Source: Patescibacteria group bacterium (lineage in GTDB: Bacteria > Patescibacteriota > Patescibacteriia > Veblenbacterales > UBA10138). Taken from it: a stretch of 64,000 nt of DNA. Below, piece by piece: positions 1-64,000 of this stretch (the stretch's first letter is position 1; every line of letters starts with the position of its first letter). The DNA lies in the NCBI GenBank assembly GCA_041645215.1, contig JBAZQK010000001.1, positions 54,091 through 118,090 of the forward strand. The letters run 5' to 3'. Made by a program: the position numbers and the translations under genes. The notes beneath the pieces were generated by a model, which made no database searches, was not told the origin of the DNA, and saw nothing but the letters and a program-made list of their open reading frames with translations.

Positions 1-30
1 TTATGGCCGGTTATAGTAAGGCCCGGCGTA

Positions 31-537
31 ATGGCAGAATTGGACAGTTGGCTGCCGCAGTTTTTAAAAGGCAAGATTTTTAAATATTTTTTAGCTAGCT
101 ACCTAATTATCTTATTACCAATCGGCCTGTGGCGCGGCGGTAGCGAAGCCTACAACGGTTTGCGCGCGGGCTTTAAGTTAAACAAATATCAGGCCGTAAC
201 CACCTGGCTAAGACAAAACACTCCCAGCCGTTCCATAATCTTCCAAAGCGACTGGAGCAATTTTCCGGTGCTGTGGTATAACGATTTGCATAATTATTAT
301 TTAACCGGCTTAGACCAAACTTTTATGTATGAATATGACCGTGATAAATATTGGTTGTGGCAGGCGGCGGCAGCGGGAGAGAAACGTAATTTATATGACA
401 TTGCCCGTTATAATTTTGGCGCGTCTTATATATTGCTGGACCGCGATTATCCCAAAATGTTGCTATGGTTGAATCGTGATAAACGATTTAAAAAAGTTTA
501 CTCTGACCAGGAGGCCATTATTTATGCGCTTGATTAA
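31..537 (+). CDS. Hypothetical protein. The ORF is open to the window edge, so it may be the C-terminal part of a longer gene.
   Basis: 168-aa ORF with an aromatic-rich sequence and no motif I recognise. It overlaps the next gene by 14 nt. Confidence 0.3.
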   Translation: MAELDSWLPQFLKGKIFKYFLASYLIILLPIGLWRGGSEAYNGLRAGFKLNKYQAVTTWLRQNTPSRSIIFQSDWSNFPVLWYNDLHNYYLTGLDQTFMYEYDRDKYWLWQAAAAGEKRNLYDIARYNFGASYILLDRDYPKMLLWLNRDKRFKKVYSDQEAIIYALD

Positions 538-1720
538 AAGTTTTTTTGGCCGGAATTTCGTTCTAACGATTTTATGTTTAAACGTTTTGCTCTGGACAGC
601 GGGCAGCGTGGTTCAGCAGCGCGTTGATTTATTAAGGGGGTCGCCGGGCATAACCTGGTTTCGCGAGGAAGTGGATTTTAAAGTGTACTTTTCCGGCCAA
701 GGCTGGGTGATTCCCGGCCGGGTGCTTTATGATAAAGGCTACGCTGAATATCCGCCTTTAGGGGTACTTTATATTTGGTGGCCCAGACTGGTAACAGATA
801 ATTTTGAAACCTACCACTGGTTATTATGGTTAAGCAATGCGGCCGGTTATGTATTGGCTGGTTGGTTAACCTGGAGATTGGCCAAACTCTGGCAGTTGGG
901 GGACGGTGCTTGGTGGTTATGGTTGCTGCCGTCGGCGGTTTATTACAGTTTGAATCGTTTTGATATTTTGCCAGTGGTTTTGGTTTTACTCAGTCTTTAT
1001 TGGTTTAAGGGTGGAAGTTTCCGTTTATCAGGGGTAAGTTTCGGCGCCGCGATGGCTGCTAAATTCTATCCTGTCTTATTAGTGCCGTTATTTTGGCAAT
1101 TATTTAAAAAACAAAATTTATCGCCAACTAGATTTGTGGTTTATAGTTTAGCGCCATTATTATCACTGTCACTGGCAGCAGTCATAGTCGGCGGCGGCCC
1201 GGCCGTCTGGTCGCCTTATGTTTTGCAAATGAGCCGGATTTTCGAACCAGGGAGTATCTGGTTTTTGTTGGCAGGCCTCTGGCCGCAAATTAATGACATC
1301 GTTCGCACTCTTACATCTTTAGCACAGGTGGCGGTGCCGATAATTTGGGGGATAGGGTCTTACTTAACCAAATTGCCTTGGCGGTTGGAGATTAACCTTA
1401 ATTTAGCCAGCTTAACTTTGTTGGGATTCGTTTTTTTTAATCATTTTTATTCTAACCAGTGGTGGCTGTGGATTTTACCCTGGCTGGCCTTAGTCTTCCC
1501 GGTTAATTTGATTTATTTATTAGGGGTTTATGACCTGGTGAATTATTTGGAGTTCCCGGTAGCGGCTGAACTTGGGGGTAAGGGCAGTCTGTTTTTTAAC
1601 TGGTTAGTGGTGGTGCGCAGCGGCCTGTTTTTGTTTATAATAGCTATATTGGTTAAACAATTAATAGGTGAGAGACGAAAAAGTATTTATGAAAATTTGG
1701 TTGATAATTCCCACTTATAA
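524..1720 (+). CDS. Polytopic integral membrane protein, possibly a GT87/DUF2029-like or PMT-like membrane glycosyltransferase.
   Basis: About 10 predicted TM helices, very Trp/Leu-rich, with a KFYPVLLVPLF segment. Start chosen at ATG 524, preceded by aggagg. The ORF track begins at 476. It lies directly upstream of a GT2 gene. Confidence 0.4.
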   Translation: MRLIKSFFGRNFVLTILCLNVLLWTAGSVVQQRVDLLRGSPGITWFREEVDFKVYFSGQGWVIPGRVLYDKGYAEYPPLGVLYIWWPRLVTDNFETYHWLLWLSNAAGYVLAGWLTWRLAKLWQLGDGAWWLWLLPSAVYYSLNRFDILPVVLVLLSLYWFKGGSFRLSGVSFGAAMAAKFYPVLLVPLFWQLFKKQNLSPTRFVVYSLAPLLSLSLAAVIVGGGPAVWSPYVLQMSRIFEPGSIWFLLAGLWPQINDIVRTLTSLAQVAVPIIWGIGSYLTKLPWRLEINLNLASLTLLGFVFFNHFYSNQWWLWILPWLALVFPVNLIYLLGVYDLVNYLEFPVAAELGGKGSLFFNWLVVVRSGLFLFIIAILVKQLIGERRKSIYENLVDNSHL

Positions 1721-2414
1721 CGAAAAAAGTACTATTATTCAACTACTGGAAGCGTTGTTTGGTTTACCCTTGGAATTGTCAATTTTGGTGGTAGATGACA
1801 ATTCACCCGACCAAACCGCTCAATTGGTTCAATCAGCGCAGAGTCAATATAAAAATTTGCATTTAGTCAAGCGGCCGGCCAAACTCGGCTTGGGTAGCGC
1901 TTATCGCTTTGGTTTTGATTACGCGTTGCACCGCGGAGCGGAGGCAGTGGGGCAGATGGACGCGGATTGGTCCCATCAACCAGTTGATGTTTTAAAGTTG
2001 CTGGCGGCAATTAACAATGGCGGTGATGCGGCCATTGGGTCGCGGCGGGTAACCGGCGGCGAAATTAGCGGTTGGAATTGGCGCCGGCATTTTATGAGCC
2101 GAGGCGCGACTTGGTTGGCGCGCTTGGTATTACGTTTAAAAACCCAGGACATAACTGCCGGGTTTAGGTTTTATACTAAAGCGGCCTTAAGCCGAATACC
2201 GTGGTCGCAGGTTAAAAGCGAGGGTTATGCTTGGCAAGAGGAGACTATTTTTTTGTGTGAGCAGGCGGGTTTAAAGATAATTGAGGTGCCGGTTAAGTTT
2301 GTTGATCGCCAGCAAGGCCAATCCAAATTAGGCTTAAGAGACGTTGTGGAATTTTTTAAGGCGGTGTTTAGATTAAAATTAGTTAAAATTTTAGCTACTA
2401 AAAAACACTCCTAA
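1689..2414 (+). CDS. Family-2 glycosyltransferase, polyprenol-phosphate mannose/glucose synthase-like (Dpm1/GtrB type).
   Basis: MKIWLIIPTYNE...VVDDNSPDQT...DADWSHQP matches the GT2 nucleotide-binding DxD region of dolichol-phosphate mannosyltransferase-like enzymes. The internal ATG at 1689 fits better than the ORF start at 1668. Confidence 0.7.
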   Translation: MKIWLIIPTYNEKSTIIQLLEALFGLPLELSILVVDDNSPDQTAQLVQSAQSQYKNLHLVKRPAKLGLGSAYRFGFDYALHRGAEAVGQMDADWSHQPVDVLKLLAAINNGGDAAIGSRRVTGGEISGWNWRRHFMSRGATWLARLVLRLKTQDITAGFRFYTKAALSRIPWSQVKSEGYAWQEETIFLCEQAGLKIIEVPVKFVDRQQGQSKLGLRDVVEFFKAVFRLKLVKILATKKHS

Positions 2415-2431
2415 TAAGGAGTGTTTTTTAG
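2399..2431. terminator. Bidirectional rho-independent terminator between convergent genes.
   Basis: aaaaacactcctaataaggagtgtttttt forms a perfect 9-bp stem flanked by A-runs and T-runs on both sides. Confidence 0.5.
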
Positions 2432-2443
2432 TAGTAATGTGAA

Positions 2444-3040
2444 TTAGGGTTGGCACTGTCCTGGCGGGTAGGCCGCCCCGCGACATACTAAGAGGACAGG
2501 GGTGGTAGCAGGAGGGACAGCAGGGATGACACCACAATCAGCATTTTTGTAGCAAGTTTCGCCTTGTTTGCGTGATCCGGCTGCAAAAGTTTCAGTCGGC
2601 GTTCCACCACCCAGCGATGTAACGGTTTTTAAGTTTTTTACAATAAACGACGAAATAATAAACGACGCCATTATGATTATGAGTCCGATTATAGCGCCGC
2701 TTAAAACTTTTTTGGCTTTGGTAATTTTTTCCTCATTGCCGGCCGCGGTCATCCAGCTAAAGCCGCCGTAGATTATTAAAATGACCGCCAACACGCCCAC
2801 CAATCCTAGAACCACATTAATGATAGTGGCCGCCACTAATACCGGGTCAGCTTCGCCAATCGGCAAACCTGCGGCTTTGGCGGTGTTTTTCAGGTTGTAG
2901 TCCTGCACTAGGGCAGGAGGATTTGGGTTTTCAGCGTAAACCGTTTTAACGTTAACAACTAGCGTAAACGAGAAAGCCATTAATACGCTAGCCATTAAAA
3001 TTATTAAAGCGATTTGCCCTTGTTTATAAGGACGTTTCAT
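2444..3040 (-). CDS. Secreted T4SS-type pilin (CPR TrbC/VirB2-like family) with a Cys-rich C-terminal tail.
   Basis: Signal/TM segment, then ...GGFSWMTAAGNEEKITKAKKVL... flanked by two hydrophobic helices. The C-terminus reads CYKNADCG...CRGAAYPPGQCQP. The same W-MTAAGNEEK core appears in the next three genes. Confidence 0.6.
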   Translation of the reverse strand: MKRPYKQGQIALIILMASVLMAFSFTLVVNVKTVYAENPNPPALVQDYNLKNTAKAAGLPIGEADPVLVAATIINVVLGLVGVLAVILIIYGGFSWMTAAGNEEKITKAKKVLSGAIIGLIIIMASFIISSFIVKNLKTVTSLGGGTPTETFAAGSRKQGETCYKNADCGVIPAVPPATTPVLLVCRGAAYPPGQCQP

Positions 3041-3067
3041 AGATTATTTTCCTCCGCTGTCAATACC

Positions 3068-3097
3068 CCGCGGCTGGCCGCGGGAAAAAAATAGGGA
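3068..3097 (-). terminator. Rho-independent terminator after the pilin gene at 3210-3572, read on the minus strand.
   Basis: ccccgcggctggccgcggg followed by aaaaaaa on the plus strand, which gives a GC hairpin plus U-run on the minus strand. Confidence 0.4.
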
Positions 3098-3209
3098 GAA
3101 TCCTCCGAAGTCCTCCTTGGGAGGACGAAGGAGGAGTATGGAGCTTCGGACGAATGAACACTTTTTGAAGAGCCGCCGATACCTCGTCGGCTTGCCGCGA
3201 GGTAGTTCA

Positions 3210-3572
3210 TTAAGGAGTGGCGCCAGTGGCATTAGATAAGTTGCTGATGACAAATGAGGCAATGGCGAAAGCGGCAAAGATGATTACTAAGCCAACTACG
3301 CCCGCTCCCAGTAATTTTTTGGCCTCGCCCACCTTTTCCTCGTTGCCGGCCGCGGTCATCCATTTAAAACCACCCATCAGAATTAATACTACCGCGACAA
3401 CACCTAAGAAACCTAAGATGACATTGATAATTTGCGCTATAGTGGTAATTAAATCCTTGTTGCCGAGGTTGACGTTACCCTCCAATGGGGTTAGCCCGTA
3501 GTTTTGCGCCAATACGACTGCTGGCAGGCCGTACATTACAGCGCCCGTAACAGATGCAATTATTTTTTTCAT
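3210..3572 (-). CDS. T4SS-type pilin, the minimal 120-aa form.
   Basis: Signal peptide, then ...GGFKWMTAAGNEEKVGEAKKLL... followed by a hydrophobic helix. Confidence 0.6.
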   Translation of the reverse strand: MKKIIASVTGAVMYGLPAVVLAQNYGLTPLEGNVNLGNKDLITTIAQIINVILGFLGVVAVVLILMGGFKWMTAAGNEEKVGEAKKLLGAGVVGLVIIFAAFAIASFVISNLSNATGATP

Positions 3573-3685
3573 GATGTCACCCCCTTTCTTAATTTTACGC
3601 CCGATAGAAAAAATCGAGTATAGTTATTTGAGTAATTAAATTATAAAATATTATTTCGTTTTAGTCAATTGCTTTTGTTTTATAG

Positions 3686-5206
3686 TTACTGTGATGCGCA
3701 TTCTTTACCAGCTACCCATTGCATTCCCGAGTCTGGCACATAACATTTGCCATTGATTAATTCATATGAACCGCCAATATAATTGCACCCCCAGATAGGG
3801 TTAGGATCGCCGACCGGCGGAAAAAGACCAGCCTTGCACATACCTTCTAAGACACCCCCCTTACAGCCCTTAAGTCCGCCTAAGTTTATTGTGCATTGTC
3901 CAATTTGTTGGCAGTTGTAGCCTAGATATTGCTTGCCGGCTTCTTCGGTCGGTGAGCCCCACCAACCAGGAATATTTTTACCGGCTTTTTTACAAGTACT
4001 GCCAGTTTCTAAACGGCAAATGAAATCTTTTTTAGCCCAATCCCAGCGGATACAGGCCCACTTAGGTTCAAGTTCATTGCCGCTCACCTGCGGATAGTCT
4101 TCCCCGGCCCGGAAATCAACTGGTAAATAACACGAGCCGTTGCTCAATTCGCCAAATACGCAAGCGCCATTGGTTATCATCCGGCTGATTGGTTTAAATA
4201 ATTCGGGGACGCAATTCTCAACCCGGGTGTTGTATTTTGTAGTTTTGTATTTTAATATGCGGTTTTTATAAGCTCCGCCGGGAGCGCCGTCAATAGTTTG
4301 AATACAAGCCCCGACGTCTTCGCAATTGTAAGCCCCTTTTATTATTAGTTGGCCTTGGGGTTTAATAATGTTGTTATTGGCATCTAATTTAGGCTTGCCA
4401 CATCCAGCCATCGGTTCCATTTCGCATTTTGCGCCATAATCTTTTCCTAGCGGCAGCCTAAAACAAGGTATTTCAGTCGTGGCTTCCGGGGTTGGTTGGA
4501 ATTGCTCAACCACTGGTTGCTGGCCGGAGAATATCTGGTAAACCGGCCGGTAAACAAAATTAATTAAGCTGTAAGCGCCCAAAACCACAGCCAAGCCAAC
4601 AACGCCGTACCCCAAGTTTTTTCTGGCTTTGGTGATTTTTTCCTCATTACCGGCCGCGGTCATCCATAGCAGTCCGCTATAAATAAATACCAGTAAGGTT
4701 AATCCGCCCAATCCGCTTAAAGCAAAGCCCAAAATCCGCTCACCATAAAATTCAAGCGGACCCTTGGTTATATTAAGCGGGTCAAATAATATGCTTTTAC
4801 CAATAAAGTTAGCAGGTGTGCCGCCAGTCAAGGTCTTGATGGTGGTGGAAAGAATAGCGTAACTACCCACTGTTACAACCAAGCCAATTAGGGCGTAGGC
4901 AATCATTTTTTTGCCTTTTTGAAAAGTTTCACTATTGCCGGCGGCGGTTAAAATCCGATAACCGCCTAATACCACAATCACCAAGGTTATCGTACCGGTT
5001 ACCACCATCAAACCGGCGGCCAGCCGGACAAACAGATCGTTGGGGTCAATAGTTCCTAGGGGATTAAACAATGGCGGGATGGATTCTTGGGCGCCGGTTA
5101 TTAGTGGCCAGCCCAGCGCCAAGATGGGAAGCAAAAAAAGCGCCCCCCCCAAAAAAAGATTGATTATTTTTTTATAACTCATAAATAATGTTATGGTTGG
5201 CAACAC
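3686..5206 (-). CDS. Fusion protein with two tandem pilin modules and a roughly 250-aa Cys-rich extracellular domain.
   Basis: Module 1 is ...ILTAAGNSETFQKGKKMIAYALIG... and module 2 is ...LWMTAAGNEEKITKARKNLGYGVVG.... The C-terminal half carries about 20 Cys residues in CxxC/CxC patterns. Confidence 0.55.
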   Translation of the reverse strand: MLPTITLFMSYKKIINLFLGGALFLLPILALGWPLITGAQESIPPLFNPLGTIDPNDLFVRLAAGLMVVTGTITLVIVVLGGYRILTAAGNSETFQKGKKMIAYALIGLVVTVGSYAILSTTIKTLTGGTPANFIGKSILFDPLNITKGPLEFYGERILGFALSGLGGLTLLVFIYSGLLWMTAAGNEEKITKARKNLGYGVVGLAVVLGAYSLINFVYRPVYQIFSGQQPVVEQFQPTPEATTEIPCFRLPLGKDYGAKCEMEPMAGCGKPKLDANNNIIKPQGQLIIKGAYNCEDVGACIQTIDGAPGGAYKNRILKYKTTKYNTRVENCVPELFKPISRMITNGACVFGELSNGSCYLPVDFRAGEDYPQVSGNELEPKWACIRWDWAKKDFICRLETGSTCKKAGKNIPGWWGSPTEEAGKQYLGYNCQQIGQCTINLGGLKGCKGGVLEGMCKAGLFPPVGDPNPIWGCNYIGGSYELINGKCYVPDSGMQWVAGKECASQ

Positions 5207-5871
5207 GTTTCGCTCTTATTTGTATCGCAGCTTCTTGGGCCCATATTTTTAGCCGCTGGGCAGTTTGTTTGACAGGTATTGGGAGAAGTACATGCTACAT
5301 TACAACACTTCCAGTCTGGTTTACAGTTTCTTTGCCCTAAATCCTCATCACCAGTAAAACAGCTTTGGTCAAAACATTTGTTTGGCAAAGTGCAAATATT
5401 TGACACATCACAGCCCAAAGATTCTTTCCACCATTCTTGAGTTAATATTTGTTTGGGAGTTTTTCCAACCGGCGTTGTTAGAATTCCATACAGAGCCACA
5501 ACCAAAAGATAGCCAGCTAAGATTATTAAAACACCGAGCAAAGTAGAGGTTATTAATTTACGGCCGGCGGTAAATTTTTCCTGATTGCCGGCGGCAAATA
5601 CCATGCTTTGCCCGCCCCAAATAAGCATAACCAGCGCCAGGCCGGCGAATATTGACAAAATAACTTTTTGCAGCACTACGAATAAACTAACAAAATCGCA
5701 CATTGTGCAATTGCCGGTGGCTTGGCAAGCCTCTGGCAAGTTGCCCACAATACCTTTTTTAAGTTCAAAAGTCTGGGCAAGGGCGGGCGATGGCGTTGCC
5801 ATTGAAGCCAATACGGTCAGACCGCCAAGCAAAAAAAGGGTAGCCAGTAGGACTTTAGTTGTCCGTTTCAT
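5191..5871 (-). CDS. T4SS-type pilin with a knottin-like, extremely Cys-rich C-terminal module.
   Basis: ...GGQSMVFAAGNQEKFTAGRKLI... pilin core. The C-terminus reads CDVSNICTLPNKCFDQSCF...CKPDWKCCNVACTSPNTCQTNCP...CDTNKSETCCQP. It overlaps the upstream gene by 16 nt. Confidence 0.55.
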   Translation of the reverse strand: MKRTTKVLLATLFLLGGLTVLASMATPSPALAQTFELKKGIVGNLPEACQATGNCTMCDFVSLFVVLQKVILSIFAGLALVMLIWGGQSMVFAAGNQEKFTAGRKLITSTLLGVLIILAGYLLVVALYGILTTPVGKTPKQILTQEWWKESLGCDVSNICTLPNKCFDQSCFTGDEDLGQRNCKPDWKCCNVACTSPNTCQTNCPAAKNMGPRSCDTNKSETCCQP

Positions 5872-5998
5872 ACCATTAATTTAGCACAAAAGGTTAGAAT
5901 AGTGAATTAGGAATTAAGAATTAAGAAGCGAGAAGATAGGAAGGAACGTTTTAGAGCTATAGTTTTTATTCTTAATTCGCAATTCATGATTCTTAATT

Positions 5999-7384
5999 CT
6001 ATTTTCTTAAGGTCTGTCCTACTTGATTGACGGCAAAATCAATGGCTTGTTTTAAATCTACGCCGCCGGCCGCTTGTCGGATCATATTTTGAAAAATCTC
6101 TCGCATAATTTTGGATTTAGAGCCGTGGTACCAGCTTTTAGCCGTTAGCAGTTGTTTAGCTGGTTTTCCCAAGTCAATATCTTCCAGTTGTTTATTAATA
6201 AGACTGCGCAGAGCGGTTGGTTTTTGAGCAGAGGTAAGATATTTGTCCGCCACTTCAGATTTGGTGGTTACGTATTGAATAAAGTTCCAGGCTTCATTGG
6301 GGTGCTGGCTTTGTTTAGGAACGGTTTCCAGGTAGTAACTGGCATAATAGACTGGTTTGTCAGCGGCATCAATTTGGGGAAAATTAGCAACCCCGATGTT
6401 AATTTTGGGCGACAATGTTCGCAGTGTAGCTAAATCGCGCCAGTAGGCAAAAACAAAACCAATTTTACCGGCCGCGAACAATTGCCAGGCGTTGCTCTGG
6501 TCGCGCGACCAGGTATAAGTTTCTTTGCTGGGGTTGGCAAAATCAGTATAAAACCTTAGAGCATCGGCGCCCGGGAAAAAATCTTGGCCGCCAACTTTGA
6601 CCGCTTGGTTAAAAGTAGCGGCGGTGCCGGTGTTGTTAGTCATCGGCGTGCCGTTCTGCAGCATTAGAGCCGATAGAATATCATCCGAGTACGGCACATT
6701 GTCGGCTTCGCCCACGGCGGCGCCATGCTGGACAAAAAAACCACTTTTATCAAGTACGGTAATTTTTTGCGTAGCGTCTTTGAATTCAGTCCAAGTAGCC
6801 GGCGCGGTTGATATTTGGGCATTATTCAAAAGGTCGCGATTGTAAAATAACAACAACGTGTCAAGACTGATTGGCAGGCCGTAGGTTTTATTGTCAAAAA
6901 TTGCGTCACGGGCAACAACATCAACAAAAGTGTCAGTTAAAGCCTGGGGTTTAATGGTTGAGCTGGTTTTAAAATACCATTGAGCTTCTTTTTTAAATAA
7001 ACCTTTAATTTCAACAGACGGTAATTTTAAGCTGGCCGGTAATGGCGATAATTTGTCTAACCAGCCGCCCAGACTGGAGTTAGGCAAGGACACAATGTCG
7101 GGGCCGGTACCGGCCGCTAAAGCTTCCAGCAGTTTATTCTCTAATTCTTCCGCCCGCACAGTTTGAATATTGACACTTATGTTGGGTTGGCTGGTTTTGT
7201 AGTCCTTAATTATTTGATCAAAATTAGATTTTTCACCCTCAATTCGCCACCAATTTAAAGTTAGAGGTTGGGCCGCCTCTTTGGCTTTAGGGTCGCCACC
7301 CTTGCAACCCAGACCCAGCAGACTGCCGACTAATAAACCAGTCATTAAAATAATTAAACCACGGTGCGAGCGGAGGATACTCAT
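5999..7384 (-). CDS. ABC transporter extracellular solute-binding lipoprotein, family-1 sugar-binding type.
   Basis: Lipobox LLGLGC in the signal peptide. The 461-aa length and a Trp/Tyr-rich periplasmic binding-protein pattern fit the family. Confidence 0.55.
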   Translation of the reverse strand: MSILRSHRGLIILMTGLLVGSLLGLGCKGGDPKAKEAAQPLTLNWWRIEGEKSNFDQIIKDYKTSQPNISVNIQTVRAEELENKLLEALAAGTGPDIVSLPNSSLGGWLDKLSPLPASLKLPSVEIKGLFKKEAQWYFKTSSTIKPQALTDTFVDVVARDAIFDNKTYGLPISLDTLLLFYNRDLLNNAQISTAPATWTEFKDATQKITVLDKSGFFVQHGAAVGEADNVPYSDDILSALMLQNGTPMTNNTGTAATFNQAVKVGGQDFFPGADALRFYTDFANPSKETYTWSRDQSNAWQLFAAGKIGFVFAYWRDLATLRTLSPKINIGVANFPQIDAADKPVYYASYYLETVPKQSQHPNEAWNFIQYVTTKSEVADKYLTSAQKPTALRSLINKQLEDIDLGKPAKQLLTAKSWYHGSKSKIMREIFQNMIRQAAGGVDLKQAIDFAVNQVGQTLRK

Positions 7385-8247
7385 ATGATTTGTTTTAAAT
7401 AGTCGCGAAATTCATCTTTTAATTCAGGGTCTTTGAGCGCCAAATCAACATTGGCTTCCAGCCAGCGCAATTTTGAGCCCATGTCGTAATAAATGCCGTC
7501 CACTAAACAAGCATAGATCGGTTTTTTGCTTAGCAGTTGATTAATCGCGTCCGGCAGCCACAACTCTCCGTTCTTGCCCAAAGGGGTGTTTTCTAATTCA
7601 GTGAATATTTCGGGTGTAAGAATATAACCGGAAATGCTGGCTAAGCGCGAGGGCGCGGCCACGGGACCGGGTTTTTCTACAACCGATTTTACTTTATAGA
7701 CACGGTCACTAATTGGTTCAGCCTCAATTATGCCATAATTTTTTGTGCCTTCGTCGTCAACTTTGTAGGCAGTTATAACCGGTTGTTCATATTGTTCATA
7801 GACCTCAATTAATTGTTGGAGGTGCGGCCGGGGGCCAAGCATTAAATCATCGCCAAAAATAACCGCAAAGGGTTCGTTATTAATTAAGTGTTTAGCGTTT
7901 AATATGGGCGTGCCGTTGCCGTAGGGGCCTTTTTGGCGAATATAAACAAAATTAGCCAGTTCAGCGATTTTTTTTACTTGTTCCAGGGCCTCAGTTTTGC
8001 CTTGACGCGCCAGCCAAGCTTCCAACTCCGGCATGTAATCAAAATGGTCCTCCACCGCCCGCTTGTTAAAACTAGTAACTACAATAATGTCTTCTATCCC
8101 TGAAGCTACCGCCTCTTCCACAATGTATTGCAAAATCGGCTTGTCAACTATTGGCAGCATTTCTTTGGGCAGGGCTTTGGTGACTGGTAAAAAGCGTGTG
8201 CCAAAACCGGCTACCGGAATGATTAGTTTGCGAATTTTTTGGGGCAT
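7381..8247 (-). CDS. galU: UTP--glucose-1-phosphate uridylyltransferase.
   Basis: The N-terminus KLIIPVAGFGTRFLPVTKALPKEMLPIVDKPILQYIVEEA is the canonical GalU nucleotide-binding motif. Its stop overlaps the start of the upstream substrate-binding gene. Confidence 0.9.
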   Translation of the reverse strand: MPQKIRKLIIPVAGFGTRFLPVTKALPKEMLPIVDKPILQYIVEEAVASGIEDIIVVTSFNKRAVEDHFDYMPELEAWLARQGKTEALEQVKKIAELANFVYIRQKGPYGNGTPILNAKHLINNEPFAVIFGDDLMLGPRPHLQQLIEVYEQYEQPVITAYKVDDEGTKNYGIIEAEPISDRVYKVKSVVEKPGPVAAPSRLASISGYILTPEIFTELENTPLGKNGELWLPDAINQLLSKKPIYACLVDGIYYDMGSKLRWLEANVDLALKDPELKDEFRDYLKQII

Positions 8248-9018
8248 ACCCTTCTTACCGCAACTTCACTTGCCGTTGACCAACAAATAAAGCGATAATT
8301 TATAAAAAAATTTTAAAAACATAGTGATGATAACACCCTTTTACTTGTTGCCGGCATCAGGTTTGTTTAGTGGAATTGGCGGTACCGAGCATAAACTACT
8401 TTTACCTTAGCACAAAAAAGGTTAAAATAAAAGGTTGGGCGGCGGTTTTTAAACGAGCAAAACCGAGCTTAGTCGGGAAATCTACTAAAGCGGTTAATGG
8501 TATTGTGAAGCTCCGCGGCCTGCCCGCCGCTCGCCTCACCTAATTAACCGATTGTTATAAAGTTACAGTACTAATATTTATAGTTAGAGTTTATCTAAAA
8601 CATCAGCTTTGGCAGGCGGGCCTGCCCCGCTAAGCGGGCAGACGGTTTTATTAAATTACTAGATTATTTAATTAAAAATTGATTAAACCCGCCTGCCAAA
8701 GCCGCTATGCCAAATACGCTCGGGCTATAAATCAAGAGTGGCATAGTTTGGTGTCAGTTTATCTATCAGGCAAGGCGAGCGGCGGGCAGGAATTTAAAAT
8801 TTAAAATTGTTTACTAGTTGGGTATAGGCTTAGGCGGTTTCATTATTAACTTTTTAGTATGTAGACGTAAGTCCTAACATAGTCAATTAAGCGAAGCGTT
8901 AGCGGAGTTTAATGGCGGAGATGGAGGCCCCGCAGTAGGACTTCGCCCACTACGGGGTAAAGATTCTCACTTAGGTACAATTCCGTAATTATTGGTTTTT
9001 CTTGACCCCGTAACAGAG

Positions 9019-9105
9019 CGGAGGGGGTGGGATTTGAACCCACGATACCATTTCTGGTATAACGGTTTTCGAGACCGTCCGATTAAACCACTCTCGCACC
9101 CCTCC
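9019..9105 (-). tRNA. tRNA-Ser(CGA), type II with a long variable arm.
   Basis: The reverse complement folds with acceptor GGAGGGG/CCCCTCC, anticodon stem ACGGT/ACCGT with loop CTCGAAA, variable arm TATACCAGAAATGGTATC and T-arm GTGGGTTCAAATCCCAC. The ORF 8992-9246 is its antisense artefact. Confidence 0.8.
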
Positions 9106-9304
9106 GCTCTTGTACGGGGCGGGCCTGCGCCTTCAACCACCCACCGCTACGCGGGGCCCCGCCATAGGCGGTGGTCGGCCACCCTTCCGCACTTCTACGG
9201 GGCGAGACCAGCGCACTGCTTGTTCCGTATTTTTTTATGGTGCTGAAGGATCGCTTAATTATTAATAATGCTCACAGTATATTTGGCGCAGGCCTCATTG
9301 TCAA

Positions 9305-10699
9305 TTAGGTAATATTAGCGACTTCAGGCGGAGGTAGTAATTTTAATAACCACAAACTCATAACGTATAAAATTATTGCTATGGCGATTTTTATCAGCAG
9401 TGGCAATGGTAATAATAATCCAACTGACATTATCAAGGTAGCAACAATAATTTTTTTCCACCGCGCCGGACTGGGCTTAAGGCCTAAGCGCCACAGCGTG
9501 ACCAAACCGACCAGAGCCATAAACGCTTCCACCGCGACTGTCATCCAAGCCGCGCCCCAGTAAGAATAAAGCGGAATAAAAATCGCGTAGCCCACCAGCC
9601 CCAGCGCCGCCGCCGCGGCATAATAAGGAATCATCCGGCGCTGTTCATCGAGCGCAAAAATTATATAGCCAGTGGCGTTGCCAATAAATATAAACGCCGT
9701 GGCCAAACTAAGAACGGCCAAAATTCGACCGGCCACGACAAAGTCGGCGCCGGCCAGCCACACTATTAAATCAGTGCCGGTTATAATACTGCCGGCGATT
9801 AGGGCCAGCCCCCCGGCCAGCAAAATATCAAACGTACCCTGGTAAATATTAAGCAGTTCGTTTTTATTTTTATTGGCTTGCGCCCGGGCGGCTAAGGGCA
9901 AAATCAATCCGCCGATAATGGCCGGCACCGCCAGCATGACCTCTAGAACTTTGTAAGCCGCGCCGTACACGCCAACTTCGGCCTCGCTCCGCACCCACGA
10001 CAAGATTATCGTATCGGTTTTAAAATAGATTAAATTAAGCGCGATGGTGGCCGCTACCGGCCAAGTGCTTTGCCACAAGTACCGCCAGATTGCCGGATTG
10101 ATTTGCCATTTAAAAGGGATTAGCTGTCGGGCCGCAATTAAGGTTATGGCAGCGGTAATTAAGCTTGATATTGTTAGAATAATAAAATAATAAGTTAAGC
10201 TGGCTTGTTGCGATACGGCCCACCAGGTTCCAGCCAGCAGTATTATTCGCCCCGCTAGTTCGCTTGCCACTAAGCGGCCGGTGGCCAGTTTGCTTTGGAA
10301 AACACCGCTAAAACACTGACTGATGGTGCTGGCAAAAAACGCTAAACTAGTTATGATTATTCCCGCCTTAACCAGCGGGGAATAAGGCAGGAATAAACTT
10401 ATGGCTGGCGCCAGGATAAAGGCGATTATTCCGGTGATTACGCGAAAGCTTAGTAAGTTGCCCAGTAATTCACTGGGTTGGTATTTTTGTCTGCCCAACT
10501 CGCGCGCCACTGTCATGGTTAAACCAAAATCAATCAGAATACCAAAGAACTGTAAAAAAGCCACCACGCTGACGTATTGGCCATAGCCGGCTTGTCCAAG
10601 TTGCCGGGTCATTAAAGCTACAATCGCCAAACCGAAAATTGTGCTGACAATTTTGCCGGATAATTGAATAATCGTATTTCGGCTGATAGCATTAATCAT
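9305..10699 (-). CDS. Polysaccharide/lipid-linked oligosaccharide flippase of the MOP superfamily, Wzx/MurJ-like.
   Basis: MINAISRNTIIQLSGKIVSTIFGLAIVALMTRQLGQAGYGQY... is the typical Wzx N-terminus, followed by about 14 TM helices. The internal start at 10699 avoids overlap with the adjacent gene; the full ORF runs to 10807. Confidence 0.6.
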   Translation of the reverse strand: MINAISRNTIIQLSGKIVSTIFGLAIVALMTRQLGQAGYGQYVSVVAFLQFFGILIDFGLTMTVARELGRQKYQPSELLGNLLSFRVITGIIAFILAPAISLFLPYSPLVKAGIIITSLAFFASTISQCFSGVFQSKLATGRLVASELAGRIILLAGTWWAVSQQASLTYYFIILTISSLITAAITLIAARQLIPFKWQINPAIWRYLWQSTWPVAATIALNLIYFKTDTIILSWVRSEAEVGVYGAAYKVLEVMLAVPAIIGGLILPLAARAQANKNKNELLNIYQGTFDILLAGGLALIAGSIITGTDLIVWLAGADFVVAGRILAVLSLATAFIFIGNATGYIIFALDEQRRMIPYYAAAAALGLVGYAIFIPLYSYWGAAWMTVAVEAFMALVGLVTLWRLGLKPSPARWKKIIVATLIMSVGLLLPLPLLIKIAIAIILYVMSLWLLKLLPPPEVANIT

Positions 10700-10700
10700 A

Positions 10701-11018
10701 CTAGTTGGTTGGCCATTGATAGGTTTTAAGGTTAATAAAATAATTGTTGTCTCGTTTAGTAACTTTAATGCCTTCGCGGCGCAAGAGCAAAGCTTGTTGC
10801 GTTCCACTCAGGCGCGGGTGGATTATGGATATCATACCTTGCTGATTAATGACTCGCTGCCAGGGGACATTGGGCGGACAAAGCCGCAAAGCCCAGCCGA
10901 CTAAGCGCGCGCCTTGCGGTTTACCTAAGATGGCGGCGACTTGTCCGTAAGTGGCCACTTGCCCGCGTGGAATTTGTTTAACTAAATTGTAAACTGCTTT
11001 ATAAAAACTCTCCGCCAT
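10701..11018 (-). CDS. Alkyltransferase-like (ATL) protein: the MGMT DNA-binding domain without the Cys acceptor.
   Basis: QVATYGQVAAILGKPQGARLVGWALRLCPPNVPWQRV matches the O6-alkylguanine-DNA alkyltransferase C-terminal domain, but the active-site PCHRV is PWQRV. A Trp in place of Cys is the ATL hallmark. Confidence 0.6.
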   Translation of the reverse strand: MAESFYKAVYNLVKQIPRGQVATYGQVAAILGKPQGARLVGWALRLCPPNVPWQRVINQQGMISIIHPRLSGTQQALLLRREGIKVTKRDNNYFINLKTYQWPTN

Positions 11019-11157
11019 ATTTAGCAGTATAGCAGTTTTAACCAGGGGTTATCTAAAAAATAAACCCCCTAAGCATATGACTTGTGCCAATGCTTAGGGG
11101 GCCTGAAAAAATAGGCTAGGAGTAACGATTTAAGTCTTAGCTGCAACTGCATGGTTT

Positions 11158-11808
11158 TTAGAGTTGTAACAAATGGCCGAGTTTTTTCTTTTTTGTCACC
11201 AACTCTTGCCTGTTCCATTGCGAGACTGGCATCTCCAAGGGTGCTCGTTCCAGTTTTATGCCACTCTGGCGAAGTAACCTCATTCTTTGAGGATTATTAG
11301 TCATCAACTTTATACTTTTAATGCCAAAGTGATGTAGGACGTCGGCCACATCTTCGTAGTGTGTGCGGTAATCCTCGTTAAAACCCAGAGACGTATAGGC
11401 ATCAACTACCAGCTCATGTTTTCGCCTCTGGCCCTCGGCATATACGATAAAATGATTTCTTAACCCCACAGCCTTACCGTGTTGTTCAAACGCAAATATG
11501 ATTAAACCATTTTTTTCTTCAGCAATACGCCGTTTGGCTTCCTCTAACTGCCAACCGCAATCACAATACTGGGAGCCAAAAAAGTGAGCCCAAATACACA
11601 CTGATTCAACTCTCACCAGTGGTTTTTTGACTTTGGTAGGGTTTCCTTTGGTCAGGACGGCATACTGCCCGCCAGGAAAAGCAAAGTACCAAATCTTAAA
11701 TAGACTCACTTTCCCGTCTGGAAGTTTAAGAGGCAGGTTCACTGGGCCAATTAGTTCAAATCGTCCAAATTGCTGAACAGTAGTAATTACTTGCTTTAAT
11801 TTTTTCAT
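11158..11808 (-). CDS. GTP cyclohydrolase II-like protein, RibA family.
   Basis: VRVESVCIWAHFFGSQYCDCGWQLEEA resembles the RibA zinc-site region (SEC...CDCGFQLE). ...LMTNNPQRMRLLRQSGIKL matches the RibA C-terminal TNNPxK motif. Confidence 0.55.
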   Translation of the reverse strand: MKKLKQVITTVQQFGRFELIGPVNLPLKLPDGKVSLFKIWYFAFPGGQYAVLTKGNPTKVKKPLVRVESVCIWAHFFGSQYCDCGWQLEEAKRRIAEEKNGLIIFAFEQHGKAVGLRNHFIVYAEGQRRKHELVVDAYTSLGFNEDYRTHYEDVADVLHHFGIKSIKLMTNNPQRMRLLRQSGIKLERAPLEMPVSQWNRQELVTKKKKLGHLLQL

Positions 11809-11960
11809 GATATTTTTCCTTGATTGTTAATGTAAGTAGTAATTGTTTCGATTTTATTACTTCATGTTGAGATAATGTAATAATTACGTCAATATGAATA
11901 TTACTTTACAATTAAAAAAGCCCATATTTATTAACATAAATTCATACAAATTAAAATAGG

Positions 11961-11977
11961 TGTCAATTTTATTGACA
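11961..11977. promoter_or_regulatory. Perfect palindrome TGTCAAT-N3-ATTGACA upstream of the TrmB-family regulator, a candidate auto-operator.
   Basis: tgtcaattttattgaca lies 33 nt upstream of the 12010 start codon, inside a 200-bp AT-rich intergenic region. Confidence 0.3.
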
Positions 11978-12009
11978 ATTATTATGATCTAGGATAGGAT
12001 AACTACACT

Positions 12010-12762
12010 ATGTCTATTGACGCCAAAGAACTACAACAATTTGGGCTAACCGAGAAAGAATCCGCACTTTATTTAGCTGCCCTAGAACTTGGCAGTACTT
12101 CCATTAGCGACCTGGCTAGGAAATCACAGCTAAAGAGACCCACTACCTATTTAGTGGTAAACCAGCTTGAAGTTATGGGTCTTTTATCTCAAACAAGGAT
12201 AGGCAAAAGATTTTTTTATTCAGCAGCGCATCCCAGACGGCTAGTTGAAAGAGTTCGCTTTCGTGCCAATCGTGCCGAAGAAATGATGCCCGAGCTGGTC
12301 GCGCTGTGTAACAATTCCTCTAATAAACCGAGGCTTCAAGTCTTTGAAGGGCTAGAAGGTGTGAAGCTACTGTACCAAGAATTATACGAATCGCTGAATA
12401 ATAAACAGGAAGCGCTCTGGTTTGCTAACATAGGTGCCCTGCGTCAGTACGTGCCCGAAGCCATCACTGAATACAAGAAAATTCTCCGTAAAATTAAAAA
12501 TCCCAAAATCAGAGAACTCAACTGCGGCGATAAAGAAGGTAAACATTGGCTTGAAGAAACTAAATCATTTCGAGGGCCACGCCATCAGGTGCGTATATTG
12601 CCGCCTAATTTTGAGTTCGGCAGTACTGATAATCTTATACTGGGCAATAAGCTTGTTATATTTTCTCTAAAAGGAGATGTTTCGGTTATTGTAATTGAGA
12701 ACAAAGAGATCGCCTTAACTTATCGAACACTTTTCGAAGCAGCCTGGAGGTTAGGTAAGTAA
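12010..12762 (+). CDS. TrmB-family transcriptional regulator with an N-terminal winged HTH.
   Basis: FGLTEKESALYLAALELGSTSISDLARKSQLKRPTTYLVVNQLEVMGLL is the typical TrmB HTH. Confidence 0.7.
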   Translation: MSIDAKELQQFGLTEKESALYLAALELGSTSISDLARKSQLKRPTTYLVVNQLEVMGLLSQTRIGKRFFYSAAHPRRLVERVRFRANRAEEMMPELVALCNNSSNKPRLQVFEGLEGVKLLYQELYESLNNKQEALWFANIGALRQYVPEAITEYKKILRKIKNPKIRELNCGDKEGKHWLEETKSFRGPRHQVRILPPNFEFGSTDNLILGNKLVIFSLKGDVSVIVIENKEIALTYRTLFEAAWRLGK

Positions 12763-13032
12763 GTCTAAGCATACTATCTAAAGTGAGGCGCAGCTACGAC
12801 GAGATCTGGCGAAGCCATGACGGGATCCCGCCAGTTTTCTCCTACATTTGGAGCGGGTAGCCCCAGTAGAATGTGCTTCGCACCTCTACGGGGCGCGGCG
12901 GGAGTCCCGCAGTATAGGCTTTGCCTAACTACGGGATAAATCGAACCCGCGTGATGAGTTTGTCCCGCAGCGACGAGATGAACGAAGTGAATCCGTCCGG
13001 CTGCGAGGATCCCGTTGCGTTACACCGCACAG

Positions 13033-13103
13033 AGCGGGTAGGGGGAGTCGAACCCCCCTCATCGGCTTGGAAAGCCGAGGTAATACCGCTATACGATACC
13101 CGC
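13033..13103 (-). tRNA. tRNA-Gly(TCC).
   Basis: The reverse complement is GCGGGTATCGTATAGCGGTATTACCTCGGCTTTCCAAGCCGATGAGGGGGGTTCGACTCCCCCTACCCGCT. Anticodon stem TCGGC/GCCGA has loop TTTCCAA. Confidence 0.7.
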
Positions 13104-13611
13104 TCTGTGAGGACAACATATGGCGTGGTCCTCGAAAAATAAAGTCGCTGACACTCCAATTTTTCGGGAGAAAACTCACATAATGACCGTTACCCGCCTG
13201 CCCCGCTAAGCGGGGCCTGCCTAAGCTATATCCCCATGAAGTGATCTCATTAAATAAATACAAGTTGAACGTAGACGGTTTGTTAATTGTCCGAGGCGAG
13301 CGGCGGGCAGGTACGATACCCGCTCCAAATGTAGGATTTATGATTATAGGTGCGGGAGAAAACACCTAGAATTTAATTTATACGACATCCGCTTCGTGCG
13401 TATGAATAGCGGGATCCTAGAAAATTAGAGTCGTTGCGCTCCTTAATTCTTGGGAGAAAACCGACACCAGTCCGCCAAGGCCTGTGTCATATTAATCGCT
13501 CTTGATAATTGGATTAATAAAATTTTAATTGATTTGCCAATTGTGCAAGACTGATAGTGGTCGGGTATGATACCACACTTAATAATAACAAATAAACTAC
13601 AGTGGAGTCAT

Positions 13612-14157
13612 TTAATTGTTCGTGGCTTCAGGTTTTGCCACAAGGCTGTCCGTTTGGGTTTTTTGGGATTGCTCCCTTAATTGTTTAACCTGAGTAAGAA
13701 TCTGCGTTAGTTGTTGTTCCAAACTGTCGTAGGTTAAATTACCAACGGATGCAGGCTGGAGATTGGCGCGGTTGGCCAGACTGTCAGACAGCTCTTCCAC
13801 ATCTTCGGAAATTTCTCCCATGTCCTCTGATATTTCCTCTACATCCTCGGAAATCTCTTCAACTTCTTCTGTTAGTTCGTCAACATCCTCGGTAACTTCT
13901 TCAATATCCTCGGCCACGTCTTTTAGGGTGCGGGTTTGTTGGTTAACACTGTATTGAATGAAAATAGAAAGATAAATCGCTTCCAAAGATACAGCGGTAG
14001 TTAGAATCAACAGAACTTTTTCAGTGCTGACACCAAATCCAACCAAGGCCAAGCAGGCTATAAATAGCATAGTGTGGATTATGATTGATGATTTGGAGCC
14101 AATCCAAGTGGTAGCTTGACTGGTTCTTTGGTCAAATTTGGAGGGAGATACCGACAT
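13612..14157 (-). CDS. Membrane-anchored acidic heptad-repeat protein with a coiled-coil-like region.
   Basis: N-terminal TM helices, then EDIEEVTEDVDELTEEVEEISEDVEEISEDMGEISEDVEELSD, six or more near-perfect 7-residue repeats. Confidence 0.4.
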   Translation of the reverse strand: MSVSPSKFDQRTSQATTWIGSKSSIIIHTMLFIACLALVGFGVSTEKVLLILTTAVSLEAIYLSIFIQYSVNQQTRTLKDVAEDIEEVTEDVDELTEEVEEISEDVEEISEDMGEISEDVEELSDSLANRANLQPASVGNLTYDSLEQQLTQILTQVKQLREQSQKTQTDSLVAKPEATNN

Positions 14158-14231
14158 AGAATACCTTTAGTGAATAATCAGTATTTATTACCAGCGTGCC
14201 GCGTTGAGCGTGACTGTGACCACGTTGAGCG

Positions 14232-14306
14232 TGGTGCCTGGGGCCAGAATCGAACTGGCGACGCCAGCCTCTTCAGGGCTGCGCTCTACCACTGAGCTAC
14301 CCAGGC
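14232..14306 (-). tRNA. tRNA-Phe(GAA).
   Basis: The reverse complement is GCCTGGGTAGCTCAGTGGTAGAGCGCAGCCCTGAAGAGGCTGGCGTCGCCAGTTCGATTCTGGCCCCAGGCACCA, with CCA encoded. Confidence 0.85.
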
Positions 14307-14376
14307 GTGGTGGTATTTTACCTTAGTGCGTTTTGGCGGGGCAAGCTGAGCCACCGCGTCACGCTGATAATAAATT

Positions 14377-14733
14377 TTAAAGATTGGCAATTATAAAACC
14401 ACTTAATACCAGCAAGAATCCTATTAAAACGTTACCTTCCGGTATGGTTTGAAAGACTAATCTGGCTAAAATGATTTCAGTGATCATTAGGGCTGTCCAG
14501 CTGGTTAAGGTTACAAGCCAAATGTTATTAAAGATTTTGATACCGTAGAGGTATCCACTGATAATTATAAAACCGCCAATTAATGTGGCCCAAAAATACC
14601 AACCCGAAGGTTTTAATATTAACCAAAGACTATTACCACCGGCACTGGCTTTGGCTCCAAATATCTGGGCCACAATCATGAGTGATTCGCCTGCTGCTAT
14701 TATAAGCAAGGTTAATATTTTTTGCCACAACAT
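14377..14733 (-). CDS. Small polytopic membrane protein, function unknown.
   Basis: 118 aa with four hydrophobic helices. Confidence 0.35.
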   Translation of the reverse strand: MLWQKILTLLIIAAGESLMIVAQIFGAKASAGGNSLWLILKPSGWYFWATLIGGFIIISGYLYGIKIFNNIWLVTLTSWTALMITEIILARLVFQTIPEGNVLIGFLLVLSGFIIANL

Positions 14734-14931
14734 AGGTTTGGTGTCGCGCCCGAGCTACGACTATAACCACGCTTAGCGTGGTGGGTATTGGGAGTTGTCG
14801 TCCCTACGGGAGATCACCCGCCATTCGGCCTCAAGCTCATGGCCGGGAGGCAGGGTGAAACCTACGACCTGTCTGCTGTCCAGCGGGACGCGCTATTCTT
14901 AAACTGACTTTTAAAGAAATAAAACTTAGGT

Positions 14932-15008
14932 TGGTCGGGGTGGTGGGATTTGAACCCACGATCTCGTGCTCCCAAAGCACGCGCGTTAAACCACTACGCT
15001 ACACCCCG
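14932..15008 (-). tRNA. tRNA-Pro(TGG).
   Basis: The reverse complement is CGGGGTGTAGCGTAGTGGTTTAACGCGCGTGCTTTGGGAGCACGAGATCGTGGGTTCAAATCCCACCACCCCGACCA. Confidence 0.85.
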
Positions 15009-15161
15009 ATAAGTGTATTACAGTGAGTTGTTTATTTTACGCTGTAAAGTGTAATGGGACCTGTCCGATGTACATCGGACCGCGCTAGCCTCAACCAAAG
15101 GCTGATCCGCCTCTGGCGGAAACTGCGCCAATCCCCGATGAATGTATTACATTGTTAATTT

Positions 15162-15234
15162 TGGGTCCGGCGAGACTCGAACTCGCAACCAACTGCTTAA
15201 GAGGCAGCTGCTCTACCACTTGAGCTACGGACCC
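15162..15234 (-). tRNA. tRNA-Lys(CTT).
   Basis: The reverse complement is GGGTCCGTAGCTCAAGTGGTAGAGCAGCTGCCTCTTAAGCAGTTGGTTGCGAGTTCGAGTCTCGCCGGACCCA, anticodon loop CTCTTAA. Confidence 0.85.
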
Positions 15235-15274
15235 ATGGATGAAACACCTTATGTTAAGTATCGCTTAATAACCT

Positions 15275-15324
15275 GTAACCAATCCTCCTTGGGAGGACTG
15301 CTCTACCACTTGAGCTACGGACCC
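15275..15324 (-). pseudogene. Partial duplicate of the tRNA-Lys 5' half (acceptor 5' strand plus D-arm) fused to a non-tRNA hairpin.
   Basis: 27 nt, ctgctctaccacttgagctacggaccc, are identical to 15208-15234. They are followed by a tcctccttgggagga hairpin instead of an anticodon arm, with no T-arm or 3' acceptor. Confidence 0.5.
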
Positions 15325-15404
15325 ATGATTGGCTTGTAGCATATAGCTTATAGTAAATAGCGTGAGGGGTCTCTCACTATTAGCTATGTGCCATTAGCTA
15401 ATTT

Positions 15405-15460
15405 GCCCCGGAGGGATTCGAACCCCCAATAATCCCGCCGTGGCGGGACCGTGATATCAT
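15405..15460 (-). pseudogene. Partial tRNA-Arg-like copy with T-arm, 3' acceptor and D-loop similarity but no 5' acceptor strand.
   Basis: gccccggagggattcgaacccccaat is near-identical to the 3' part of the tRNA-Arg at 15548-15622, and gtgatatcat matches its D-region. No complementary 5' acceptor is present. Two hairpins separate the two copies. Confidence 0.4.
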
Positions 15461-15547
15461 AGTCTGCCATAGTCTTTGACCTGAACCAGAGCATAGCACG
15501 GTTCAGGCCTACCATGAACCGTGTTACTTTAGAGCAATTCTGGTTCA

Positions 15548-15622
15548 TGGTGCCCCCGGAGGGATTCGAACCCCCAATAGCTGGTCCGAAGCCAGCCGTG
15601 ATATCCATTTCACTACGAGGGC
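15548..15622 (-). tRNA. tRNA-Arg(TCG).
   Basis: The reverse complement is GCCCTCGTAGTGAAATGGATATCACGGCTGGCTTCGGACCAGCTATTGGGGGTTCGAATCCCTCCGGGGGCACCA, anticodon loop CTTCGGA. Confidence 0.8.
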
Positions 15623-15752
15623 GTAAAAAAATATAGTCGGGTTAATAATCGTGCAGCATTATAAGCGTAAAGCACAGATCACGATAACACAGGATCTATG
15701 AATATTCAAGTTTAGGTTGATTAATATTTTTTAATCAGCATCAGCTGATAAT

Positions 15753-16790
15753 TTAGCGTAAGCTATCAATTGAGATAACGTGAGCTTCCGCCGTGGCTTG
15801 GGTGATTATATCCTGTTTTAATAAATCCCGAATACTGTGGTCCATGGTTATCATGCCTTGGGCGGCGCTGGTTTGAATGACAGATTTTATTTGTGGCGTT
15901 TTATTTTCGCGAATTAAATTGGCGATCGCTGAGTTATTCGTTAGGATTTCTCGCGCGGCCACTCGTCCGCCGCCGACCTTAGGCAGCAGACGTTGAGAAA
16001 TAATGGCGCGTAAACTTGAAGATAATTGCGATCGAATTTGGTTTTGCTGGTGGGGCGGGAATACATCAACGATGCGGTCAAGGGTTTCAGCCGCATTGTT
16101 GGTGTGTAAAGTGGCAAATACTAAATGTCCGGTTTCGGCCAGCGTGATGGTAGCGGCGATAGTTTCAATATCGCGCATTTCTCCAACCATAATCACGTTC
16201 GGATCCTGCCGCAAAATATGCTTTAGTCCTTCATTAAAAGACAACATATCAGTACCAAGTTGGCGCTGTTTGATAATACTTTTAACCGGGGTAAAAACAA
16301 ATTCAATCGGGTCTTCTAAAGTAATTATATTTACCGCCCGTTCATTATTGATTTGTTCAATAATAGCAGCCAAGGTAGTTGATTTGCCGCAGCCGGTGGG
16401 ACCTGTTACCAACACTAAACCGTAATCAAGACGTGTCAGGTTGTAAACCACCGCTGGCATGGTTAGATCTTCCAGGGCCGGAATTTTAGTAGGAATAACA
16501 CGTGCCACCAGGCCAGGATTGTCTTTTTCAAAATGCAGGTTAATACGGAAGCGGGTGCCGTCTTTAATTTGGAATGAAGTATCAAGCTCGCGTTCAGTTT
16601 CAAATTTCTGTTTTAGTTTTGGCGCCAACATAGCATTGAGCAGTTCAGACAGGTTTTTGCCGGTTAGAATAGGATAATCAAGCTCTTTTAATATACCATC
16701 CACTCTAACAATCGGTGGTTTGTTAACCACCATATGCAAGTCAGAGGCTTTTAAACTAGCAGCCTCGCTAAGCAGAGATTCAATAGTCAT
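15753..16790 (-). CDS. pilT: Type IV pilus retraction ATPase PilT (twitching motility protein).
   Basis: Walker A is LVLVTGPTGCGKSTT. NIITLEDPIEF and MVGEMRD match the PilT/PilU signature motifs. 345 aa. Confidence 0.9.
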   Translation of the reverse strand: MTIESLLSEAASLKASDLHMVVNKPPIVRVDGILKELDYPILTGKNLSELLNAMLAPKLKQKFETERELDTSFQIKDGTRFRINLHFEKDNPGLVARVIPTKIPALEDLTMPAVVYNLTRLDYGLVLVTGPTGCGKSTTLAAIIEQINNERAVNIITLEDPIEFVFTPVKSIIKQRQLGTDMLSFNEGLKHILRQDPNVIMVGEMRDIETIAATITLAETGHLVFATLHTNNAAETLDRIVDVFPPHQQNQIRSQLSSSLRAIISQRLLPKVGGGRVAAREILTNNSAIANLIRENKTPQIKSVIQTSAAQGMITMDHSIRDLLKQDIITQATAEAHVISIDSLR

Positions 16791-16865
16791 ATGTTTAATC
16801 GATTAGTTAATTGTAGGACTTTCGCGTTTGAGCCAAGTTCGAGGCAAAACCGAGCATTTGAGCAA

Positions 16866-17035
16866 GCCGTAGTAAACCCCGTTACACCCCGTCCTGAAGG
16901 ACCGGGCATTTTTGGGGAAGATTTTTAATTTCCCATTCACCCCGTTAGAAGTCTCCACCGGCGGTGGAGTATCCCGACAGCCATTGGGATTACTTCTAAC
17001 GGGGCATTCTGGGTGTAACGGGGTTTACTACGGTG
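16866..17035. ncRNA. Candidate structured RNA or repeat element with three nested inverted repeats.
   Basis: The outer stem gccgtagtaaaccccgttacaccc (16866-16889) pairs with gggtgtaacggggtttactacggtg (17011-17035). Inside it ccccgttagaagt pairs with acttctaacgggg, and ctccaccggcggtggag forms a further palindrome. Confidence 0.35.
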
Positions 17036-17241
17036 AGCGAAAAGCCGAGGTTTTAACGAAGAAATTGGCCAAAGCCGCTTGCGGGGTCGGGCTGCGCCCG
17101 CCCCTAAAGCGGCAAGCGCGTAAGTCCTAAATTGTTTAAAAAATGAAATTCTCAACCGCAGCCCCGCCTTGGCGGAGCGAGGTATTTTGGCGAAGGAAGA
17201 TAACCGACCAATCAATTATAGCTAAAAAAGCAGGTTTTAGG

Positions 17242-17607
17242 CTATTGGTTAAAATAAAGTTCCTCAATACCCTGTTTTATAAGTTCCACTGGCGGCGCCA
17301 GGAATGTTTGTTTATTAAAACGGTAGGGTCGGCCATAACCCAAGCCCCGTTTGCCAGTGCGGCGACTATGGCGGTCGATGTCCACTCCGTTAATATGGAT
17401 AGTGGGCGAGGCAAAAAAATTATATAACTCGGCCTGTTCCATAGTATCTATACAAATAAGTTTTGGTTCGTCTTTGATTCCTAGCGTCTTAAGGCTTTTA
17501 ACAAGGTTAGCTGCCGTTTCCTGCCACCAGCGGCAGTCACGGGTATATAAAAGCTCAATCCCTCCATTGGGGGCAGGCCCGGTGACAAAGTTGTAGTTAC
17601 TGTTCAT
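17242..17607 (-). CDS. Hypothetical protein, possibly a thioredoxin/glutaredoxin-like fold without a CxxC motif.
   Basis: 121 aa with a single Cys in DCRWW. The call rests only on weak resemblance to the glutaredoxin-like family. Confidence 0.25.
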   Translation of the reverse strand: MNSNYNFVTGPAPNGGIELLYTRDCRWWQETAANLVKSLKTLGIKDEPKLICIDTMEQAELYNFFASPTIHINGVDIDRHSRRTGKRGLGYGRPYRFNKQTFLAPPVELIKQGIEELYFNQ

Positions 17608-17698
17608 ATTTTATTTTCCTTCGTTCCGCTAAGCGGGGCTTCGTCATAATACCCTCCCGATTCCGCCAGCCGGCGGACATCGGCCCAGGAGCTTCATA

Positions 17699-18757
17699 TT
17701 ATTGGTCAAAGCCGACAAGTTCCGGTTCAAGTTCAATTTTGACTCCTAATTTTTTATAGGCGGTTTTAATTATTTGTTCCGCCAAGGCCATAACGTCGTT
17801 CGCGGTTGCCCGGCCGGTGTTGAGAATCACCAACGGTTGTTTGGGGTTGATTTGCGCCCCCCGGTTAGTTAGGCCCTTAAAGCCCAGAGTTTCAATCAAA
17901 AAGGCCGTTGGCACTTTGATTTGCTGACCGTTGACGAGCTTGGCTTTGTCTAATAATTTGGCCAGATCGTCAGGCGTGAATTCTTTTTTAAAACCAGCTT
18001 TTAATTTGTTGTATTGCGGCTTAGTCAAATATAAATTTTTAAAAAATGACCCGGCACTGCCGCCTCTGGCCCTGGTGGGAAAGGGGTATTTACGATTTCG
18101 GATGTTTATGACGGCGGTTCTGATTTCTCTTAGGTTTGGTCGTTGAGTAAAATGTTTTTTTAAATCACTGTAGCGCAAATCAGGTCGGCCGTTTTTTAGC
18201 AGTTGCATGGTTAGCTCCAGGATGATATAGCGCCCCTTGGCCGTAGAGTTAAAGATGCTGGTACGGTAGCCAAAGCGGCACTGTCGTGAATTTATTATCC
18301 GGATGTCGCTGGTCTGCAAATCAAATACTTTGACGGTTTTTAAAACCCGGCTTAACTCCTGGCCATAGGCGCCAATGTTTTGTACTACGGCCCCGCCGGC
18401 CCGGCCGGGTATATGGGAAAGATTTTCTATGCCCCACAATCGGTTTTTGACGGCGAACTTAACAACATCGTCCCACTTTTCGCCCGCCGCAATCTGCAGC
18501 CAGTACTGATTGTTGGGCCGGCGCTGTAATTGAATGCCCCGCAGCCGCAAGTTTATAACCAGGCCGTTAAAACCGGCGTCGCTGACAACAATATTGCTGC
18601 CCCCGCCCAACACCCAGAGTTTTAATTGTTTTTGGCGCGCCCAAGCCACGGCTTGATTTAAGGCCGACAATTTATTGATGGTGATAAAAAATTTGGCTCG
18701 GCCGCCGATTTTAAAGGTTGTTAAAGGTTTTAACGGTTTGTTTTTTATAATTTTCAT
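17699..18757 (-). CDS. murB: UDP-N-acetylenolpyruvoylglucosamine reductase.
   Basis: FKIGGRAKFFITINKLSALNQAVAWARQKQLKLWVLGGGSNIVVSDAGFNGLVINL is the FAD-binding N-terminus of MurB. 352 aa with a C-terminal extension. Confidence 0.85.
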   Translation of the reverse strand: MKIIKNKPLKPLTTFKIGGRAKFFITINKLSALNQAVAWARQKQLKLWVLGGGSNIVVSDAGFNGLVINLRLRGIQLQRRPNNQYWLQIAAGEKWDDVVKFAVKNRLWGIENLSHIPGRAGGAVVQNIGAYGQELSRVLKTVKVFDLQTSDIRIINSRQCRFGYRTSIFNSTAKGRYIILELTMQLLKNGRPDLRYSDLKKHFTQRPNLREIRTAVINIRNRKYPFPTRARGGSAGSFFKNLYLTKPQYNKLKAGFKKEFTPDDLAKLLDKAKLVNGQQIKVPTAFLIETLGFKGLTNRGAQINPKQPLVILNTGRATANDVMALAEQIIKTAYKKLGVKIELEPELVGFDQ

Positions 18758-18892
18758 AATGTAGTTTGGCTTTTACCACGATTTCTTTCATACCTTTGAT
18801 TATATCAAACTAACAGTCCGGAGTCTCTCATTGTTAACATAAAACCCTCATTTGGAGAAGGGTTGAATGATGTCTCGTCAAACAAGGCAACC

Positions 18893-18970
18893 CGTATGAC
18901 GGGTTGGGGTGGCTAATGGGAATTGAACTCCCGTAATCGCTGCCACAGAGCGGTGTTCTACCATTGAACT
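18893..18970 (-). pseudogene. Degenerate partial copy of tRNA-His (D-arm to T-arm), overlapped by the stop-codon region of the Doc/Fic gene.
   Basis: ccgtaatcgctgccacagagcggtgttctaccattgaacta matches 21786-21826 of the intact tRNA-His apart from one substitution. The 5' acceptor is replaced and the last codons of the Doc/Fic ORF (RRLVQW*) are encoded within the D-arm sequence. Confidence 0.5.
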
Positions 18971-19377
18971 AACCGGCGTTTAATGAATTTTTCTATGTAT
19001 TTTACAGTTTCGTCTTTGGCTTCAGCCGGGCCTTGGGCTACCCAGAGAGCAAAATTATAAAGTTCGGTTTTGTCGGCTTTTAACCACTTGCCGTTTAAAT
19101 ACAAAAAAACCAACAAGGCAGTGACGGCTATTCGCTTATTGCCGTTTTGAAAAGGATGGTTTTTATTTAACAAATAAAATAGCATGGCCGCCTTGCTGAT
19201 TAGGCCATGGTAAAGATATTTTTTATCAAACTTTTGCCAAGGAACAGTCAGGCAGCTTTCCAAAACATTCGGATATCTGGTTGCAAAAGGCGGAATCGGT
19301 TCGTCCCAATTCATGGTTTTGGTGGTCAGGGTGTGGGCGGTGTATTTGATCATTTCCACTGAAATATTCTTAATCAT
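18958..19377 (-). CDS. Fic/Doc-family protein (death-on-curing type toxin/AMPylase-phosphotransferase fold).
   Basis: HPFQNGNKRIAVTA matches the Doc/Fic motif HxFx(D/N)GNKR. 139 aa. Confidence 0.7.
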   Translation of the reverse strand: MIKNISVEMIKYTAHTLTTKTMNWDEPIPPFATRYPNVLESCLTVPWQKFDKKYLYHGLISKAAMLFYLLNKNHPFQNGNKRIAVTALLVFLYLNGKWLKADKTELYNFALWVAQGPAEAKDETVKYIEKFIKRRLVQW

Positions 19378-19380
19378 AAA

Positions 19381-19644
19381 CTATTCCTTCCCCAGCTTTT
19401 TTAGAACCTCGCCGTATTGTTTAATAACCTCAACCACGCCGCTGTCAATTTCTTTTTTTACCCTATCGGTTAATTTGGTAGTTAAAAAATCTTTAATGTC
19501 CTCTTTTTTAATAATATAATTACGCCCCACCTTTTCACCTTTGATTTGGCCGCTTTTAACTTTTTTAAAAATAGTAACGCGGCTCGTCCTCGCGAGGTCA
19601 GCTAATTCTTTGACAGAATAGTATTGTTTTTGAGTTTTTTCCAT
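19381..19644 (-). CDS. Small HTH DNA-binding protein (excisionase/MerR-like HTH_17), the likely partner or antitoxin-regulator of the Doc/Fic gene.
   Basis: YYSVKELADLARTSRVTIFKKVKSGQIKGEKVGRNYIIKKEDI. 87 aa, 3 nt upstream of the Doc/Fic gene in the same orientation. Confidence 0.55.
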   Translation of the reverse strand: MEKTQKQYYSVKELADLARTSRVTIFKKVKSGQIKGEKVGRNYIIKKEDIKDFLTTKLTDRVKKEIDSGVVEVIKQYGEVLKKLGKE

Positions 19645-19649
19645 ATATT

Positions 19650-19710
19650 GCGTTAACCTTATATTATTATGTTAACATATGTTAACAAACTAGTCAACAG
19701 TTAACAAAAT
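19650..19710. promoter_or_regulatory. Cluster of four GTTAAC palindromes immediately upstream of the HTH-Doc operon, a candidate operator.
   Basis: cgttaacc ... atgttaacatatgttaacaaactagtcaacagttaacaaaa. Confidence 0.35.
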
Positions 19711-20023
19711 ATCTAATTAAAACACAAAGCATTAATCATTCACGTTAAAAATTGGGAAGCTTGATTAAACAGCTTATTCCAAACAAAAAATTCTCCTTTG
19801 GGGGAGAGATTGTCTAATGGGTGGCTGAACGAATAGAAGTGGAAAACTTTATTGAAGTTTGGAACGTTGGTATTGACAGAAATATAAAAATAGTCTACAG
19901 TTATTTGTTCTTTAACAAAAGTTGTTTTTACTGATTTATAAATAAGTGGTGATCTGAGTTGTTTATTTATAATTTAGTAAAAACAACTAAATAATATCTA
20001 TCCACAAAAATAGGAGTACAACA

Positions 20024-20893
20024 GTGAAACACAAATTATGGTTTCTGTTTTTTGTTTTGTTTTTATCCAGTTGCTCGACAACGGACGAGCCAGATTATAC
20101 AAAGCAGTTACCACTATTAAAGGGTCATATGAATGACTATGCTGATTTGTTCAGTCAGTCAACCAGAGACTCTTTGGAAAAGCAGTTAAAACTATATGAA
20201 GAACAAACATCCAATCAAATAGTTATTCTTAGTGTTCCTTCTATAGGAGAAAAGACTATTGAAGAATATTCTTATTGGGTGGCCGAATCATGGAAGATTG
20301 GTCAAAAAGGAAAAGACAACGGTATTTTAATTACTGTTGCCAAGGAAGAAAAAAAAGTTCGCATTGAGGTAGGTTATGGTTTGGAGGGAGCCTTACCTGA
20401 TGGCCGCTGTTGGTACATTATAAAAAGTCGTTTTCTTTCTGAGGTCAGCGGTAAATATAAAGATTTTGATAAGGCCATTGAGCAAACCGTAGAAGCAATA
20501 CAGCTCAGCATAGCCGGAGAATTCTCAGCAGTAGAGAAGAAAGTTGAGGACAAAGAAAATTCTTTATGGTTTATAGGAGCTCTTATTATAGCAGCTGCCT
20601 TAGCTGGATTTATTGGGTTACTCTTGGATAAAACAATAGTCAGTAGTGTGGCCACAGCTATAGTCTATCCTTTAGTTTGGTTAGCCTTCTGGCCGCCAGA
20701 CGCACTGGTACTTATTGGTTTAATAGCCTTGGGTGCTCTGATTGGTTTTATAGCCAGGTATTTTATTGAAGCAGGTTTAGAAGGTAGTGGTGGAAGTAGT
20801 GGCGGGGGCTATTATGGTGGTGGTAGCAGTAGTAGCGGTTTCTTTGGTGGTGGCGGTAGTTTTGGCGGCGGCGGTGCCAGTGGTGGTTGGTAA
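20024..20893 (+). CDS. TPM-domain lipoprotein (YgcG/TLP18.3 phosphatase-like) with a C-terminal TM segment and Gly-rich tail.
   Basis: Lipobox LSSCST. ...NGILITVAKEEKKVRIEVGYGLEGALPD... is the TPM signature. The C-terminus ends in a GGSSGGGYYGGGSSSSGFFGGGGSFGGGGASGGW tail. Confidence 0.7.
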   Translation: MKHKLWFLFFVLFLSSCSTTDEPDYTKQLPLLKGHMNDYADLFSQSTRDSLEKQLKLYEEQTSNQIVILSVPSIGEKTIEEYSYWVAESWKIGQKGKDNGILITVAKEEKKVRIEVGYGLEGALPDGRCWYIIKSRFLSEVSGKYKDFDKAIEQTVEAIQLSIAGEFSAVEKKVEDKENSLWFIGALIIAAALAGFIGLLLDKTIVSSVATAIVYPLVWLAFWPPDALVLIGLIALGALIGFIARYFIEAGLEGSGGSSGGGYYGGGSSSSGFFGGGGSFGGGGASGGW

Positions 20894-20921
20894 TTAAATT
20901 CAAATAAAAAAGGAAATTAAG

Positions 20922-21569
20922 ATGAAACTCACAAAAGAAGATAAAAAAATTATTTTTCAGGCGGTACAAAGGAATGAGGCTTTTACCTCAGCAGAAATCG
21001 CTTGGTGCATAACAGGCAGGTCCAGTTCGTATACCGACGCAGCTTTAATCTGGGGTATTGTATTGGTCGCATTTGGGATTGTGCTCCAATTAGTTATGGA
21101 ATTGAGTGGAAGTTGGGACGGCGATGCGACTTTGTCGTTGGTGGAATCGGTTGTGTTGTTCGCGGTTGGTTTACTAGTTGCTAAAATTCCAAGTTGCCGT
21201 CGATTAGTGATAGATAAAAATAGAATGAGAAGGCAGGTAATTGAACGAGCTCAGGCTAGTTTTTATAGAGGAGGTGTTCAATTAACGAAGGGTCACAATG
21301 GTGTGCTGGTTTTCGTCAGCGTCTTTGAGCGTTTGATTATTATCATTGCGGATAAAGCTATTGATGATGTTGGAGTTTTAAAAGAATTTATTAAAGTGGT
21401 AAATAGCGAAAACCCAGATAAAAAATCATGGGGTAATAAAAACACTGTTATTCAAAAGTGTATCAATCACATTGATGCTCTAGGGGTAATATGCGGTTCT
21501 AAATTACCTCGCCAGGTTGGTGATGTGAATGAGTTGTCCGACGATGGATTAAATGAAAAAGAGGTATAA
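20922..21569 (+). CDS. Divergent TPM-like membrane protein.
   Basis: HNGVLVFVSVFERLIIIIADKAID parallels the NGILITVAKEEKKVRIEVGYG block of the upstream TPM protein. An N-terminal TM helix is present. Confidence 0.35.
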   Translation: MKLTKEDKKIIFQAVQRNEAFTSAEIAWCITGRSSSYTDAALIWGIVLVAFGIVLQLVMELSGSWDGDATLSLVESVVLFAVGLLVAKIPSCRRLVIDKNRMRRQVIERAQASFYRGGVQLTKGHNGVLVFVSVFERLIIIIADKAIDDVGVLKEFIKVVNSENPDKKSWGNKNTVIQKCINHIDALGVICGSKLPRQVGDVNELSDDGLNEKEV

Positions 21570-21752
21570 AATAATATTATATAAGTGAAATTTCCTAGAG
21601 TCTGCTATTTATAGCGGACTCTCTTTTATTTTGGCAACTTAACAAGAGTTTGCCGTCTCAGGGTGGGGTACGAATTTTGTTAAAAATTGGGAAACTCAAT
21701 TCAGTAGCTTACCTAAAACAAAAAACTCTCTCTTGAAGGAGAGATTTTTCGA

Positions 21753-21827
21753 TGGGGTGAGTGAGGGGAATCGAACCCCCGTAACCGCTGCCACAGAGCG
21801 GTGTTCTACCATTGAACTACACCCACC
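21753..21827 (-). tRNA. tRNA-His(GTG) with G-1 and an encoded CCA.
   Basis: The reverse complement is G-GTGGGTGTAGTTCAATGGTAGAACACCGCTCTGTGGCAGCGGTTACGGGGGTTCGATTCCCCTCACTCACCCCA, anticodon loop CTGTGGC. Confidence 0.85.
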
Positions 21828-22043
21828 ATATATTGTTCTTTAAAAAAACTCTTGCACAAACATGACAAGAGGATAATTCGCCCGCTGTGCCAAGTTTAAG
21901 CAGTATAGGTTAAAGTGTATTAACAAGTCAATCATCCGGTCTATAAGATTTTGGATTAGCGCTGATGATTTACCGGCCGTTAATTTAAAAAACCACTGCT
22001 GAACAAAAAACAGTGGTTTTTTAAAAGTACAACAAAACAAAAG

Positions 22044-23351
22044 TTACTGGGCGTTATTAGTTACAATTGAACTGGCTTGGGCGTTGTCAATTACCGATAT
22101 CCAGATTTTACCGGGATTAAGAATTAACGGTTGACCGCTAGAGTCTTGCCAGTCAAAGAAACTGTCGCTATCGGTTTTAGTCCATTGGCCCTGATACATT
22201 TGACCGTTGGCAAAAAGCAATAACTGGCCGCTACCGGTTGTCTGTATATCAACCCGTTTCAAGGCGTCGTTAGGATAAGGGGTAATTTTGGTGAATAGGA
22301 CAATCACGTTTTTTATAGCCGGAGCCGTATTAGTCGCGCTATCAAATTGAGTGGTGCCGCCGGTGGTGCGAGCGTAGGTGTCTGTAACCGATTGATAAGT
22401 GTAAACCACTTGGTATTCCGACGGTTGATAAGGAATGGTGATATTGAGCACGGGCTTGCCCGTCGGCAAATCCTTGTTAAAATTTAATTTTGGGACGGCG
22501 CCGGTCTGGCTCCAATTTTTATTAGCCGCGTAGTCCCAAAAGCGTTTAGCGGTAGTGAACAAGTTGTGCGGCGGTTTTTTAGAATCGTCGCGCGTGTAAG
22601 CGTCAGCATTAAAGAATTCATTAACGTCCTGAATATCACCATAACCCTTTTGCAATTGACTTAAAGCTTTTTCACTACCGCCGGAGTGGCTAAAGAAGGG
22701 CGCTAGCGGGCGAATCCAATCGTTAAAGAACGAGCGCGCGCTGCGGATAGGTCCGACTAATCCGGGCGGCAGTTCACTTTGGAACACGGTGACAAAGCGG
22801 GTGATGCCGCCTTCGGTGGGTGACTCAATCACCAAATCGGCGCTATTCAGGCCGGCTTGCGGACGAACCGTAGGAAAATTTTCTATGACAACGGCCCAGG
22901 GGCGGCGCTCCGCGTTAGCCGTAGTCGTGGCTAGGCCCGTCAAGGGAGCGACCGCGGTAAACTGTTCTACCGGTTTAAGTTTTTTGGGGGCGCGGTAAGA
23001 AATGTCGGCGGTTTGTAAACTATAATTATTGAAGTTTAAAAATACCACCAAACTACTAGTCAGTAAGATGGCAATTATACCAATGCCAAACCAAGCCAAC
23101 CAGCGCCAGTAAACCGCGTCTTGATCCGGTATTTTAATCGGCGCTTGGTAATCAACCAGTTGGGGCGCCGCTAAGTTATTAATTTCCTGATAATTAAATT
23201 TGCTGGCCGCCTCCCTAGCCGCCGTGGTTTTTTGGGCGCGGGAAGTTTCTTGACTGGTCGTTATTGGCTTGGTTGGCGCGCGACGGGGGCGGTGGACTGA
23301 TTTTGGTTTAAGGCTGTTGGGGCTAGCCTCCTGTCTAGCTTTGGTGGGCAT
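22044..23351 (-). CDS. DUF3048-domain protein (YerB-like) with a basic N-terminus and a TM anchor.
   Basis: RPWAVVIENFPTVRPQAGLNSADLVIESPTEGGITRFVTVFQS matches the DUF3048 core. Confidence 0.55.
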   Translation of the reverse strand: MPTKARQEASPNSLKPKSVHRPRRAPTKPITTSQETSRAQKTTAAREAASKFNYQEINNLAAPQLVDYQAPIKIPDQDAVYWRWLAWFGIGIIAILLTSSLVVFLNFNNYSLQTADISYRAPKKLKPVEQFTAVAPLTGLATTTANAERRPWAVVIENFPTVRPQAGLNSADLVIESPTEGGITRFVTVFQSELPPGLVGPIRSARSFFNDWIRPLAPFFSHSGGSEKALSQLQKGYGDIQDVNEFFNADAYTRDDSKKPPHNLFTTAKRFWDYAANKNWSQTGAVPKLNFNKDLPTGKPVLNITIPYQPSEYQVVYTYQSVTDTYARTTGGTTQFDSATNTAPAIKNVIVLFTKITPYPNDALKRVDIQTTGSGQLLLFANGQMYQGQWTKTDSDSFFDWQDSSGQPLILNPGKIWISVIDNAQASSIVTNNAQ

Positions 23352-23740
23352 AGGTTTTATGTTAATGGTATTTAAGATGCTTATAAACTTTATTATAGCG
23401 CGAAAATTGGCAATGTCTAAAATTTAATGATTCGGTTTTTTTATTCTACTACTACTTTTACCTTTTTATCTTTGCAGTATTCTTGAATTAGTCCGAACCC
23501 CAGTAGTACCCTGCTAAGCGGGGACACGGGGCATAGCGCATTTCACTCTGCCAGTTGGAGGGCGAGCCTGCCTGCCGGCAGGCAGGGAAGTCCCCCCGCG
23601 AAAATTCGGAAAGGCGGCGGAGCCGCACCGCTGACAATTTCAAGTTTTTCTTTGGCGACAAATTCTTAAAATTTAATTTATTTGAGAGTAAAGGTACAAC
23701 CGTATTTATCGTCGTGCCAATTGTAATTACATCAAACATT

Positions 23741-24277
23741 TTATTTTTTAATTAAAGCTGCTATAACGATTAAAATAATAAAAGGCGCAATAGTCCAGAT
23801 CGGTTGGAATATTATGTTAAGAATTTTTGAGGGGAATTTTATAGTGGGAAATATAAACCAAAATTTTTCTATTTTTGTCTGCTCTATAACCTCCCCTTTC
23901 ATTTTTAAAAGCCAAATGAGATCGGCGACTAAAATCAAATGATAAATACCTACCCACCAAAGCTCACTCTTTATAACCATGAGGGTGGCTACAACAAAAA
24001 TGGTACCGACAAAAATAAAGGACGGGAATACATAAAGAAACCATGGTAAATTTACCGCTCGCTTGAATTTCTCGCTCGTAGCCCAATGGCCTTGCCACTT
24101 TTGTATCGTTTCCGCGGGAACAAATTCATTCATTGGCGTTTTCTGAGATAATTCTTTCCATTGTGCCGCTTTATTCTTTCTTAAGATAAAAATAGCTACA
24201 CTTAAAAAGTTTTGATGCAAACCAAAAATTAACAGAAGAACTGAGATATTCATTAATATATTAAACAATGTATTCAT
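23741..24277 (-). CDS. Hypothetical membrane protein.
   Basis: 178 aa with four or five hydrophobic helices and no motif I recognise. Confidence 0.3.
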   Translation of the reverse strand: MNTLFNILMNISVLLLIFGLHQNFLSVAIFILRKNKAAQWKELSQKTPMNEFVPAETIQKWQGHWATSEKFKRAVNLPWFLYVFPSFIFVGTIFVVATLMVIKSELWWVGIYHLILVADLIWLLKMKGEVIEQTKIEKFWFIFPTIKFPSKILNIIFQPIWTIAPFIILIVIAALIKK

Positions 24278-24462
24278 ATTTTATAGTAAAATTAGTTTTC
24301 GACTTTATGATTAAAAATTTTTCTTTTTCTCCTTTCAAAACCGCCAATTCGTTTTTACCCCCAAAATTGAATACCAATTAGTCGCCGAGCCCCGCACCAG
24401 AACAAGTTCGGTGTGGGATAAACTCCACGAGGCGAACCAAAACTCTTTGACTTTTCCTGTCT

Positions 24463-24526
24463 GGTGCCTCGGGAGGAATTGAACCTACATCAGTGGCTTA
24501 GAAGTCCACAGTTCTATCTTCACCCC
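24463..24526 (-). pseudogene. Degenerate, D-arm-deleted copy of the adjacent tRNA-Arg.
   Basis: ggaggaattgaacctacatcagtggcttagaagtccacagttctatcttcacccc aligns with 24541-24600 of the intact gene with substitutions. The D-arm is missing and the acceptor strands are not complementary. Confidence 0.4.
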
Positions 24527-24534
24527 TTTATTTA

Positions 24535-24606
24535 TCCCCCCGAGAGGAATTGAACCTCTATACCCGGCTTAGAAGTCCGGAGTTCTATCCATTGAACTAC
24601 AGGGGG
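24535..24606 (-). tRNA. tRNA-Arg(TCT), flanked by an 18-nt perfect leader/trailer inverted repeat. There is an A-G mismatch at position 31-39.
   Basis: The reverse complement is CCCCCTG TA GTTCAATGGATAGAAC TCCGGACTTCTAAGCCGGG TATAGAGGTTCAATTCCTCTCGGGGGG A. The flanking cccctttatttatccccc (24523-24540) and gggggataaataaagggg (24603-24620) are exact reverse complements. Confidence 0.55.
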
Positions 24607-24714
24607 GATAAATAAAGGGGCAAGTTGTCCGCTCCGTCGTCGCTCCGTCATCGCTTCGCCAGATCTCGCAGAGCGACGACGGAGCGGGAAACTACGAGGG
24701 CATAGGGAAATGTA

Positions 24715-24850
24715 ACCCCAGTATATCAACTTCGCTAACAAAATTAGCGAGCGTGAGTCGAAAGACTGTTTAATAAATAAATGGTGATTTAACTTTGATT
24801 AATTTTACTGATTTTGTTAAGAGCGAGCTATAGCGAAGTAGTTATACTGG
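24715..24850. mobile_element. MITE-like element of family 'cccagtata' (copy 1 of 3), about 136 bp with terminal inverted repeats and no coding capacity.
   Basis: cccagtatatcaacttcgctaacaaaattagcgagc ... gagctatagcgaagtagttatactggg. Near-identical copies lie at 42279-42416 and, inverted, at 55338-55480. Confidence 0.5.
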
Positions 24851-24990
24851 GTAAAATTCAAAAATCTCCGCCCAAGGCGGATCTACCTAGGGTACGAAAA
24901 ATGTAAAATTATTTACAAATGTGTTTTATTTTTAAATTTGATAAGGGCTAATCAATTTTATTACTAATTTAAACTAAATTCAAGCTTATT

Positions 24991-25890
24991 TTAAGTGTAG
25001 CGTTTAGTGGTAATAATATTAGCGTGGCCCAGAGTTTGTTGGATATTTTTTATGGTGTTGCCTTGTTTTATAAGTTGATTGGCAAAAACGTGACGCAAGG
25101 TTGAGGGTGTAATTTTTTTATTCAGTCCAGCCGCCAAACGATAGTGTTTAATTATTCTTTGTAAGCTGCGAGGGGTTAAGGCAAAATTATGACGTTGCTT
25201 GCGCACGGGCGAGGTTTGAGCGCGATCATGACTAATGAATAAGGCTGGCTCGGTATCATGCCGCGCCTTTAGATAATTGTTTATAATATTTTTAATATTA
25301 GGCGGCAATGGTATTTGGCGTACCCGACCTTTAGTACGGCTGATCGTAATAAAATTTTCCTCCGCCTTAAGCGCGTTACGTTGCAGGTGGGACAATTCGG
25401 AAACTTTTAAACCCGCCGCCACCAATAAATTTAAAATCGCTAAGTCGCGTTTTTTTATTAATTCACTATCTTGGCTTTGTTCACAAAATTTAATCATTAA
25501 ATTAACCTCGGCCGCGCTGACCGCCGGTAAAATGATTGAACGCAGTCGCTTTAACGACAAGTTGGTATAGTCAGGCACCGGAATGCCGGTTTGTGACAGG
25601 TATTTTAAAAAAGCCCGCAGTCCGATTAAATAATAATTTTGCGTGGCCGGCGACAAGTTGTGCCCGCTATTGGAGGTGGATTGCTTAAGCCAGGCCTTAT
25701 AGTTTTCCAAGTGCTGGCCGGTGAGGTCGCTGGCTTTATCAAGTTTAACCCGGGCCTGGTCCGACCATTGCCGGAATTTATTCAGATAAATGCGGTAATT
25801 GGATGCCGACGATTGGCTCAACTGGCGCTTAAGTTTAAGCGTTTGCAGAAAATTGTTTATGGTTTCGTTTAAACCAGCCGGGTTCGCCAT
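24991..25890 (-). CDS. Tyrosine-type site-specific recombinase (phage-integrase/XerCD family).
   Basis: C-terminal ...TLRHVFANQLIKQGNTIKNIQQTLGHANIITTKRYT carries the R...H..R..Y catalytic tetrad. The N-terminal SAM-like domain reads YRIYLNKFRQWS. Confidence 0.8.
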   Translation of the reverse strand: MANPAGLNETINNFLQTLKLKRQLSQSSASNYRIYLNKFRQWSDQARVKLDKASDLTGQHLENYKAWLKQSTSNSGHNLSPATQNYYLIGLRAFLKYLSQTGIPVPDYTNLSLKRLRSIILPAVSAAEVNLMIKFCEQSQDSELIKKRDLAILNLLVAAGLKVSELSHLQRNALKAEENFITISRTKGRVRQIPLPPNIKNIINNYLKARHDTEPALFISHDRAQTSPVRKQRHNFALTPRSLQRIIKHYRLAAGLNKKITPSTLRHVFANQLIKQGNTIKNIQQTLGHANIITTKRYT

Positions 25891-26141
25891 AGTATTAATA
25901 TTTTACGACACTTGTCCTAAAGCGTCCAGTTTTTAGTACACCGCCAAAATTAAAAGTTGTTAGTACACCGCTGTTAGTACAACCGCTTGACATCTACGGC
26001 AAAATGAGCTAAGTTAGTAAGTTCTTTAACAAACGTTTACAATCATCTTTTTGGGCACATAAAATACTCAAAAAGATGGTTGTAAACAATACAGAAATAA
26101 CATAATTCCATAAAACACAAACTAATTTAGGAGATCTTACA

Positions 26142-27317
26142 ATGAAACTAGTAGCTAACAGTGAAGTCACCGGAAAGGCAACAGTCGCAATAAGGTGGTG
26201 TTTAAGTAAGGAGGAGGTCGCTACCTTACGTGAAAAAAAAATTACTGATCCTTATCTATTGTTCGTTATTGTTCATGATAAGGTAAACGTTGATCGTCAA
26301 TTGGTTCGCCTTAATCAAATAATGACATATCTATCCTTTAATCATCCGGGCAGTAACACTGTATTTGCCACAATTGTATGGCATGGTAGCAAAACAAAAT
26401 TAAAGGAATGGTGTCTGTACACTGATAAAGATGGAGATTGGAGAAACAAGTTTTATGACAGCGAAGCAGACATGTTGGTGGCAGGTGATTGGGGTGAAGT
26501 CCGGATAGATGTCGATGTATCACCGGAATTCTTTGCCAAGGAGCCGCCAGCGTGGGAAAAGCGATGGGTGAATTTGTGGTTTGAAAGGAAAATGCCGCGT
26601 CATCAATGCAAGTATCGTAAACGTCGCATGCTCGCTTATTCTATCCAACCGCCATTGGTATTGGCGTTTATCATATTTATTTCCCTGTTCCGTTTTCTCG
26701 CTGCAGTGTTTTGGATTTTATTCCGGACCAAGACTGAAGTCAATCTTAAACCAATTGTCCGACCATTTGAATACGATAGTAATGATGTGTGGTGGCAGGC
26801 TAAGACTGCACGTAATTTCTATGCGGAGAATAAGAACTACAAAGAGAGGTCTCGTCTTGTGTGGTTATATCATCCAGTAGTTATTATCCTTGCGTCAGCG
26901 CTACTTTTTATTAGTGACAGGACTTTCGGAGGTTTATTTTTAGCCTCGCATTTCTTTTCAGCCTGGTGGTTGTACATTTTACTGAGCCCTATTGCTATAA
27001 CCTTGGTAGTGTTTGTAGCATTCATTATTACCGTGGTTATTTTTAACTTTGTTAAGTTAATTGGCTTAGTGTTTGGAAAAACCTCTAAAGAGGAGAAACA
27101 AACTAAAAAAGAGGATAAACAAAAACGTAAAAAAGAAGCGGAACAAGCTGTAATTGAGACAAAGCTTGAATTGATTGAAAGCGATTTATTGCCACTTACA
27201 TGTGGCGAGGAACAATTGATTCCTGAACTCAAAGCTCTTCCTAAAGAAAAGCGGACCATTTATCTTCGTTTTCTGGATCTCAGATCAAAATTATGTAAAC
27301 CGTTTGCAGGAGCTTGA
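26142..27317 (+). CDS. Hypothetical protein with a soluble N-terminal domain, TM helices and a Lys/Glu-rich tail, lying in a low-GC segment.
   Basis: 391 aa. It is markedly more AT-rich than its neighbours and sits next to the recombinase gene. No motif I recognise. Confidence 0.35.
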   Translation: MKLVANSEVTGKATVAIRWCLSKEEVATLREKKITDPYLLFVIVHDKVNVDRQLVRLNQIMTYLSFNHPGSNTVFATIVWHGSKTKLKEWCLYTDKDGDWRNKFYDSEADMLVAGDWGEVRIDVDVSPEFFAKEPPAWEKRWVNLWFERKMPRHQCKYRKRRMLAYSIQPPLVLAFIIFISLFRFLAAVFWILFRTKTEVNLKPIVRPFEYDSNDVWWQAKTARNFYAENKNYKERSRLVWLYHPVVIILASALLFISDRTFGGLFLASHFFSAWWLYILLSPIAITLVVFVAFIITVVIFNFVKLIGLVFGKTSKEEKQTKKEDKQKRKKEAEQAVIETKLELIESDLLPLTCGEEQLIPELKALPKEKRTIYLRFLDLRSKLCKPFAGA

Positions 27318-27568
27318 ACATTATTTTAATCCCAGACTTATTAATATAAGATGAGCTGGGATTTTTATTATGAATAGCCCTTGAACTCTACTTTATTATT
27401 TATATAATCCCTAGCTAGATATTTGAGTAATCTATTTGCTCCCCCGCTCCCTTGCCAAAGTTTAAGCTTTGTGGTAGATTGGTGGCGCATTATTATTAAC
27501 CGACGTTAACTTTGGTTGGCGGATTTATCCACCTCGACTAGACTAGCGTTTATAAGGAGAGCAATATC

Positions 27569-27898
27569 ATGCTCGACAAAGACAGCAAGGATAAGATAAT
27601 TAAAAAGTTTAAAATTCACGACCAGGACACCGGGTCGGCGGAAGTGCAAATTGCCATTTTGACCGAGGAGGTTAAACGTTTAACCGAGCATTTGCAAAAC
27701 CACAAAAAGGATTTTTCCTCGCGCCGCGGTTTGATTAAAAAGGTGGGACAGCGTCGCCGCTTACTTAAGTTTTTGCAGCGTGATAATTTGGAAAGCTTTC
27801 AGCAAATAGTAAAAAAACTTAAATTAAAAGTTAAGATTTCGGCCGTGGCCGACAGTTTAGGTGAGGTCGCCGAGGAAGAAGTACCAAACGAAGAGTAA
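27569..27898 (+). CDS. rpsO: 30S ribosomal protein S15 with a short acidic C-terminal extension.
   Basis: TGSAEVQIAILTEEVKRLTEHLQNHKKDFSSRRGLIKKVGQRRRLLKFL matches the S15 consensus. Confidence 0.85.
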   Translation: MLDKDSKDKIIKKFKIHDQDTGSAEVQIAILTEEVKRLTEHLQNHKKDFSSRRGLIKKVGQRRRLLKFLQRDNLESFQQIVKKLKLKVKISAVADSLGEVAEEEVPNEE

Positions 27899-27900
27899 GC

Positions 27901-28449
27901 TTGGATAGTGAAATTATGTTAAAACATAAAGATCAACGAGTTGGCGTATTTATTGACGTGCAAAATATGTATTATTCGGCCCGTAATTTATACGGGGCGC
28001 GGGTGAATTTTGGTAATATTTTGGAACAAGCCGTATCAGGCCGTAAATTGATTCGGGCCATTGCTTATGTTATCAAGGCCGAGGCGCCGGAAGAGGTCAA
28101 GTTTTTTGAGGCCTTGGACAAACAGGGTTTTGAATTAAAAATGAAAGATCTGCAGGTGTTTGTCGGTGGCGCCAAAAAAGGTGATTGGGATGTGGGGGTG
28201 GCGATTGACGCTATCTCAATGGCGCCCAAATTGGATGTAATAGTTTTAGTGACCGGTGACGGCGATTTTGTGCCCTTGGTGCAGTTTTTACAATTTTTGG
28301 GTCAGCGGGTTGAGGTAATTGCGTTTGGCGACACGGCCTCCGCCAAGTTAATTGAGCAGGCCGATGATTTTTTTGACTTGGCAACCCAGCCGAATAAGTA
28401 CTTGTTTCATTCCAGCGTTATTGATAAAAATAAAAATGTAAAAAAATAA
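27901..28449 (+). CDS. NYN-domain protein (LabA/DUF88, PIN-like putative RNase).
   Basis: VGVFIDVQNMYYSAR...DWDVGVAIDAI...DVIVLVTGDGDFVPLVQFLQFLGQRVEVIAF is the NYN/LabA signature. Confidence 0.75.
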   Translation: MDSEIMLKHKDQRVGVFIDVQNMYYSARNLYGARVNFGNILEQAVSGRKLIRAIAYVIKAEAPEEVKFFEALDKQGFELKMKDLQVFVGGAKKGDWDVGVAIDAISMAPKLDVIVLVTGDGDFVPLVQFLQFLGQRVEVIAFGDTASAKLIEQADDFFDLATQPNKYLFHSSVIDKNKNVKK

Positions 28450-28656
28450 AGCTCCGCGGGTTTATCCAGCCTTCGTCCTCCCAAGGAGGACGGAGGCGAA
28501 TAAGTTTTCATAATTATTAACGGTAATAAATAGTAATCTAGCGAATTGCGGGTTATTTGAAGAGAGGTGGTTTAAGGTTTTTGGCTTAAATTAACTCCTT
28601 TCAAATAACTATCCGCGGCGCCGGTTGACTGTTCAGTACCAAAGAAAGGATAGTTT

Positions 28657-30861
28657 ATGTCACAAGTTAAGAGTTTTGAGCGCGAGGTGGCTGGCCGCAA
28701 ACTTACCGTTGAGTTTGGCAAGTTAGCCGGTCAGGCGCATGGCGCCTGCACTGTTCGTTACGGCGATACAGTTGTTTTAGCGACGGCGGTTCAGGCTGAA
28801 ACACCGCGCGAGGGAATAGATTATTTCCCCTTGATGGTTGATTATGAGGAGCGGCTCTACGCGGCGGGCAAGATTAAGGGTTCACGTTTTATAAAACGTG
28901 AAGGTCGTCCAACTGATGAAGCGATTTTGACCGGGCGTTTAATTGATCGTTCGTTGCGCCCATTGTTTCCGGAAACGGAACGGCGCGATGTACAGGTAAT
29001 GGTAACGGTGTTGTCGGTTGATCAGGAAAATTCCGTGGACGTGGTGGCTTTGTTAGGGGCCTCGTTGGCCCTGGCCGCTTCGCCAATCAATTGGGGCGGT
29101 CCGGTGGCCGCGGTGCGGGTCGGGCGGATTAACGGCGAATGGGTAATTAATCCATCACATACCGCTCGCGCCAAGTCAGATTTAGAAGTTTTTGTTACCG
29201 GTACCGCGGATGAAGTGGTAATGATTGAAGCGGCGGCTCAGCAAATTCCCGAAGCGGTAATGGCGGAGGCAATTGAGTTTGGTCATAAGCAGGTGGCGCG
29301 ACTTCTGCCTTTTATTAAGGAGATTATTGCGGTCGTCGGGCAAGCCAAGCCCGCCGCGATGGCAATAGAGGCCGCGACGGTTGAGGCCCAAGTCAAGTTG
29401 CGCGCCAAAGTGGACGGGTATTTGCAAGGTAAATTTGAGCCTTTGTTCGCGGCTCGCGCCAAGTCAGATTATCGCTCGATTTTAAAAAAGATACAGACTG
29501 ACTTGGATGAGGTATTAAAGGCGGACAACGAAGTGTCCAAGGAAGATCGAGCGCTCGGTTTAAATATGGTTCAGGAATATTTAGATAAGGCGGCGCGTCA
29601 ATTAGTCTTAGATAAAGGAATTAGAGTTGACGGTCGCCGGATTGACGCCATTCGTCCTCTTGCCGCCGAAGTTGGGGTGTTGCCCCGCACTCATGGCACT
29701 GGTTTATTTCAGCGCGGCGAAACTCAAGTGTTATCAATTGTAACTTTAGGTTCACCCGGCGACGAGCAGACTTTAGATGGTATGGAAGAAGACGGCAAAA
29801 AACGTTTTATGCATCATTATAATTTCCCCGGCTTTTCCGTGGGCGAGACTAAGCCGGTTCGTGGACCAGGACGGCGTGAAATTGGTCATGGCGCTTTGGT
29901 GGAAAAAGCCTTGTTACCGGTTATACCAACTGACAAAGCCACCTTCCCCTACACAATTCGGGTGGTGTCGGAAGTTTTATCCTCCAATGGTTCATCGTCG
30001 CAAGCTTCAATTTGCGGTTCCAGTTTGGCTTTGATGGACGCCGGCGTGCCGATTAGCGCGGCGGTCGCTGGAATTGCGATGGGTTTGATAATTGATTTAA
30101 ACAACAAGTCGCGTTACGCCATCTTAACCGATATTCAAGGAATTGAGGATTACTCCGGCGATATGGATTTTAAAGTGGCCGGCACGGCGGCGGGGGTGAC
30201 CGTGATTCAATTGGATATTAAACTCGGCGGCATCGCGCTAACGATTGTTAAGGAAACTTTGTTGCGCGCCGGCCAGGACCGCGCCAAAATTTTGGATGTT
30301 ATGAACGCGGTAATCAGCGCCCCCCGTCCGGAGTTGTCGCCCTACGCGCCGCGGATTGTGTCGTTCCATATTCCAGTTGACCGAATTCGCGACGTTATCG
30401 GCCCCGGCGGTAAAATGATAAATGAGATTATTGATGTCACCGGTGTAACCATAGATATTGAGGATGATGGTTTGGTTATGATAACGTCCGTTAGTTCGGA
30501 GGCATCGCAAAAAGCTATTGACTGGATTAAGAATTTAACCCGTGAAGTTAAGGCGGGAGAGGTTTTTACCGGCAAGGTTACCAGACTAATGAATTTTGGC
30601 GCCTTTGTGGAGATTCTGCCTAAACAAGAAGGCCTGGTTCACATATCAGAATTGGCTTGGCGGCGCGTTAACAATGTTGAGGATGTAGTTAAAGTTGGCG
30701 ATACGCTAGAGGTCAAGGTGGTAGAGATAGATGATATGGGGAGGATTAATTTGTCGCACAAGCAAACTATGCCTACACCAGAGGGCTATGACGAATCAAA
30801 CAATGGTTTTGATGACCGTCGCCACAGCCAGCCTCATCGCGGCGGACAGCGACGTTATTAA
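28657..30861 (+). CDS. pnp: Polyribonucleotide nucleotidyltransferase (PNPase).
   Basis: Two RNase PH domains, KH and S1 domains. GKLAGQAHGACTVRYGDTVVL, GRREIGHGALVEKAL and the C-terminal S1 segment GEVFTGKVTRLMNFGAFVEI all match. 734 aa. Confidence 0.95.
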   Translation: MSQVKSFEREVAGRKLTVEFGKLAGQAHGACTVRYGDTVVLATAVQAETPREGIDYFPLMVDYEERLYAAGKIKGSRFIKREGRPTDEAILTGRLIDRSLRPLFPETERRDVQVMVTVLSVDQENSVDVVALLGASLALAASPINWGGPVAAVRVGRINGEWVINPSHTARAKSDLEVFVTGTADEVVMIEAAAQQIPEAVMAEAIEFGHKQVARLLPFIKEIIAVVGQAKPAAMAIEAATVEAQVKLRAKVDGYLQGKFEPLFAARAKSDYRSILKKIQTDLDEVLKADNEVSKEDRALGLNMVQEYLDKAARQLVLDKGIRVDGRRIDAIRPLAAEVGVLPRTHGTGLFQRGETQVLSIVTLGSPGDEQTLDGMEEDGKKRFMHHYNFPGFSVGETKPVRGPGRREIGHGALVEKALLPVIPTDKATFPYTIRVVSEVLSSNGSSSQASICGSSLALMDAGVPISAAVAGIAMGLIIDLNNKSRYAILTDIQGIEDYSGDMDFKVAGTAAGVTVIQLDIKLGGIALTIVKETLLRAGQDRAKILDVMNAVISAPRPELSPYAPRIVSFHIPVDRIRDVIGPGGKMINEIIDVTGVTIDIEDDGLVMITSVSSEASQKAIDWIKNLTREVKAGEVFTGKVTRLMNFGAFVEILPKQEGLVHISELAWRRVNNVEDVVKVGDTLEVKVVEIDDMGRINLSHKQTMPTPEGYDESNNGFDDRRHSQPHRGGQRRY

Positions 30862-30879
30862 GGCTGGCTATAGTTAAAA

Positions 30880-30911
30880 GGTGTCACGGGTAAATCCGTG
30901 GCACCTTTTCC
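30880..30911 (+). terminator. Rho-independent terminator after pnp.
   Basis: ggtgtcacgggtaaatccgtggcacc followed by ttttcc. Confidence 0.5.
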
Positions 30912-31138
30912 AACGGTCCGAGTGGGGTATGCATCCTGCTCACGGCGGGACGCAGCTTCATTCATCAGAAAGGTAAACCTGGAGTACAAAGGCGGAGCCC
31001 CGCTTAGTGGGGCAGAGGTGGATAGTATTTTAACAAGTCAATGGTTTGTGGATAACTTGTTAAAAGTGTGGATAATGAGTAAAATTGTTGCTCACCATAT
31101 TTTATTGTTTTTGTTTAATATTAGCTAAAATTAGCCCA

Positions 31139-31167
31139 TTGACCTAAGTCAAAAAGTATGCTATACT
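31139..31167 (+). promoter_or_regulatory. Near-consensus sigma70-type promoter: TTGACC, 17-nt spacer, TATACT.
   Basis: ttgacctaagtcaaaaagtatgctatact. It lies in a 700-bp gene-free interval about 340 nt upstream of a terminator hairpin. Confidence 0.35.
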
Positions 31168-31506
31168 ACTTATGTTAATTAAAAAGGGATGGCATTTAAG
31201 GCTTACGCCATAAACATTGTTTAGGGCTTAATCCTTCCCTACTTTCCTTTTTACCGCTAACTGGTGGCGGGAATAAATTAAAATTAAAAATTTTTAAAAC
31301 AAAAATAAAAAAACGGCAGCTATCTATATGGTAGACTGACCATACGGAAGGTGGGAAATTGCGCAGACCCTTTAAAAATTAGCCAGTGTGCGCGCCTAAG
31401 GTGCTCTAAGGATTCACCCTAATAAACTACTTTATATAATAATTGTGGTTTATAGGTAGGAAGAGCATCGTATTAAGCGCCAGTCTCGCCATTTACTTAT
31501 AATTTT

Positions 31507-31535
31507 TAAAGGGCGCCATGATTGGCGCTTTTTAG
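31507..31535 (+). terminator. Rho-independent terminator hairpin, possibly the 3' end of an sRNA started at the 31139 promoter.
   Basis: aaagggcgccatgattggcgcttttt. An extended -10 promoter (tgctataat at 31573-31581) for the DksA-like gene follows. Confidence 0.4.
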
Positions 31536-31604
31536 TTTGCTTAGTCCTTTTCCGGCAGCGCATAAAATGCTATAATAGCGCTATCTTAAATTTATAGTTT
31601 ATTT

Positions 31605-31976
31605 ATGGACAAATCGTTTATTGCTGAAATGAACCAAATACTTGTGAAAACCAAGGCTAAGCTGGGAGCCGAGTTGGTACAATTTGGTCAGCCCCAAACT
31701 CGTTCGGGGCATGAGCTTGAAGCCAGTTTCCCTGACTACGGTGATAAAGACGATGAGAACGCGGCCGAGATTGCGACCTTTTCTGACAATTTAGCTCTTA
31801 AGCATACTTTAGAAAAGGCGTTGGATGATGTGGTGAAAGCTTTGGCGAGAATTGGCAGTGGCACTTACGGAGTTTGTAAATATTGTGGACAGGAAATTGA
31901 TGTTCGTCGCTTACGGGCGCGGCCGGAATCAAGTTCATGTGTGGCCTGCAAGATCAAGCAGTTGCATAAAAAATGA
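31605..31976 (+). CDS. DksA/TraR-family C4 zinc-finger protein.
   Basis: The C-terminal CKYCGQEIDVRRLRARPESSSCVACK four-Cys finger is typical of DksA/TraR. Confidence 0.7.
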   Translation: MDKSFIAEMNQILVKTKAKLGAELVQFGQPQTRSGHELEASFPDYGDKDDENAAEIATFSDNLALKHTLEKALDDVVKALARIGSGTYGVCKYCGQEIDVRRLRARPESSSCVACKIKQLHKK

Positions 31977-32413
31977 AGCGACCAGTTGGTTTATTCAGCA
32001 ATTGGTGGTGGGCCGTAATATTATTCGCAGTTGACAGAGTACTCAAGCGCCTGGCTTACAATGAATTAATATCCGATCAGGGAGGGCTTTTTTATTTGAC
32101 TTTAAAAATTAACACGCAGGCGGTTTTTAGTTGGCCGGTAGCGAATGGAGTGATTCAATTGCTTGGTTGGGCGGCGGCGGCAGTGGTGATAGCGGCAATG
32201 GTTAAGGGGCGCGAGCGCTGGGAGCCGTTGACCCGCTTTGGCGGGCAGTTGATTATAGTGGGCGGTGTCAGTAATTTATTGGATCGTTTTTATTACGGCG
32301 GCGTGATTGATATATTGGCGGCTTTTAATAATTTATATTTTAATTTAGCCGATGTTTATTTATTAGGCGGCGCGGCGTTGCTAATTGTCAGTAAAAGAAT
32401 TCGGTTAATTTAA
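31973..32413 (+). CDS. lspA: Lipoprotein signal peptidase (signal peptidase II).
   Basis: VSNLLDRFYYGGVIDILAAFNNLYFNLADVYLLGGAALL carries the conserved FNxAD block. Four TM helices. The start overlaps the upstream stop. Confidence 0.8.
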   Translation: MKRPVGLFSNWWWAVILFAVDRVLKRLAYNELISDQGGLFYLTLKINTQAVFSWPVANGVIQLLGWAAAAVVIAAMVKGRERWEPLTRFGGQLIIVGGVSNLLDRFYYGGVIDILAAFNNLYFNLADVYLLGGAALLIVSKRIRLI

Positions 32414-32718
32414 ATGAATGGCAATACCGCTCCCGCCGCGGGCGTGTTTTATATGATTTATGGGTTTATCTTTACCCCAGTCAAGCTTCGGTGCAGGCTC
32501 TAAATCCTGACTGGTCCTGAATTTATTTCAGGACAGGACAGGCTTGATTCAGGAATCTCGAGAGATGCCGAAATCACCGCCGCCCTCGCCGAAGGCGAGG
32601 CTCCGCCAAATGGCGGGCCGGGGGAAACGGTGATTGGCGGGGCAAGCCACCGCCGTTAGCGGGGCAAGCAGTATGACAAAAAGCCAACCTGTAATTCCTA
32701 TTATTGTTCAATTTGTTT

Positions 32719-34242
32719 ATGTCAGCCAAGGTTTATACAGTTCATATATTTGGACTTTCAGCTATCACTATTGAAGTGGAAGCTGATATGTCGTCGCAGT
32801 TGCCCGGTATATTTATTGTGGGGTTACCCGACAAAGCTGTGGAAGAGGCGCGGGAACGTGTCCGATCGGCTTTAAAAAATTGCGATTGCGAATTTCCGCG
32901 CACTAAAGTAACTATAAATTTGGCTCCGGCGGATGTAAAAAAAGAGGGCTCGGCTTATGATTTACCGATCGCTTTAGCGTTGTTATCGGCTAGTCGCCAA
33001 CTTAAGTCGGATATTGACTGGCGCGGCGCTCTTTTTATGGGTGAGTTGTCGTTGGACGGACAATTGCGTTCGGTTCCCGGGGTGTTGGTGGCGGCGCGGG
33101 CGGCCCAGCGCTTGGGCTTTAAAAAAATTTTTGTGCCGGTAGCTAACGCGGCGGAGGCCGCCTTAGTAGATAAAGTAGAGGTTTACGCGGCCCGTGATTT
33201 ACGAGAAATATTAGCTCATTTAAGCGGACAAAAATTATTAGATCGCCAACCATTAACAGTGTTGCCGCTCGTGGCCAATTTTGTCGTTGGTGAATTTGAT
33301 TTGTTGAATATTCATGGGCAGGAGCAAGCTAAACGAACCTTGGAGATTGCGGCCGCGGGCGGTCATAATTTACTAATGTCGGGCCCGCCGGGCTCTGGTA
33401 AAACCTTGTTGGCTAAGGCTTTGGTGTCTTTATTGTCACCGTTAGGGCGCGAAGAAATAATTGAAGTAACGGAAATATACAGTGTGGCCGGGTTAATGAC
33501 AGCGTCCAAAACCATCAAAGCGACGCGGCCCTGGCGGGCGCCACACCATACGGCTTCGGAAGTATCTTTGGTGGGAGGCGGTTCAACGGTGCGGCCGGGA
33601 GAAATTTCTTTAGCTCACCGCGGGGTTTTGTTTCTTGATGAATTGCCCGAATTTCCGCGGTCAGTTTTAGAAAGTTTGCGCCAACCCTTAGAGGACGGTG
33701 TGATTACAGTTTCTCGCGCCGCCGGCAGCGTGTCGTTTCCGGCTCGATTTATTTTAGTGGCGGCGATGAATCCTTGCCCGTGCGGTTTTGCCGGTGATCC
33801 GGCTAAACCTTGTCTTTGTACTCCGGGGCAAGTGTGGCGCTATCAACGCAAACTTTCCGGCCCGTTATTAGATCGGTTTGATTTGCACGTTCAAGTGCCG
33901 CGACTGCCGTTTGAAAAGTTAGAATTACCGGGCAAAGAAACTTCGCAAATTGTGGCTAAACGCGTCCGGGCGGCGCGCGGACGCCAACAGCAGCGTTTTG
34001 GCATAGGCGTTACCAAGTTGAATTCAGCTATGAGTTTATTGGATATAAAAAAGTTGATAGTTTTACCACCATCAGCTCAAGATTTACTGCGCCAGGCGGT
34101 AAACAAGTATCATTTATCAACCCGCGTTTATCATCGCGTGTTAAAAGTAGCCCGTACGATTGCTGATTTAGCCGGTGTCTTAGACATTGACACCAGCCAC
34201 GTGGCCGAGGCGTTGCAGTATCGTCCGCGAGTTAATGAGTAG
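32719..34242 (+). CDS. comM: YifB/ComM-family Mg-chelatase-like AAA+ ATPase.
   Basis: N-terminal Lon-protease-like domain VYTVHIFGLSAITIEVEAD. Walker A is LLMSGPPGSGKTLLAKAL. A C-terminal Mg-chelatase domain follows. Start taken at ATG 32719. Confidence 0.85.
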   Translation: MSAKVYTVHIFGLSAITIEVEADMSSQLPGIFIVGLPDKAVEEARERVRSALKNCDCEFPRTKVTINLAPADVKKEGSAYDLPIALALLSASRQLKSDIDWRGALFMGELSLDGQLRSVPGVLVAARAAQRLGFKKIFVPVANAAEAALVDKVEVYAARDLREILAHLSGQKLLDRQPLTVLPLVANFVVGEFDLLNIHGQEQAKRTLEIAAAGGHNLLMSGPPGSGKTLLAKALVSLLSPLGREEIIEVTEIYSVAGLMTASKTIKATRPWRAPHHTASEVSLVGGGSTVRPGEISLAHRGVLFLDELPEFPRSVLESLRQPLEDGVITVSRAAGSVSFPARFILVAAMNPCPCGFAGDPAKPCLCTPGQVWRYQRKLSGPLLDRFDLHVQVPRLPFEKLELPGKETSQIVAKRVRAARGRQQQRFGIGVTKLNSAMSLLDIKKLIVLPPSAQDLLRQAVNKYHLSTRVYHRVLKVARTIADLAGVLDIDTSHVAEALQYRPRVNE

Positions 34243-34428
34243 CGGTTGGAATTAGAATTAAGAATTAAGAATTGCGAATTAAGCCACCCTATGGGTGGTC
34301 ACCCGAAAGGTGAAATCAAGAATTTAGGAGCACTTAATCCCCCTGAACACTTTAACACTTAAACAAATTTGAGCCAGTGATTAAGTGATCTAGTGTTCCA
34401 GTGTTCTCGTGTTTCAGTGTTATAGTGA

Positions 34429-35721
34429 TTACCTAGTGTAGTTAAGCGGGTTAGTGCGGCGATTGTATACCCGAACTTCAAAATGCACGTGTGAACCGGT
34501 GGAACGGCCGGTTGAGCCCATGGCCGCGATTTGTTGGCCACGCGCCACCCGATCACCAACCGTGGCCAGCAGTTTACTGTTGTGGCTATACAAGGTTTTA
34601 ATACCGCCGCCATGGTCAATAATAATGTAGAGTCCATAACCGCCTCTATTCCAGCCGGCCACTTCAACAATACCGTCTTCGGCGGCATAAACCGGGGTGC
34701 CGATTTTGTCAGCAATATCCAAACCAGGGTGCCGCCAGCTAAAATATTGGGTAATTCGGCGGTTGACAGTGGGCCATTGCATGCGACTTGAACTAAGGGG
34801 GGCCGAGGGGCCAAGAGTAAACTTAGATTCTGGTATTATTGTATTTACTCGGCTAGTTACGGCCGGCGGGGTGTAGATCGGTTTGGCGCCGGGAATAACC
34901 AAAGTTTGCCCCACCGTTAGTTTGCCACCTAGATTATTGAATTCGTTTATGCTGTCGGCGTTAACGCCGAATTTTTTGGCGATTTTAGAAACCGTCTCAC
35001 CTCGCCCAACCCGGTAACTAAGTCCATTGGTCGGTAAAATAGTTAATCGTTGACCAATGCGTAAAACACTGCGCAGACTTAGGCGGTTTTCCCATAATAA
35101 AGTGTTAACATTCAAGCCGTAATTTTGCGCGATGCTGGAAATAGTATCACCTGATTTGACTGCATAATATTCAATTCGTTCCCGGCCGGCCACTCCCGGT
35201 TGAGTTGTTACCAGGTAAGGTTTTAAAAAGGCGGCCCCGTCCTCGGTTAAAATAATCATCGGCTCGCCGGCGGTGTTAACATTGGTTTGACTATTATCAA
35301 CCGTAGCGCCATTAGTATCGTCAACGCCATTTTCGTTTAAAGCGCCGGGTTCGTTAAGTTGATTTAGAGGTGTGTCATAAGAGCTGGTAATTAAAGGGTA
35401 AAGTAAATTACCTTGACCAAAACTTTCGGCCGCTTGGGTTTGGGTAGCTAGGTTTTGCCAACTTACCAAAGCTCCAATTAGTATAATTAAATATAAAACA
35501 ACGGCATGATGGCGGAGCAAATATGTTATATTAAAACCATCTTCTAAGTTTTTGAACCAGCGTTGCCAGCGTAGACTAATGTTGTATGGTTTAATAATAA
35601 ACCAGCGCCACCATATTTTAGCTAGCGGTTTAATTATTTTACTGTATAACAAAACTAGAGATCGTGATGATCTCTGCGGAGTTTTTAGCCAGCGTATGAT
35701 CCATAGGGCCAGCTGCCACAA
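34429..35721 (-). CDS. Peptidoglycan hydrolase with two LysM domains and a C-terminal M23 metallopeptidase.
   Basis: LysM domains are YAVKSGDTISSIAQNYGLN and YRVGRGETVSKIAKKFGVN. M23 motifs are HPGLDIA...GYGLYIIIDHGGGIKTLYSH...GSTGRSTGSHVHFEV. Confidence 0.85.
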   Translation of the reverse strand: MWQLALWIIRWLKTPQRSSRSLVLLYSKIIKPLAKIWWRWFIIKPYNISLRWQRWFKNLEDGFNITYLLRHHAVVLYLIILIGALVSWQNLATQTQAAESFGQGNLLYPLITSSYDTPLNQLNEPGALNENGVDDTNGATVDNSQTNVNTAGEPMIILTEDGAAFLKPYLVTTQPGVAGRERIEYYAVKSGDTISSIAQNYGLNVNTLLWENRLSLRSVLRIGQRLTILPTNGLSYRVGRGETVSKIAKKFGVNADSINEFNNLGGKLTVGQTLVIPGAKPIYTPPAVTSRVNTIIPESKFTLGPSAPLSSSRMQWPTVNRRITQYFSWRHPGLDIADKIGTPVYAAEDGIVEVAGWNRGGYGLYIIIDHGGGIKTLYSHNSKLLATVGDRVARGQQIAAMGSTGRSTGSHVHFEVRVYNRRTNPLNYTR

Positions 35722-35896
35722 AATATTTTCTAATCGTCGGTTTATAAGGGGTATCCTTTTTTAAGCCCGCCAGTCTGGTTTGGCAAAAAAGCAGCAGCGC
35801 TGGTTTTAGCTGACTTAAATTAAACTCGCCACAAGCGAGCCTAAATTTACCATTTTAGGGTACTTTGGTCAATGTAGCGAATTAGTTTTAAAAATA

Positions 35897-36077
35897 TAAG
35901 AGATGGTTTCAAAACCCTTTTCGTGGCGTCCGTAAGGTGGATTGAACGAGACAAGGAAGATGAGCAAAATACCCGGAAACGTAGCAGTAGCTACGATGAG
36001 GACATTTTGGGAAATCTGACGCAGTCGCAGTCAAAAAACAGAGATTGCAGCAGAAATAGGGTTTTGAAACCATCTCA
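35897..36077. repeat. 181-bp element bounded by a perfect 18-bp inverted repeat upstream of leuS, a candidate leader RNA or MITE.
   Basis: gagatggtttcaaaaccc at 35897-35914 and gggttttgaaaccatctc at 36060-36077. The interior contains additional short stems. No T-box consensus is recognisable. Confidence 0.4.
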
Positions 36078-36232
36078 TAGTACGCTTGGTTAAGTTGTCG
36101 TTTGTAGGGTTAAAATGTTAGTATAAAATATAGCTATCAATTATAATTCTTTTACCCTCCTCCGCCCCGCTGAGCTCCGGCTCCGCCGTAGTCCGGCGCG
36201 GTATCTTCAGTGATCTAGTTGGTAATTAATAT

Positions 36233-39200
36233 ATGAAGTCGTATAACCATACAGAAGTTGAACTAAAGTGGCAGCGTCGCTGGCAGGATGAAAAAATCTT
36301 TGCGACTGGTGAGGACACTAAAAAAAAACGCAGCTACATTTTGGATATGTTTCCTTATCCGTCGGCCCAAGGTTTGCATGTCGGCCACCCCGAAGGTTAT
36401 ATCGCGACTGATATTTATGCTCGCTACTTAAGGCTTAAAGGAGTAAACGTATTGCATCCGATGGGCTGGGACGCGTTTGGTTTACCCACGGAAAACTTTG
36501 CCATTAAAACCGGACGGCATCCTAATGAAGTTGCGCGGCAAAACATTGATAATTTTCGCCGCCAGATTAAATCTTTAGGATTTTCTTATGATTGGGATCG
36601 GGAGATTAATACCGCCGACCCGGCTTACTATAAATGGACGCAGTGGTTGTTCTTAAAATTGTATGAGCAAGGGCTGGCTTACCAAAAGCAGGCGCCGGTT
36701 AATTGGTGTCCGTCTTGCCAAACTGTGTTGGCCAACGAACAGGTGGCCGGCGGCGAGTGCGAGCGCTGTCATAGCCAGGTGGAGCAGCGTCAGATGAAAC
36801 AATGGTTTTTTAAAATTACGGATTATACCGAGCGTTTGTTAAAAGATTTAACCGGCTTAGATTGGCCGGCGTCAATTGTGGAAATGCAGCGCAATTGGAT
36901 TGGCAAAAGTGAAGGCGCGGAAGTAAATTTTTCAATTATTGATAGCGACGTTAAAAGATTTATTTTGCTTCACGGACGAAGCGCTTCATCTGCCAGCCAT
37001 TTTATTCCGCCGCTAAAAATTGAATTAGAAAAGATGGGTTATGAGGTAGAAACTCCGGATTTACCTAACACCGATTTACCTGATGATATTGAACAAACGG
37101 AATTTGTTAAAGCTAATTGTAAATTGGACCGACATACGGTTATAGTAGGGCACTCTATGGGCGGCGTGGTAGCCTTGCGTTTGCTGGAACAAGGCATAAA
37201 AGTTAATAAGGTTATTTTAATTAGTACACCGTTTACCGGGAAATTTTTGGATAGAAAAGACAGACCGTCTGTAACTAAAGCTTGCCAAAGGGGTTTTGAT
37301 TTTGAAACGATTATCAAAAATGCCAGTAGTTTTATGGTGTTGGGAGACAGTCAGGATCATGCTGTGTCACCAATTGAGGCAGAAATGTTCGCGGAAAAAT
37401 TAAAAGTTAAGGCTAAGATAGTTAAATCAGAGTCGTCACATTTTTGTTCCCAGAATGAGCCTGAGGTGTTGGCCTTTTGTACTAACGCTATTAGAATTTT
37501 TACTACTAGATTGGATACTATTTTTGGCGCGACTTATTTAGTTTTGGCGCCGGAGCACGAGGCTATTAATAAATTACAACCGCAGATTAAGAACTGGCCG
37601 GAGGTTGTGGCTTATATTGAAGCGGCTAAAAAGAAAACCGAGCTAGAAAGGAAAATTGAAACCAAAGACAAGACTGGAGTCGAATTGAAGGGTGTCTTAG
37701 TCGTTAATCCAGCTAACAATGAGTCCATACCTGTGTATGTGGCTGACTATGTATTGATGGGGTATGGTACCGGCGCCATTATGGCCGTGCCGGCGCATGA
37801 TGAGCGTGATTGGGAATTTGCCAAAAAATTTGATTTGTCGACTAAGCAAGTAATAGCCCTGGAAACAGGGTTAAAAAGAAAAAACGAGGAAAGGCGTGAT
37901 GGCGGTTGTGGAATAATTTTTGATTCAAAGTCGCAAAAGTATGCGGTACTTGAAGAAGAGGGCTCTGGTTTTTTGGGTTTTTGCGCGGGTGGATTAGATA
38001 CCAATAAAAATGAGCAGACGGAGGTAATTAGAGAGATTAAGGAAGAAAGCGGCTTATATGATTTTTGTCATATAGAAAAAATAAGTACAGCCTTTTCCCA
38101 TTTTTATAATAGTTTAAAAAATGTAAATCGTTTTGCTCATGCAGTTTGCTATTTATTTATTCTAAAATCAACAAATGTCAAGCCAACCAAGCTTGAAGTC
38201 CATGAAAAGTATAGTTTAGTTTGGAAAGACCCGGCAGAAATAGAGCAAAATTGGACTAAACAGAATCGGCAAGCTGATACTGAGTATTGGGTATATTTTT
38301 TGCACCAAGCAGTAGTCCGTGCGGTAGAACTTGGTTTTGATAAAACTAATACAAATTATAAGTTTAGGGCCACAACTGATTATGGACTACTAATTAATTC
38401 CGAGGAGTTTGACGGTTTGAGTTCTAAAGAGGCCATTTCCAAAATTGCGGAAAAAATTAAGGCCAAGTTAACTACTGAGTATCGCCTGCGCGATTGGCTG
38501 ATTTCGCGGCAACGTTATTGGGGTGCACCAATTCCAATTATCTACTGCCCGCATTGTATCGATAAAAAAGAATTTCCGGAACCCAAATTTATTGTTAATT
38601 GTGCCGATCATGACGGCTTTGAAAATATTATTAGCGGTAAAAAGCATGTGGTCACCCGAGCTCTTAGCTCAGAAGACGACGCCGCAAACTATGCGCAGAC
38701 TGTGCCTGGCGATATTTTGGAAATGATCGATAATAAGACAAAACAGCGAATCTATGTAAAAGTAGTAGGCGCTCAGACATTCAAATCGTTAGACGATCTT
38801 TTTAAAGAACGCAAAATCGCCGAAGCGACATTTAATAGAAAATTCTCGGCCAAAACTGAATTAAGTAATGAATACGAAAAAAATAGAAAAGGCTACACAA
38901 AGCAGATTGATACGTATGGACTGGTTGCTTGGCAAATTGAACTTATCACTAAAGCTGTGCCAGTGCCGGAGCCAGATTTGCCGGTTACTCTGTCCGATGA
39001 CGTGGATTTTCGCCCGCATGGTGAATCACCCTTAGCGCGGTCAGAGTCTTTTCATAAGGTTAAGTGTCTTAAGTGTGGCGCCTCGGCCCGCCGCGAGAGT
39101 GACACTATGGATACGTTTGTGGATTCAGCTTGGTACTTTCTGCGTTATGCTGACCCGCATAATGTTAAAGAGGCTTTTGCCAAAGAGAAAATTAAAACCT

Positions 39201-40099
39201 GGTTGCCGGTAAATTTATATGTCGGTGGCGCTGAACACGCTGTCATGCATCTTTTGTATGCCCGGTTTATTACCAAAGTGCTGCACGATTTAGGCTATGT
39301 GGATTTTAGTGAGCCGTTTGTAAAATTGCGCAACCAAGGCTTGATTATGGGCGAGGACGGACAAAAAATGTCTAAGTCGCGCGGTAATGTAGTGAATCCT
39401 GATGAAATTGTGGCCAAGTACGGCGCTGATACTTTTCGGCTTTACGAAATGTTTTTGGGTCCGCTGGAAGATGTTAAACCCTGGAATACGGCCGGTATTA
39501 TTGGTTTACGGCGATTTCTGGAAAGAGTTTGGAATTTAATATTGAACTATAAAAATACCTCTAAGGCCGAGGTAGCCCTAGAGCCAACCGTAAACTTGCG
39601 GCGCGCGACTGCCCAGACTATAAAAAAAGTAACAGCTGATATTGAAGCTTTCCGTTTTAATACGGCTATTAGCGCGTTAATGAAACTGGTTAATGATTTA
39701 TCGGTTACTCCGGCGCCAGTTGACACTAAAGAGTATGCTGGCGCCATACGCACCTTGTTAATATTGCTTTATCCGTTCGCGCCCCACATAACAGCCGAAC
39801 TTTGGAGTCGGGCTAGTGTGCTGAGGGATAGTTATTTTCCAGATGATGCTGACAAGCAGATTTGGCAGTTGGCTTGGCCGACCTATCATGAGCAGGATTT
39901 AGCAGTGGATTTTATGGTGGTCACCGTACAAGTGAACGGTCGCATGCGTGTCAGCATTAATTGTCCGAGTACGGCCAGCGAGGCCGAGATAGTTGAACTT
40001 GTTAAAAATAATCCAGTCGTGGCTAAGTATTTGGTCGATAAGACCATTAAACGGGTTATTTATGTAGCTGGAAAATTGATAAATTTGGTGGTGGAGTAG
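36233..40099 (+). CDS. leuS: Leucyl-tRNA synthetase carrying three large insertions: an alpha/beta-hydrolase domain, a Nudix hydrolase domain and an unassigned domain.
   Basis: The class-I core is intact (PYPSAQGLHVGHPEGY; KMSKSRGN; editing-domain TTRLDTIFGATYLVLAPEH). After EGAEVNF, about 190 aa are inserted containing a GHSMGG serine-hydrolase nucleophile elbow. About 175 aa between FAKKFDL and GLLINSEEFDGL contain the Nudix box GGLDTNKNEQTEVIREIKEESGL. About 140 extra aa sit between YCPHC and LPVTLSDDV. Total 1288 aa against roughly 820-870 aa for typical bacterial LeuS. Confidence 0.9.
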   Translation: MKSYNHTEVELKWQRRWQDEKIFATGEDTKKKRSYILDMFPYPSAQGLHVGHPEGYIATDIYARYLRLKGVNVLHPMGWDAFGLPTENFAIKTGRHPNEVARQNIDNFRRQIKSLGFSYDWDREINTADPAYYKWTQWLFLKLYEQGLAYQKQAPVNWCPSCQTVLANEQVAGGECERCHSQVEQRQMKQWFFKITDYTERLLKDLTGLDWPASIVEMQRNWIGKSEGAEVNFSIIDSDVKRFILLHGRSASSASHFIPPLKIELEKMGYEVETPDLPNTDLPDDIEQTEFVKANCKLDRHTVIVGHSMGGVVALRLLEQGIKVNKVILISTPFTGKFLDRKDRPSVTKACQRGFDFETIIKNASSFMVLGDSQDHAVSPIEAEMFAEKLKVKAKIVKSESSHFCSQNEPEVLAFCTNAIRIFTTRLDTIFGATYLVLAPEHEAINKLQPQIKNWPEVVAYIEAAKKKTELERKIETKDKTGVELKGVLVVNPANNESIPVYVADYVLMGYGTGAIMAVPAHDERDWEFAKKFDLSTKQVIALETGLKRKNEERRDGGCGIIFDSKSQKYAVLEEEGSGFLGFCAGGLDTNKNEQTEVIREIKEESGLYDFCHIEKISTAFSHFYNSLKNVNRFAHAVCYLFILKSTNVKPTKLEVHEKYSLVWKDPAEIEQNWTKQNRQADTEYWVYFLHQAVVRAVELGFDKTNTNYKFRATTDYGLLINSEEFDGLSSKEAISKIAEKIKAKLTTEYRLRDWLISRQRYWGAPIPIIYCPHCIDKKEFPEPKFIVNCADHDGFENIISGKKHVVTRALSSEDDAANYAQTVPGDILEMIDNKTKQRIYVKVVGAQTFKSLDDLFKERKIAEATFNRKFSAKTELSNEYEKNRKGYTKQIDTYGLVAWQIELITKAVPVPEPDLPVTLSDDVDFRPHGESPLARSESFHKVKCLKCGASARRESDTMDTFVDSAWYFLRYADPHNVKEAFAKEKIKTWLPVNLYVGGAEHAVMHLLYARFITKVLHDLGYVDFSEPFVKLRNQGLIMGEDGQKMSKSRGNVVNPDEIVAKYGADTFRLYEMFLGPLEDVKPWNTAGIIGLRRFLERVWNLILNYKNTSKAEVALEPTVNLRRATAQTIKKVTADIEAFRFNTAISALMKLVNDLSVTPAPVDTKEYAGAIRTLLILLYPFAPHITAELWSRASVLRDSYFPDDADKQIWQLAWPTYHEQDLAVDFMVVTVQVNGRMRVSINCPSTASEAEIVELVKNNPVVAKYLVDKTIKRVIYVAGKLINLVVE

Positions 40100-40301
40100 C
40101 TTAATTTAAAATGTAAATATCTCCGCCAAAGGCGGATCTGCCTCTGGCATGAAAAAATTAAAATGATAATGCAAAATGTAAAAATTATGAATTTAGACAT
40201 TTTATAATTTTGGTTGCCTTGTGCAACCATCCCGCCGCGGCGGGATAAAAGCAAAACTTTTATTGTCATTTTTCATTTTGATTTTTTATTTTTAAACTTT
40301 C

Positions 40302-40916
40302 GTGACAGTATTCTCTAAATCAGCTCGGGACCTGGCTAAAATTTGTAAAATTTTAAAACAAGGTGAAGTCGTGGCCGCGCCTACTGAAACCGCCTATGGT
40401 TTGTTGGCGGACGCGACTAATCCGCATGCCATCACTAAAGTGTTTATCATTAAAGGTCGTGCCGAGAAAAAAGTTTTACCGTTGGCGGTTTCTAATTATA
40501 CAATGGCGCAAGAGTTGGCCGTATTTTCACCGCTAGCTAAAAAATTGGCCCGGGGTTTTTGGCCCGGTCCTTTGACTTTGGTTTTACCGGCGCGAGTCAA
40601 ACTGCCGCCTAATGTAGTATCGCTAGATAAATTTGTCGGCTTACGGATGAGTGGCTCAACTTGGCTTACCCAATTAGTTAAAACTTACGGCCGGCCGTTA
40701 ACCGTAACCTCGGCCAACTTATCAGGTCAGTCGTCGCTTTATGATGCCGTTGCCGTACAACAAAGTTTGTCCCGGCGCGGTCTTAAATATATAGTGCGGT
40801 CGCGCCGCTTGCCGCTTAGGCCGACTTCAACCATTGTGAAAGTGGCCGGCCGCCGTTGGCGCATTATCAGACTGGGTGCGATAACGCCGGCTAAATTAAG
40901 AAGTGTGATAAGATAG
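40302..40916 (+). CDS. tsaC: L-threonylcarbamoyladenylate synthase (YrdC/Sua5/TsaC family).
   Basis: KQGEVVAAPTETAYGLLADATNPHAITKVFIIKGR...PGPLTLVLPA is the YrdC domain. Confidence 0.8.
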   Translation: MTVFSKSARDLAKICKILKQGEVVAAPTETAYGLLADATNPHAITKVFIIKGRAEKKVLPLAVSNYTMAQELAVFSPLAKKLARGFWPGPLTLVLPARVKLPPNVVSLDKFVGLRMSGSTWLTQLVKTYGRPLTVTSANLSGQSSLYDAVAVQQSLSRRGLKYIVRSRRLPLRPTSTIVKVAGRRWRIIRLGAITPAKLRSVIR

Positions 40917-41084
40917 AATGAAGTCGCCTTACATGTGGTCAGCCTTAGGGTGAAATTACGAATGACGGGTTAAGAATTAGAGTATTAAATAATTTTAAAT
41001 TTTAAATTCTTAATTTTTAATCAATTTTTAATAATTTAGTAATTCAATAAAAATTAAAAATTTGTAATTAGAAATTTTACTGTT

Positions 41085-42242
41085 ATGCCTTTTCAAGGCC
41101 ACTTTAATTTAGGCGGCTTATTGCCGCAGCGTTTGTCGCCGCAGGTTAAGGCGCTGTACTGGTCGGCGGTGCTGCAAAATTTGGCGCTCGGTATGCTGTT
41201 GCTGTTTGAGCCGATTTATTTATGGCAACAAGGCTTTGGTTTGGCCGGCATAATGAAATTTTTCCTAGCCGTTTACACGGTATATTTTTTCTTGGCGCCG
41301 CTGGGGGCTAATTTTGCCACCCGGCGCGGGTTTGAAAATTCAATTTTCCTGTCAACGATTTTTCAGTTTATTTATTATGTCTGTTTGTTTTTAATTGCTC
41401 AAAGTTGGTATTGGGCCATACCGGCCGTGGCGCTTTACGCTTTGCAAAAAAGTTTTTACTTTCCAGCCTATCACGCTTACTTTGCCCGTTATTCGGATGA
41501 AACCGAAGAAGGCCGTGAGGTTGGCGGCATGTCCGTGTCGCTGGCGCTGGTTTATGTGGCCGGACCATTGCTGGCCGGTTTTTTGCTGACTTTTGGCTCC
41601 TGGTTTTGGTTGTTTTTGGCAGGCGGGTTAATTTTATTGTCGTCCAATTGGCCCTTGTTGCGCCATCGGCCCGAGTTTACGCCGCGCCAATTTCCTTATG
41701 GGGCGGCCTATAAGCGAATTTTCGCGCCGGTCCTGCGCCGCCCGTTGCTGGCGGGCTTAGGTTTTGGCGAGGAGCTGATTTTTATGACTTTGTGGCCGGT
41801 GTTTATGTATGTGCTGGTGGTTAATTACGCCACGGTCGGTATTTTTGTGGCTGTTTCAACACTGATTATGGCTATAGTTACCTTGTATGTCGGCCGGCTT
41901 ACCGATACCAGTAACAAAAAAACGGTTTTGCGGGTTTCGGTGTTATTTAATCAATTGGGTTTACTCGGCCGTTTAATTGTGAGTTCGCCGTTTTTAATTT
42001 TTTTGGTTGATGCCTGGACGCGCGTTACGCATAGTATGATTATTGTGCCGATTTACGCTGTAACTTACCAGCGCGCCAAGCATCAGTCGTCAATGGATAC
42101 GGCCGTATTTTTTGAAATGACTTTGAGTTTGGGTAAAATTTTGGCGGCGTTGATACTGTTAACTATTTTTACAGTTACAACCAGTTGGGGCGCGATTTGG
42201 CTGGTGGCGGCGTTAATGGCGATTTTATACGCGGCGCTGTAG
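41085..42242 (+). CDS. Polytopic membrane transporter, MFS-like.
   Basis: 385 aa with about 11 TM helices. It has an MFS-like pattern but no exact signature motif. Confidence 0.45.
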   Translation: MPFQGHFNLGGLLPQRLSPQVKALYWSAVLQNLALGMLLLFEPIYLWQQGFGLAGIMKFFLAVYTVYFFLAPLGANFATRRGFENSIFLSTIFQFIYYVCLFLIAQSWYWAIPAVALYALQKSFYFPAYHAYFARYSDETEEGREVGGMSVSLALVYVAGPLLAGFLLTFGSWFWLFLAGGLILLSSNWPLLRHRPEFTPRQFPYGAAYKRIFAPVLRRPLLAGLGFGEELIFMTLWPVFMYVLVVNYATVGIFVAVSTLIMAIVTLYVGRLTDTSNKKTVLRVSVLFNQLGLLGRLIVSSPFLIFLVDAWTRVTHSMIIVPIYAVTYQRAKHQSSMDTAVFFEMTLSLGKILAALILLTIFTVTTSWGAIWLVAALMAILYAAL

Positions 42243-42278
42243 GGAAAATGAATAAAGAATTACGAATCAAGAATTAAG

Positions 42279-42416
42279 CCCAGTATAACTACTTTGTTAT
42301 AGCTCGCTTTTAAAATAAAATTTATAAATCAAATAAGTAACCTATCTAATCATTATCTCTTATTAGTTACTTAATCTAAGCTCGCTAAATTTTATTTAAC
42401 AAAGTTGTTATACTGG
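42279..42416. mobile_element. MITE-like element of family 'cccagtata' (copy 2).
   Basis: cccagtataactactttgttatagctcgctttta ... aagctcgctaaattttatttaacaaagttgttatactggg. The terminal inverted repeats are about 35 bp. Confidence 0.5.
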
Positions 42417-42548
42417 GTAAGAATAGAACATCTAAATTCTAAAACCTAAATTTTATAAATAATACTCAACAGCCAATTAATAACTCAAAAGTTAAATATC
42501 AAAATGAAAAATTTTTATTTTTGATTTTTACATTTTAAATTTTTTATC

Positions 42549-43421
42549 ATGTCTCTTCCTTCTAGTCTTTTAGCTTGGACCAAACAATTGGTTAAGCAGT
42601 ATAATCTTCGTCCCGGTCGCCGGTTGGGGCAGCATTTTTTAATTGACCGCCAAGTATTAGAGCAGATTATGGCGGCGGCCGAATTAAAACCAGCAACTCC
42701 GGTTTTGGAAGTTGGCGGTGGTTTAGGGGCGTTAACCCTGTCATTATTAAATACCACTCCCCGTTTAACTGTCGTAGAGTTGGATAAAAATTTAGCGCCG
42801 CTGTTGCAAAAACTGGGGTTGGCTGCTGAACATTTTAAAGTTATTAGTGGTGATATTTTAAAAGTCAGTGACAAAGTTTTACAACAGTCGCTTAGTCTTG
42901 AGCCTGATGATGATTTTTATATAGTGGCTAACTTGCCCTACGAAATTTCCGGGGCTTTTTTGCGGCGATTTTTATCCGGCGTCTGGCGACCAGAGATTAT
43001 GGTGTTGTTATTGCAAGCGGAAGTAGCCGAACGTTTGGTGGCTAAACCAGGAGAAGTAAGTTTATTAACCCTGCAAGCTTGGTTGGCAGCTGAAGTAAAA
43101 ATAATAAAAAAAGTTAGACCAAGCTCATTTTATCCGCCGCCGCGAGTTAACTCTGCGATTGTTAAATTTAAGCTGCGTACAGTAGAGGAACGAATCGCTT
43201 TACTAAGTGGCCTAAGTGAGGAATATTTTTGGCAAGTGGCTAAGGCCGGATTTACTGCCCGACGAAAATATTTAATTAGCAATTTACATCGCCAGCTTAA
43301 GTTTGATAAATCAAAATTGATTGAGATTTTTAAAAAACTTGATATTCCGCTTTCGGTCCGGGCGCAGGAGCTGTCTTTGGAGCAGTGGGCGGAGTTAGCC
43401 GGAGGGTTGAATAAAGAATAG
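42549..43421 (+). CDS. rsmA: 16S rRNA (adenine1518/1519-N6)-dimethyltransferase.
   Basis: LGQHFLIDRQVLEQI...VLEVGGGLGALT...VANLPYEISGAFL are the KsgA/RsmA signature motifs. Confidence 0.9.
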   Translation: MSLPSSLLAWTKQLVKQYNLRPGRRLGQHFLIDRQVLEQIMAAAELKPATPVLEVGGGLGALTLSLLNTTPRLTVVELDKNLAPLLQKLGLAAEHFKVISGDILKVSDKVLQQSLSLEPDDDFYIVANLPYEISGAFLRRFLSGVWRPEIMVLLLQAEVAERLVAKPGEVSLLTLQAWLAAEVKIIKKVRPSSFYPPPRVNSAIVKFKLRTVEERIALLSGLSEEYFWQVAKAGFTARRKYLISNLHRQLKFDKSKLIEIFKKLDIPLSVRAQELSLEQWAELAGGLNKE

Positions 43422-43734
43422 CGAATTACGAATCACGAATGCAGAATTAGGATTATTGTAATTCCCTTTTTGGCATTCATTTATTTGACATTGAATTGGC
43501 ATTTGTTATTTGAAATTTGATATTACTGGTTCCTGTGTCATTCTGAAGCCGATGTCCATCGGCTGAAGAATCTAGATCCTTCACCCCACCAAGGGCGGGG
43601 TTCAGGATGACAAAAGCGTAAGTCCTATCAGTATTTTTTGTTCTTTGACTTTTCGCTACTTCCGTGCTATAATTAATGTACTTATTAAGAAAAATTTGTA
43701 AATTTTATCCAGTTTATTTGGCTGTTCAACCAAT

Positions 43735-44472
43735 ATGTCGCCAGAAAATCAGACTGGCCAATCAAATAGTTGGCAATTGGGGCTAGGCGCAGTGGCGATT
43801 TTGGCGTTAGTCTTGGGGGTTTGGCAAATTCGGAATTCAATTAGCGCGCCGTTTGCTTTTGTTGCTAGTAGTGATGCCAATCAGACCAATCAGCCGCCTA
43901 AAGTCAGTGATGACATTGAGGCTTTAAAAACTAAGGATAACGATACCGACGGCTTATCGGATTATGATGAAATTTATTTGTATCAGACCAGTCCGTATTT
44001 AAAAGATTCTGATTCCGACGGGATTAGCGATAAAACCGAGGTGGAGCGCGGCACTGACCCCAATTGTCCCACCGGTAAAAATTGCGGACCAGTACAATTT
44101 CAACCAACCGCGGCAGTTGATAATAATCCGCTGAATCTTGGTAACGCGCTGGCGCCGACACCGGAACAAATAAGAGCTTATTTAAAACAAAGCGGCGCGA
44201 CCGACAGTTTATTAGCGAGTTATAGCGACCAGCAGTTATTGGATTTGTATAAACAGGTGGCGGGCGAGGTTGCGCCCCAACCCGCATCCGCGCCCCCAAC
44301 CGCCGGTGAAAAAATCAGTTTAAAACCTGAGGAAAAAGCCGCTTTGCAAAAAATGACACCGGCTGAAATAAGGCAGTTTTTAATTAAAAGCGGGGTCAAA
44401 GCCGACGAGCTTAATAAAATAGACGATGTGACCTTAAAAGCGATGGTGGAGCAGATAATAAATGGGCAATAA
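43735..44472 (+). CDS. Membrane-anchored protein with thrombospondin-type-3-like Ca-binding repeats, the first gene of the T4SS-like island.
   Basis: N-terminal TM helix, then DNDTDGLSDYDE and DSDSDGISDKTE, matching the DxDxDGxxDxxE pattern. Confidence 0.4.
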   Translation: MSPENQTGQSNSWQLGLGAVAILALVLGVWQIRNSISAPFAFVASSDANQTNQPPKVSDDIEALKTKDNDTDGLSDYDEIYLYQTSPYLKDSDSDGISDKTEVERGTDPNCPTGKNCGPVQFQPTAAVDNNPLNLGNALAPTPEQIRAYLKQSGATDSLLASYSDQQLLDLYKQVAGEVAPQPASAPPTAGEKISLKPEEKAALQKMTPAEIRQFLIKSGVKADELNKIDDVTLKAMVEQIINGQ

Positions 44473-44579
44473 TTTAAAATGTAAATATCAAAAATTAAAA
44501 TGACAATGCAAAATGTAATAATTTTAAATTTTAATCTGTCATTTTCCATTTTGGTTTTTGAATTTTTAATTTAACCATT

Positions 44580-47500
44580 GTGTTTCCATCAGTCAAAAAA
44601 GGTTCTAAATTAAAGCGTTTGGTTGCCGCCCTGGCAATTGGTTTGGCAATGCTGACTATGGCCACGCCGGCTTTGTTAACTCCGCGGCCGGCGCAGGCGC
44701 AATTTACTGACGTTGCTAACTTAGCAGTTAACACTGGTAAGTGGATATGGGAAAGAATGGTAGAGGTTGGTGACTGGGTTTATAAACATGGCGCGGCCAT
44801 AGCTTTTCGTAACGCCGCCCGGACTTTTACGCAAAAAATCGCTTATGACTCGGCTAATATGTTAGCCTCGGGCGGCCAAGGCCAGACTCCTTTATTTACT
44901 TGGAAAAATTTAGGCAAATCAATTTCTGATGCCGGTGATGAGGCCGCCGGCAGTTTTTTGGACGGCATTGCCTCGGGCGGGGTGTGGGGTAAGTTTAATA
45001 TTTGCGAACCAACCGGACCCAACGCGCCCTTTGCCAAATTAATGATAACTATGCCGGCGTTTAATTTAAATTTAAGCGGTGCTTACAAACCCATTAAGCC
45101 GCGCTGTACCCTGTCTAAATTTAAAGACAACTGGAACAAAGTTTTAAACGACCCCGAGGCTAAAAAAACTTTTCTAAAAGATTTTTCGGTTGTGTTTGAT
45201 CCTAAACAAAGTGAGTTAGGTGTGGGGTTGAATGTGCAAACCAACTTGGTCAAGGAAATTGAACTAAAAAAATATTTAGCAGAAAAAAATGCTACCGCCA
45301 GCGGCGGCATTTTGCCAATCACGCAAACCATTACTCAATTTATTAAAACGCCGGCGCCGCGCATTGAGCGGGCCGCCAATATGACAACCGAGCAGGCCTT
45401 AAAAGAACCACTGGTGTTTACCGGTGATATTCTGGCTGACGCTTTAGGTGTTTTTACCAATACTTTAGCGGCTAAGTTAATGAAGCGGTTAACACAGGGT
45501 GATATTCCCAATCCGGCCGGCATAGGGCCGTCATCATTGTTTGGCGCGGCTTATGGGGCCAGCGGGGTGGAGTATGCGCAAGCCATTAATGCCACGCTTT
45601 TAACCGCCCCTTTGGCCGGCGGCGATGTGTTGGATATGATCAGTGAATTTTCCGGCTGTCCCAGCGATACCCAGTACGCGGCCATAAATAATTGTACAAT
45701 CAACAGTAAATTTGAGCAGGCCTTGCGCAAAGCCGAAGACGGTAACGCGTTAACGGTTAAAGAGGCTATTAACAAAGGCTTAATTAGCGGCGGCTGGGTG
45801 TTTAAGCAAGAAAAACCGCAAAATGTTCGCTTGCCCGATGCTTGGTACTTGTCTGATATTAAAAAGTTGCGTTTGGCCCGTATTTTACCGTTGGGTTGGG
45901 AATTGGCAGTACAAAAAGTGTCTGGCCAGGATGTGAGTTTGAATGATGTGATGAACGGATTCACTGATACCAAAAGTCCGTATTATCATTTGATTGACCC
46001 CAACTGGATATTAAAGGCGCCGCTGTCGCAGTGCCGCCTTAGGGGCCCCGGGCAAATTATACAATCGGCCGGTGGAACGCGTAATGACACTTGCGTTGAT
46101 ACCCAAAGTTGTATCGCCGAAGATGAAGACGGTACTTGTTCGGCCTGGGGCTACTGCACCAAAGATAAAAATATCTGGCGCCTGGGGGGCGATAGTTGTG
46201 AATTTCCCAAAGGCTCGGGCGTCTCACCCTATGCCTCCTGCCAAACCTTTACCGCGCCCGGCGGCAACAGTGTTTCTTATTTGCAGAATTCACTGGCTAA
46301 TTTTGACGACGGAGTTTGCAGCGGGGCGGTCGGCTGCAGGTGGTATTCAACCTTGTTTAATAGTTCGCCGTCGGCTACTTCCGCCAATCGTTATTTGTTA
46401 ACTAAACCGCCTTTATATTTAAAGAATTTAGATAAATTAACTTGCGATGCCGCTAACGAAGGTTGTACTAAATTTTTGCGGCTTACTAATATAAACGCCG
46501 TCGCTTTAGGCAGTGTGGCGGGCGCTAATCCGGCGGAAAAAGTGGTTAATCAGGTGATAAACAGCAGCGACACTTATGATAAATATGCTCAAGTTCAATC
46601 AGTAACTTTAAAATCCGCCCCGGTCCAGTTTAAATGTTATGACACTGACGCCGGCGGTAAGCTTATTACTGGCAATGATTCGCCCGAGTGTAAAAATTAT
46701 TTAAACCTGTGCCGCGCCAATGAGGTTGGTTGCGATCTTTATACGCCCAAGGACGGCTCGCCGGCTATACCGGGAGTATTTGAACCAACTAACACTTGCC
46801 CGGCGCAGTGTGTTGGTTATCAGGTTTACCAACAACAACCGACATTTTTTGAAAAAAATCCAACTCCAGCGCAATATTTTATTCCCGCGACTGCCCAAAA
46901 ATGTTCAGCCACCGCCGTGGGTTGCGAAGAGTTTACCAATGTCAGCCAAAATGAACAGCGTGAATATTATAGCCAATTGCGGCAGTGCATTAAACCGGGG
47001 GCCAAAGCCGCGACTTATTTTACCTGGGTTGGGTCGGAATTAACCGGTTATCAATTAAAACGGTATAGTTTAAAATCATCGTCGGCCTCTTCTTTGGCGG
47101 CGCCGGCCACCACCGATAGTTCCGGCGATTGTCGTCCGAGCGGCTCGGCGCAATATCCCACGGCCGACCCGGATTGCAAACAATTTTATGATGTAGCGGG
47201 TAATGCCCATTATCGTAATTTATCAGTAACCATTACCGCTTCCGACCAGTGTACGCGTTACCGCGCCACCAATGTTAGTAAAACTGATTGTATTGGTGCT
47301 AGTGGTGTCAGCGGCGTTGGCGGCACTGGCGGCGAATGGGACGCGACAGTTGAAAAATGTTTTTACAACGCCATACCCCAAGAAGGCCAGATGTGCAATG
47401 CTTCGCAAGTTGGTTGTCGCGAGTATAAGGGGCCAACCGGTGACAATGTAAAATTGGTTTTCCCCATATCAACTTTTGGCGACAATGACGCCAAGACCAA

Positions 47501-50500
47501 ATGGCCGATTGACGCTTCGCCGACCGGTGATTGGAAATCCGGCACTATATCTAATGATTCGTCAGCCGCTTTTGGCCATTCGTTTGATTCCGGAACCGAC
47601 AGGATTATTTATAAAGATGTCGCCGTTGGCAATATTACGCCTGACCAGCAATATGTGATTTCTTTTTGGGCGAAAAAGAGCGCCTTGGCTGGTAGACCGC
47701 AATCATTTAATAGCGCGCCCTTAAACTCTAGCGCTTTAGTACCCAGTAATGTCAGCGGCGTTAACTTCTGGTGGCAGGGGGTTAAAAAACAATGGAGCGC
47801 CGTGCCTGGCGCCCAGGCGCAGACTTCGCCAATTTCTTTGACCGCCAATCCACCAGTTATTTCTAATTTAATAAGCACTCCGCCGGCCAGCTCGGCCACT
47901 ACCAATTTAACCTGGACAGCTGATACAGCCCCGACTGACCAAATAACCGTTAGCATTGATAACGGGGTCCTGCCACCGACTACTTACCTGGCTGATTCGC
48001 GCTGTGCTAACGCTGGCTCCAAAACTGATACGCCTTGTACTAACAACGACACTTGCCGTGTTCTAACTTCTACTTGTCGGCCGGCTGATTTTAAATGTAA
48101 GGGCGGACCCCAAGACGGGTTAGCTTGTCCGACCGAACAGAATTCCGAGTGTCAGAATACAACCGCCACTTGCGCTAGCGGCAAATGTTCCAACAATGAT
48201 ACTATAAGCTGTACCGGCACTGATGCTACCCCCTGTCGCAATACCACCGCGACTTGTGAATCAACCACCAAGAAGTGTTCCGGTCCTTATAAACAAAATG
48301 AAATATGCAGTGTTAATAATGACTGCGTTGACCAAACCCCGATTTGCCAAATAAATACCCCAATCCCGGTCAAAACCGGAACCGTGGCGGTTAACTTGCC
48401 TACTCGTATTTACAGCGATTATACTTTACCGATCGGCGCTACTTATAATTTATCAGTGGCTTACAGCGGCGGCAGTACGGTAACTAAACAAGTGGCGGTT
48501 AAGGTTAATAATCCATTGGGTCAATTTAGCCTAACCAGTCCGCTTAACGGCGCCACCAACCAATCAATTACGCCGAAAATTGAATGGACCGCTTCGGCGC
48601 GGGCGACTAATTACGCCTTAACAGTGGGCAGCGATTCTTATACTTTAGCCGCCACTGAAGTTTGCAGTGTTGCTTCTTGTTCGTTCACTGTTCCGGTCAA
48701 TCGCAAATTACAATACAACCAAGCTTACGCCGTATCAATTCAGGCGGCCACTGATATTGTTACAAAAAACAGTGATAATAGTATTTCCTTTACCACTGAA
48801 CAAGCCTCGGCCGGCGTTTTTGGTTTTAACGCGCCGGCGGATGACCCGCTGACGACCGGTGGTGAAGACGAAAGATTAAGCATTCCAGTATCTAATATGG
48901 AACAGGGGTCAATTCCGGTAAATATCGCCTGGTCGCCCTCTAGTAACGCGACTTCGTACATTGTTACGGTTTACCAGCAAGAAGACGCTGGTATGAGTTT
49001 AAAATGGAGTACAACCACAACCACCGCTACCGCCGTGGCAGTGGATAAAGGTCTTTTGAAATATGATACTTATTGTAGAATTGAGGTTACAGCCTTAAGC
49101 GGGGCCGCCAGTAAGAGCATTAAACTAGAAGGTTCAGCTGGCAACAATCCTTGTCGCACGCAACAGCCGCCCAAGTCGGCGACCGTGACTGACCCAGCCT
49201 CGGCCGCCGTCATAAAAACCCTTAACCCGATTTTTAGGTGGCAAAGAGGGTGGTGGAATATATCATATAAAATTGAGGTTCAAGTTAATAATGGCGTGAG
49301 TTTTGTTGATTTGTGCGGCCGGGATAATTTGACCACTACGGTATTAACCACTCCGGAATTATCAGCCGGTTGCGGCAACAATTTAACCTTTAAGGATTTA
49401 GGCAGTTATCGCTGGCGGGTAATTTCAAAAAACGCTCATCCTAATGTGGCTTATTCAGTAGTTTCGCCCGGTGCCACTGTGGATTGGAGTTATTTTAGTG
49501 TCAGCACTTTTGAACCGTCTTACGGCGGCAGTGGCGTAACTTATGGCAGTTTGCCCAGCGTAGTCGGCTCCAACAAAGAAAATCCGACACCGCCGGCGCT
49601 TAAGGGATTGCAAGCCGTTTTGAGCGGCAGTTCAGGCCAGTACAGTCCTGCTAAATGTACCGATCCCAATAATCCGCCGGTTATAGTTGGTAAGCAAGAT
49701 TATAAAGTAACGCTTGCTTGGGATGCTTACCAAAATCCGACTGACAAAAAACAGGCGTTAGGGTTTAATTTGTACCGCGGTATTGGCGGTCAGGCGGTTA
49801 CTTATTTGGGCTGCTTAGGCGCAACTGAGGTTTGTAAGCCGAATACTCCGGTTGGTGCTATCACCAATACGACTTACCTTGACAGCAGTAGTAGAATTAA
49901 AGATTTAACCGCCAACCGTTTTGTTTATCAACTTCGCGCTTTTAATACCGGCGGCGAATCCAAAGGCATTTCCGTGGCCGTGGCTACATCTAATCCGCCC
50001 ATTAAGCCGTCTTGTGTGCCGACCGCGGTTACGCCGGATAAAGGTGATATTGTGGTTAAATTAATGGTAGATGGCCAGCCAGCGGCTGGTGTAAGTTCTT
50101 ATGAATTAAATAGTGCTGAACATGCAGATGTGGCTATTTCAACCTCAGGCGATAAAATTTCTGGCCAGGCTCCAGGTGATTATTTATTTAATTATTTAGG
50201 CGGCAGTTTAACTGGTTTTACTAATGCGGAAATTTATTCTCTGGAGGCCAGCCCCGGCGGCAGTATAAATTGTGTGGGCGCGCCGTGCGGCGAGGTGCAG
50301 GGCATTTTGCAAGCCGGACAAACTTTAACTTATACTATTAATTTCGTTACTCCGCCGGCGCCGCCAGCCTCCGTTCCGCCCAACACCAACTTGGATTTTA
50401 GTGTGGCCAGCGGCGGCTTAGCCAGCGATTGGCAGCTTTATACTTTTGGTCCTTATGAATTGCCAGCCCCGGTTGATACCGCTAATGGCGTACGGGTTAG

Positions 50501-53500
50501 AATTAGCGCCGCCGACCGGTTTGTGATTGATAATGTTATCTTACAGCAAGTGGCGGACACGGTTTATGTGAATAAAGGGTCTTGGAAAATGCCTAAGGAC
50601 GCCGCTGGCGGTGATTTGTGCAAACTTAAAGATATCGGTTGCAAGGCTTATACCGACCGGCAAAAAACCACTTATAATTTAACCGGTTTTAGTAAAATCT
50701 GCCGCGCCGAGGCAATTGGCTGTGAGGCCTTGGTTGATACCCGTAACTCTGATTCAGCCAAAGAGATTTCGGCCGCGGTTAGCGGGCAAACAATTTATAC
50801 CCCGGCTGACCAGCTGGTGTACCGGGTTTACGACACCAAAAAGGCCTGCGCCGCCAGTATGCAGGCCTGTCAGCGTGTGGGCGAGCCGGTATTATCAGCC
50901 ACCGGCCAAGCGCAAAGTTGGGGTGATAAATTTGTAAAGCTTAATCCGGACACTTTCAGCGGAAATAATTCGCCGCTTTGTTCAGCCCGGCAAAATAGAT
51001 GTCAGGTATTTAAAACCGGCAGTGTTCCCCATTATTTTAAAGACCCGGGTAATAATGTTTGCGAATATAAGCAGTTAACGCCGGCTGACCAGTATGGCTG
51101 GTATAAACAAGGCACGAGCGAGGCTTGTAACTTGTTAGCTAATGCCAGTTTTGAGAATTTTGAAGCAGCTAATAATATAACTGGCCAGCCAATCACCAAC
51201 AGCGGTACGGCCGGCGATAATATTGAAGATGCGTTTAAATATTGGCAACGAAATAATAGCAGTTCAACTGAACAGGGGGCTTATTTATATGCCCTGCCGT
51301 CGTTTGGTCAGGGTTATTATAATGGTAATACCATTTTGAAAGTCAAGAGCGTGGCCCAGCCTTATTCTGGGGTATGGAGTGAGGTGGTGGAGTTGCCAAC
51401 AGTGGATACGGCTAACCCTCGCTACTTTACAGTGGGGGCGCGTTTATACGTACCGCTTGGCGCTAAAATGGATACGCCTTGGATACTTAGCCAGCACTCT
51501 TATAATGGTGATGAGCCTACACCAGTCAATTGCCCCCAGCGGCTGGTTAATGGTGTTAATGTTAGTTCTTGTCATCATTATGAGTATGAACCAAATGAAC
51601 CAGGGAATGATTATACCGTAACCGAAGCTGATAAAGGTAAATGGGTTTATAAATCCGCTACCATCAAGGCGGACCCGGGAGTAAAGTATGTGTCTTTAGG
51701 AATTATTGTGGCGACTGACAAGGATTGTGCGAATGGCAGATGTAAGTCTGATCAAGAAATTTACGTTGATGGCGTGAGTATAACCGAAGGCACCGCGCCT
51801 TATGCTTATGCTTGCCCCAGCGAAATGTCCAGCTGTAAAGCTTACCGTGATCCGGCCTTAACCAATAGCACATATTATTATTTGGACAATAAAAAATTAG
51901 ACCGTAGTTCTTGCGGCGGTAAGGTGAGTGAAAAAGACGGCTGTTTACTGCTTAATGATTTGTCGCAGTCCGGTGAGTTGCCTTGGAACGCTAACCAAAG
52001 TTATGGCCAAAGCCGTAATCAGGATGGTGTCGCGGTCGCGTCTGTGTCAGGTGTGGGGCGTTGTTCCAATGACCCTACTCAAACCAAAACCTGCACCAAA
52101 TCCAGCGATTGCGGTTCAACCACTGCTTATTGTGATTATAAAGCAACTAATGATAGTGTGGCGCCGGACACCAATCTGATTCTTAAGGTGCGGCGCGATC
52201 GGGTGTGTTCGGAGTGGCTGTCTTGCCAAACCAGCACCACTGTAACCGATCCGCAAACCGGCAAAACTCGCGAAATTTGTTATTCACTGGGCCGTTGCGA
52301 CCAGGTTAGCCAATCCAAAGCCGCCGGGCAGTGCGCTAATTGGCTGGAGCCAGAAGCGCAACAACATCCGTTGGACGAGGCTGATTATGTCGGCCGCAAT
52401 GTTACCTGGGCCGGCCAGGAATATTCCGGTTATTCCATACCGGGCCTGTGTTCGCTGGATATGGTTAGTTCCACACCAGCTTGCGGGGTGGCTATTAGTA
52501 AGGCCAAAGCCTGTCGTATTTATCCCGAGGGTGACGCGCCGTTCCCGGCCAAAGTGGCGCGGTTTGATAGCGATAAGGCCGATACCGCCAAAATTATTAC
52601 CCGTTCCCCCGGCTACAAAGACGCTAATGTGTGTCAGCCGGGTGAGGATTGCGAATGCAGTTACCAGCGCGCTAATTATACTAGTGAAACTAAGTTCTTT
52701 GGTTACAAAGGCACGCCGCCATCGGTTATTAATAAGGTGACTGAAGATTGTGGATCAGGTCAGACTAATCAAGAAATTTTGGAAAAGTGCGCCGAACAGT
52801 CAAAGTTAAAGCAGATTACTTTGGCGCGCGGCTTAAAGGGTTATTGTTTGGAGACTGATTCGTCGCGGCGCATTAATGCCAGCCAAGATCAAGCTTGTTT
52901 AACCTGGTTGCCGATTGATGTGGTTCAGGGCGAGACCTCCATTTTTGACGACAAACCCGAAGCCGGTTTTACTCCCCAGCGCACCGATGGCAACTTGCTT
53001 TATTGTCTGCAGGCCAATAGCAATGCTAATCGCGGTACAAATAAATATGAAGTCATTTCTAATAATATGGGCCGTAAGGTAGAAGTAAATAATTTTTTTG
53101 GCGGCGGTGGAGCATCTGGAGTTGGTGATGCAATGTTTGACATGATGAATATAGTAAAATGTGACGGCGCCGATGTTTGCAAAGAGCGTGGCACTTTCAG
53201 CACCGACTCCGAATATATATGGAGTCATGTTGAACATGGGTTTGGTTTTAGTTTGTCTTTAAGTGATTTTGAAAAACAGTTGGGCGGTATACAAGCGATT
53301 GATGCTATTAAGATTAAAGGTATATATAATGTATACCCCTTTGAACTCAACTTAAGCCGTTCTGTGGAATCGGCTGGAGATTCTTGGTCTGGCGGTTCAG
53401 GTGGAATTGGCATAAGAGTCAAATTTAACCCGGCTGACCCGGATAAATTTCTTGACGTGCAATTGTATCATACCCCGGCGAGTTACGGGTTCTTTAGGTT

Positions 53501-54905
53501 TAAAATAGTGATTTATCCTCGCGAATGGTGTTATAGTTTGGCGCAAGTAGTGGATAAACAACAAACCATCCCCAACAAAGCCCAAACTAATCGGGTGAAT
53601 ACTAGCTCAACTTATTCAATTTCTGGTTTAGGTTATAAATATGACAAAGATTCGCAAGGTAATCCGATTATTCCACCATTTGGCGCGGTTTTTAACAGCC
53701 CGTTGCAACCGGAAAATATTGATAAAATTGTGGCTGTTGTTCAGGAACCGGCGCAACAAAATAACCGATATCAAAATAATTCTGCCAACGCTATCTTTAG
53801 TTGCCGCACCGATCGCAGTGGTTTTGCCTGCGGCCAATGGATGTGCTTGGTTAATGGGCCGGGCGATATTAATGATGCTAGCAAGGTGGGGCAGGCTTGC
53901 AAAGTTACAGCCAACGCAACTTCATATTGTGGTTTAACACCAGCTTGCCCAGCCGGGGCTACTTGCGAAGCAGATTATCAAAAAGACCAGCCTTATATTT
54001 GTACCGGCACTAATCCGGTAATTACTATCCCCGGTAGCGACGGCGTGGCTGTGCTGACTAAACTTTATGAGCCAATTCAGGAGATCTTTGCTAAAGTTTA
54101 TAAGCGTTATGACTGGAGTGGCAAAGACAAAGCTTATCGGGAAATAACGGATAATAATCTTCTTCCGTCGTCACCTGATATTAGTAGTGATCCATCATTA
54201 ACCGACCCGCCAATAATAAGCAGTGTGACGCGCGACGACAAAGGCCGGGTTACGGGCGAAGATGTTAAATATAATTTCAGTATTTCCACTGTTCAGCAAA
54301 GCCGCGCCACTGGTGAAATTAAAGGCGTTAGTCCGTTAGCCGTAACCGCCGCCTTTTACGCTTATAATCCGAACGGCAACCAGATGCCCCTCAGGTTTGT
54401 GGGGGTTGATTGGGATAATAAATTACAGCCTGATAAAAATATTCAGGTACTAGCCTCGTTAAAGAATCACAAGCCGATTTGCCAAGCGCAATATGTCTGC
54501 GCCGGCGACCCCACTTTGTCTTGCGCTGATGTTAACGATACTAAACAGTGCGGCAATAAAGGGCCTTGCCAGCGAAATAAAGATTTTAATTTTGGCGACA
54601 GCCCCGATGCCTGTATAGACGACGAATCCGACCGCGCCGGCTACTTCTTCTACACCAATGTTTATACTTGTTCCGGGTCTGGTCATCCTAATTGGGATTC
54701 TAATAAGGGCGCTTGCGTTTATGAACCGAGCGTGGCCGTGCGCGATAACTGGGGGTGGTGGAGCAACGGCCAATATGACGACGCTGACGCTATTATTGCT
54801 GGCGCCACTGCCAATAATAAAACTTGGTTAGATTATAGTAAAAAGTCTGATACTACTGATACTGCTAATCCGGTCAAGATAATCGTAAAACCCAAGAGCC
54901 AGTAG
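44580..54905 (+). CDS. Giant secreted/surface protein of 3441 aa, Cys-, Thr-, Asn- and Gly-rich, with GTG start and signal peptide.
   Basis: Signal peptide LAIGLAMLTMATPALLTPRPAQAQ. A single uninterrupted ORF of 10.3 kb with more than 150 Cys residues, many in CxxC/CxxxxC spacings. Only short antisense ORFs overlap it. Confidence 0.6.
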   Translation: MFPSVKKGSKLKRLVAALAIGLAMLTMATPALLTPRPAQAQFTDVANLAVNTGKWIWERMVEVGDWVYKHGAAIAFRNAARTFTQKIAYDSANMLASGGQGQTPLFTWKNLGKSISDAGDEAAGSFLDGIASGGVWGKFNICEPTGPNAPFAKLMITMPAFNLNLSGAYKPIKPRCTLSKFKDNWNKVLNDPEAKKTFLKDFSVVFDPKQSELGVGLNVQTNLVKEIELKKYLAEKNATASGGILPITQTITQFIKTPAPRIERAANMTTEQALKEPLVFTGDILADALGVFTNTLAAKLMKRLTQGDIPNPAGIGPSSLFGAAYGASGVEYAQAINATLLTAPLAGGDVLDMISEFSGCPSDTQYAAINNCTINSKFEQALRKAEDGNALTVKEAINKGLISGGWVFKQEKPQNVRLPDAWYLSDIKKLRLARILPLGWELAVQKVSGQDVSLNDVMNGFTDTKSPYYHLIDPNWILKAPLSQCRLRGPGQIIQSAGGTRNDTCVDTQSCIAEDEDGTCSAWGYCTKDKNIWRLGGDSCEFPKGSGVSPYASCQTFTAPGGNSVSYLQNSLANFDDGVCSGAVGCRWYSTLFNSSPSATSANRYLLTKPPLYLKNLDKLTCDAANEGCTKFLRLTNINAVALGSVAGANPAEKVVNQVINSSDTYDKYAQVQSVTLKSAPVQFKCYDTDAGGKLITGNDSPECKNYLNLCRANEVGCDLYTPKDGSPAIPGVFEPTNTCPAQCVGYQVYQQQPTFFEKNPTPAQYFIPATAQKCSATAVGCEEFTNVSQNEQREYYSQLRQCIKPGAKAATYFTWVGSELTGYQLKRYSLKSSSASSLAAPATTDSSGDCRPSGSAQYPTADPDCKQFYDVAGNAHYRNLSVTITASDQCTRYRATNVSKTDCIGASGVSGVGGTGGEWDATVEKCFYNAIPQEGQMCNASQVGCREYKGPTGDNVKLVFPISTFGDNDAKTKWPIDASPTGDWKSGTISNDSSAAFGHSFDSGTDRIIYKDVAVGNITPDQQYVISFWAKKSALAGRPQSFNSAPLNSSALVPSNVSGVNFWWQGVKKQWSAVPGAQAQTSPISLTANPPVISNLISTPPASSATTNLTWTADTAPTDQITVSIDNGVLPPTTYLADSRCANAGSKTDTPCTNNDTCRVLTSTCRPADFKCKGGPQDGLACPTEQNSECQNTTATCASGKCSNNDTISCTGTDATPCRNTTATCESTTKKCSGPYKQNEICSVNNDCVDQTPICQINTPIPVKTGTVAVNLPTRIYSDYTLPIGATYNLSVAYSGGSTVTKQVAVKVNNPLGQFSLTSPLNGATNQSITPKIEWTASARATNYALTVGSDSYTLAATEVCSVASCSFTVPVNRKLQYNQAYAVSIQAATDIVTKNSDNSISFTTEQASAGVFGFNAPADDPLTTGGEDERLSIPVSNMEQGSIPVNIAWSPSSNATSYIVTVYQQEDAGMSLKWSTTTTTATAVAVDKGLLKYDTYCRIEVTALSGAASKSIKLEGSAGNNPCRTQQPPKSATVTDPASAAVIKTLNPIFRWQRGWWNISYKIEVQVNNGVSFVDLCGRDNLTTTVLTTPELSAGCGNNLTFKDLGSYRWRVISKNAHPNVAYSVVSPGATVDWSYFSVSTFEPSYGGSGVTYGSLPSVVGSNKENPTPPALKGLQAVLSGSSGQYSPAKCTDPNNPPVIVGKQDYKVTLAWDAYQNPTDKKQALGFNLYRGIGGQAVTYLGCLGATEVCKPNTPVGAITNTTYLDSSSRIKDLTANRFVYQLRAFNTGGESKGISVAVATSNPPIKPSCVPTAVTPDKGDIVVKLMVDGQPAAGVSSYELNSAEHADVAISTSGDKISGQAPGDYLFNYLGGSLTGFTNAEIYSLEASPGGSINCVGAPCGEVQGILQAGQTLTYTINFVTPPAPPASVPPNTNLDFSVASGGLASDWQLYTFGPYELPAPVDTANGVRVRISAADRFVIDNVILQQVADTVYVNKGSWKMPKDAAGGDLCKLKDIGCKAYTDRQKTTYNLTGFSKICRAEAIGCEALVDTRNSDSAKEISAAVSGQTIYTPADQLVYRVYDTKKACAASMQACQRVGEPVLSATGQAQSWGDKFVKLNPDTFSGNNSPLCSARQNRCQVFKTGSVPHYFKDPGNNVCEYKQLTPADQYGWYKQGTSEACNLLANASFENFEAANNITGQPITNSGTAGDNIEDAFKYWQRNNSSSTEQGAYLYALPSFGQGYYNGNTILKVKSVAQPYSGVWSEVVELPTVDTANPRYFTVGARLYVPLGAKMDTPWILSQHSYNGDEPTPVNCPQRLVNGVNVSSCHHYEYEPNEPGNDYTVTEADKGKWVYKSATIKADPGVKYVSLGIIVATDKDCANGRCKSDQEIYVDGVSITEGTAPYAYACPSEMSSCKAYRDPALTNSTYYYLDNKKLDRSSCGGKVSEKDGCLLLNDLSQSGELPWNANQSYGQSRNQDGVAVASVSGVGRCSNDPTQTKTCTKSSDCGSTTAYCDYKATNDSVAPDTNLILKVRRDRVCSEWLSCQTSTTVTDPQTGKTREICYSLGRCDQVSQSKAAGQCANWLEPEAQQHPLDEADYVGRNVTWAGQEYSGYSIPGLCSLDMVSSTPACGVAISKAKACRIYPEGDAPFPAKVARFDSDKADTAKIITRSPGYKDANVCQPGEDCECSYQRANYTSETKFFGYKGTPPSVINKVTEDCGSGQTNQEILEKCAEQSKLKQITLARGLKGYCLETDSSRRINASQDQACLTWLPIDVVQGETSIFDDKPEAGFTPQRTDGNLLYCLQANSNANRGTNKYEVISNNMGRKVEVNNFFGGGGASGVGDAMFDMMNIVKCDGADVCKERGTFSTDSEYIWSHVEHGFGFSLSLSDFEKQLGGIQAIDAIKIKGIYNVYPFELNLSRSVESAGDSWSGGSGGIGIRVKFNPADPDKFLDVQLYHTPASYGFFRFKIVIYPREWCYSLAQVVDKQQTIPNKAQTNRVNTSSTYSISGLGYKYDKDSQGNPIIPPFGAVFNSPLQPENIDKIVAVVQEPAQQNNRYQNNSANAIFSCRTDRSGFACGQWMCLVNGPGDINDASKVGQACKVTANATSYCGLTPACPAGATCEADYQKDQPYICTGTNPVITIPGSDGVAVLTKLYEPIQEIFAKVYKRYDWSGKDKAYREITDNNLLPSSPDISSDPSLTDPPIISSVTRDDKGRVTGEDVKYNFSISTVQQSRATGEIKGVSPLAVTAAFYAYNPNGNQMPLRFVGVDWDNKLQPDKNIQVLASLKNHKPICQAQYVCAGDPTLSCADVNDTKQCGNKGPCQRNKDFNFGDSPDACIDDESDRAGYFFYTNVYTCSGSGHPNWDSNKGACVYEPSVAVRDNWGWWSNGQYDDADAIIAGATANNKTWLDYSKKSDTTDTANPVKIIVKPKSQ

Positions 54906-55174
54906 TTAACAAGTTTAGGACTTGTGAGTTTGTCACCCCGAATTTATTTCGGGGTCTATTTTAATTTACTTGAATACGGTAAAAATTACTTTTTGCATAA
55001 CCCCTTTGTTTTTATTTTAGCTATCATTTATTTCCATGAAAGTTTGCATAAAATATCAAAATCTGTTATAATTAACTTATAATTTAGGTTAAAGTGTGGT
55101 AGAATTTAATAACACTTGATCACTTTATCACTCAAACACCGGAACAAAAGGACACTTGAGCATTATTCATGGGC

Positions 55175-55335
55175 AATGATAATTAATGTAAATATCAAAA
55201 ATCAAAATGCCTATTATAACTCAAAAGTCAAAAGTAAAAGCTTCGCTTTTAGTAGTTTTGCGATTTTCATGCCCGAGGCAGATCCGCCTTTGGCGGAGAC
55301 TTTTAACTTTTGACTTAAATTTAATATTTACATTT
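55175..55335. repeat. 'gatatttacatttt' family repeat element with a central ccgcctttggcgg hairpin and no cargo.
   Basis: The left end is aatgtaaatatcaaaaatcaaaatg...ctcaaaagtcaaaagtaaaag. The centre is ggcagatccgcctttggcggag. The right end is cttttaacttttgacttaaatttaatatttacatttta, the inverted complement of the left end. Confidence 0.45.
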
Positions 55336-55337
55336 TA

Positions 55338-55480
55338 CCCAGTATAACTACTTCGCTACAACTCGCTTTTAACAAAATTAGTGCAATTAATATATTAATC
55401 AGATTTAAATTATCATTTATTTACTAAACAGTCTGTCAACTCACGCTCGTTAATTTTGTTAGCGAAGTTGATATACTGGG
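55338..55480. mobile_element. MITE-like element of family 'cccagtata' (copy 3, inverted relative to copy 1).
   Basis: cccagtataactacttcgctacaactcgcttttaacaaaattag ... taattttgttagcgaagttgatatactggg. Confidence 0.5.
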
Positions 55481-55495
55481 TTTAAATTTCCTGTC

Positions 55496-58471
55496 GTGCT
55501 AACCGATATTAAATCAAAACTTAATCAATTGCTGTGGGCCGTGGTGGGCCAAAAACGGCGGCTTTATGTTGTGCCGCTGATAGCGGCCGGAATATCAGCT
55601 TTGTTACTAGTTGTGCCACTGCCGGCCTATGCCAGTTTATGGTCGTTGTTAGCGGAGTTAGTCTTATGGATTGCCAAGTTGATCGGCGGGTTGGTAATAA
55701 CTTTGATTGATATTTTAATACAGATTGTTCAGTATAATGATTTTATCAACGCGCCGGCGGTAAGTAAGGGGTGGGTAATAGTGCGCGATGTGGTGAATAT
55801 GTTTGTGATTGTGCTGATGCTGGTAATCGCCTTTGCCACCACTTTTCGCATTGAGGAGTATCAATATAAAAAACTATTAAGCAGACTGCTGATAATGTCG
55901 GTGCTGGTCAATTTTTCCAAAATGCTGACCGGCTTTTTTATTGATTTTGCCCAAGTGATAATGCTCACCTTTGTCAATGGTTTTAAAGAGGCGGCGGCCG
56001 GTAATTTTGTCAACGGTTTTAAAATTCAAGCTATGTATGATTTCGCGCAAAATACGGATGCCGCCGGAAAAGCTGACTCTGGTGATTTTTTGGTGGCCGC
56101 GCTGTTGGCGCTGATAAGTTTGACAATAACTTTGGTTGTGGTGGGGGTTTATGTGGTGGTGTTTTTGCTAAGAATTGTGTTTTTATGGATGCTAATCATT
56201 CTTTCGCCAATGGCTTTTGTGCTGTCGGCGTTTCCCGGGCAAGCTAAAAAATATTCTACCGAGTGGTGGGAATATTTTGGCAAATATTTAACTGCCGGCC
56301 CGATTCTGGCGTTCTTTTTATGGCTTAGCTTGGCGGTAATGCAGTTTGATAGCAGCGCCTTTGGCACAGCTTTTAAGGCAGAAACCAAAGAAACCGCCGG
56401 GGTGGGCACAGTGGCGAGCAGTGGCGCCGTGGGCGCTTCCATTTCTGCATTTGGTCAGTCTGATGTTTTGCTGTCGTTTATTATTAACATAATTTTATTG
56501 CTGGGCGGATTATGGATGACGCAGAAACTAGGCGTGGCCGGCGGCAAGCTGGCCGGGGCGGCTTTAGCCAAAATCCAATCCGCCGGCGCTTCAATCGCCA
56601 AAGCGCCATTCAAGCCAGTAGGATTTCTCGCCAGTCGTGTCTGGGGCACGGCTAAATACAATTGGAATTTGGCTACTTCAAAGTTGATGGAGGGGCATGA
56701 AGGCAAAAAAGTGGGAATTTTAAGGAAAGCGGCCTTTGCGGTTCTTAACCCAGTGGCTGCCGCCCGCGGTTGGGAAGCCCGTACTGAAGAGATAGAAAAA
56801 CAAGCACAGGAGATAGCCGGCGCTTATGGACGTGAAGTTACAGAGCAGTTCCGTACCGGCGGTAAGCTCAAGATGCCGTATGCCACTTTTACCGAAAGAC
56901 GGCACGAAGACGAGTTTCAGAAGGAATATCAGAATATGACTAAAGAAGAATTCATGGAAACTGCCCTTAATACCGAAAATTTGGGTGGTCTAGAGGGTAA
57001 ACGCCGTAGGCGCGCCATAGTGAAGTCAGCTGCTTCACAAGGGTATCTAGATGATATTATGCGTTTGGGCCACTTTGCCAATAAATACGGCAAGGCTGAT
57101 GGGACTGTATATGATGACGAGACTTTGGATAACTTTCTTTATGGCTACATGGGGCATGACCAGGAAAGTATGCGCGTGATGACGACTGACCTAGAACACC
57201 TTGGTAAGGGTACCCATCATTGGGAGTATCTCGGGCATGCTTATTTTGACCCCAAGTCCGGCGCTTACCATCGTGGCTACAACGTGAAAAGTAAGGATGA
57301 AAAAGGTAATGACGTCCTAGAGAATACTTGGCAGAAAGAATATTCACGGCAGGAGATTCAGAAGGTTGGTGGCCGTATTCGCGTTCAAGACGCCCCGCAT
57401 AATGAGTTGAGTATTAAAGGTGATATGTGGAAAGAAGGTGAGGAAGATGAAGATGGTAATGTGCATCATGCGGGCGAATTTAAGATTAATAAGGCAGGGA
57501 CCGAAGCTGGTCAAATAGCCGGGTTTAGGTGGGGACACGGCGAAGGAGGTCCTACCGGTTTCCAGCAGTACATAATGAGTGCAACTTCAGATGCTTCTAC
57601 TCTGCGCGATATACACTTTGCTCAAGGTAGAATGAAGGAGGCTATGCTCTCTAAAGAGGTGGATGGAAAGACTGGGGAGGTCATAGTTGATTCAATGGAG
57701 CAACTAGAGAAAATCCAGCATTTGTTTGATGAGATTCCAAATAAAATTTTAAGATTTTACGCCCAACTAGCAGATATTAATGATCTCAAAGAAATAGAGG
57801 CCCTGAGCGGGTTTGTAGTTAGGGTAAAGGACAAAGAAACAGGCCAAGAAACCTCCCATATTATAGGGGAACCAGAACATAAACCTCCTATAGCTGCTGA
57901 AACTGCTGCTAAACTTGCACGGGATAAAAGTATTCCAGGTAAGGATGAAAAGGAATTGGCTCCAAGAGAAAGCGCAGTGGCTGATGTGATCTCTCAAATG
58001 ATGTTGGGGCAGACCAATTCGCTTGATGCAATGGCAGCTGCTCTGGAGGGGAGTAAAAAGTTCGAGGATGGCACTGACTTTAATAAATTAGCAGAACAGG
58101 TCGTGGGGGCATGGTCGAGCAAACGACAAGAGTTTTTCGAGCCGAATGATTTAATGGGCCAGTTTGCTGGCAGGGGTGTTATGGGTAAAGATATGGTTGA
58201 TTTTGTTAAAGAAATTAAATCGGCAATTGTGCGGGGTTTCCTTGATGCTGCTATGATAAAAAAGCATGGGATTAGTAGTGATGATACTGTTAAGTTAATT
58301 AGGAACGCAGTGAGGTCTAAGATTTTCCCCGACCCCGAGAAACCAAATGAGGCCAGGGCTGGCAGGCAGAAGATTGAGTTCAGCGAACAGGAATTGGGAC
58401 AGTTACAGCCGCAGATTGATCTGACTATTCGTTCCTTCCTTCCTTTAGCTCCCTCCCAATCTTCTCCTTAG
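55496..58471 (+). CDS. VirB6/TrbL-like polytopic membrane protein with a roughly 600-aa hydrophilic C-terminal extension.
   Basis: The N-terminal 380 aa have six or seven TM helices with a VirB6/TcpH-like layout. The C-terminal part is charged and soluble. The position between the surface protein and the VirB3/VirB4 genes fits T4SS organisation. Confidence 0.45.
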   Translation: MLTDIKSKLNQLLWAVVGQKRRLYVVPLIAAGISALLLVVPLPAYASLWSLLAELVLWIAKLIGGLVITLIDILIQIVQYNDFINAPAVSKGWVIVRDVVNMFVIVLMLVIAFATTFRIEEYQYKKLLSRLLIMSVLVNFSKMLTGFFIDFAQVIMLTFVNGFKEAAAGNFVNGFKIQAMYDFAQNTDAAGKADSGDFLVAALLALISLTITLVVVGVYVVVFLLRIVFLWMLIILSPMAFVLSAFPGQAKKYSTEWWEYFGKYLTAGPILAFFLWLSLAVMQFDSSAFGTAFKAETKETAGVGTVASSGAVGASISAFGQSDVLLSFIINIILLLGGLWMTQKLGVAGGKLAGAALAKIQSAGASIAKAPFKPVGFLASRVWGTAKYNWNLATSKLMEGHEGKKVGILRKAAFAVLNPVAAARGWEARTEEIEKQAQEIAGAYGREVTEQFRTGGKLKMPYATFTERRHEDEFQKEYQNMTKEEFMETALNTENLGGLEGKRRRRAIVKSAASQGYLDDIMRLGHFANKYGKADGTVYDDETLDNFLYGYMGHDQESMRVMTTDLEHLGKGTHHWEYLGHAYFDPKSGAYHRGYNVKSKDEKGNDVLENTWQKEYSRQEIQKVGGRIRVQDAPHNELSIKGDMWKEGEEDEDGNVHHAGEFKINKAGTEAGQIAGFRWGHGEGGPTGFQQYIMSATSDASTLRDIHFAQGRMKEAMLSKEVDGKTGEVIVDSMEQLEKIQHLFDEIPNKILRFYAQLADINDLKEIEALSGFVVRVKDKETGQETSHIIGEPEHKPPIAAETAAKLARDKSIPGKDEKELAPRESAVADVISQMMLGQTNSLDAMAAALEGSKKFEDGTDFNKLAEQVVGAWSSKRQEFFEPNDLMGQFAGRGVMGKDMVDFVKEIKSAIVRGFLDAAMIKKHGISSDDTVKLIRNAVRSKIFPDPEKPNEARAGRQKIEFSEQELGQLQPQIDLTIRSFLPLAPSQSSP

Positions 58472-58541
58472 AAAATTTTTTATGATAGCTGTTTTGTGAC
58501 CCCCATTTATTTGTTATCAAATTAGAATCAAGGTTATAATT

Positions 58542-60539
58542 ATGACGCAATTACGGCGGTTAGACGACCTGCGGTATATTGACCCTCAAGAGCTTAATCA
58601 ACCTGCAGTTTTACAGCAGGTGACGGCCTTGACACGGGATTCTTATACTACTTACGAAGCTGATGAGATTGATTCGGCTATTTTGTCACTTGAGCAAGCG
58701 GTGGAATTGGTGGATGACGAGCTGGGTAAAAATTGGAAACTACGCCCTAGTTATGAAAAACTGTTGGCGCTGTTACGTTTTGGGCTTTTAATAGTTCGTT
58801 TTAGCGAGAAAGATGTTCGTGAGGTGTTGACTGGCAATCTGATTTTTTTTCTCAAAGAGGAACCGGATTTGCGGGAGCGTTTCCGCAGCTTGGTCTTTGT
58901 GCAGGGTGACTATAATATGGCTAAGCGCAAGGAACTGCTGAACATTTTGACCGTTAATCGTGAGCAGCTGGCCGGACACACTGTTGAGGAGTGGCTTAAG
59001 GACTACAACAACACAGTAGGTGCTAGTCAGAGAGGTGGGTTAACCCAGGTGAGCTATTTGAACCAAAGTCAGTTGGCAAAATCCTTGCATACCACCGAAG
59101 ATAGGGAAATTTTACTGAACCTTTTGCAAACCTATGATTGGCTTAGAGAGGGTGGCGCTTTGCCAGTTGAACTTATTGTGCCAGAACGTAAGTTAACCGC
59201 GGTCGGCCGTGAGCGTGTGCCGCACGCTGCAACCGTTGTTACTGGTAAACCTGAGGCCGATATTATTGCGCCAGCGTCTAATGCTTCACCAGTGACTGTC
59301 TCTGCTCCAGTTGCCTTAGCAAAGCCGCTCGCCGTCTCGGCTACTCCAGTAGCCACCCCGCCTGTCGAGGTTACCCGATCAACTTTCGTGCCGCCGCTTA
59401 AGCCGGTGCCGCAGGTGATGAAGTCCGCCCAGCCCGCGTTTTTGTTTGATGAGACGGATGAGCGGGAAGCAGACCGCTATCGCGAGCAAATGGCAAATAG
59501 CAAATGGCGAATGGCAGGAAGTCTAGAAGGTAAACTTAGGACTAGAGCCGAGGAAGTGGTTAAGGAGCGTAATTTCAGTTTTAAGGACGAGGTTAGCCAT
59601 AAGCGGTTTGTGCAGTTGTTTGTGTCGTTTTTGAAAGATGTGCGGGATGTTATTGAGACGCGGGAAATGCTGCTTAAAAGTACGGATAGCGGCGGACTTG
59701 GTTTAACCAGCGACAAAACCGAGAAAGTTATGGAGATTTTAGAGCAAGCGAAGAAGGAGTTTGAATCAAGAATTAAGAATCAAGAATTAAGAACAGAAGA
59801 GACAAAGCCGTTAGATTCTTCAGCCGATAGCCCTCGGTTTCAGAATGACAAAGTGAAGCAGGTTGATATAACATCTAAACCCAAAACCGAGTTGGATAAG
59901 ATGATTGAGGCCGAGGCAGTAGCACTGGAACACTTAAACACCCCAAAGAACGTCACTGGAGTGACGTCTACGGGGCAGGCTGGAACACTGGAACAAAAGA
60001 GTGAGATTCTTCACTCCGTTCAGAATGACAAGACGAGGCAGAATCTAGAAATTAATCCAGAAAAATTAGAAGTTACCAGACAACAGATTTTGCAGGAAAT
60101 CGTGGGGAAAATTGAAGCTGAAAAACCTCAAGCAGTAGGTTCGATAGAGTTGCGCACTACTGGGCAAGAGGGAGCAACGCGTCCGCGGTTAATGGATATT
60201 AAAGCCCCGCCCCGTGTGTTAGGGCCGGTGGAGGAGTTAAGAACCTTATCAATGGTTGATTTTCGTCGCTTAGCTAAAGAGCCGGTTGAGGTCTTAAATA
60301 AAATTAGTAAAAAAATTGATATTATTGGTGAAACTTCAGTGGGCAAGCGGGTGGAGGCGGTGCGGGCTTGGCAAAATTCGCCGGTATATCAGTTGTATTT
60401 AAAAATTGGCCGCCAAAGCATTGATAGTGGCAAATCAGTGGTTGATATAATTGCGGAATATACCAGCCAAGGGGAAGTTGTTTTGAGCGAGGGTGAGTTC
60501 AACGCCATTGTTGATTTTAATGAACGGATCAGATTCTAG
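58542..60539 (+). CDS. Hypothetical T4SS-associated protein of 665 aa, hydrophilic and coiled-coil-rich.
   Basis: No motif I recognise. It contains an in-frame GAATTAA-type repeat tract at 59760-59800. Confidence 0.35.
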   Translation: MTQLRRLDDLRYIDPQELNQPAVLQQVTALTRDSYTTYEADEIDSAILSLEQAVELVDDELGKNWKLRPSYEKLLALLRFGLLIVRFSEKDVREVLTGNLIFFLKEEPDLRERFRSLVFVQGDYNMAKRKELLNILTVNREQLAGHTVEEWLKDYNNTVGASQRGGLTQVSYLNQSQLAKSLHTTEDREILLNLLQTYDWLREGGALPVELIVPERKLTAVGRERVPHAATVVTGKPEADIIAPASNASPVTVSAPVALAKPLAVSATPVATPPVEVTRSTFVPPLKPVPQVMKSAQPAFLFDETDEREADRYREQMANSKWRMAGSLEGKLRTRAEEVVKERNFSFKDEVSHKRFVQLFVSFLKDVRDVIETREMLLKSTDSGGLGLTSDKTEKVMEILEQAKKEFESRIKNQELRTEETKPLDSSADSPRFQNDKVKQVDITSKPKTELDKMIEAEAVALEHLNTPKNVTGVTSTGQAGTLEQKSEILHSVQNDKTRQNLEINPEKLEVTRQQILQEIVGKIEAEKPQAVGSIELRTTGQEGATRPRLMDIKAPPRVLGPVEELRTLSMVDFRRLAKEPVEVLNKISKKIDIIGETSVGKRVEAVRAWQNSPVYQLYLKIGRQSIDSGKSVVDIIAEYTSQGEVVLSEGEFNAIVDFNERIRF

Positions 60540-60599
60540 AATTATGAATCAAGAATTAGGAATTAAGAATAATACAGCAAAAATAAAAACATTTACAGT

Positions 60600-61001
60600 A
60601 TGGAAACTCAAAACTCAAATCGCAAAAGTCAAAACCACAACGTAAAAGCTAAAAGTGATTTAAAACACAGATGTTATTATTATTCCATTAATATCATTAA
60701 GTTTTTAAAAACCCTGCCTAATGATAAAGTATACTGGAGCATATCAGACCAGCTATTAAGGAGTGCCACTAGTATTGGAGCCAATGTAATTGAGGCAAAA
60801 TCAGCCAGTTCCAGAAGAGATTTCATTAAATTTTATGACATTGCCCTAAAGAGCGCCAATGAAACCAAATATTGGTTAGCCTTAATGAGAGACGCTCTTG
60901 GCATAACCGCAATCCAGGTTAATCCTTTGTTGATTGAAGTTGAAGAACTATCTAATATTTTAGCCGCCAGCTTGTTAACCTTAAAGAACAAAAGACAATG
61001 A
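60600..61001 (+). CDS. Four-helix-bundle protein (23S rRNA intervening-sequence protein/Avd-like family), divergent copy.
   Basis: LLRSATSIGANVIEAKSASSRRDFIKFYDIALKSANETKYWLALMRD matches the family core (compare the copy at 62693). It is flanked by the inverted repeat caaaaccacaacgtaaaag / cttttgcgttgtggttttg. Confidence 0.65.
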   Translation: METQNSNRKSQNHNVKAKSDLKHRCYYYSINIIKFLKTLPNDKVYWSISDQLLRSATSIGANVIEAKSASSRRDFIKFYDIALKSANETKYWLALMRDALGITAIQVNPLLIEVEELSNILAASLLTLKNKRQ

Positions 61002-61017
61002 TTTTTACTTTTGCGTT

Positions 61018-61512
61018 GTGGTTTTGAGATTTGACTTTTTAGTTTTAACTTTTCCTACTGTGCAACAATTCGTCGTGCCCCAATTTATAGACGTTGAGGA
61101 TAAAATTTTTGGCCCCATAACCACGCGGCAATTCATTATTTTGTTAGTGGGGGCGTTTATTCTTTTTATTGAGTATAAAATATTAGATTTTACCCTGTTT
61201 GTTCTACTGGGGGTAATAACATTGGTAGTTTTTGGAATTTTGGCCTTTTTTAAGATAAATGGTATGCCGGTTCACTATTTTTTGTTAAACTTTACTCAAA
61301 GCTTCAAACGCCCCAAGGTGCGCATTTGGCAAAAGGATATTAATGAGCAAGAGCTTAAACTAAACCTGCATCGCCCCGTGATGGTTACTAAGGCCGTAAC
61401 GGCGCTAAAGCCGCCTTTGGAAAAATCTAAACTCACCCAACTTGGTATGTTGGTTGATACGGGAGGAATGTATAGAGGAGAGGAAGAAGAGATTAGTAAG
61501 AGGAGTAATTAA
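61018..61512 (+). CDS. PrgI/TcpE-like small membrane protein (VirB3 analogue of Gram-positive-type T4SS).
   Basis: KIFGPITTRQFIILLVGAFILFI followed by a second TM helix, the PrgI-family pattern. The true start may be an internal GTG. Confidence 0.5.
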   Translation: MVLRFDFLVLTFPTVQQFVVPQFIDVEDKIFGPITTRQFIILLVGAFILFIEYKILDFTLFVLLGVITLVVFGILAFFKINGMPVHYFLLNFTQSFKRPKVRIWQKDINEQELKLNLHRPVMVTKAVTALKPPLEKSKLTQLGMLVDTGGMYRGEEEEISKRSN

Positions 61513-61532
61513 TGTAAAATGCAAAAATCAAA

Positions 61533-61904
61533 ATGGAAAATGACAAATTAAAATTTAAAAATGAATTCAAGAAAAGATTATATTCTTTTGTACTAAGCTT
61601 AATTAAGTTTATTGAATCTCTATCTAAAGGGGCTGTCAGCGATGTAATGGGTAAGCAATTATTACGCAGTGGCACTAGTATATTGGCCAATTATATAGAG
61701 GCCAATTCAGCCAGTTCCAAAAAAGATTTTATTAACTTTTTTACTCATTCTTTAAAATCAGCTAATGAATCAAAAGTTTGGCTAACACTCTTAAGAGATA
61801 CTAATAAAGGCAGTAAATCAGAGGTTGATTATCTTTTAAATGAATTGATAGAAATAGCTAATATTTTAGCTTCAAGTATATTAACTCTTAAAAACAAAAA
61901 ATAA
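61533..61904 (+). CDS. Four-helix-bundle protein (IVS/Avd-like family), divergent copy.
   Basis: LLRSGTSILANYIEANSASSKKDFINFFTHSLKSANESKVWLTLLRD. It is flanked by inverted aatgtaaa(t)atcaaaaatcaaaat repeats. Confidence 0.65.
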   Translation: MENDKLKFKNEFKKRLYSFVLSLIKFIESLSKGAVSDVMGKQLLRSGTSILANYIEANSASSKKDFINFFTHSLKSANESKVWLTLLRDTNKGSKSEVDYLLNELIEIANILASSILTLKNKK

Positions 61905-61954
61905 TTTTGCATTTTTAATTGTAATTTTGATTTTTGATATTTACATTTTGAATT

Positions 61955-62647
61955 TTGACTATGCCCAAACGCGAATTAGCCGGTAAAAAAAAGTCGCTCC
62001 CGTCAACCACCAGGTACTTGGATATTGGCGAGATTAGGGATGATGCCGTAGTTTTAAGAGATGGCACCTTGCGGGCCGTGTTGATGTGTTCGTCAATTAA
62101 TTTTTCGCTGAAAAGCGATGACGAGCAGAAGGCAATCGTGCAGGGCTATGTAAGTTTTCTTAATTCTTTGGAATTTCCTTTACAAATTGTGGCCCAATCG
62201 CGCAAATTAAATATTGACGGGTATTTGGCCAATTTAAACAACATCGCCAAACAGCAAACTAATGAATTGTTACGGGTGCAGATTAATGATTACACGGCCT
62301 ATATTAAAGAACTAATATCACTGGGCGATATTATGACTAAGCGTTTTTATGTGGTGGTGCCGTATAATCCGGGTAGTGACAAACGCCGCAGCTTTTGGGA
62401 GAGATTTGTTTCCATTTTTTCCGCCGCTAAAGCCGTTAGATTGTCGCGTGATAAATTTAATAAATATTTGGAATCTTTGGAAAGACGGGCTGGTCAGGTA
62501 GAAAGCGGCCTGGCCTCAATGGGTTTAACCGCGGTCCGACTTGATACCCAAAGTTTAATTGAGCTTTATTATACAAGTTACAATCCGGAACTTAGAGAAA
62601 CGGAAAAGTTGGCCGGAATGGATGAGATACAAGTGGAAGCAGATTAA
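61955..62647 (+). CDS. N-terminal roughly 230 aa of a VirB4/TcpF/PrgJ-like T4SS ATPase, separated from the rest of the gene.
   Basis: RDGTLRAVLMCSSINFSLKSDDEQKAIVQGYVSFLNSLEFPLQIVAQSRKLNIDGYLANL ... TKRFYVVVPYNPG aligns with the N-terminal region of Gram-positive VirB4-like ATPases (the TcpF/PrgJ pattern). The ORF stops at 62647 and homology continues in the ORF starting at 63147. Confidence 0.65.
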   Translation: MTMPKRELAGKKKSLPSTTRYLDIGEIRDDAVVLRDGTLRAVLMCSSINFSLKSDDEQKAIVQGYVSFLNSLEFPLQIVAQSRKLNIDGYLANLNNIAKQQTNELLRVQINDYTAYIKELISLGDIMTKRFYVVVPYNPGSDKRRSFWERFVSIFSAAKAVRLSRDKFNKYLESLERRAGQVESGLASMGLTAVRLDTQSLIELYYTSYNPELRETEKLAGMDEIQVEAD

Positions 62648-62692
62648 AATGACAAAATAGAATTACGAATACCGAATCATGAATAGCGAATT

Positions 62693-63079
62693 ATGAATAA
62701 AACCAGCGATACCATAAAGTCTTTTACTGATTTAAATAGTTGGCGCGAAGCCCACCAACTAGTTTTGCTGGTTTATCAGGCGACTGGCAGTTTTCCTAAA
62801 GAGGAATTATTTGGTTTAACCAATCAAATTAGGCGCGCCGCAGTTTCAATTACTTCCAATATAGCTGAAGGATTTAGTCGTCAAAGTTATTCTGAAAAAG
62901 TGCATTTCTATTCTATCGCTCAAGGTTCTTTAACCGAAGTTCAAAATCAGTTGCTGATTGCTCGCGATATTGGTTATATAAAGATAAATTCTTTTACGGT
63001 TTTAGCTGACCAATCAATCGCTGCTCATAAGACGCTTAGCGGATTAATAAAAAAATCTAAAACTATTCGTGATTCGTGA
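62693..63079 (+). CDS. Four-helix-bundle protein (23S rRNA IVS protein/Avd-like), canonical copy.
   Basis: WREAHQLVLLVYQATGSFPKEELFGLTNQIRRAAVSITSNIAEGFSRQSYSEKVHFYSIAQGSLTEVQNQLLIARDIGYI is a textbook member of the family. Confidence 0.85.
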   Translation: MNKTSDTIKSFTDLNSWREAHQLVLLVYQATGSFPKEELFGLTNQIRRAAVSITSNIAEGFSRQSYSEKVHFYSIAQGSLTEVQNQLLIARDIGYIKINSFTVLADQSIAAHKTLSGLIKKSKTIRDS

Positions 63080-63146
63080 TTCGCTATTCGGAGTATTATA
63101 ATTTTACATTCTAACTTTTGACTTACCTTTGATATTTACATTTTAA

Positions 63147-64000
63147 ATTTTCTATCATGGCTATTTCTCCGGAAAAATTTGAAAGTGATTTACAAAAATC
63201 AGCCACTACCCGGGCGGCGCCCGCGGCAGCGGGAGAGGTGTCGGCTCGCCAGCTATTAGAGGCGGAGCGCATATTGCGCCAAGGTACGGTAAAAATAAGG
63301 GAATTAATCGCGCCGGCTTCATTCAAAGTTACGCCTGATCATGTTGAGTTAAACAATTTTTTTGTTAGAACTTTATTTGTTTTGACATATCCGCGTTATA
63401 TTTCTTTAGGCTGGTTTGCGCCTATCGTGAACTTGAATTTTGCGCTTGACATCGGAATGTACTTTTATTTGGTGCCCAGCGAAATTATTCTAAAACAATT
63501 GCGCAATAAAGTGGGCGCTCTGGAAGCGCAAATAATGGCCGACCACGAAAAAGGCGCGCCCCGCGACCCGGTGCGGGAGACCGCCCTGCAAGACATTGAA
63601 CAGTTGCGCGACAGCCTTACCCAGGGTTCGGAGAAATTTTTTCAGTTTGCTTTATATGTAACTTTATACGCCCCTAGCCTTAAAGAACTGGATAAGATTA
63701 CCGAGGAAGTGGAAAGTTTGTTCGGCTCTAAATTAATATATTCCCGTCGCGCTTTATGGCAGACGGAGCAGGGTTTTAATTCCACCTTGCCACTCGGTAA
63801 TGATGAATTGCAGATTTACTTTAATATGAATTCCTCGCCGATTGCTTCGTCTTTCCCGTTTACCTCGTCCGAACTTACCAGCGACAACGGAATTATGTAT
63901 GGCATTAACCGCCATAATAACTCGTTAATTTTATTTGATCGCTTTAGTTTGCAGAACGCCAACATGGTGGTATTTGCCACCTCGGGCGCTGGTAAAAGTT
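63147..64000 (+). CDS. VirB4/TcpF-like T4SS ATPase, central part up to the Walker A motif. It is open at the window end and absent from the ORF track because no stop is reached.
   Basis: The frame opens at ATG 63147 and runs to the window edge. LNNFFVRTLFVLTYPRYISLGWFAPIV and ...FPFTSSELTSDNGIMYGINRHNNSLILFDRFSLQNANMVVFATSGAGKS match the VirB4 signature preceding and including Walker A. Confidence 0.8.

Follow-up and report, generated by a model that had tools for sequence, protein, structure and literature searches.

Positions 2444-5871 of a 64,000-nt stretch of DNA, which was analyzed as a whole and is referred to here as the window, hold four consecutive minus-strand genes whose products share a pilin-like core and differ in their C-termini. 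This locus raises the question of which class of pilin the genes encode, and what the Cys-rich extensions carried by three of the four products do. The original prediction, made from the sequence alone, was a cassette system that displays variable Cys-rich modules on a pilus or pseudopilus. The source is an ABY1/Kerfeldbacteria-like Patescibacterium, and its pilin operon is chromosomal and conserved. Tandem VirB2-like arrays were described in this phylum in 2025 (Quinonero-Coronel et al. 2025, PMC12102498), and the array itself is therefore already known. Such arrays comprise 2-11 genes, have been reported from 383 Patescibacteria assemblies, and are essential in Southlakia epibionticum (PMC12102498; PMC12857230; Wang et al. 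2023, PMC10633639).

Results

The four genes encode VirB2/TrbC-like pilins

A six-frame regular-expression search of the 64 kb for the AAGN-x-E-x motif returned exactly five true matches, all inside the four pilin genes and two of them in the 506-aa pilin C. Motif and core HMM searches found no pilin gene in the window besides these four (Table 1). The five cores are VirB2/TrbC-like helix-loop-helix segments (PF18895) that align without internal gaps at pairwise identities of 28-54%. Judging from hydropathy, AF2 hairpins and the core alignment, all four proteins have a predicted signal peptide and, after it, hydrophobic helices paired through a short charged loop. The concern that the Cys-rich tails might be out of frame in a corrected assembly was dispelled by an independent Logan assembly, identical at 100% over 5448 bp, in which the tails are in frame; the same holds for the orthologues of four or more further genomes.

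Searching with the Pfam T4SS_pilin model (PF18895; gathering threshold 26.6 bits), as the original prediction had proposed, placed pilin A (38.2 bits, E 1.5e-9), pilin B (37.4 bits, E 2.6e-9) and pilin C (44.4 bits, in two stretches) above the gathering score and pilin D (16.8 bits, E 0.007) below it. Several homologues of pilin D carry a precomputed PF18895 match, and pilin D also matches the core HMM built here. Among relatives, PF18895 matched 30 of 30 short pilins and 142 of 150 Cys-decorated proteins. No window protein reached the gathering score of PF04956 (TrbC/VirB2): pilin B scored 21.9 bits (E 2e-4) against a threshold of 27.9 bits, and A, C and D gave no match at all, while 12 of the 30 related short pilins matched at E<0.01 (best E 2.4e-10). 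These scores indicate homology to TrbC/VirB2 at the superfamily level rather than strict membership. Furthermore, pilin B scored 41.1 bits against NF045849 (cut-off 40), for which A and C gave sub-threshold matches. The pilin-family profile recovered no solved T4SS pilin among PDB sequences, only spurious designed-repeat matches or none, and structural matches to the predicted pilin hairpin were generic helical hairpins. Pfam, conservation and predicted structures agree on four consecutive paralogues with a shared core. The term pseudopilus, which refers to the type II/type IV pilus class, is inapplicable, since the class is that of VirB2/TrbC of type IV secretion systems (T4SS).

Table 1. Coordinates of the pilin array, its control elements and other genes of interest in the window.
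Feature	Position	Strand	Description
Inverted repeat	2395..2434		Perfect 18-bp arms, 4-nt loop; between convergent ends of GT2 gene and last pilin gene; probably a bidirectional terminator closing the operon
Pilin A	2444..3040	-	198 aa; signal peptide, one VirB2-like hairpin (about 69-137), 61-aa tail
B-A spacer	3041..3209	-	169 nt, GC-rich, strongly structured
Pilin B	3210..3572	-	120 aa; bare: zero Cys, 8-aa tail
Sigma-70 promoter (near-consensus)	3640..3668	-	TTGACT-17-TATAAT, 11/12, in C-B spacer
Pilin C	3686..5206	-	506 aa from GTG 5206; signal peptide, two pilin units (helices 55-87/92-127 and 153-183/188-226), Cys domain
Pilin D	5191..5871	-	226 aa; signal peptide, N-terminal ectosegment, one hairpin (57-92/97-132), 98-aa tail
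SBP-D spacer	5872..5998	-	AT-rich; imperfect inverted repeat, 33-nt arms, 79% complementary
Solute-binding-protein (SBP) homologue	5999..7384	-	461 aa; SBP_bac_1, lipobox LLGLGC
NTP_transferase (GalU-like)	7381..8247	-	288 aa; end overlaps SBP gene start; syntenic in relatives
991-aa protein	55496..58471	+	About 8 hydrophobic segments in first 345 aa; long hydrophilic C-terminal region
PrgI/VirB3-like T4SS membrane protein	61018..61512	+	164 aa; PF12666 E 5.8e-11
TrsD-like protein, resembling VirB4 N-terminal domain	61955..62647	+	230 aa; NF041427 E 4.5e-6, NF045975 E 4.6e-9, both under curated cut-offs
VirB4-like T4SS ATPase	63211..64000	+	NF045971 E 2.5e-38; PF03135 E 1e-5

Pilin B is bare and conserved, and the other three carry divergent tails

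The gene order is GalU-like, SBP, D, C, internal promoter, B, A, and the GalU-like gene may be the first of the operon. A strong Shine-Dalgarno sequence lies between the internal promoter and pilin B, and the TTGACT -35 box is kept in all four orthologous C-B spacers. The B-A spacer (folding MFE -67.5 kcal/mol, z -4.0) is missing from orthologous arrays, where longest-ORF calls leave gaps of 0-15 bp, and its hairpin element recurs in the window at 28470-28491 and 15283-15298.

Signal cleavage sites were assigned by visual inspection according to the -3/-1 rule, without a predictor. In pilin B, cleavage is likely after residue 22, between VLA and Q, which would leave a mature protein of about 98 aa. 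Because pilin B is bare, 89-94% identical to its orthologues and equipped with its own near-consensus promoter, it is probably the major subunit, or at least the candidate for that role. N-glycosylation of the pilins, an idea that came from the conserved NLSNATG C-terminus of pilin B and the neighboring genes for a GT2 and polytopic membrane proteins, was rejected, as N-x-S/T sequons are not enriched at pilin C-termini (55 observed, 57 expected).

When A, C and D were compared with their orthologues together, the cores were 61-82% identical and the tails 12-40%. For pilin A, with likely signal cleavage between VYA and E after residue 36, the values were 65-82% for the core and 19-39% for the tail. 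Its tail had been described as CxxxCxC; the four Cys, at 163, 169, 186 and 196, in fact form the pattern C-x5-C-x16-C-x9-C.

Pilin D, with a predicted signal cleavage between ALA and Q after residue 32, is 71-81% identical to orthologues in its core and 12-31% in its tail, which varies in length from 63 to 281 aa. The 19 Cys in 75 aa originally assigned to it were a miscount: the protein has 16 Cys, of which 13 lie within the last 73 residues (AF2 pLDDT 48-67 for the tail) and three just before helix 1. The label knottin-like, which calls for a module of about 30 aa with three disulfides knotted as I-IV, II-V, III-VI, is at most tentative for a tail modelled with such confidence. The three N-terminal Cys (49, 55 and 58) are invariant, belong to a conserved N-terminal ectosegment and are also kept in D homologues. 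Since the listed tails of the D-type cluster have odd Cys counts (5-35), this arrangement implies that a disulfide staple would join the N-terminal segment to the tail, both being predicted to lie outside the cell.

Pilin C, with a predicted signal cleavage between TGA and Q after residue 39, more likely starts at ATG 5182 (498 aa), as in the 99%-identical protein P0001. The prediction that one gene encodes a double pilin was borne out by the two motif matches, the two PF18895 stretches, the predicted structure and conserved homologues. Both pilin units are complete, and each is preceded by an LF[ND]PL segment. Residues 245-506 form a beta-rich domain with 18 invariant Cys in two weakly similar modules of ~120 aa each; the predicted multi-Cys domain of roughly 250 aa was close to the mark, as the 18 Cys span about 256 aa. 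Full-length double-pilin homologues are 40-50% identical and every Cys is invariant. An exhaustive profile search showed that the double pilin with its 18-Cys domain is a rare, conserved family of 12 clusters in 1.84 billion proteins; a word-indexed search gave four proteins and missed known members.

The Cys-rich modules appear to be displayed outside the cell, and their exchange is not supported

At 80 related loci, all 74 pilin tails longer than 60 aa have at least four Cys, and Cys makes up 7-10% of such tails, compared with a background of 0.79% and with 0.03% in the pilin cores, from which it is nearly absent. Of 150 pilins with at least four Cys, 140 have an even Cys count (p about 2e-30). 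The predicted N-out/C-out topology, the Cys-poor cores and the even counts fit disulfide-rich modules displayed outside the cell, as the original prediction had it.

The cassette system of that prediction, in the sense of exchangeable modules, found no support. Under such a scheme, paralogues would swap modules by recombination or gene conversion and vary the displayed tip, as in antigenic variation. Several paralogues with a common core and differing tails are what it calls for, and between genomes the tails differ widely, a set of 98 separating into 66 BLAST clusters. Bartonella and Anaplasma T4SS provide a literature analogy, in that their tandem sets of divergent VirB2 paralogues have been suggested to extend the range of contacts with host surfaces (cited in PMC12102498), although those paralogues vary within the pilin itself, lack Cys-rich domains and fusions, and belong to diderm pathogens of eukaryotes. 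However, the four pilin genes are fixed orthologues with identical order and chromosomal context in other genomes, where each paralogue has a positional counterpart with the same tail type. The sole shared DNA repeat is a 92-nt core region at 61-74% identity, which is too divergent for homologous exchange, and the locus has neither silent copies nor invertible segments, nor a recombinase gene beside it, the nearest integrase being at 24991-25890. We therefore regard module swapping as extremely improbable.

We also considered that the tails might be set free, for instance as knottin-like toxins, bacteriocins or signals, with the hairpin serving as a cleaved export or anchoring pro-region. With many toxins the tails have in common a small size, a high density of Cys and hypervariability, and G/T/P-rich linkers separate hairpin from module. 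Nevertheless, neither a conserved cleavage motif nor a protease gene came to light, none of the tails corresponds to a toxin or knottin family (for pilin D, Pfam gave no such match), and the large two-module domain of pilin C is not peptide-like. In addition, Cys parity in the D-type proteins implies that the tail would be disulfide-linked to its own N-terminal segment and thus retained. Release of the tails is, on this evidence, very unlikely.

The modules almost never match Pfam, and profile, structure, PDB sequence and Pfam searches assigned them to none of the known folds or families; among PDB sequences, the Cys-domain profile and the Cys domain alone gave only spurious designed-repeat matches or none. 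Among the scanned window ORFs, a set from which several small ORFs were omitted, there was no gene for a thiol-disulfide oxidoreductase or VKOR.

The array is linked to a solute-binding protein and shares a contig with T4SS genes

In 48 of the 65 loci that could be evaluated, the SBP gene (PF01547, E 5e-30) is the immediate upstream neighbor of the pilin array in the same orientation, at a median gap of 10 bp, and no permease or ATPase gene for it is adjacent in the window or at syntenic loci. The frequent neighbors of the arrays at the 80 loci are housekeeping genes (DUF2079, PPDK, NusA, H+-PPase, trigger factor and glycosyltransferases), with no VirB4 among them. At L001 and L002, no virB4 lies within 10 kb of the array in either direction; the L001 assembly, GCA_018817715, is absent from the supplement of PMC12102498.

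T4SS machine genes are present on the same contig, ~50 kb from the array, and include PrgI, TrsD-like and VirB4-like genes (Table 1). The portion of the VirB4-like ATPase inside the window is the N-terminal 263 aa, ending at the Walker A motif (GAGKS). The 991-aa protein is a candidate extended VirB6-like channel subunit by position and topology only, and had no family or PDB match. This T4SS locus is without a pilin gene of its own. The array lies ~57 kb and >40 genes from virB4, outside the span of 20 genes either side within which 1135 of 1948 assemblies have their array (PMC12102498).

Discussion

Together, these results favor the view, to which we assign a probability of roughly 0.6, that the operon encodes the building blocks of a filament or surface array of the VirB2/TrbC (type IV secretion) type. 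According to this model, each pilin would be exported by Sec and its signal peptide removed. The helical hairpin would then be inserted with its short basic loop (AAGNEEK-x-K-AKK) in the cytoplasm, corresponding to the lumen side in a pilus, and with both termini outward. Pilin B, being bare, highly conserved and served by its own strong promoter, would be the bulk subunit. A, C and D would be specialized minor subunits, whose outward termini bear independently folded, internally disulfide-bonded modules; these diverge much faster than the cores and would most likely bind the surfaces of host bacteria, in adhesion or target recognition. In pilin C, two complete pilin units are covalently joined in tandem and followed by the two-module 18-Cys domain. 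The assembly machine (VirB6-like, PrgI/VirB3, TrsD and VirB4) would be the product of the genes that lie 50 kb from the array on this contig.

Several points count against this model. Pilin D falls below the Pfam gathering score, the family profile recovers no solved T4SS pilin, the structural matches to the hairpin are generic, and the modules, for which binding is proposed, resemble no known fold or family. Moreover, the array stands apart from virB4 and has the SBP as its conserved partner instead, and a domain of 286 aa would find little room in the close packing of a VirB2-type helix, except on a sparse or terminal subunit. The last two points are accommodated if the hairpins are only membrane anchors for a non-polymerizing disulfide-rich coat that works with the orphan SBP, independently of the T4SS, for example in host sugar capture or sensing or in envelope organization. 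The closely spaced SBP gene, the lack of linkage to virB4 here and in relatives, and flanking envelope and glycan genes (GT2, DUF2079, polytopic membrane proteins and a flippase) are consistent with such a coat. On the other hand, the cores belong to the VirB2/TrbC superfamily, and the bare, highly conserved, separately promoted pilin B resembles a polymerizing major pilin. Moreover, the same window has a T4SS locus that lacks a pilin, and a homologous array of Saccharibacteria lies within a T4SS cluster and is essential (PMC10633639). We consider the coat improbable, though worth keeping in view.

The filament model can be compared with known systems. Like other Patescibacteria arrays, defined by at least two tandem VirB2-like genes of low mutual identity (PMC12102498), this one, from the same phylum, consists of tandem divergent PF18895 paralogues, here four genes and five cores, in a genome with a monoderm-type T4SS (VirB4, TrsD, PrgI/VirB3); its core identity of 28-54% compares with published values that average 25% and reach 54%. 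Unlike them, it lies 50 kb from virB4 rather than inside a T4SS cluster, has disulfide-rich ectodomains on three of its four subunits and includes a tandem double pilin, and an orphan SBP is conserved immediately upstream. Ectodomains, double pilin and upstream SBP are unmentioned in the array literature examined (including PMC12102498, PMC12857230 and PMC10633639), and Cys-decorated, fused pilin subunits appear to be undescribed so far.

The pilins share with VirB2/TrbC/TraA (PF04956) a signal peptide, a hydrophobic two-helix hairpin, a short basic loop, a small mature size and a weak but repeated HMM similarity. They differ in their monoderm host, in falling short of the PF04956 gathering score, and in showing no sign of cyclization or acetylation; conversely, the classical pilins VirB2, TrbC and TraA are without large appended domains or tandem fusions. 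In F and T pili, both termini are reportedly on the outer surface with the loop lining the lumen, as is said to have emerged from the work of Costa and colleagues in 2016 and from later T-pilus structures. The Mbov_0395 family of pilin-like proteins from the Mycoplasma ICE (NF045849) resembles the present pilins in its wall-less/monoderm T4SS context and in its matching VirB4 family (NF045975), but is located on mobile ICEs and serves conjugation, whereas the operon described here is chromosomal, syntenic across genera and has no relaxase nearby. Adhesin modules are also grafted onto some modular type IV pilins, PilB and PilC of Streptococcus sanguinis among them, as reported by Raynaud and colleagues in 2021. 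Their design principle matches the one proposed here, with a conserved polymerization core, a module on the exposed C-terminus and incorporation as a minor component alongside an undecorated major pilin, yet they belong to an unrelated superfamily (type IV pili rather than VirB2-type), and their modules are vWA or lectin domains instead of the unclassified disulfide-rich domains found here.

A large part of bacterial diversity belongs to the Patescibacteria, whose members live attached to other microbial cells, and their T4SS and pilin array are essential in the sole species tested genetically. A broader and tentative proposal, which we hold to be possible but short of probable, is that their VirB2-type filaments are modular heteropolymers, in which a bare major pilin is combined with subunits bearing hypervariable, internally disulfide-bonded ectodomains at either terminus, including fused double pilins. 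The filament would act in concert with a dedicated orphan sugar-binding lipoprotein, and the resulting organelle for host recognition or nutrient scavenging might set which hosts the epibionts attach to and feed on. If the modules are contact surfaces, they are concrete candidates for determinants of host range, and the conserved SBP-pilin operon offers a testable link from filament to the acquisition of molecules from the host. Conjugation-type pili have hitherto been known as assemblies of minimal subunits of ~70 aa, and VirB2-type subunits with tandem fusions and added domains would extend this structural range.

Four pilin paralogues at one locus

The array comprises four consecutive ORFs, designated A to D, which are transcribed in the order D-C-B-A. 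A six-frame regular-expression search of the 64-kb window for the motif AAGN-x-E-x returned five true matches, all within A-D and two of them in C, and the five core segments (~75 aa), each a VirB2/TrbC-like helix-loop-helix, aligned without internal gaps at 28-54% identity. These results bear out the original prediction of four pilin paralogues sharing a common motif that is not spread over unrelated proteins in the window. Sequence reliability was also addressed: a Logan assembly of run SRR8449827 was identical (100%) over 5448 bp spanning D, C and B, and D itself is present at NCBI with the annotation "pilin"; the array sequence is therefore no assembly artefact. Translation of C probably starts at the ATG at 5182, giving a product of 498 aa that matches its 99%-identical database homologue, P0001.

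Positions of the pilin array and of other features in the window
Feature	Position	Strand	Description
A	2444-3040	minus	pilin, 198 aa
B	3210-3572	minus	pilin, 120 aa
C	3686-5206	minus	double pilin, 506 aa
D	5191-5871	minus	pilin, 226 aa
Array flank	31-2414
B-A spacer	3041-3209		169-nt GC-rich insert
Copies of central hairpin of B-A spacer	28470-28491; 15283-15298		intergenic
SBP-first pilin spacer	5895-6001		AT-rich imperfect inverted repeat, 33-nt arms, 79% complementary
SBP	5999-7384	minus	SBP_bac_1 homologue, 461 aa, lipobox
tRNA gene cluster	13.0-15.6 kb
PilT-like gene	15753-16790		T2SSE ATPase
Leucyl-tRNA synthetase	36233-40099		1288 aa
TSP3-repeat protein	43735-44472		245 aa
Giant ORF	44580-54905		3441 aa, no Pfam hit
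T4SS locus	55.5-64 kb
23S_rRNA_IVP paralogues	60600-61001; 61533-61904; 62693-63079		PF05635, four-helix bundle

In the suggested search with the T4SS_pilin model (PF18895), A, B and C scored above the gathering threshold, C with two separate stretches, and D fell below it. B also matched TrbC/VirB2 over its full length, though below threshold (PF04956; E 2e-4), and exceeded the NCBIfam cut-off of NF045849, a Mycoplasma ICE pilin-like family. In a diverse set of 30 short pilins taken from related loci, every member matched PF18895 and 12 matched PF04956 (best E 2.4e-10); a profile of the array pilin family found no solved pilin by sequence. AF2 modeled D as a confident helix-loop-helix (pLDDT 80-90) and C as four helices. 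On these profile matches and models, we assign A-D to PF18895, with VirB2/TrbC kinship at the superfamily level.

Cysteine-rich ectodomains are widespread in related arrays

B contains no Cys, A contains four (residues 163, 169, 186 and 196), C contains 18, confined to residues 248-503, and D contains 16, three just N-terminal of helix 1 (49, 55 and 58) and 13 in the final 73 residues. These positions correct two earlier descriptions, of 19 Cys in 75 aa and of a CxxxCxC tail, which do not fit D and A, respectively; in general outline the original description stands. ORFs were called in 80 related loci and the window and scanned with a five-core HMM that was iterated once, yielding 528 pilins (median 6 per locus, maximum 15). 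Every pilin with a tail of more than 60 aa C-terminal of the core (74/74) had at least 4 Cys, and the Cys content of tails was 7-10%, compared with 0.79% for ORFs that are not pilins and 0.03% for the cores. Long N-terminal ectodomains were Cys-rich in 47 of 59 cases. Overall, Cys-containing ectodomains were present in 186 of the 528 pilins, with at least one such pilin in 61/80 loci. Because the loci were recruited by core motifs and not by tails, the tail statistics are non-circular, the dozen closest loci excepted.

The Cys count was even in 140 of the 150 pilins having at least 4 Cys (binomial p ~2e-30), which argues that all Cys are engaged in intramolecular disulfides within independently folded extracellular modules. 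The tails listed for the D-type cluster have odd counts (5-35), and D homologues share three invariant N-terminal Cys, together implying a disulfide staple that joins both outward-facing termini. Such a staple, along with the large multi-module domains, argues against the alternative that the Cys-rich tails are released as toxin-like peptides. Module diversity was extreme, with 98 tails falling into 66 BLAST clusters. PF18895 matched 142 of the 150 decorated pilins, and their ectodomains had almost no Pfam match; the exceptions, single cases of Big_5, PG_binding_1 and SLT, hint that pilin cores can also bear adhesin-like (Ig-like) or cell-wall-active (including lytic-transglycosylase) modules.

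The double pilin C

Full-length homologues of C, at 40-50% identity, have both cores and the 18 invariant Cys in common. Shorter homologues combine both cores with one ~110-aa module containing 10-12 Cys; in a single homologue the tail is longer and has 26 Cys. An LF[ND]PL segment, read directly from the sequences of C and its homologues, precedes each core; thus, the duplication took in an entire mature pilin unit. Within the Cys domain, one half weakly resembles the other, with their Cys aligned (BLASTP E 0.003). When 1.84 billion representative proteins were searched exhaustively with a profile, this domain occurred in only 12 clusters; in the full-length hits, the domain starts just past the pilin cores (~residue 220-235). 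It is predicted to be beta-rich (pLDDT 75-88), and no PDB relative was detectable by fold or by sequence. The core HMM identified 18 double-core proteins in the 81 loci (80 related plus the window), some of them tailless.

Conservation points to B as the probable major subunit

The closest loci came from Candidatus Kerfeldbacteria, Veblenbacteria, Uhrbacteria, Magasanikbacteria and Falkowbacteria; class ABY1 includes Kerfeldbacteria (PMC12102498). Gene order elsewhere was syntenic: NTP-transferase, the solute-binding-protein homologue (SBP), D-type pilin, double pilin, short pilin, A-type pilin and a convergent GT2 glycosyltransferase gene. In related locus L001, dnaN lies ~9 kb past the array, and the window also holds housekeeping genes typical for such Patescibacteria genomes. 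Each window protein was compared with its four orthologues. B was 89-94% identical in the core and has a tail of only 8 aa. Core and tail identities were 71-81% and 12-31% for D (tail length 63-281 aa), 61-71% and 36-40% for C, and 65-82% and 19-39% for A. Upstream of B we found a near-consensus sigma-70 promoter (TTGACT-17-TATAAT), whose -35 box is kept in orthologous spacers, and a strong Shine-Dalgarno sequence; the operon ends in a perfect 18-bp hairpin. Because of this conservation pattern and B's own promoter and Shine-Dalgarno sequence, B looks like the major subunit, with A, C and D as specialised subunits. A recombining form of the originally predicted cassette system is unlikely, as the array genes have fixed orthologues and lack usable repeats.

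The insert in the B-A spacer is strongly structured (z -4.0), and orthologous arrays are without it. Its central hairpin, which recurs intergenically in the window and in related locus L004 (2660-2696), resembles a small REP-type element. A regulatory role is possible for the inverted repeat in the SBP-first pilin spacer.

A linked solute-binding protein and other neighbors

SBP lies directly upstream of the array, and this same-strand arrangement was found in 48 of the 65 loci with sufficient upstream sequence (median gap 10 bp), across many Patescibacteria lineages. No ABC permease or ATPase gene was adjacent to SBP, and we found no mention of the linkage in PMC12102498. The other genes often found beside arrays have housekeeping or envelope functions and do not belong to the T4SS. 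Membrane-anchored display of the pilins without polymerisation, acting together with SBP, is a plausible, if less probable, alternative to a filament.

GT2 glycosyltransferases and large polytopic membrane proteins (DUF2079, or 520-550 aa without a Pfam hit) recur as array flanks in the window and related loci. An enrichment test for N-x-S/T sequons at the pilin C-termini was negative.

Tandem VirB2-like arrays are known from Patescibacteria (441 arrays, 2-11 genes each), and in Southlakia such an array is essential (PMC12102498, PMC12857230, PMC10633639). Disulfide-rich ectodomains, tandem-fused pilins and SBP linkage are seemingly undescribed, with no mention in the literature searched; because coverage was incomplete, an earlier description is possible.

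The T4SS machine and a model for the array

The T4SS locus encodes a 991-aa polytopic protein (candidate VirB6-like by topology only), a PrgI/VirB3-like protein (PF12666, E 5.8e-11), a TrsD-like protein and a VirB4-like ATPase (NF045971, E 2.5e-38) whose sequence is cut off at its Walker A motif by the window edge. Neither the motif search nor the core HMM found further pilin genes in the window beyond A-D, so the T4SS machine, 50 kb from the array, has no other visible source of pilins.

Three 23S_rRNA_IVP genes alternate singly with the T4SS-region genes (665-aa ORF, PrgI-like, TrsD-like and VirB4-like). The giant ORF, preceded by a protein with a bacterial TSP3 repeat, may encode a large surface protein. 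The leucyl-tRNA synthetase carries an Abhydrolase_6 alpha/beta-hydrolase domain (residues ~244-334) between catalytic-core segments. A PilT-like gene adjoins the tRNA gene cluster, so type IV pilus components, apart from the VirB2-type system, may also exist in the organism.

In VirB2, TrbC and TraA, the short basic loop faces the cytoplasm while the subunit resides in the membrane and faces the lumen once it is in a pilus, and both termini are external. By this analogy and the positive-inside rule, the K-rich loop of A-D would face the cytoplasm or lumen with both termini outside, a topology with which the Cys statistics agree. Modules at either terminus and the double-pilin linker would then lie on the outer surface, and B would build a filament or surface array in which A, C and D may serve as minor subunits bearing host-contact modules.

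Follow-up and report, generated by a model that had tools for sequence, protein, structure and literature searches.

The window (i.e., the whole 64,000-nt stretch of DNA analysed here) is part of a Patescibacteria (CPR) genome related to Candidatus Kerfeldbacteria. Its gene content is CPR-typical (type IV pilins, PilT, MurB, glycosyltransferases and the genes of a conjugation-like cluster). The DUF948 protein recurs without any difference in a "Patescibacteria group bacterium" MAG, and the nearest relatives are Candidatus Kerfeldbacteria MAGs (62-64% amino-acid identity). Three PF05635 proteins ('23S rRNA IVS proteins') are also encoded, one of them between the arms of a 60-nt inverted repeat. 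The eight tRNA genes of the window are all encoded on the minus strand between 9 and 25 kb, and the surroundings of two of these, tRNA-Ser(CGA) (block A) and tRNA-Gly(TCC) (block B), had been described in a first-pass annotation as gene-free blocks with GC-rich modules in otherwise AT-rich DNA. No credible genes were found in the blocks: a protein-coding reading was rejected, as the overlapping ORFs have no Pfam match (no family was obtained for ORFs 8992-9246, 12925-13365 and 23488-23739), and Rfam recovers only tRNAs. The spacers between modules are indeed AT-rich, whereas the window has a GC content of about 44%, so that "otherwise AT-rich" was an overstatement.

The features of block A are as follows, E and H1 being repeats that are described further below.

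8519-8620, minus strand: E copy A-left, 102 nt, 5' CCCGCCTGCC ... GGCGGGCAGG 3' (nhmmer, 73 bits)
8620-8641, plus strand: hairpin H1 (GCCTGCCCCGCTAAGCGGGCAG), between two inverted E copies (motif search)
8688-8790, plus strand: E copy A-right, 103 nt (E profile)
8913-8957, minus strand: hairpin CCCCGTAGTGGGCGAAGTCCTACTGCGGGG, then CCTCCATCTCCGCCA, the 3' end with CCA of a superseded tRNA (read from the sequence)
9004-9121, minus strand: present tRNA-Ser(CGA) at 9018-9105, with leader 9106-9121 and trailer 9004-9017 (tRNA call and self-comparison)
9122-9204, minus strand: 5' part of an older tRNA-Ser (GGAAGGGTGGCCGA / GTGGTTGAAGGCGCAGGCC) and its leader (25-nt, 88% duplicate of the tRNA-Ser 5' end and leader)
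9276-9304, minus strand: promoter-like TTGACA-17-TATACT upstream of the old tRNA-Ser remnant (11/12 consensus positions; consensus match only)

Block A contains two inverted E copies around H1, along with what is left of an older tRNA-Ser and the CCA-bearing 3' end of a tRNA. The E copies A-left and A-right stand head to head around H1 and form a 272-nt near-perfect palindrome, at the centre of which (8614/8615) contigs from two other assemblies stop; the fold of 8500-8810 has a predicted energy of -125 kcal/mol (z = -9.3). The end of A-left is the gcctgcccgccgctcgcctc module of the first-pass annotation. The leader and trailer of tRNA-Ser(CGA) are complementary and extend its acceptor stem by 14 bp (9006-9026 versus 9099-9119, 90%). 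In the D-loop of the older tRNA-Ser lies a 34-nt double hairpin (9141-9174), the excision of which gives a canonical class-II D-arm. The tRNA 3' end at 8913-8957 is preceded by a hairpin of the CCCCGTAG...CTACGGGG type, which is also found at the old tRNA-Gly 3' end of block B.

For block B, pieces of an old tRNA-Gly were placed by aligning the window locus against L077, the syntenic locus in a Kerfeldbacteria MAG, which has an intact tRNA-Gly with leader TCCTACATTTGGA and trailer TCCAAATGTAGGAGAAAACTGGCGGGATCCCG.

12801-12815, plus strand: GAGATCTGGCGAAGC module, with an inverted copy at 24653-24667 (motif search)
12821-12860, minus strand: old tRNA-Gly piece 4, CTACCCGCTCCA and trailer AATGTAGGAGAAAACTGGCGGGATCCCG, left arm of the inverted repeat (identical to the L077 3' end and trailer)
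12861-12940, minus strand: 80-nt insert with two GC hairpins in the old tRNA-Gly T-arm, containing two CTACGGG(G/A) motifs (L077 alignment)
12941-12962, minus strand: old tRNA-Gly piece 3, CAAACTCATCACGCGGGTTCGA, anticodon C36 to T-loop (match to L077)
12963-13169, minus strand: 207-nt cassette with TCCCG...CGGGA ends, between C35 and C36 of the old tRNA-Gly (L077 alignment)
13032-13103, minus strand: present tRNA-Gly(TCC), inside the 207-nt cassette (tRNA gene call)
13143-13428, no strand assigned: 286-nt segment absent from strain variants L004 and L006 (strain alignment)
13170-13192, minus strand: old tRNA-Gly piece 2, TAACGGTCATTATGTGAGTTTTC, D-loop to anticodon C35 (match to L077)
13193-13311, plus strand: E copy B, 119 nt including the H1 hairpin at 13196-13220, in the old tRNA-Gly D-loop (nhmmer and L077 comparison)
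13312-13336, minus strand: old tRNA-Gly piece 1, leader TCCTACATTTGGA and GCGGGTATCGTA, right arm of the inverted repeat (match to L077)

According to this alignment, block B represents an older tRNA-Gly gene, intact in L077, that was cut into four pieces by three insertions. When joined, the pieces (13336-13312, 13192-13170, 12962-12941 and 12860-12821) equal the L077 tRNA-Gly with its leader and trailer, apart from one substitution and the missing T-arm nucleotides CTCCCG, and restoring these six nucleotides leads ARAGORN to call a tRNA-Gly(TCC) on the joined sequence. Since the four pieces equal the L077 gene save for one base and six missing T-arm bases, the old tRNA-Gly is taken to be a dead, interrupted gene. 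Two of the sites are empty in L077, where the D-loop runs uninterrupted from GGGTATCATA into TAACGG and the anticodon loop is uninterrupted too; at the T-arm spot, L077 carries a different insert. Relative to L077, no target-site duplication accompanies the D-loop insertion of E, and the junctions of the 207-nt anticodon-loop cassette have neither a target duplication nor an att-like identity block. No match to a group I intron core was obtained (Intron_gpI, E <= 10, 12700-13700), the 207-nt insert instead holding a complete tRNA. This cassette tRNA-Gly is a different allele from the old gene, with its own short leader/trailer pairing. The inverted repeat reported to bracket tRNA-Gly was recovered (20-21 nt, 12839-12859 / 13317-13337); 13312-13325 duplicates the tRNA-Gly 5' end and 12849-12859 is the reverse complement of TACCCGCTCCA, the acceptor 3' strand plus CCA, and its two arms, 476 nt apart, are recognisable as the split leader/trailer (extended acceptor) helix of the old gene.

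Comparison with relatives indicates that old and new tRNA alleles alternate between genomes, e.g., the 3' half and trailer of the live tRNA-Gly of the window is a pseudo-fragment in L077. Window positions 12941-13029, which comprise the cassette tRNA trailer and old piece 3, are identical to L077 2071-2159 at 89/89 positions, whereas the adjoining DUF948 proteins share only about 62% amino-acid identity; this would imply either recent horizontal spread or strong constraint. Between L077 and L082, the tRNA-Gly leader/trailer helix differs by three compensatory double changes and no uncompensated ones, which fits an RNA processing helix as well as the inverted ends of a mobile tRNA cassette. In L078, L079 and L082, the tRNA-Gly flanks are compact, so that accretion at tRNA-Gly is lineage-specific. 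Within the population, the 286-nt segment that is absent from L004 and L006 has imperfect direct repeats of about 45 nt at its borders (13134-13180 / 13420-13466). In addition, 115 nt are cleanly inserted at the tRNA-Pro 3' end in L004, namely a GC-hairpin insert of 94 nt flanked by a direct repeat in which 21 nt of tRNA-Pro, from the T-loop through the CCA end, recur without mismatch.

Repeat E was found by profile in 10 copies at seven loci (three copies in the window, five in L060, one in L038 and one in L205/L206); like the insertion preferences discussed below, these copy numbers describe about 64 kb of the genome and a few related contigs and are not genome-wide figures. Its length is constant (99-103 nt), its ends CCCGCCTGCC...GGCGGGCAGG are invariant and mutually complementary over 9 bp, and its interior is AT-rich and diverged. 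In L205/L206, the element occupies a tRNA-free site, with PrgI on one side and a TraC-like gene on the other, that is taken up by another cassette in the window; E is missing from the orthologous L077 site and lies within the 286-nt strain indel. In the E alignment, there is no case among the 12 predicted pairs in which both partners have changed (covariation term -0.06). The reading of E as a conserved RNA fold was rejected, as only the invariant terminal helix pairs and no compensatory pair is found. Invariant complementary ends, a constant length and a diverged, non-covarying interior make up the signature of a mobile repeat, to judge from the alignment, and not that of a folded RNA. CRISPR was rejected because the repeats are irregularly spaced, and integron attC sites because R''/R' core motifs are absent.

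A hairpin with flanks that is shared by both blocks and recurs elsewhere had been noted before, and this was confirmed: GCCTGCCCCGCTAAGCGGG is identical at 19/19 positions between 8620-8638 and 13196-13214, and the 15-mer hairpin has 11 strand-matches with up to two mismatches, including those at 17624, 23509, 30998, 9142 and 14767, where 0.12 are expected. The second common module and its complement were recovered as well, as GAGGCGAGCGGCGGGCAGG at 8519 (minus), 8772 (plus, one mismatch) and 13293 (plus), i.e., three copies versus 0.01 expected, as was the segment that recurs inverted beside tRNA-Arg, GAGATCTGGCGAAGC at 12801 (plus) and 24653 (minus), the latter copy being part of a hairpin with an 18-bp stem upstream of tRNA-Arg(TCT). 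The motif that was counted six times, however, is present in four exact copies of CTACGGGG (8950, 9195, 12886 and 59968), which alone does not attain significance (expectation 1.57, with four reached in 7 of 100 shuffles). A repeat family, as opposed to random spacer, is borne out by the wider comparison, in which E, the CCCCGCTAAGCGGGG hairpin and the CCGCC-N3-GGCGG hairpins behave as dispersed intergenic repeats that are also present in other CPR contigs and at tRNA-free sites. The proposed association of the modules with tRNAs did not hold: scanning genomes, one for each species, and JGI metagenomes gave 68 external H1 loci in many phyla, only one of which (L031) has a tRNA within 1 kb according to ARAGORN, no tRNA adjoins the window copies at 17624, 23509 and 30998, and in other strains E also sits between the PrgI and TraC-like genes. 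A tRNA-specific role of H1 was rejected on the basis of these 68 loci. One H1 copy, in L019, lies inside a variable region of 23S rRNA.

P is a palindrome of 43-66 nt with inverted ends of 12-13 nt, represented in the window by a copy at 16939-17004 that has CATTC on both sides, and is likewise a dispersed, strain-variable intergenic repeat common to other CPR genomes. In two of the five L060 copies of E, P interrupts the element, and TAAAC is duplicated at the insertion and single in the uninterrupted copies, i.e., a bona fide insertion with a 5-nt target duplication. H1 and CCGCC-N3-GGCGG are intergenic palindromes far above chance and have no GTAG, a motif that is contained in the CCCCGTAG...CTACGGGG hairpins, of which three to four copies were seen. 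With regard to the attributes of MITEs, E and P are both small and non-coding with terminal inverted repeats, and E has dispersed copies with presence/absence polymorphism; no autonomous element or transposase with the same ends, and no transposase domain at all, was found among the proteins of the window and of neighbouring annotated contigs, nor is there a transposase, RAYT or IS605-type gene in the 64-kb window, the sole recombinase of which is an XerC/D-like tyrosine recombinase (24991-25890). A phage origin was rejected, as scans of viral contigs gave no matches for H1, the conserved tRNA-Gly trailer or the pseudo-tRNA hairpin. The GAGGCGAGC 19-mer had one match in the viral-contig scan, and the at least 120 matches of a 14-base E-end pattern, none of which fits the E profile, were attributed to chance.

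Remains of tRNA genes are widespread beyond the two blocks. A nearby partial self-copy accompanies seven of the eight window tRNAs, with direct repeats of 30 nt (100%) for tRNA-Lys, 26 nt (100%) for tRNA-Arg-TCG, 25 nt (88%) for tRNA-Ser, 19 nt (89%) for tRNA-Pro, and 14 and 10 nt for tRNA-Gly, and the syntenic tRNA clusters of L077, L078 and L082 contain partial tRNA copies likewise. Pseudo-tRNA copies are kept at the same positions in four genomes. In these genomes, tRNA-specific sequence flanks the anticodon arm of superseded tRNA-Pro, -Phe, -Lys and -Arg on both sides, and the arm itself has given way to a GC-rich palindrome, mostly TCCCG...CGGGA, often with the anticodon still central; insertions occupy D-, anticodon- and T-loops. 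The substitute hairpin of pseudo-tRNA-Pro changes in a compensatory manner (TCCCGTTGGACAGCGGGA versus GTCCGATGTACATCGGAC). Extensions of the acceptor stem by leader and trailer, as in tRNA-Ser, are also found in tRNA-Arg-TCT and in the ancestral tRNA-Gly (13 bp each).

The blocks are therefore most readily explained as composite DNA scars at tRNA genes, made up of tRNA debris and small palindromic repeats, and not as tRNA-linked RNA; we assign this reading a probability of about 65%. Insertions, empty sites, polymorphisms and dispersal are observed here, whereas the enzymology behind them is uncertain; the proposed course of events, all at the DNA level, is as follows. E, H1, P and CCGCC-N3-GGCGG would be non-autonomous mobile DNA of the MITE/REP kind, landing preferentially in gene-free DNA and in the loops of tRNA-like sequence. 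Incoming copies, arriving either as a cassette with its own flanks or through att-like partial duplications, would repeatedly supersede resident tRNA genes, and the superseded copy would then decay and collect insertions. Modules would be common to both blocks because the same elements inserted at both loci, rather than because they act jointly with the tRNAs. The events look mixed, in that the tRNA-Pro insertion of L004 resembles an att-type event, whereas the D-loop insertion of E and the cassette insertion came without duplication or identity block. Some observations count against composite scars: a transposase, RAYT or IS605-type gene was not found in the window, E entered the D-loop without a target duplication and the cassette without duplication or identity block, and the 89/89 identity, the compensatory tRNA-Gly helix and the retained pseudo-tRNAs look selected rather than like junk.

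In a rather unlikely alternative, the blocks are purely integrase scars at tRNA genes, i.e., serial attL/attR remnants, or CIME-like elements mobilised in trans by a tyrosine recombinase. Such scars should show tRNA-segment direct repeats around the inserts with one intact tRNA kept each time, and this is what is seen (21 nt perfect in L004, and 30, 26, 25, 19, 14 and 10 nt in the window); the L004 repeat corresponds to the classical T-loop sublocation, breakpoints fall in the anticodon loop and T-loop, and a gene of the Phage_integrase family lies about 400 nt from tRNA-Arg(TCT), which is itself followed by a 52-nt 3' fragment of tRNA-Arg with CCA. Partial tRNA genes from integrating elements are, moreover, a general prokaryotic phenomenon and a documented general source of tRNA fragments (PMC9897764). 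However, the inserts are just 58-207 nt long and encode nothing, so that no integrase is found inside the inserted DNA, and the recombinase of the window resembles the housekeeping XerC/D type. Several duplications cover tRNA 5' ends, the cassette between C35 and C36 and the E insertion lack an identity block at their junctions, E, H1 and P are also present at tRNA-free sites, and the 5-nt target duplication made by P is not an integrase product.

It is also conceivable, and would be unlikely, that in this Kerfeldbacteria-like CPR lineage the tRNA genes themselves are mobile, with complete tRNAs flanked by inverted repeats inserting site-specifically into a resident gene of the same identity and replacing it, after which a dedicated mechanism equips superseded copies with GC hairpins in their D-, anticodon- and T-loops and makes TCCCG...CGGGA palindromes of the anticodon arms. 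The cassette between C35 and C36 of tRNA-Gly would be an example, and the whole would amount to a loop-targeting, IVS-like mobile system for tRNA genes. What little probability it has comes from the altered anticodon arms, the siting of insertions in loops and the compensatory changes in the tRNA-Gly helix.

A structured RNA associated with tRNAs was one of two options in the first-pass annotation. The corresponding explanation, in which the tRNA transcripts would include the modules as functional RNA structures, serving either as small RNAs or, like RNase III stems, as signals for processing or stability, is distinctly improbable. The predicted folds are very stable (z = -9.3 and -9.95), but DNA inverted repeats yield the same fold scores. 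The leader/trailer helices that extend tRNA-Ser, tRNA-Arg-TCT and the ancestral tRNA-Gly, the compensatory changes in the last of these and in the pseudo-tRNA-Pro hairpin, the 89-nt stretch that is 100% conserved between species, and the strong promoter-like site upstream of block A are all in keeping with a functional RNA; in a mobile cassette, however, the terminal inverted repeats should show compensatory change as well. In the E alignment, covariation is absent and only the invariant ends pair, and H1 variants break the stem without compensation (CCCTGC..GCGGGG and CCCCAC..GCGGGG). The modules stand in both orientations relative to the tRNAs, occur where there is no tRNA, and vary in presence even between near-identical strains, and there are none around tRNA-Gly in L078 and L079. 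The suggested Rfam search (Rfam 15, gathering and permissive thresholds) of the window, both blocks, the tRNA cluster and 20 external H1 loci did not support a structured RNA either: in the window only tRNA reached the threshold, other best matches being at chance level, and the external loci gave only a 23S rRNA and one tRNA.

That the nested duplications are artefacts of metagenome assembly, produced by tandem chaining of strain variants or by chimeric joining at short repeats, is a very remote prospect. All sequences compared are from metagenome assemblies, contigs of other assemblies break within the blocks (8615, 9082 and 12817) and strain heterogeneity is found at exactly these places; however, the independent assembly L003 reproduces both blocks with 99.9% identity over 17.8 kb, the L006 (JGI) and L004 (ENA) assemblies agree on the short variant, and homologous nested structures exist in different species and projects (L077, L078 and L082).

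Under composite scarring, long "structured" spacers at CPR tRNA genes can be layered records of tRNA replacement and small mobile palindromes, with consequences for the annotation of CPR genomes, as pseudo-tRNAs, false ORFs and contig breaks arise at such spacers. The repertoire of E, H1, P and CCGCC-N3-GGCGG is common to species and turns over within populations of supposedly streamlined organisms. Should a dedicated mechanism underlie the loop-targeted insertions and the recurrent conversion of anticodon arms, this would be new mobile-element biology centred on tRNA genes. To our knowledge, the repeat family of these blocks has not been described; a literature search with the hairpin sequence gave no match, and nothing specific came up on insertions in CPR tRNA genes.

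Several known systems resemble parts of this picture. Archaeal disrupted tRNAs (multi-intron, split or permuted) share interruptions in the D-loop, anticodon loop and T-arm, with GC-rich complementary flanks; here, however, the host is bacterial, neither a splicing endonuclease nor bulge-helix-bulge motifs were identified, the T-arm is short of 6 nt so that the exons rebuild no tRNA, and an intact replacement lies inside one 'intron'. With the intervening sequences (IVS) of 23S rRNA, the insertions have in common that they are closed by a hairpin, occupy loops in genes for structured RNAs and occur sporadically among strains; H1 is present in 23S rRNA (L019) and three PF05635 proteins are encoded in the window. 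Genes for tRNA cannot tolerate excision without religation, and, unlike in 23S rRNA, the hosts here are tRNA genes, the interrupted copies of which appear dead and are replaced by a second copy.

Integrative elements reportedly leave partial tRNA genes behind as attL/attR remnants (Reiter 1989; Williams 2002; reviewed in PMC9897764). The window is similar in having intact tRNAs with nearby partial copies, direct repeats of tRNA sequence, and breakpoints in the anticodon loop, T-loop and 3' end, and the L004 insertion fits as well. It differs in that complete and partial copies are spaced by 58-207 nt and not by kilobases, with no integrase inside, that duplications of 5' ends are common, and that a complete tRNA cassette sits cleanly in an anticodon with no identity block. 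Bacterial repeats of the MITE/REP type include Correia elements, REPs and Rickettsia palindromic elements, the last of which also insert into RNA genes. E and its companions differ from these in that no cognate transposase or RAYT was found in the window, in that E made no target duplication at the one site with an empty counterpart for comparison, and in that H1 lacks the GTAG head of REPs. They agree in being short and non-coding, with complementary GC-rich ends, dispersed intergenic copies, nesting, and presence/absence between strains; the inverted E pair of block A is BIME-like, and insertion of P duplicates 5 nt of the target. The tRNA-gene integration scars and the MITE/REP-like repeats, in this form previously undescribed in this CPR lineage, are of known kinds.

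In the window and its relatives L077, L078 and L082, four genomes with syntenic tRNA clusters, almost all tRNAs are bordered by pseudo-tRNA copies, i.e., superseded, decayed tRNA copies near a live tRNA gene. In these copies, a palindrome rich in GC has taken the place of the anticodon arm (among others TCCCGCTGGACAGCGGGA, TCCCGATGAACATCGGGA, GTCCCGCCACGGCGGGAT and TCCGCCTAAGGCGGA), with tRNA-specific sequence retained on both sides of the converted arm. We know of no mechanism for such a conversion. The copies are located as follows:

Window: 15290-15327, 15403-15460, 15040-15155, 14866-14895, 24467-24518, 18905-18971
L077: 1-345, 925-1000
L078: 1868-1945, 2041-2110, 2183-2212, 2344-2400, 2925-3000
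L082: 4280-4350

The spacer downstream of tRNA-Pro (window 14734-14931), which is strongly conserved in L077 (265-505), is itself a pseudo-tRNA, and in both genomes its T-loop is split by a GC-hairpin insert of approximately 65 nt. The same pseudo-tRNA is found without this interruption in L078 (2307-2405), with CCA at its end. A tRNA fragment is also present at tRNA-Arg(TCT), where the leader/trailer helix comprises 13 bp and the 3' portion of a second tRNA-Arg(TCT), 52 nt with CCA included, lies 17 nt past the gene. Roughly 400 nt upstream of this tRNA is the following gene:

24991-25890, minus strand, XerC/D-like tyrosine recombinase

Compared with the window at about 19783-19852, the strain variant L003, an independent assembly, contains an extra 1.4 kb (17846-19281) encoding a VTT-domain protein, a 62-aa ORF and an asparaginase fragment. 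In L003, a direct repeat of approximately 70 nt, of which the window has a single copy (19783-19852), stands at both ends of the additional segment, and the site adjoins the pseudo-tRNA-His at 18905-18971. Window positions 19744-19821 are 76% similar to the sequence immediately downstream of the live tRNA-His (21679-21756).

Several other repeats and palindromes were observed. One repeat of approximately 150-260 nt has MITE-like ends (CCCAGTATA.C.ACTTCGCTA...) and 80-90% identity between copies, one of which is found upstream of tRNA-Arg(TCT). Intergenic regions of the window also carry, in both orientations, repeat tracts with a 7-nt period (GAATTAA, GAATTAC or GAATCAA). Positions are:

MITE-like-ended repeat: window 24706-24911, 55253-55491 (inverted), 42271-42433; compared locus L060, 5245-5398
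7-nt tracts: window 5893-6005, 34250-34294, 42239-42282, 43405-43448, 59759-59802, 60528-60585, 62654-62702

Window 16846-17054 consists of nested palindromes, with the 66-nt copy of the dispersed palindrome P (16939-17004) inside a larger inverted repeat with 44-nt arms (16846-16889 / 17011-17054); parts of this structure are matched at 92-97% by another contig (L038, 11966-12144). The window also contains a single ORF of 3441 aa (44580-54905).

A conjugation-like cluster (PrgI, TraC-like, TraG) is interspersed with several genes for PF05635 '23S rRNA intervening-sequence proteins' (bAvd-like):

Window: 60600-61001, 61533-61904, 62693-63079
Compared locus L204: 4337-4519, 5419-5790

The first window gene is enclosed by a 60-nt inverted repeat (60595-60654 / 61002-61061), and the position of the second is occupied instead by the dispersed element E in two other strains (L205 and L206).

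Lastly, the dispersed intergenic hairpin H1 is flanked in other CPR-like contigs (L026, L062, L064) by heptamer tracts, GGAACTT or TTTGAAA, that are similar to the 7-nt tracts of the window. As a 19-20-nt hairpin, GCCTGCCCCGCTA(A/C)GCGGGG, it recurs across phyla in widely differing settings, at these compared loci:

L019 1119-1137
L022, L036, L045, L049, L051, L057, L065, L069
L010, L047
L031 820-1720

It lies within a 23S rRNA variable region, sits at the centre of an unrelated REP-like repeat that a single contig of ~55% GC carries in three copies, belongs to conserved intergenic hairpin clusters of Bacteroidales and, in L031, is located 25 nt upstream of tRNA-Leu among GGATCC-containing hairpins.

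What the first reader, a model, noticed from the sequence alone, without database searches (positions are those of the whole stretch)
18842..21830. Two nested islands at tRNA-His, marked by three copies of the tRNA 3' region
The intact tRNA-His lies at 21753-21827, preceded by a ctctctcttgaaggagagat hairpin. A second copy of the hairpin plus the acceptor-proximal sequence lies at 19745-19830. A third, more degenerate copy that includes the D/anticodon/T segments lies at 18842-18970. In that copy the 5' part has been overwritten by the 3' end of a Doc/Fic gene, whose last six codons are encoded by D-arm sequence. The segments between the copies carry an HTH-Doc/Fic pair with a GTTAAC operator cluster, and two TPM-domain genes, both AT-rich. 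This is the footprint of successive site-specific integrations into tRNA-His.
Basis: seen in the sequence. Interest (0 to 1): 0.55.

Follow-up and report, generated by a model that had tools for sequence, protein, structure and literature searches.

The report
Gene-cassette array behind tRNA-His
Behind the histidine tRNA gene of an uncultured Patescibacteria-type bacterium lies a row of small gene cassettes separated by decayed copies of the tRNA's tail and terminator, a known kind of insertion hot spot that still varies between sister strains here.

Summary
An intact tRNA-His (21753-21826, minus strand) is followed by two diverged copies of "tRNA-His 3' part + terminator hairpin", at 19744-19852 and 18842-18971. 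They bound two integrase-less cassettes: TPM pair, and HTH-Doc toxin pair.

The islands are tandem, not nested.

- A sister-strain contig, 99.8-99.9% identical in the flanks, has two extra cassettes (asparaginase-like, DedA/VTT) at the middle copy, each bounded by a further copy.
- That junction maps to a 4-nt AATC, 8-12 nt past the CCA end at the base of the hairpin.
- An outgroup strain shares the window's layout, so the sister strain most likely gained the cassettes.
- The distal pseudo-tRNA is a chimera. Its body matches the host tRNA-His (41/43). Its T-loop-to-CCA part matches another lineage's tRNA-His (24/24). The breakpoint lies at the T-loop.
- The HTH-Doc and asparaginase-like cassettes recur in other Patescibacteria next to the same half-sites but in a different order. 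Doc has homologs at 94-70% identity, while MurB has none between 52% and 99%.

Best reading: serial site-specific accretion of CIME-like mini-cassettes, with the recombinase supplied in trans. No recombinase, empty site or circular junction was found. This is a new member of a known kind, of moderate interest.

The parts
21753..21827 (-). Intact tRNA-His(GTG), with encoded G-1 and CCA. It is the anchor of the array (site A, left half).
   Evidence: ARAGORN; Rfam 65.7 bits; sequence.
21679..21752 (-). Site A, right half. It holds the spacer ...TCGAAAAATC, the terminator hairpin at 21727-21744, a T-run and a 65-nt flank ending in TTCCCAATTTTTAAC. It is 76-80% identical to the right half of the middle site.
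20922..21569 (+). Cassette 1, gene 2. A 215-aa membrane protein with a remote TPM-type domain. Its own terminator-like hairpin lies at 21597-21622.
   Evidence: No Pfam or NCBIfam hit. PDB BA42 E=7e-5 over residues 104-206. BA42 is a stand-alone TPM domain. Terminator.
20024..20893 (+). Cassette 1, gene 1. A 289-aa TPM-domain protein with a signal/lipobox-like N-terminus, transmembrane segments and a Gly-rich tail.
   Evidence: Pfam PF04536 E=2.6e-35. The nearest non-strain homologs are 52-58% identical.
19808..19852 (-). Middle site, left half. A decayed tRNA-His T-arm/acceptor remnant (...GTTTTCCACTTCTATTCGTTCAGCCACCCATTAGACAATC). The mapped crossover AATC is at 19808-19811 (GATT on the plus strand).
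   Evidence: Logan contig L115 ends exactly at 19808.
19744..19807 (-). Middle site, right half. It holds the terminator-like hairpin at 19792-19807, a T-run and a flank homologous to 21679-21726.
19652..19705 (.). Four GTTAAC palindromes, the likely operator/promoter region of the HTH-Doc operon. The region is conserved in homologous cassettes.
   Evidence: 4 of the window's 32 sites fall in 54 nt.
19381..19644 (-). Cassette 4, gene 1. An 87-aa HTH_17 ('excisionase-family' wHTH) protein, the presumed antitoxin/repressor.
   Evidence: Pfam PF12728 E=7.5e-9; TIGR01764 E=3.3e-10.
18958..19377 (-). Cassette 4, gene 2. A 139-aa Doc/Fic toxin with the motif HPFQNGNKR. Its last 4 codons and the stop lie in the pseudo-tRNA.
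   Evidence: Pfam Fic E=1.7e-10. DOC_P1 56.5 bits, above the cutoff of 38.65. Alignment; sequence.
18905..18971 (-). Site E, left half. A pseudo-tRNA-His (positions 9-76) that is a chimera. The D arm to the 5' strand of the T stem is host-type (41/43). The T-loop to CCA is identical (24/24) to the tRNA-His of another Patescibacteria lineage.
18842..18904 (-). Site E, right half. Two terminator-like hairpins (18888-18906 and 18843-18864) before murB. A homologous 'type 2' right half follows the asparaginase-like cassette in L089.
17699..18757 (-). murB, the conserved chromosomal flank on the distal side of the array.
   Evidence: Pfam FAD_binding_4 and MurB_C; contexts.
22044..23351 (-). DUF3048 gene, the conserved chromosomal flank upstream of tRNA-His.
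   Evidence: Pfam; contexts.

Best explanation
The stretch between tRNA-His and murB is a tandem array of small integrase-less gene cassettes, built by repeated site-specific recombination at the 3' end of tRNA-His.

Each cassette carries a mimic of the target. One end holds a tRNA-His 3'-like segment (the 'left half'). The other end holds a terminator-like hairpin with its flank (the 'right half'). Joined in a circle, the two ends would reconstitute 'tRNA-His tail + terminator', which is an attP resembling attB. Every integration leaves one more diverged copy of that unit.

The window has two cassettes: TPM pair, and HTH-Doc toxin-antitoxin. A sister strain has four.

Shown:
- the repeats and their tRNA origin;
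- the strain polymorphism bounded by the repeats, with the exchange point in a 4-nt AATC just past the CCA end;
- the chimeric pseudo-tRNA with a T-loop breakpoint;
- re-use of the same cassettes and half-sites in other genomes.

Inferred:
- that a tyrosine recombinase encoded elsewhere does the cutting and joining (the Xer-like gene at 24991-25890 or an integrase outside the window);
- that the cassettes pass through a circular form;
- that the Doc toxin-antitoxin pair helps to retain the array.
For: Repeats and their origin:
- A 67-nt 90% copy and a 78-nt 76% copy of the tRNA-His region; Rfam still sees the distal copy as tRNA.
- All copies align as one unit: T arm/acceptor, CCA, 8-12 nt, AATC, hairpin, T-run.

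Strain polymorphism:
- Contig L001 is 99.8-99.9% identical to the window on both sides. At the middle copy it has about 1.47 kb extra, holding two cassettes and three copies of the unit (B, C, D).
- The window's middle copy equals B-left plus D-right, joined in AATC.
- SNP patterns make the window and L001 sisters. The outgroup strain L004/L088 (98.5%) has the window's layout and junction. Gain in L001 is therefore the parsimonious reading.
- Logan contig L115, 100% identical to both variants, ends exactly at that AATC, as expected at an assembly-graph branch.
- B and D share identical runs of 10-12 nt elsewhere in the unit, yet the exchange sits in a 4-nt match. That argues against homologous recombination or slippage.

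Foreign origin of the copies:
- The distal pseudo-tRNA is a host/foreign chimera broken at the T-loop: 41/43 host-type, then 24/24 identical to the tRNA-His of L101.
- The T-loop is a position where integration into tRNA-like genes has been mapped, for example in Dehalococcoides ssrA (PMC3146451).

Mobility of the cassettes:
- In L089 an asparaginase-like cassette (87% nt) is followed by a left half, a 'type 2' right half and then HTH-Doc (90% nt). That is the same parts in another order.
- L099 has a left half and a hairpin upstream of HTH-Doc. L098 has a genuine tRNA-His 140 nt away.
- Doc has homologs at 94, 81, 80, 78...% identity, whereas MurB has none between 52% and 99%.
- Cassette GC is 0.365-0.38 against 0.441 for the window.

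Precedent:
- Serial integration with partial tRNAs, and integrase-less att-flanked CIMEs, are established (10.1101/2020.12.28.424599; PMC5704250; PMC3146451).
Against: - No recombinase gene lies in any of the four cassettes. The only one in the 64-kb window is a generic Xer-like protein 3 kb away, among core genes.
- No empty site and no circular junction was found.
- Only one polymorphic event is available. It needs one extra substitution (loop C in the window and L004, T in L001).
- The two mappable breakpoints differ (T-loop versus 8-12 nt past the CCA), so more than one mechanism or enzyme may be involved.
- No dyad-symmetric core site is evident around AATC apart from the hairpin itself.
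- The TPM cassette has no close homologs elsewhere (next best 58%), so its mobility is not shown.
- Twelve other Patescibacteria tRNA-His loci show no such arrays.
Confidence: 0.62

Rival explanations
1. There is no dedicated site-specific machinery. The array is shuffled by uptake of foreign DNA and RecA-type or microhomology-mediated recombination. The conserved tRNA-tail/terminator units merely serve as portable patches of homology, and L001 acquired its longer allele by allelic replacement through the identical flanks.
For: The genome carries competence- and pilus-type genes: ComM-like Mg-chelatase at 32704-34242, PilT-type ATPase at 15753-16790, and pilins. No integrase lies in the cassettes. 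The flanks of the L001 insertion are 99.8-99.9% identical to the window, so replacement through the flanks would leave almost no trace. The single C/T difference next to the junction could be donor DNA.
Against: This does not explain how the array arose. The B/D exchange point lies in a 4-nt match although identical runs of 10-12 nt are available in the same repeats. The units are only 64-88% alike over about 70 nt, which is poor substrate for RecA. The T-loop chimera joins two tRNA sequences that are 22/43 identical on one side.
Confidence: 0.2
2. The cassettes are dead relics. Full-size integrase-bearing islands or prophages once integrated into tRNA-His and were then deleted down to one or two cargo genes each. 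The repeats are fossil attR sites with no present activity, and the L001/window difference is a deletion in the window lineage.
For: This is the classical route to CIMEs (PMC5704250). Partial tRNAs and degenerated elements are common in tRNA-anchored islands. Three of the copies are strongly decayed.
Against: The outgroup strain shares the short layout and its exact junction, so two identical deletions or extra gene flow would be needed. The sister strains differ by 0.1-0.2% elsewhere, so the event is recent. All four cassettes are uniformly tiny, and two of them recur elsewhere as the same small units with the same half-sites.
Confidence: 0.12
3. The copies arose by local tandem duplication of the resident tRNA-His gene and terminator, followed by decay. 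The genes between them arrived independently.
For: The direct repeats all share one orientation next to the parent gene. Other tRNA genes in the window also have partial tandem copies.
Against: All copies carry a foreign acceptor type (TAGCCACC-like) rather than the resident CACTCACC. The distal copy's last 24 nt are identical to the tRNA-His of another lineage. The same half-sites flank the same cassettes in unrelated contigs.
Confidence: 0.04

Closest known systems
Tandem accretion of genomic islands and cis-mobilizable elements (CIMEs) at the 3' end of tRNA/tmRNA genes, such as ICESt1-related elements and Dehalococcoides ssrA genomic islands
   Same: An intact RNA gene sits at one end, with direct repeats of its 3' part between successive islands. 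Some units lack integration genes but keep att sites. Strain-to-strain differences are bounded by the repeats. An ORF runs into the att repeat, as dsiB does in Dehalococcoides (PMC5704250; PMC3146451).
   Different: The units here are only 0.66-1.9 kb with one or two genes, and none of the four has a recombinase. The repeats are long (45-110 nt), strongly diverged and include the terminator. The one mapped exchange lies past the CCA end rather than inside the RNA gene. The host is a Patescibacteria-type genome.
Tycheposons and tRNA-anchored islands of Prochlorococcus
   Same: Serial integration at one tRNA pushes older elements outward. Partial tRNAs are scattered through the island. The cargo behaves as 'plug-in' cassettes in a streamlined genome (10.1101/2020.12.28.424599).
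   Different: Tycheposons carry their own tyrosine or serine recombinase and often replication genes. Nothing of that kind is present here.
Integron cassette arrays
   Same: Small cassettes of one or two genes, each ending in a recombination site. The recombinase is not in the cassette. The cassette boundary sits at the base of a hairpin. Cassette order is shuffled between genomes, and toxin-antitoxin cassettes occur in the array.
   Different: There is no intI/attI/Pc platform. The sites are a tRNA-like segment plus a short 5-7 bp hairpin, not long imperfect attC palindromes. Gene orientation is mixed, and the HTH-Doc cassette has its own operator.
Xer-dependent modules (IMEX elements and pdif modules of Acinetobacter plasmids); recalled from the literature, not read here
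   Same: Small modules without a recombinase, often toxin-antitoxin pairs, moved by a host Xer-type recombinase acting in trans. The only recombinase in the window is Xer-like.
   Different: No dif-like 28-bp XerC/XerD site was recognised at the boundaries. The modules here are bounded by direct repeats derived from a tRNA.
Doc/Phd-type type II toxin-antitoxin systems
   Same: A Doc/Fic toxin with the HxFxNGNKR motif follows a small DNA-binding protein in one operon, with a palindromic operator cluster.
   Different: The upstream partner is an HTH_17 ('excisionase-family') protein, not Phd. The family is very widespread in Patescibacteria (2323 hits at E<=1e-10).

Membership tests
tRNA-anchored integrative island array (tandem accretion) | An intact tRNA gene at one boundary and direct repeat(s) of its 3' part at the island boundaries | tested here: met
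   67 nt at 90% and 78 nt at 76%; five units in L001; alignment.
tRNA-anchored integrative island array (tandem accretion) | Presence/absence polymorphism whose end points fall in the repeats | tested here: met
   L001 against the window and L004: 1.47 kb with two cassettes, junction in AATC.
tRNA-anchored integrative island array (tandem accretion) | An empty site (tRNA directly next to the distal flank) in related genomes | not testable with these tools
   No MurB relative between 52% and 99% identity exists in 5.8 billion proteins or in the GTDB species genomes. The three strains found all carry the array.
tRNA-anchored integrative island array (tandem accretion) | An integrase encoded in the element next to an att site | tested here: not met
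   No recombinase domain in any ORF of 18.8-21.8 kb or in the extra L001 cassettes.
Cis-mobilizable element (CIME) | Flanked by attL/attR-type repeats but lacking integration and transfer genes | tested here: met
   definition from PMC5704250.
Cis-mobilizable element (CIME) | Derived by decay of an ICE/IME and mobilised by a neighbouring functional element | not testable with these tools
   No functional element is seen in the window or in related contigs. Excision cannot be assayed here.
Integron | An IntI-type integrase with attI and Pc next to the array | tested here: not met
   The only tyrosine recombinase (24991-25890) scores 76.5 bits against the integron-integrase model, whose cutoff is 265. 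It is Xer-like and lies 3 kb away beyond other genes.
Integron | attC sites: imperfect palindromes of 60-140 bp with R''/L''-L'/R' boxes | tested here: not met
   By inspection and by the hairpin scan, the units consist of a tRNA-like segment and a 5-7 bp hairpin. No attC covariance model was available to run.
Tycheposon | A tRNA-specific tyrosine or large serine recombinase, with or without a replication module, in the element | tested here: not met
   definition.
Doc/Fic type II toxin | Fic fold with the Doc-type motif HxFx(D/N)(A/G)NKR, scoring above the family cutoff | tested here: met
   HPFQNGNKR is invariant in the alignment. DOC_P1 scores 56.5 bits against a cutoff of 38.65.
TPM domain (PF04536) | A match to the family model | tested here: met
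   The 289-aa protein matches at E=2.6e-35. The 215-aa protein matches only through PDB BA42 at E=7e-5 and has no Pfam hit. Its single-sequence AlphaFold model was unusable (pLDDT 42).

The most novel reading that the evidence does not exclude
Patescibacteria may possess an integron-like gene-cassette system. In it, one- or two-gene cassettes (toxin-antitoxin pairs, membrane proteins) end in a mimic of 'tRNA-His tail + terminator'. A chromosomal Xer-type recombinase acting in trans inserts and excises them at the base of the terminator hairpin. The tRNA-His 3' flank would serve as the platform, and cassettes would be exchanged between lineages.
Probability: 0.15. Interest if true: 0.8.

Novelty: new member of a known kind. 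Interest (0 to 1): 0.45.

Why it matters
Patescibacteria have tiny genomes, are uncultured, and are poorly understood with respect to how they gain and lose genes. This locus is a concrete, still-varying hot spot in which single-gene-scale cassettes are added next to an essential tRNA gene without a recombinase of their own. If a host recombinase moves such cassettes, that would be a simple route for gene flow in this group. It would also give a sequence signature (tRNA-His-like half-site plus hairpin) for finding more of them. As it stands, the locus is a clean example of tRNA-anchored accretion in a new phylum rather than a new principle.

Tried and rejected
- **Relatives for an empty site.** I searched MurB against GTDB species genomes and 5.8 billion proteins. 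Nothing lies between 52% and 99% identity, so no empty site could be sought. Exact-protein look-ups gave only three strain variants.
- **Viral contigs.** Two site patterns gave seven chance hits without tRNAs, or none. There is no sign of a phage or satellite origin.
- **Metagenome scan.** A scan with the foreign-type tRNA-His tail gave 12 genuine tRNA-His loci. None has an array, and one has a 17-nt partial copy. The array is therefore not a general feature of the phylum.
- **Profile search for more sites.** An nhmmer profile of units B, C and D found no further sites in the window or in any fetched locus.
- **TPM cassette mobility.** The TPM protein has no close homologs outside the strain, so I could not show that cassette 1 is mobile.
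- **Second TPM gene.** BLASTP between the two cassette-1 proteins found nothing. A single-sequence AlphaFold model was useless (pLDDT 42). Remote homology rests on the PDB BA42 hit only.
- **Crossover inside the hairpin loop or in the CAAAGGAGAA run.** Rejected because it needs three extra substitutions in unit B, against one for AATC.
- **dif-like reading of the GTTAAC/TTATGTTAA region.** Rejected in favour of an operator, because the motif travels with HTH-Doc operons that lack the repeats.
- **Mis-assembly.** Rejected because the layouts recur in independent ENA, JGI and Logan assemblies.

Full report
**What is in the window**

tRNA-His(GTG) lies at 21753-21826 on the minus strand (Rfam 65.7 bits). 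G-1 and CCA are encoded, and a terminator-like hairpin follows at 21727-21744. Reading in the tRNA's direction, the order is as follows:

- a two-gene cassette on the opposite strand: a 289-aa TPM-domain protein at 20024-20893 and a 215-aa protein at 20922-21569;
- a 109-nt 'middle' repeat at 19744-19852;
- an HTH_17 / Doc operon at 19644-18958;
- a pseudo-tRNA-His at 18971-18905;
- two hairpins at 18906-18843;
- murB at 18757-17699.

The repeat finder gives a 67-nt copy at 90% identity (18905-18971 against 21753-21819) and a 78-nt copy at 76% (19744-19821 against 21679-21756). The blastn E-values are 1.6e-19 and 9.6e-7. Rfam still scores the distal copy as tRNA (38 bits, above the gathering score of 29), but its acceptor and T arm are broken and ARAGORN rejects it.

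Small corrections apply.

- Only the last four sense codons and the stop of Doc lie in tRNA-derived sequence.
- The middle copy extends into a decayed T-arm/acceptor remnant.
- The second 'TPM' gene is supported only by a remote match to the stand-alone TPM protein BA42 (E=7e-5; identity of BA42).
- The AT bias is modest: 0.365-0.38 against 0.441.
- The GTTAAC cluster is real: four sites in 54 nt against 32 in 64 kb.

**The key comparative result**

Exact-protein look-ups recovered three strain variants.

- Contig L001 (ENA ERZ27249422 k141_285843) is 99.8-99.9% identical to the window on both sides.
- L001 carries about 1.47 kb extra exactly at the middle repeat. The insert holds an asparaginase-like ORF and a DedA/VTT ORF.
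- L001 has three copies of the repeat unit there: B at 5649-5717, C at 6308-6416 and D at 7155-7264.
- L001 therefore has five units bounding four cassettes.
- The window's middle copy is B-left joined to D-right. The switch falls inside AATC (B: ...AGACAATC|GCTTCC; D: ...AGAAAATC|TCTCCC; window: ...AGACAATC|TCTCCC).
- That position is 8-12 nt past the CCA-like end, at the 5' base of the hairpin.

A three-way SNP comparison shows that the window and L001 are sisters. Within 700 nt of the junction on the cassette-1 side, all 41 variable columns group the two against L004. The more distant strain L004/L088 (98.5%) has the window's layout and the same junction. The parsimonious reading is that L001 gained the two cassettes. 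One substitution in the hairpin loop (C in the window and L004, T in L001) is left unexplained.

A Logan contig from another run (L115, SRR8449827) is 100% identical to both variants and stops exactly at that AATC. That is what an assembly-graph branch between the two variants would produce. B and D share identical runs of 10-12 nt elsewhere in the unit, so an exchange inside a 4-nt match is not what homologous recombination or slippage would favour.

**Origin of the repeat units**

All units align as one structure: variable loop/T arm/acceptor, CCA, a short spacer ending in AATC, a hairpin and a T-run. Units E and L089 carry an extra hairpin inserted after the CCA.

The acceptor-like parts of B, C, D, E and the related sites are of the TAGCCACC type, not the resident CACTCACC type. 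A metagenome scan with the last 24 nt of E returned 12 genuine tRNA-His genes of other Patescibacteria that have exactly this tail.

E is a chimera.

| Segment of E | Identity to the resident tRNA-His | Identity to the L101 tRNA-His |
|---|---|---|
| D arm to the 5' strand of the T stem | 41/43 | 22/43 |
| T-loop to CCA | 19/24 | 24/24 |

The breakpoint lies at the T-stem/T-loop border. The T-loop is a position where insertions into tRNA-like genes have been mapped (PMC3146451). This rules out simple local duplication of the resident gene. It points to recombination between two different tRNA-His-type sequences.

**Are the cassettes mobile?**

MurB has no relative between 52% and 99% identity in 5.8 billion proteins. 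The GTDB species genomes give at most 50%. By contrast, Doc has a continuum of homologs at 94, 81, 80, 78...% identity. The contexts are as follows.

- **L089** (NCBI metagenome contig). An asparaginase-like cassette (87% nt identity to L001's) comes first. It is followed by a left half (…GTTTCCCAGCTCGTCTCGTTCAGCCACCCCCA). Next come a double-hairpin right half like the one before murB, and then HTH-Doc (90% nt). These are the same parts in a different order. Nucleotide homology to the window stops at 18974, exactly where the tRNA-like part begins.
- **L099.** It has a left half, a 140-nt GC-rich insert and a type-1 hairpin upstream of HTH-Doc.
- **L098.** It has a genuine tRNA-His 140 nt upstream, on the other strand.
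- **L090.** It has no repeat.

The TPM protein has no close relatives outside the strain, so mobility of cassette 1 is not shown. The 12 other tRNA-His loci carry no arrays, and no further sites exist in the window.

**The recombinase**

None of the four cassettes encodes one. Pfam annotation of most larger ORFs in the window found a single tyrosine recombinase, at 24991-25890. It is Xer-like and scores far below every NCBIfam equivalog cutoff. It lies among core genes in several assemblies. Whether this enzyme or an integrase outside the window acts on the sites is unknown.

**Interpretation**

The best-supported model is serial site-specific accretion of small integrase-less cassettes at the tRNA-His 3' end. 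This is the pattern known from CIMEs and tandem islands (PMC5704250; PMC3146451) and from Prochlorococcus tRNA islands. Here it occurs at the scale of one or two genes, in a Patescibacteria-type genome (pilins, PilT, ComM, small ORFs).

The islands are tandem, not nested. The Doc ORF running into the att repeat parallels dsiB in Dehalococcoides. Close Doc homologs without a tRNA fragment end in similar residues.

I put the rivals at the following weights.

| Rival | Confidence |
|---|---|
| Recombination of imported DNA without dedicated machinery | 0.2 |
| Dead relics of larger elements, with a deletion in the window lineage | 0.12 |
| Local duplication | 0.04 |

An integron-like system driven by a host Xer-type enzyme remains possible but unproven (0.15).

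**Verdict**

- The locus is a new member of a known kind, of moderate interest.

Noticed in passing
window 24467-24620, with 24991-25890: tRNA-Arg(TCT) at 24535-24606 is followed directly by an 81%-identical partial copy (tRNA positions 18-69) at 24467-24518. It is bracketed by a 19-nt inverted repeat (24523-24541 / 24602-24620) that extends the acceptor stem. The Xer-like recombinase gene lies just upstream.
   Followed up: partly
window 23581-24460, against L001 1-1859 and L112 12311-12589: This is a second strain-variable spot. The window has a 178-aa membrane ORF after tRNA-Arg(TCT). Contig L001 instead has a different tRNA-Arg(TCT), a tRNA-Pro, and DUF805 and 202-aa ORFs. L112, from the same sample as L001, follows the window and then diverges after 23581. 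The two cassette leaders share a TTTGGGGG...AAATTTTTAATCAT motif.
   Followed up: partly
window 15277-15327 and 15406-15431: There are further partial tRNA copies: an 87% copy of the 5' half of tRNA-Lys(CTT) upstream of that gene, and a 26-nt exact copy of the tRNA-Arg(TCG) T-arm region about 120 nt downstream of that gene.
   Followed up: no
window about 24706-24857 and 55332-55491; also L099 about 620-760 and L101 9810-9937: A GC-rich element of about 150 nt is repeated in this AT-rich genome at 86% identity. Other GC-rich inserts sit exactly at tRNA-His-like junctions in L099 and L101. In L101 a 17-nt copy of the tRNA-His tail follows the insert, 172 nt after the gene.
   Followed up: no
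window about 24860-24890 and 40122-40152; L001 1829-1859: A short palindromic hairpin (AGATCCGCCTWGGGCGGA) recurs at several intergenic places. It forms a 31-nt insertion in L001 relative to the window at the 23640 junction.
   Followed up: no
window 36233-40099: The leucyl-tRNA synthetase ORF (1288 aa) contains an alpha/beta-hydrolase domain (residues 242-404) inserted in the catalytic domain, before the editing domain.
   Followed up: no
window 60600-63079: Three genes for '23S rRNA intervening sequence' four-helix proteins (PF05635, one also bAvd-like) are interleaved with a PrgI-family gene and an unannotated ORF.
   Followed up: no
window 44580-54905: A single 3441-aa ORF, not annotated here. 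The 991-aa and 665-aa ORFs downstream of it have no Pfam hit.
   Followed up: no
window 17699-18757: MurB of this organism has no relative between 52% and 99% identity. Its best distant hits are mostly Acidobacteriota (about 50%), with one Patescibacteria hit at a similar level. The lineage is very poorly sampled, or murB has an unusual history.
   Followed up: partly
L098 775-849 and 999-1686: An HTH-Doc operon (Doc 80% identical) lies 140 nt upstream of a genuine tRNA-His on the opposite strand. This is a different geometry from the window but again an association of this cassette family with tRNA-His.
   Followed up: partly
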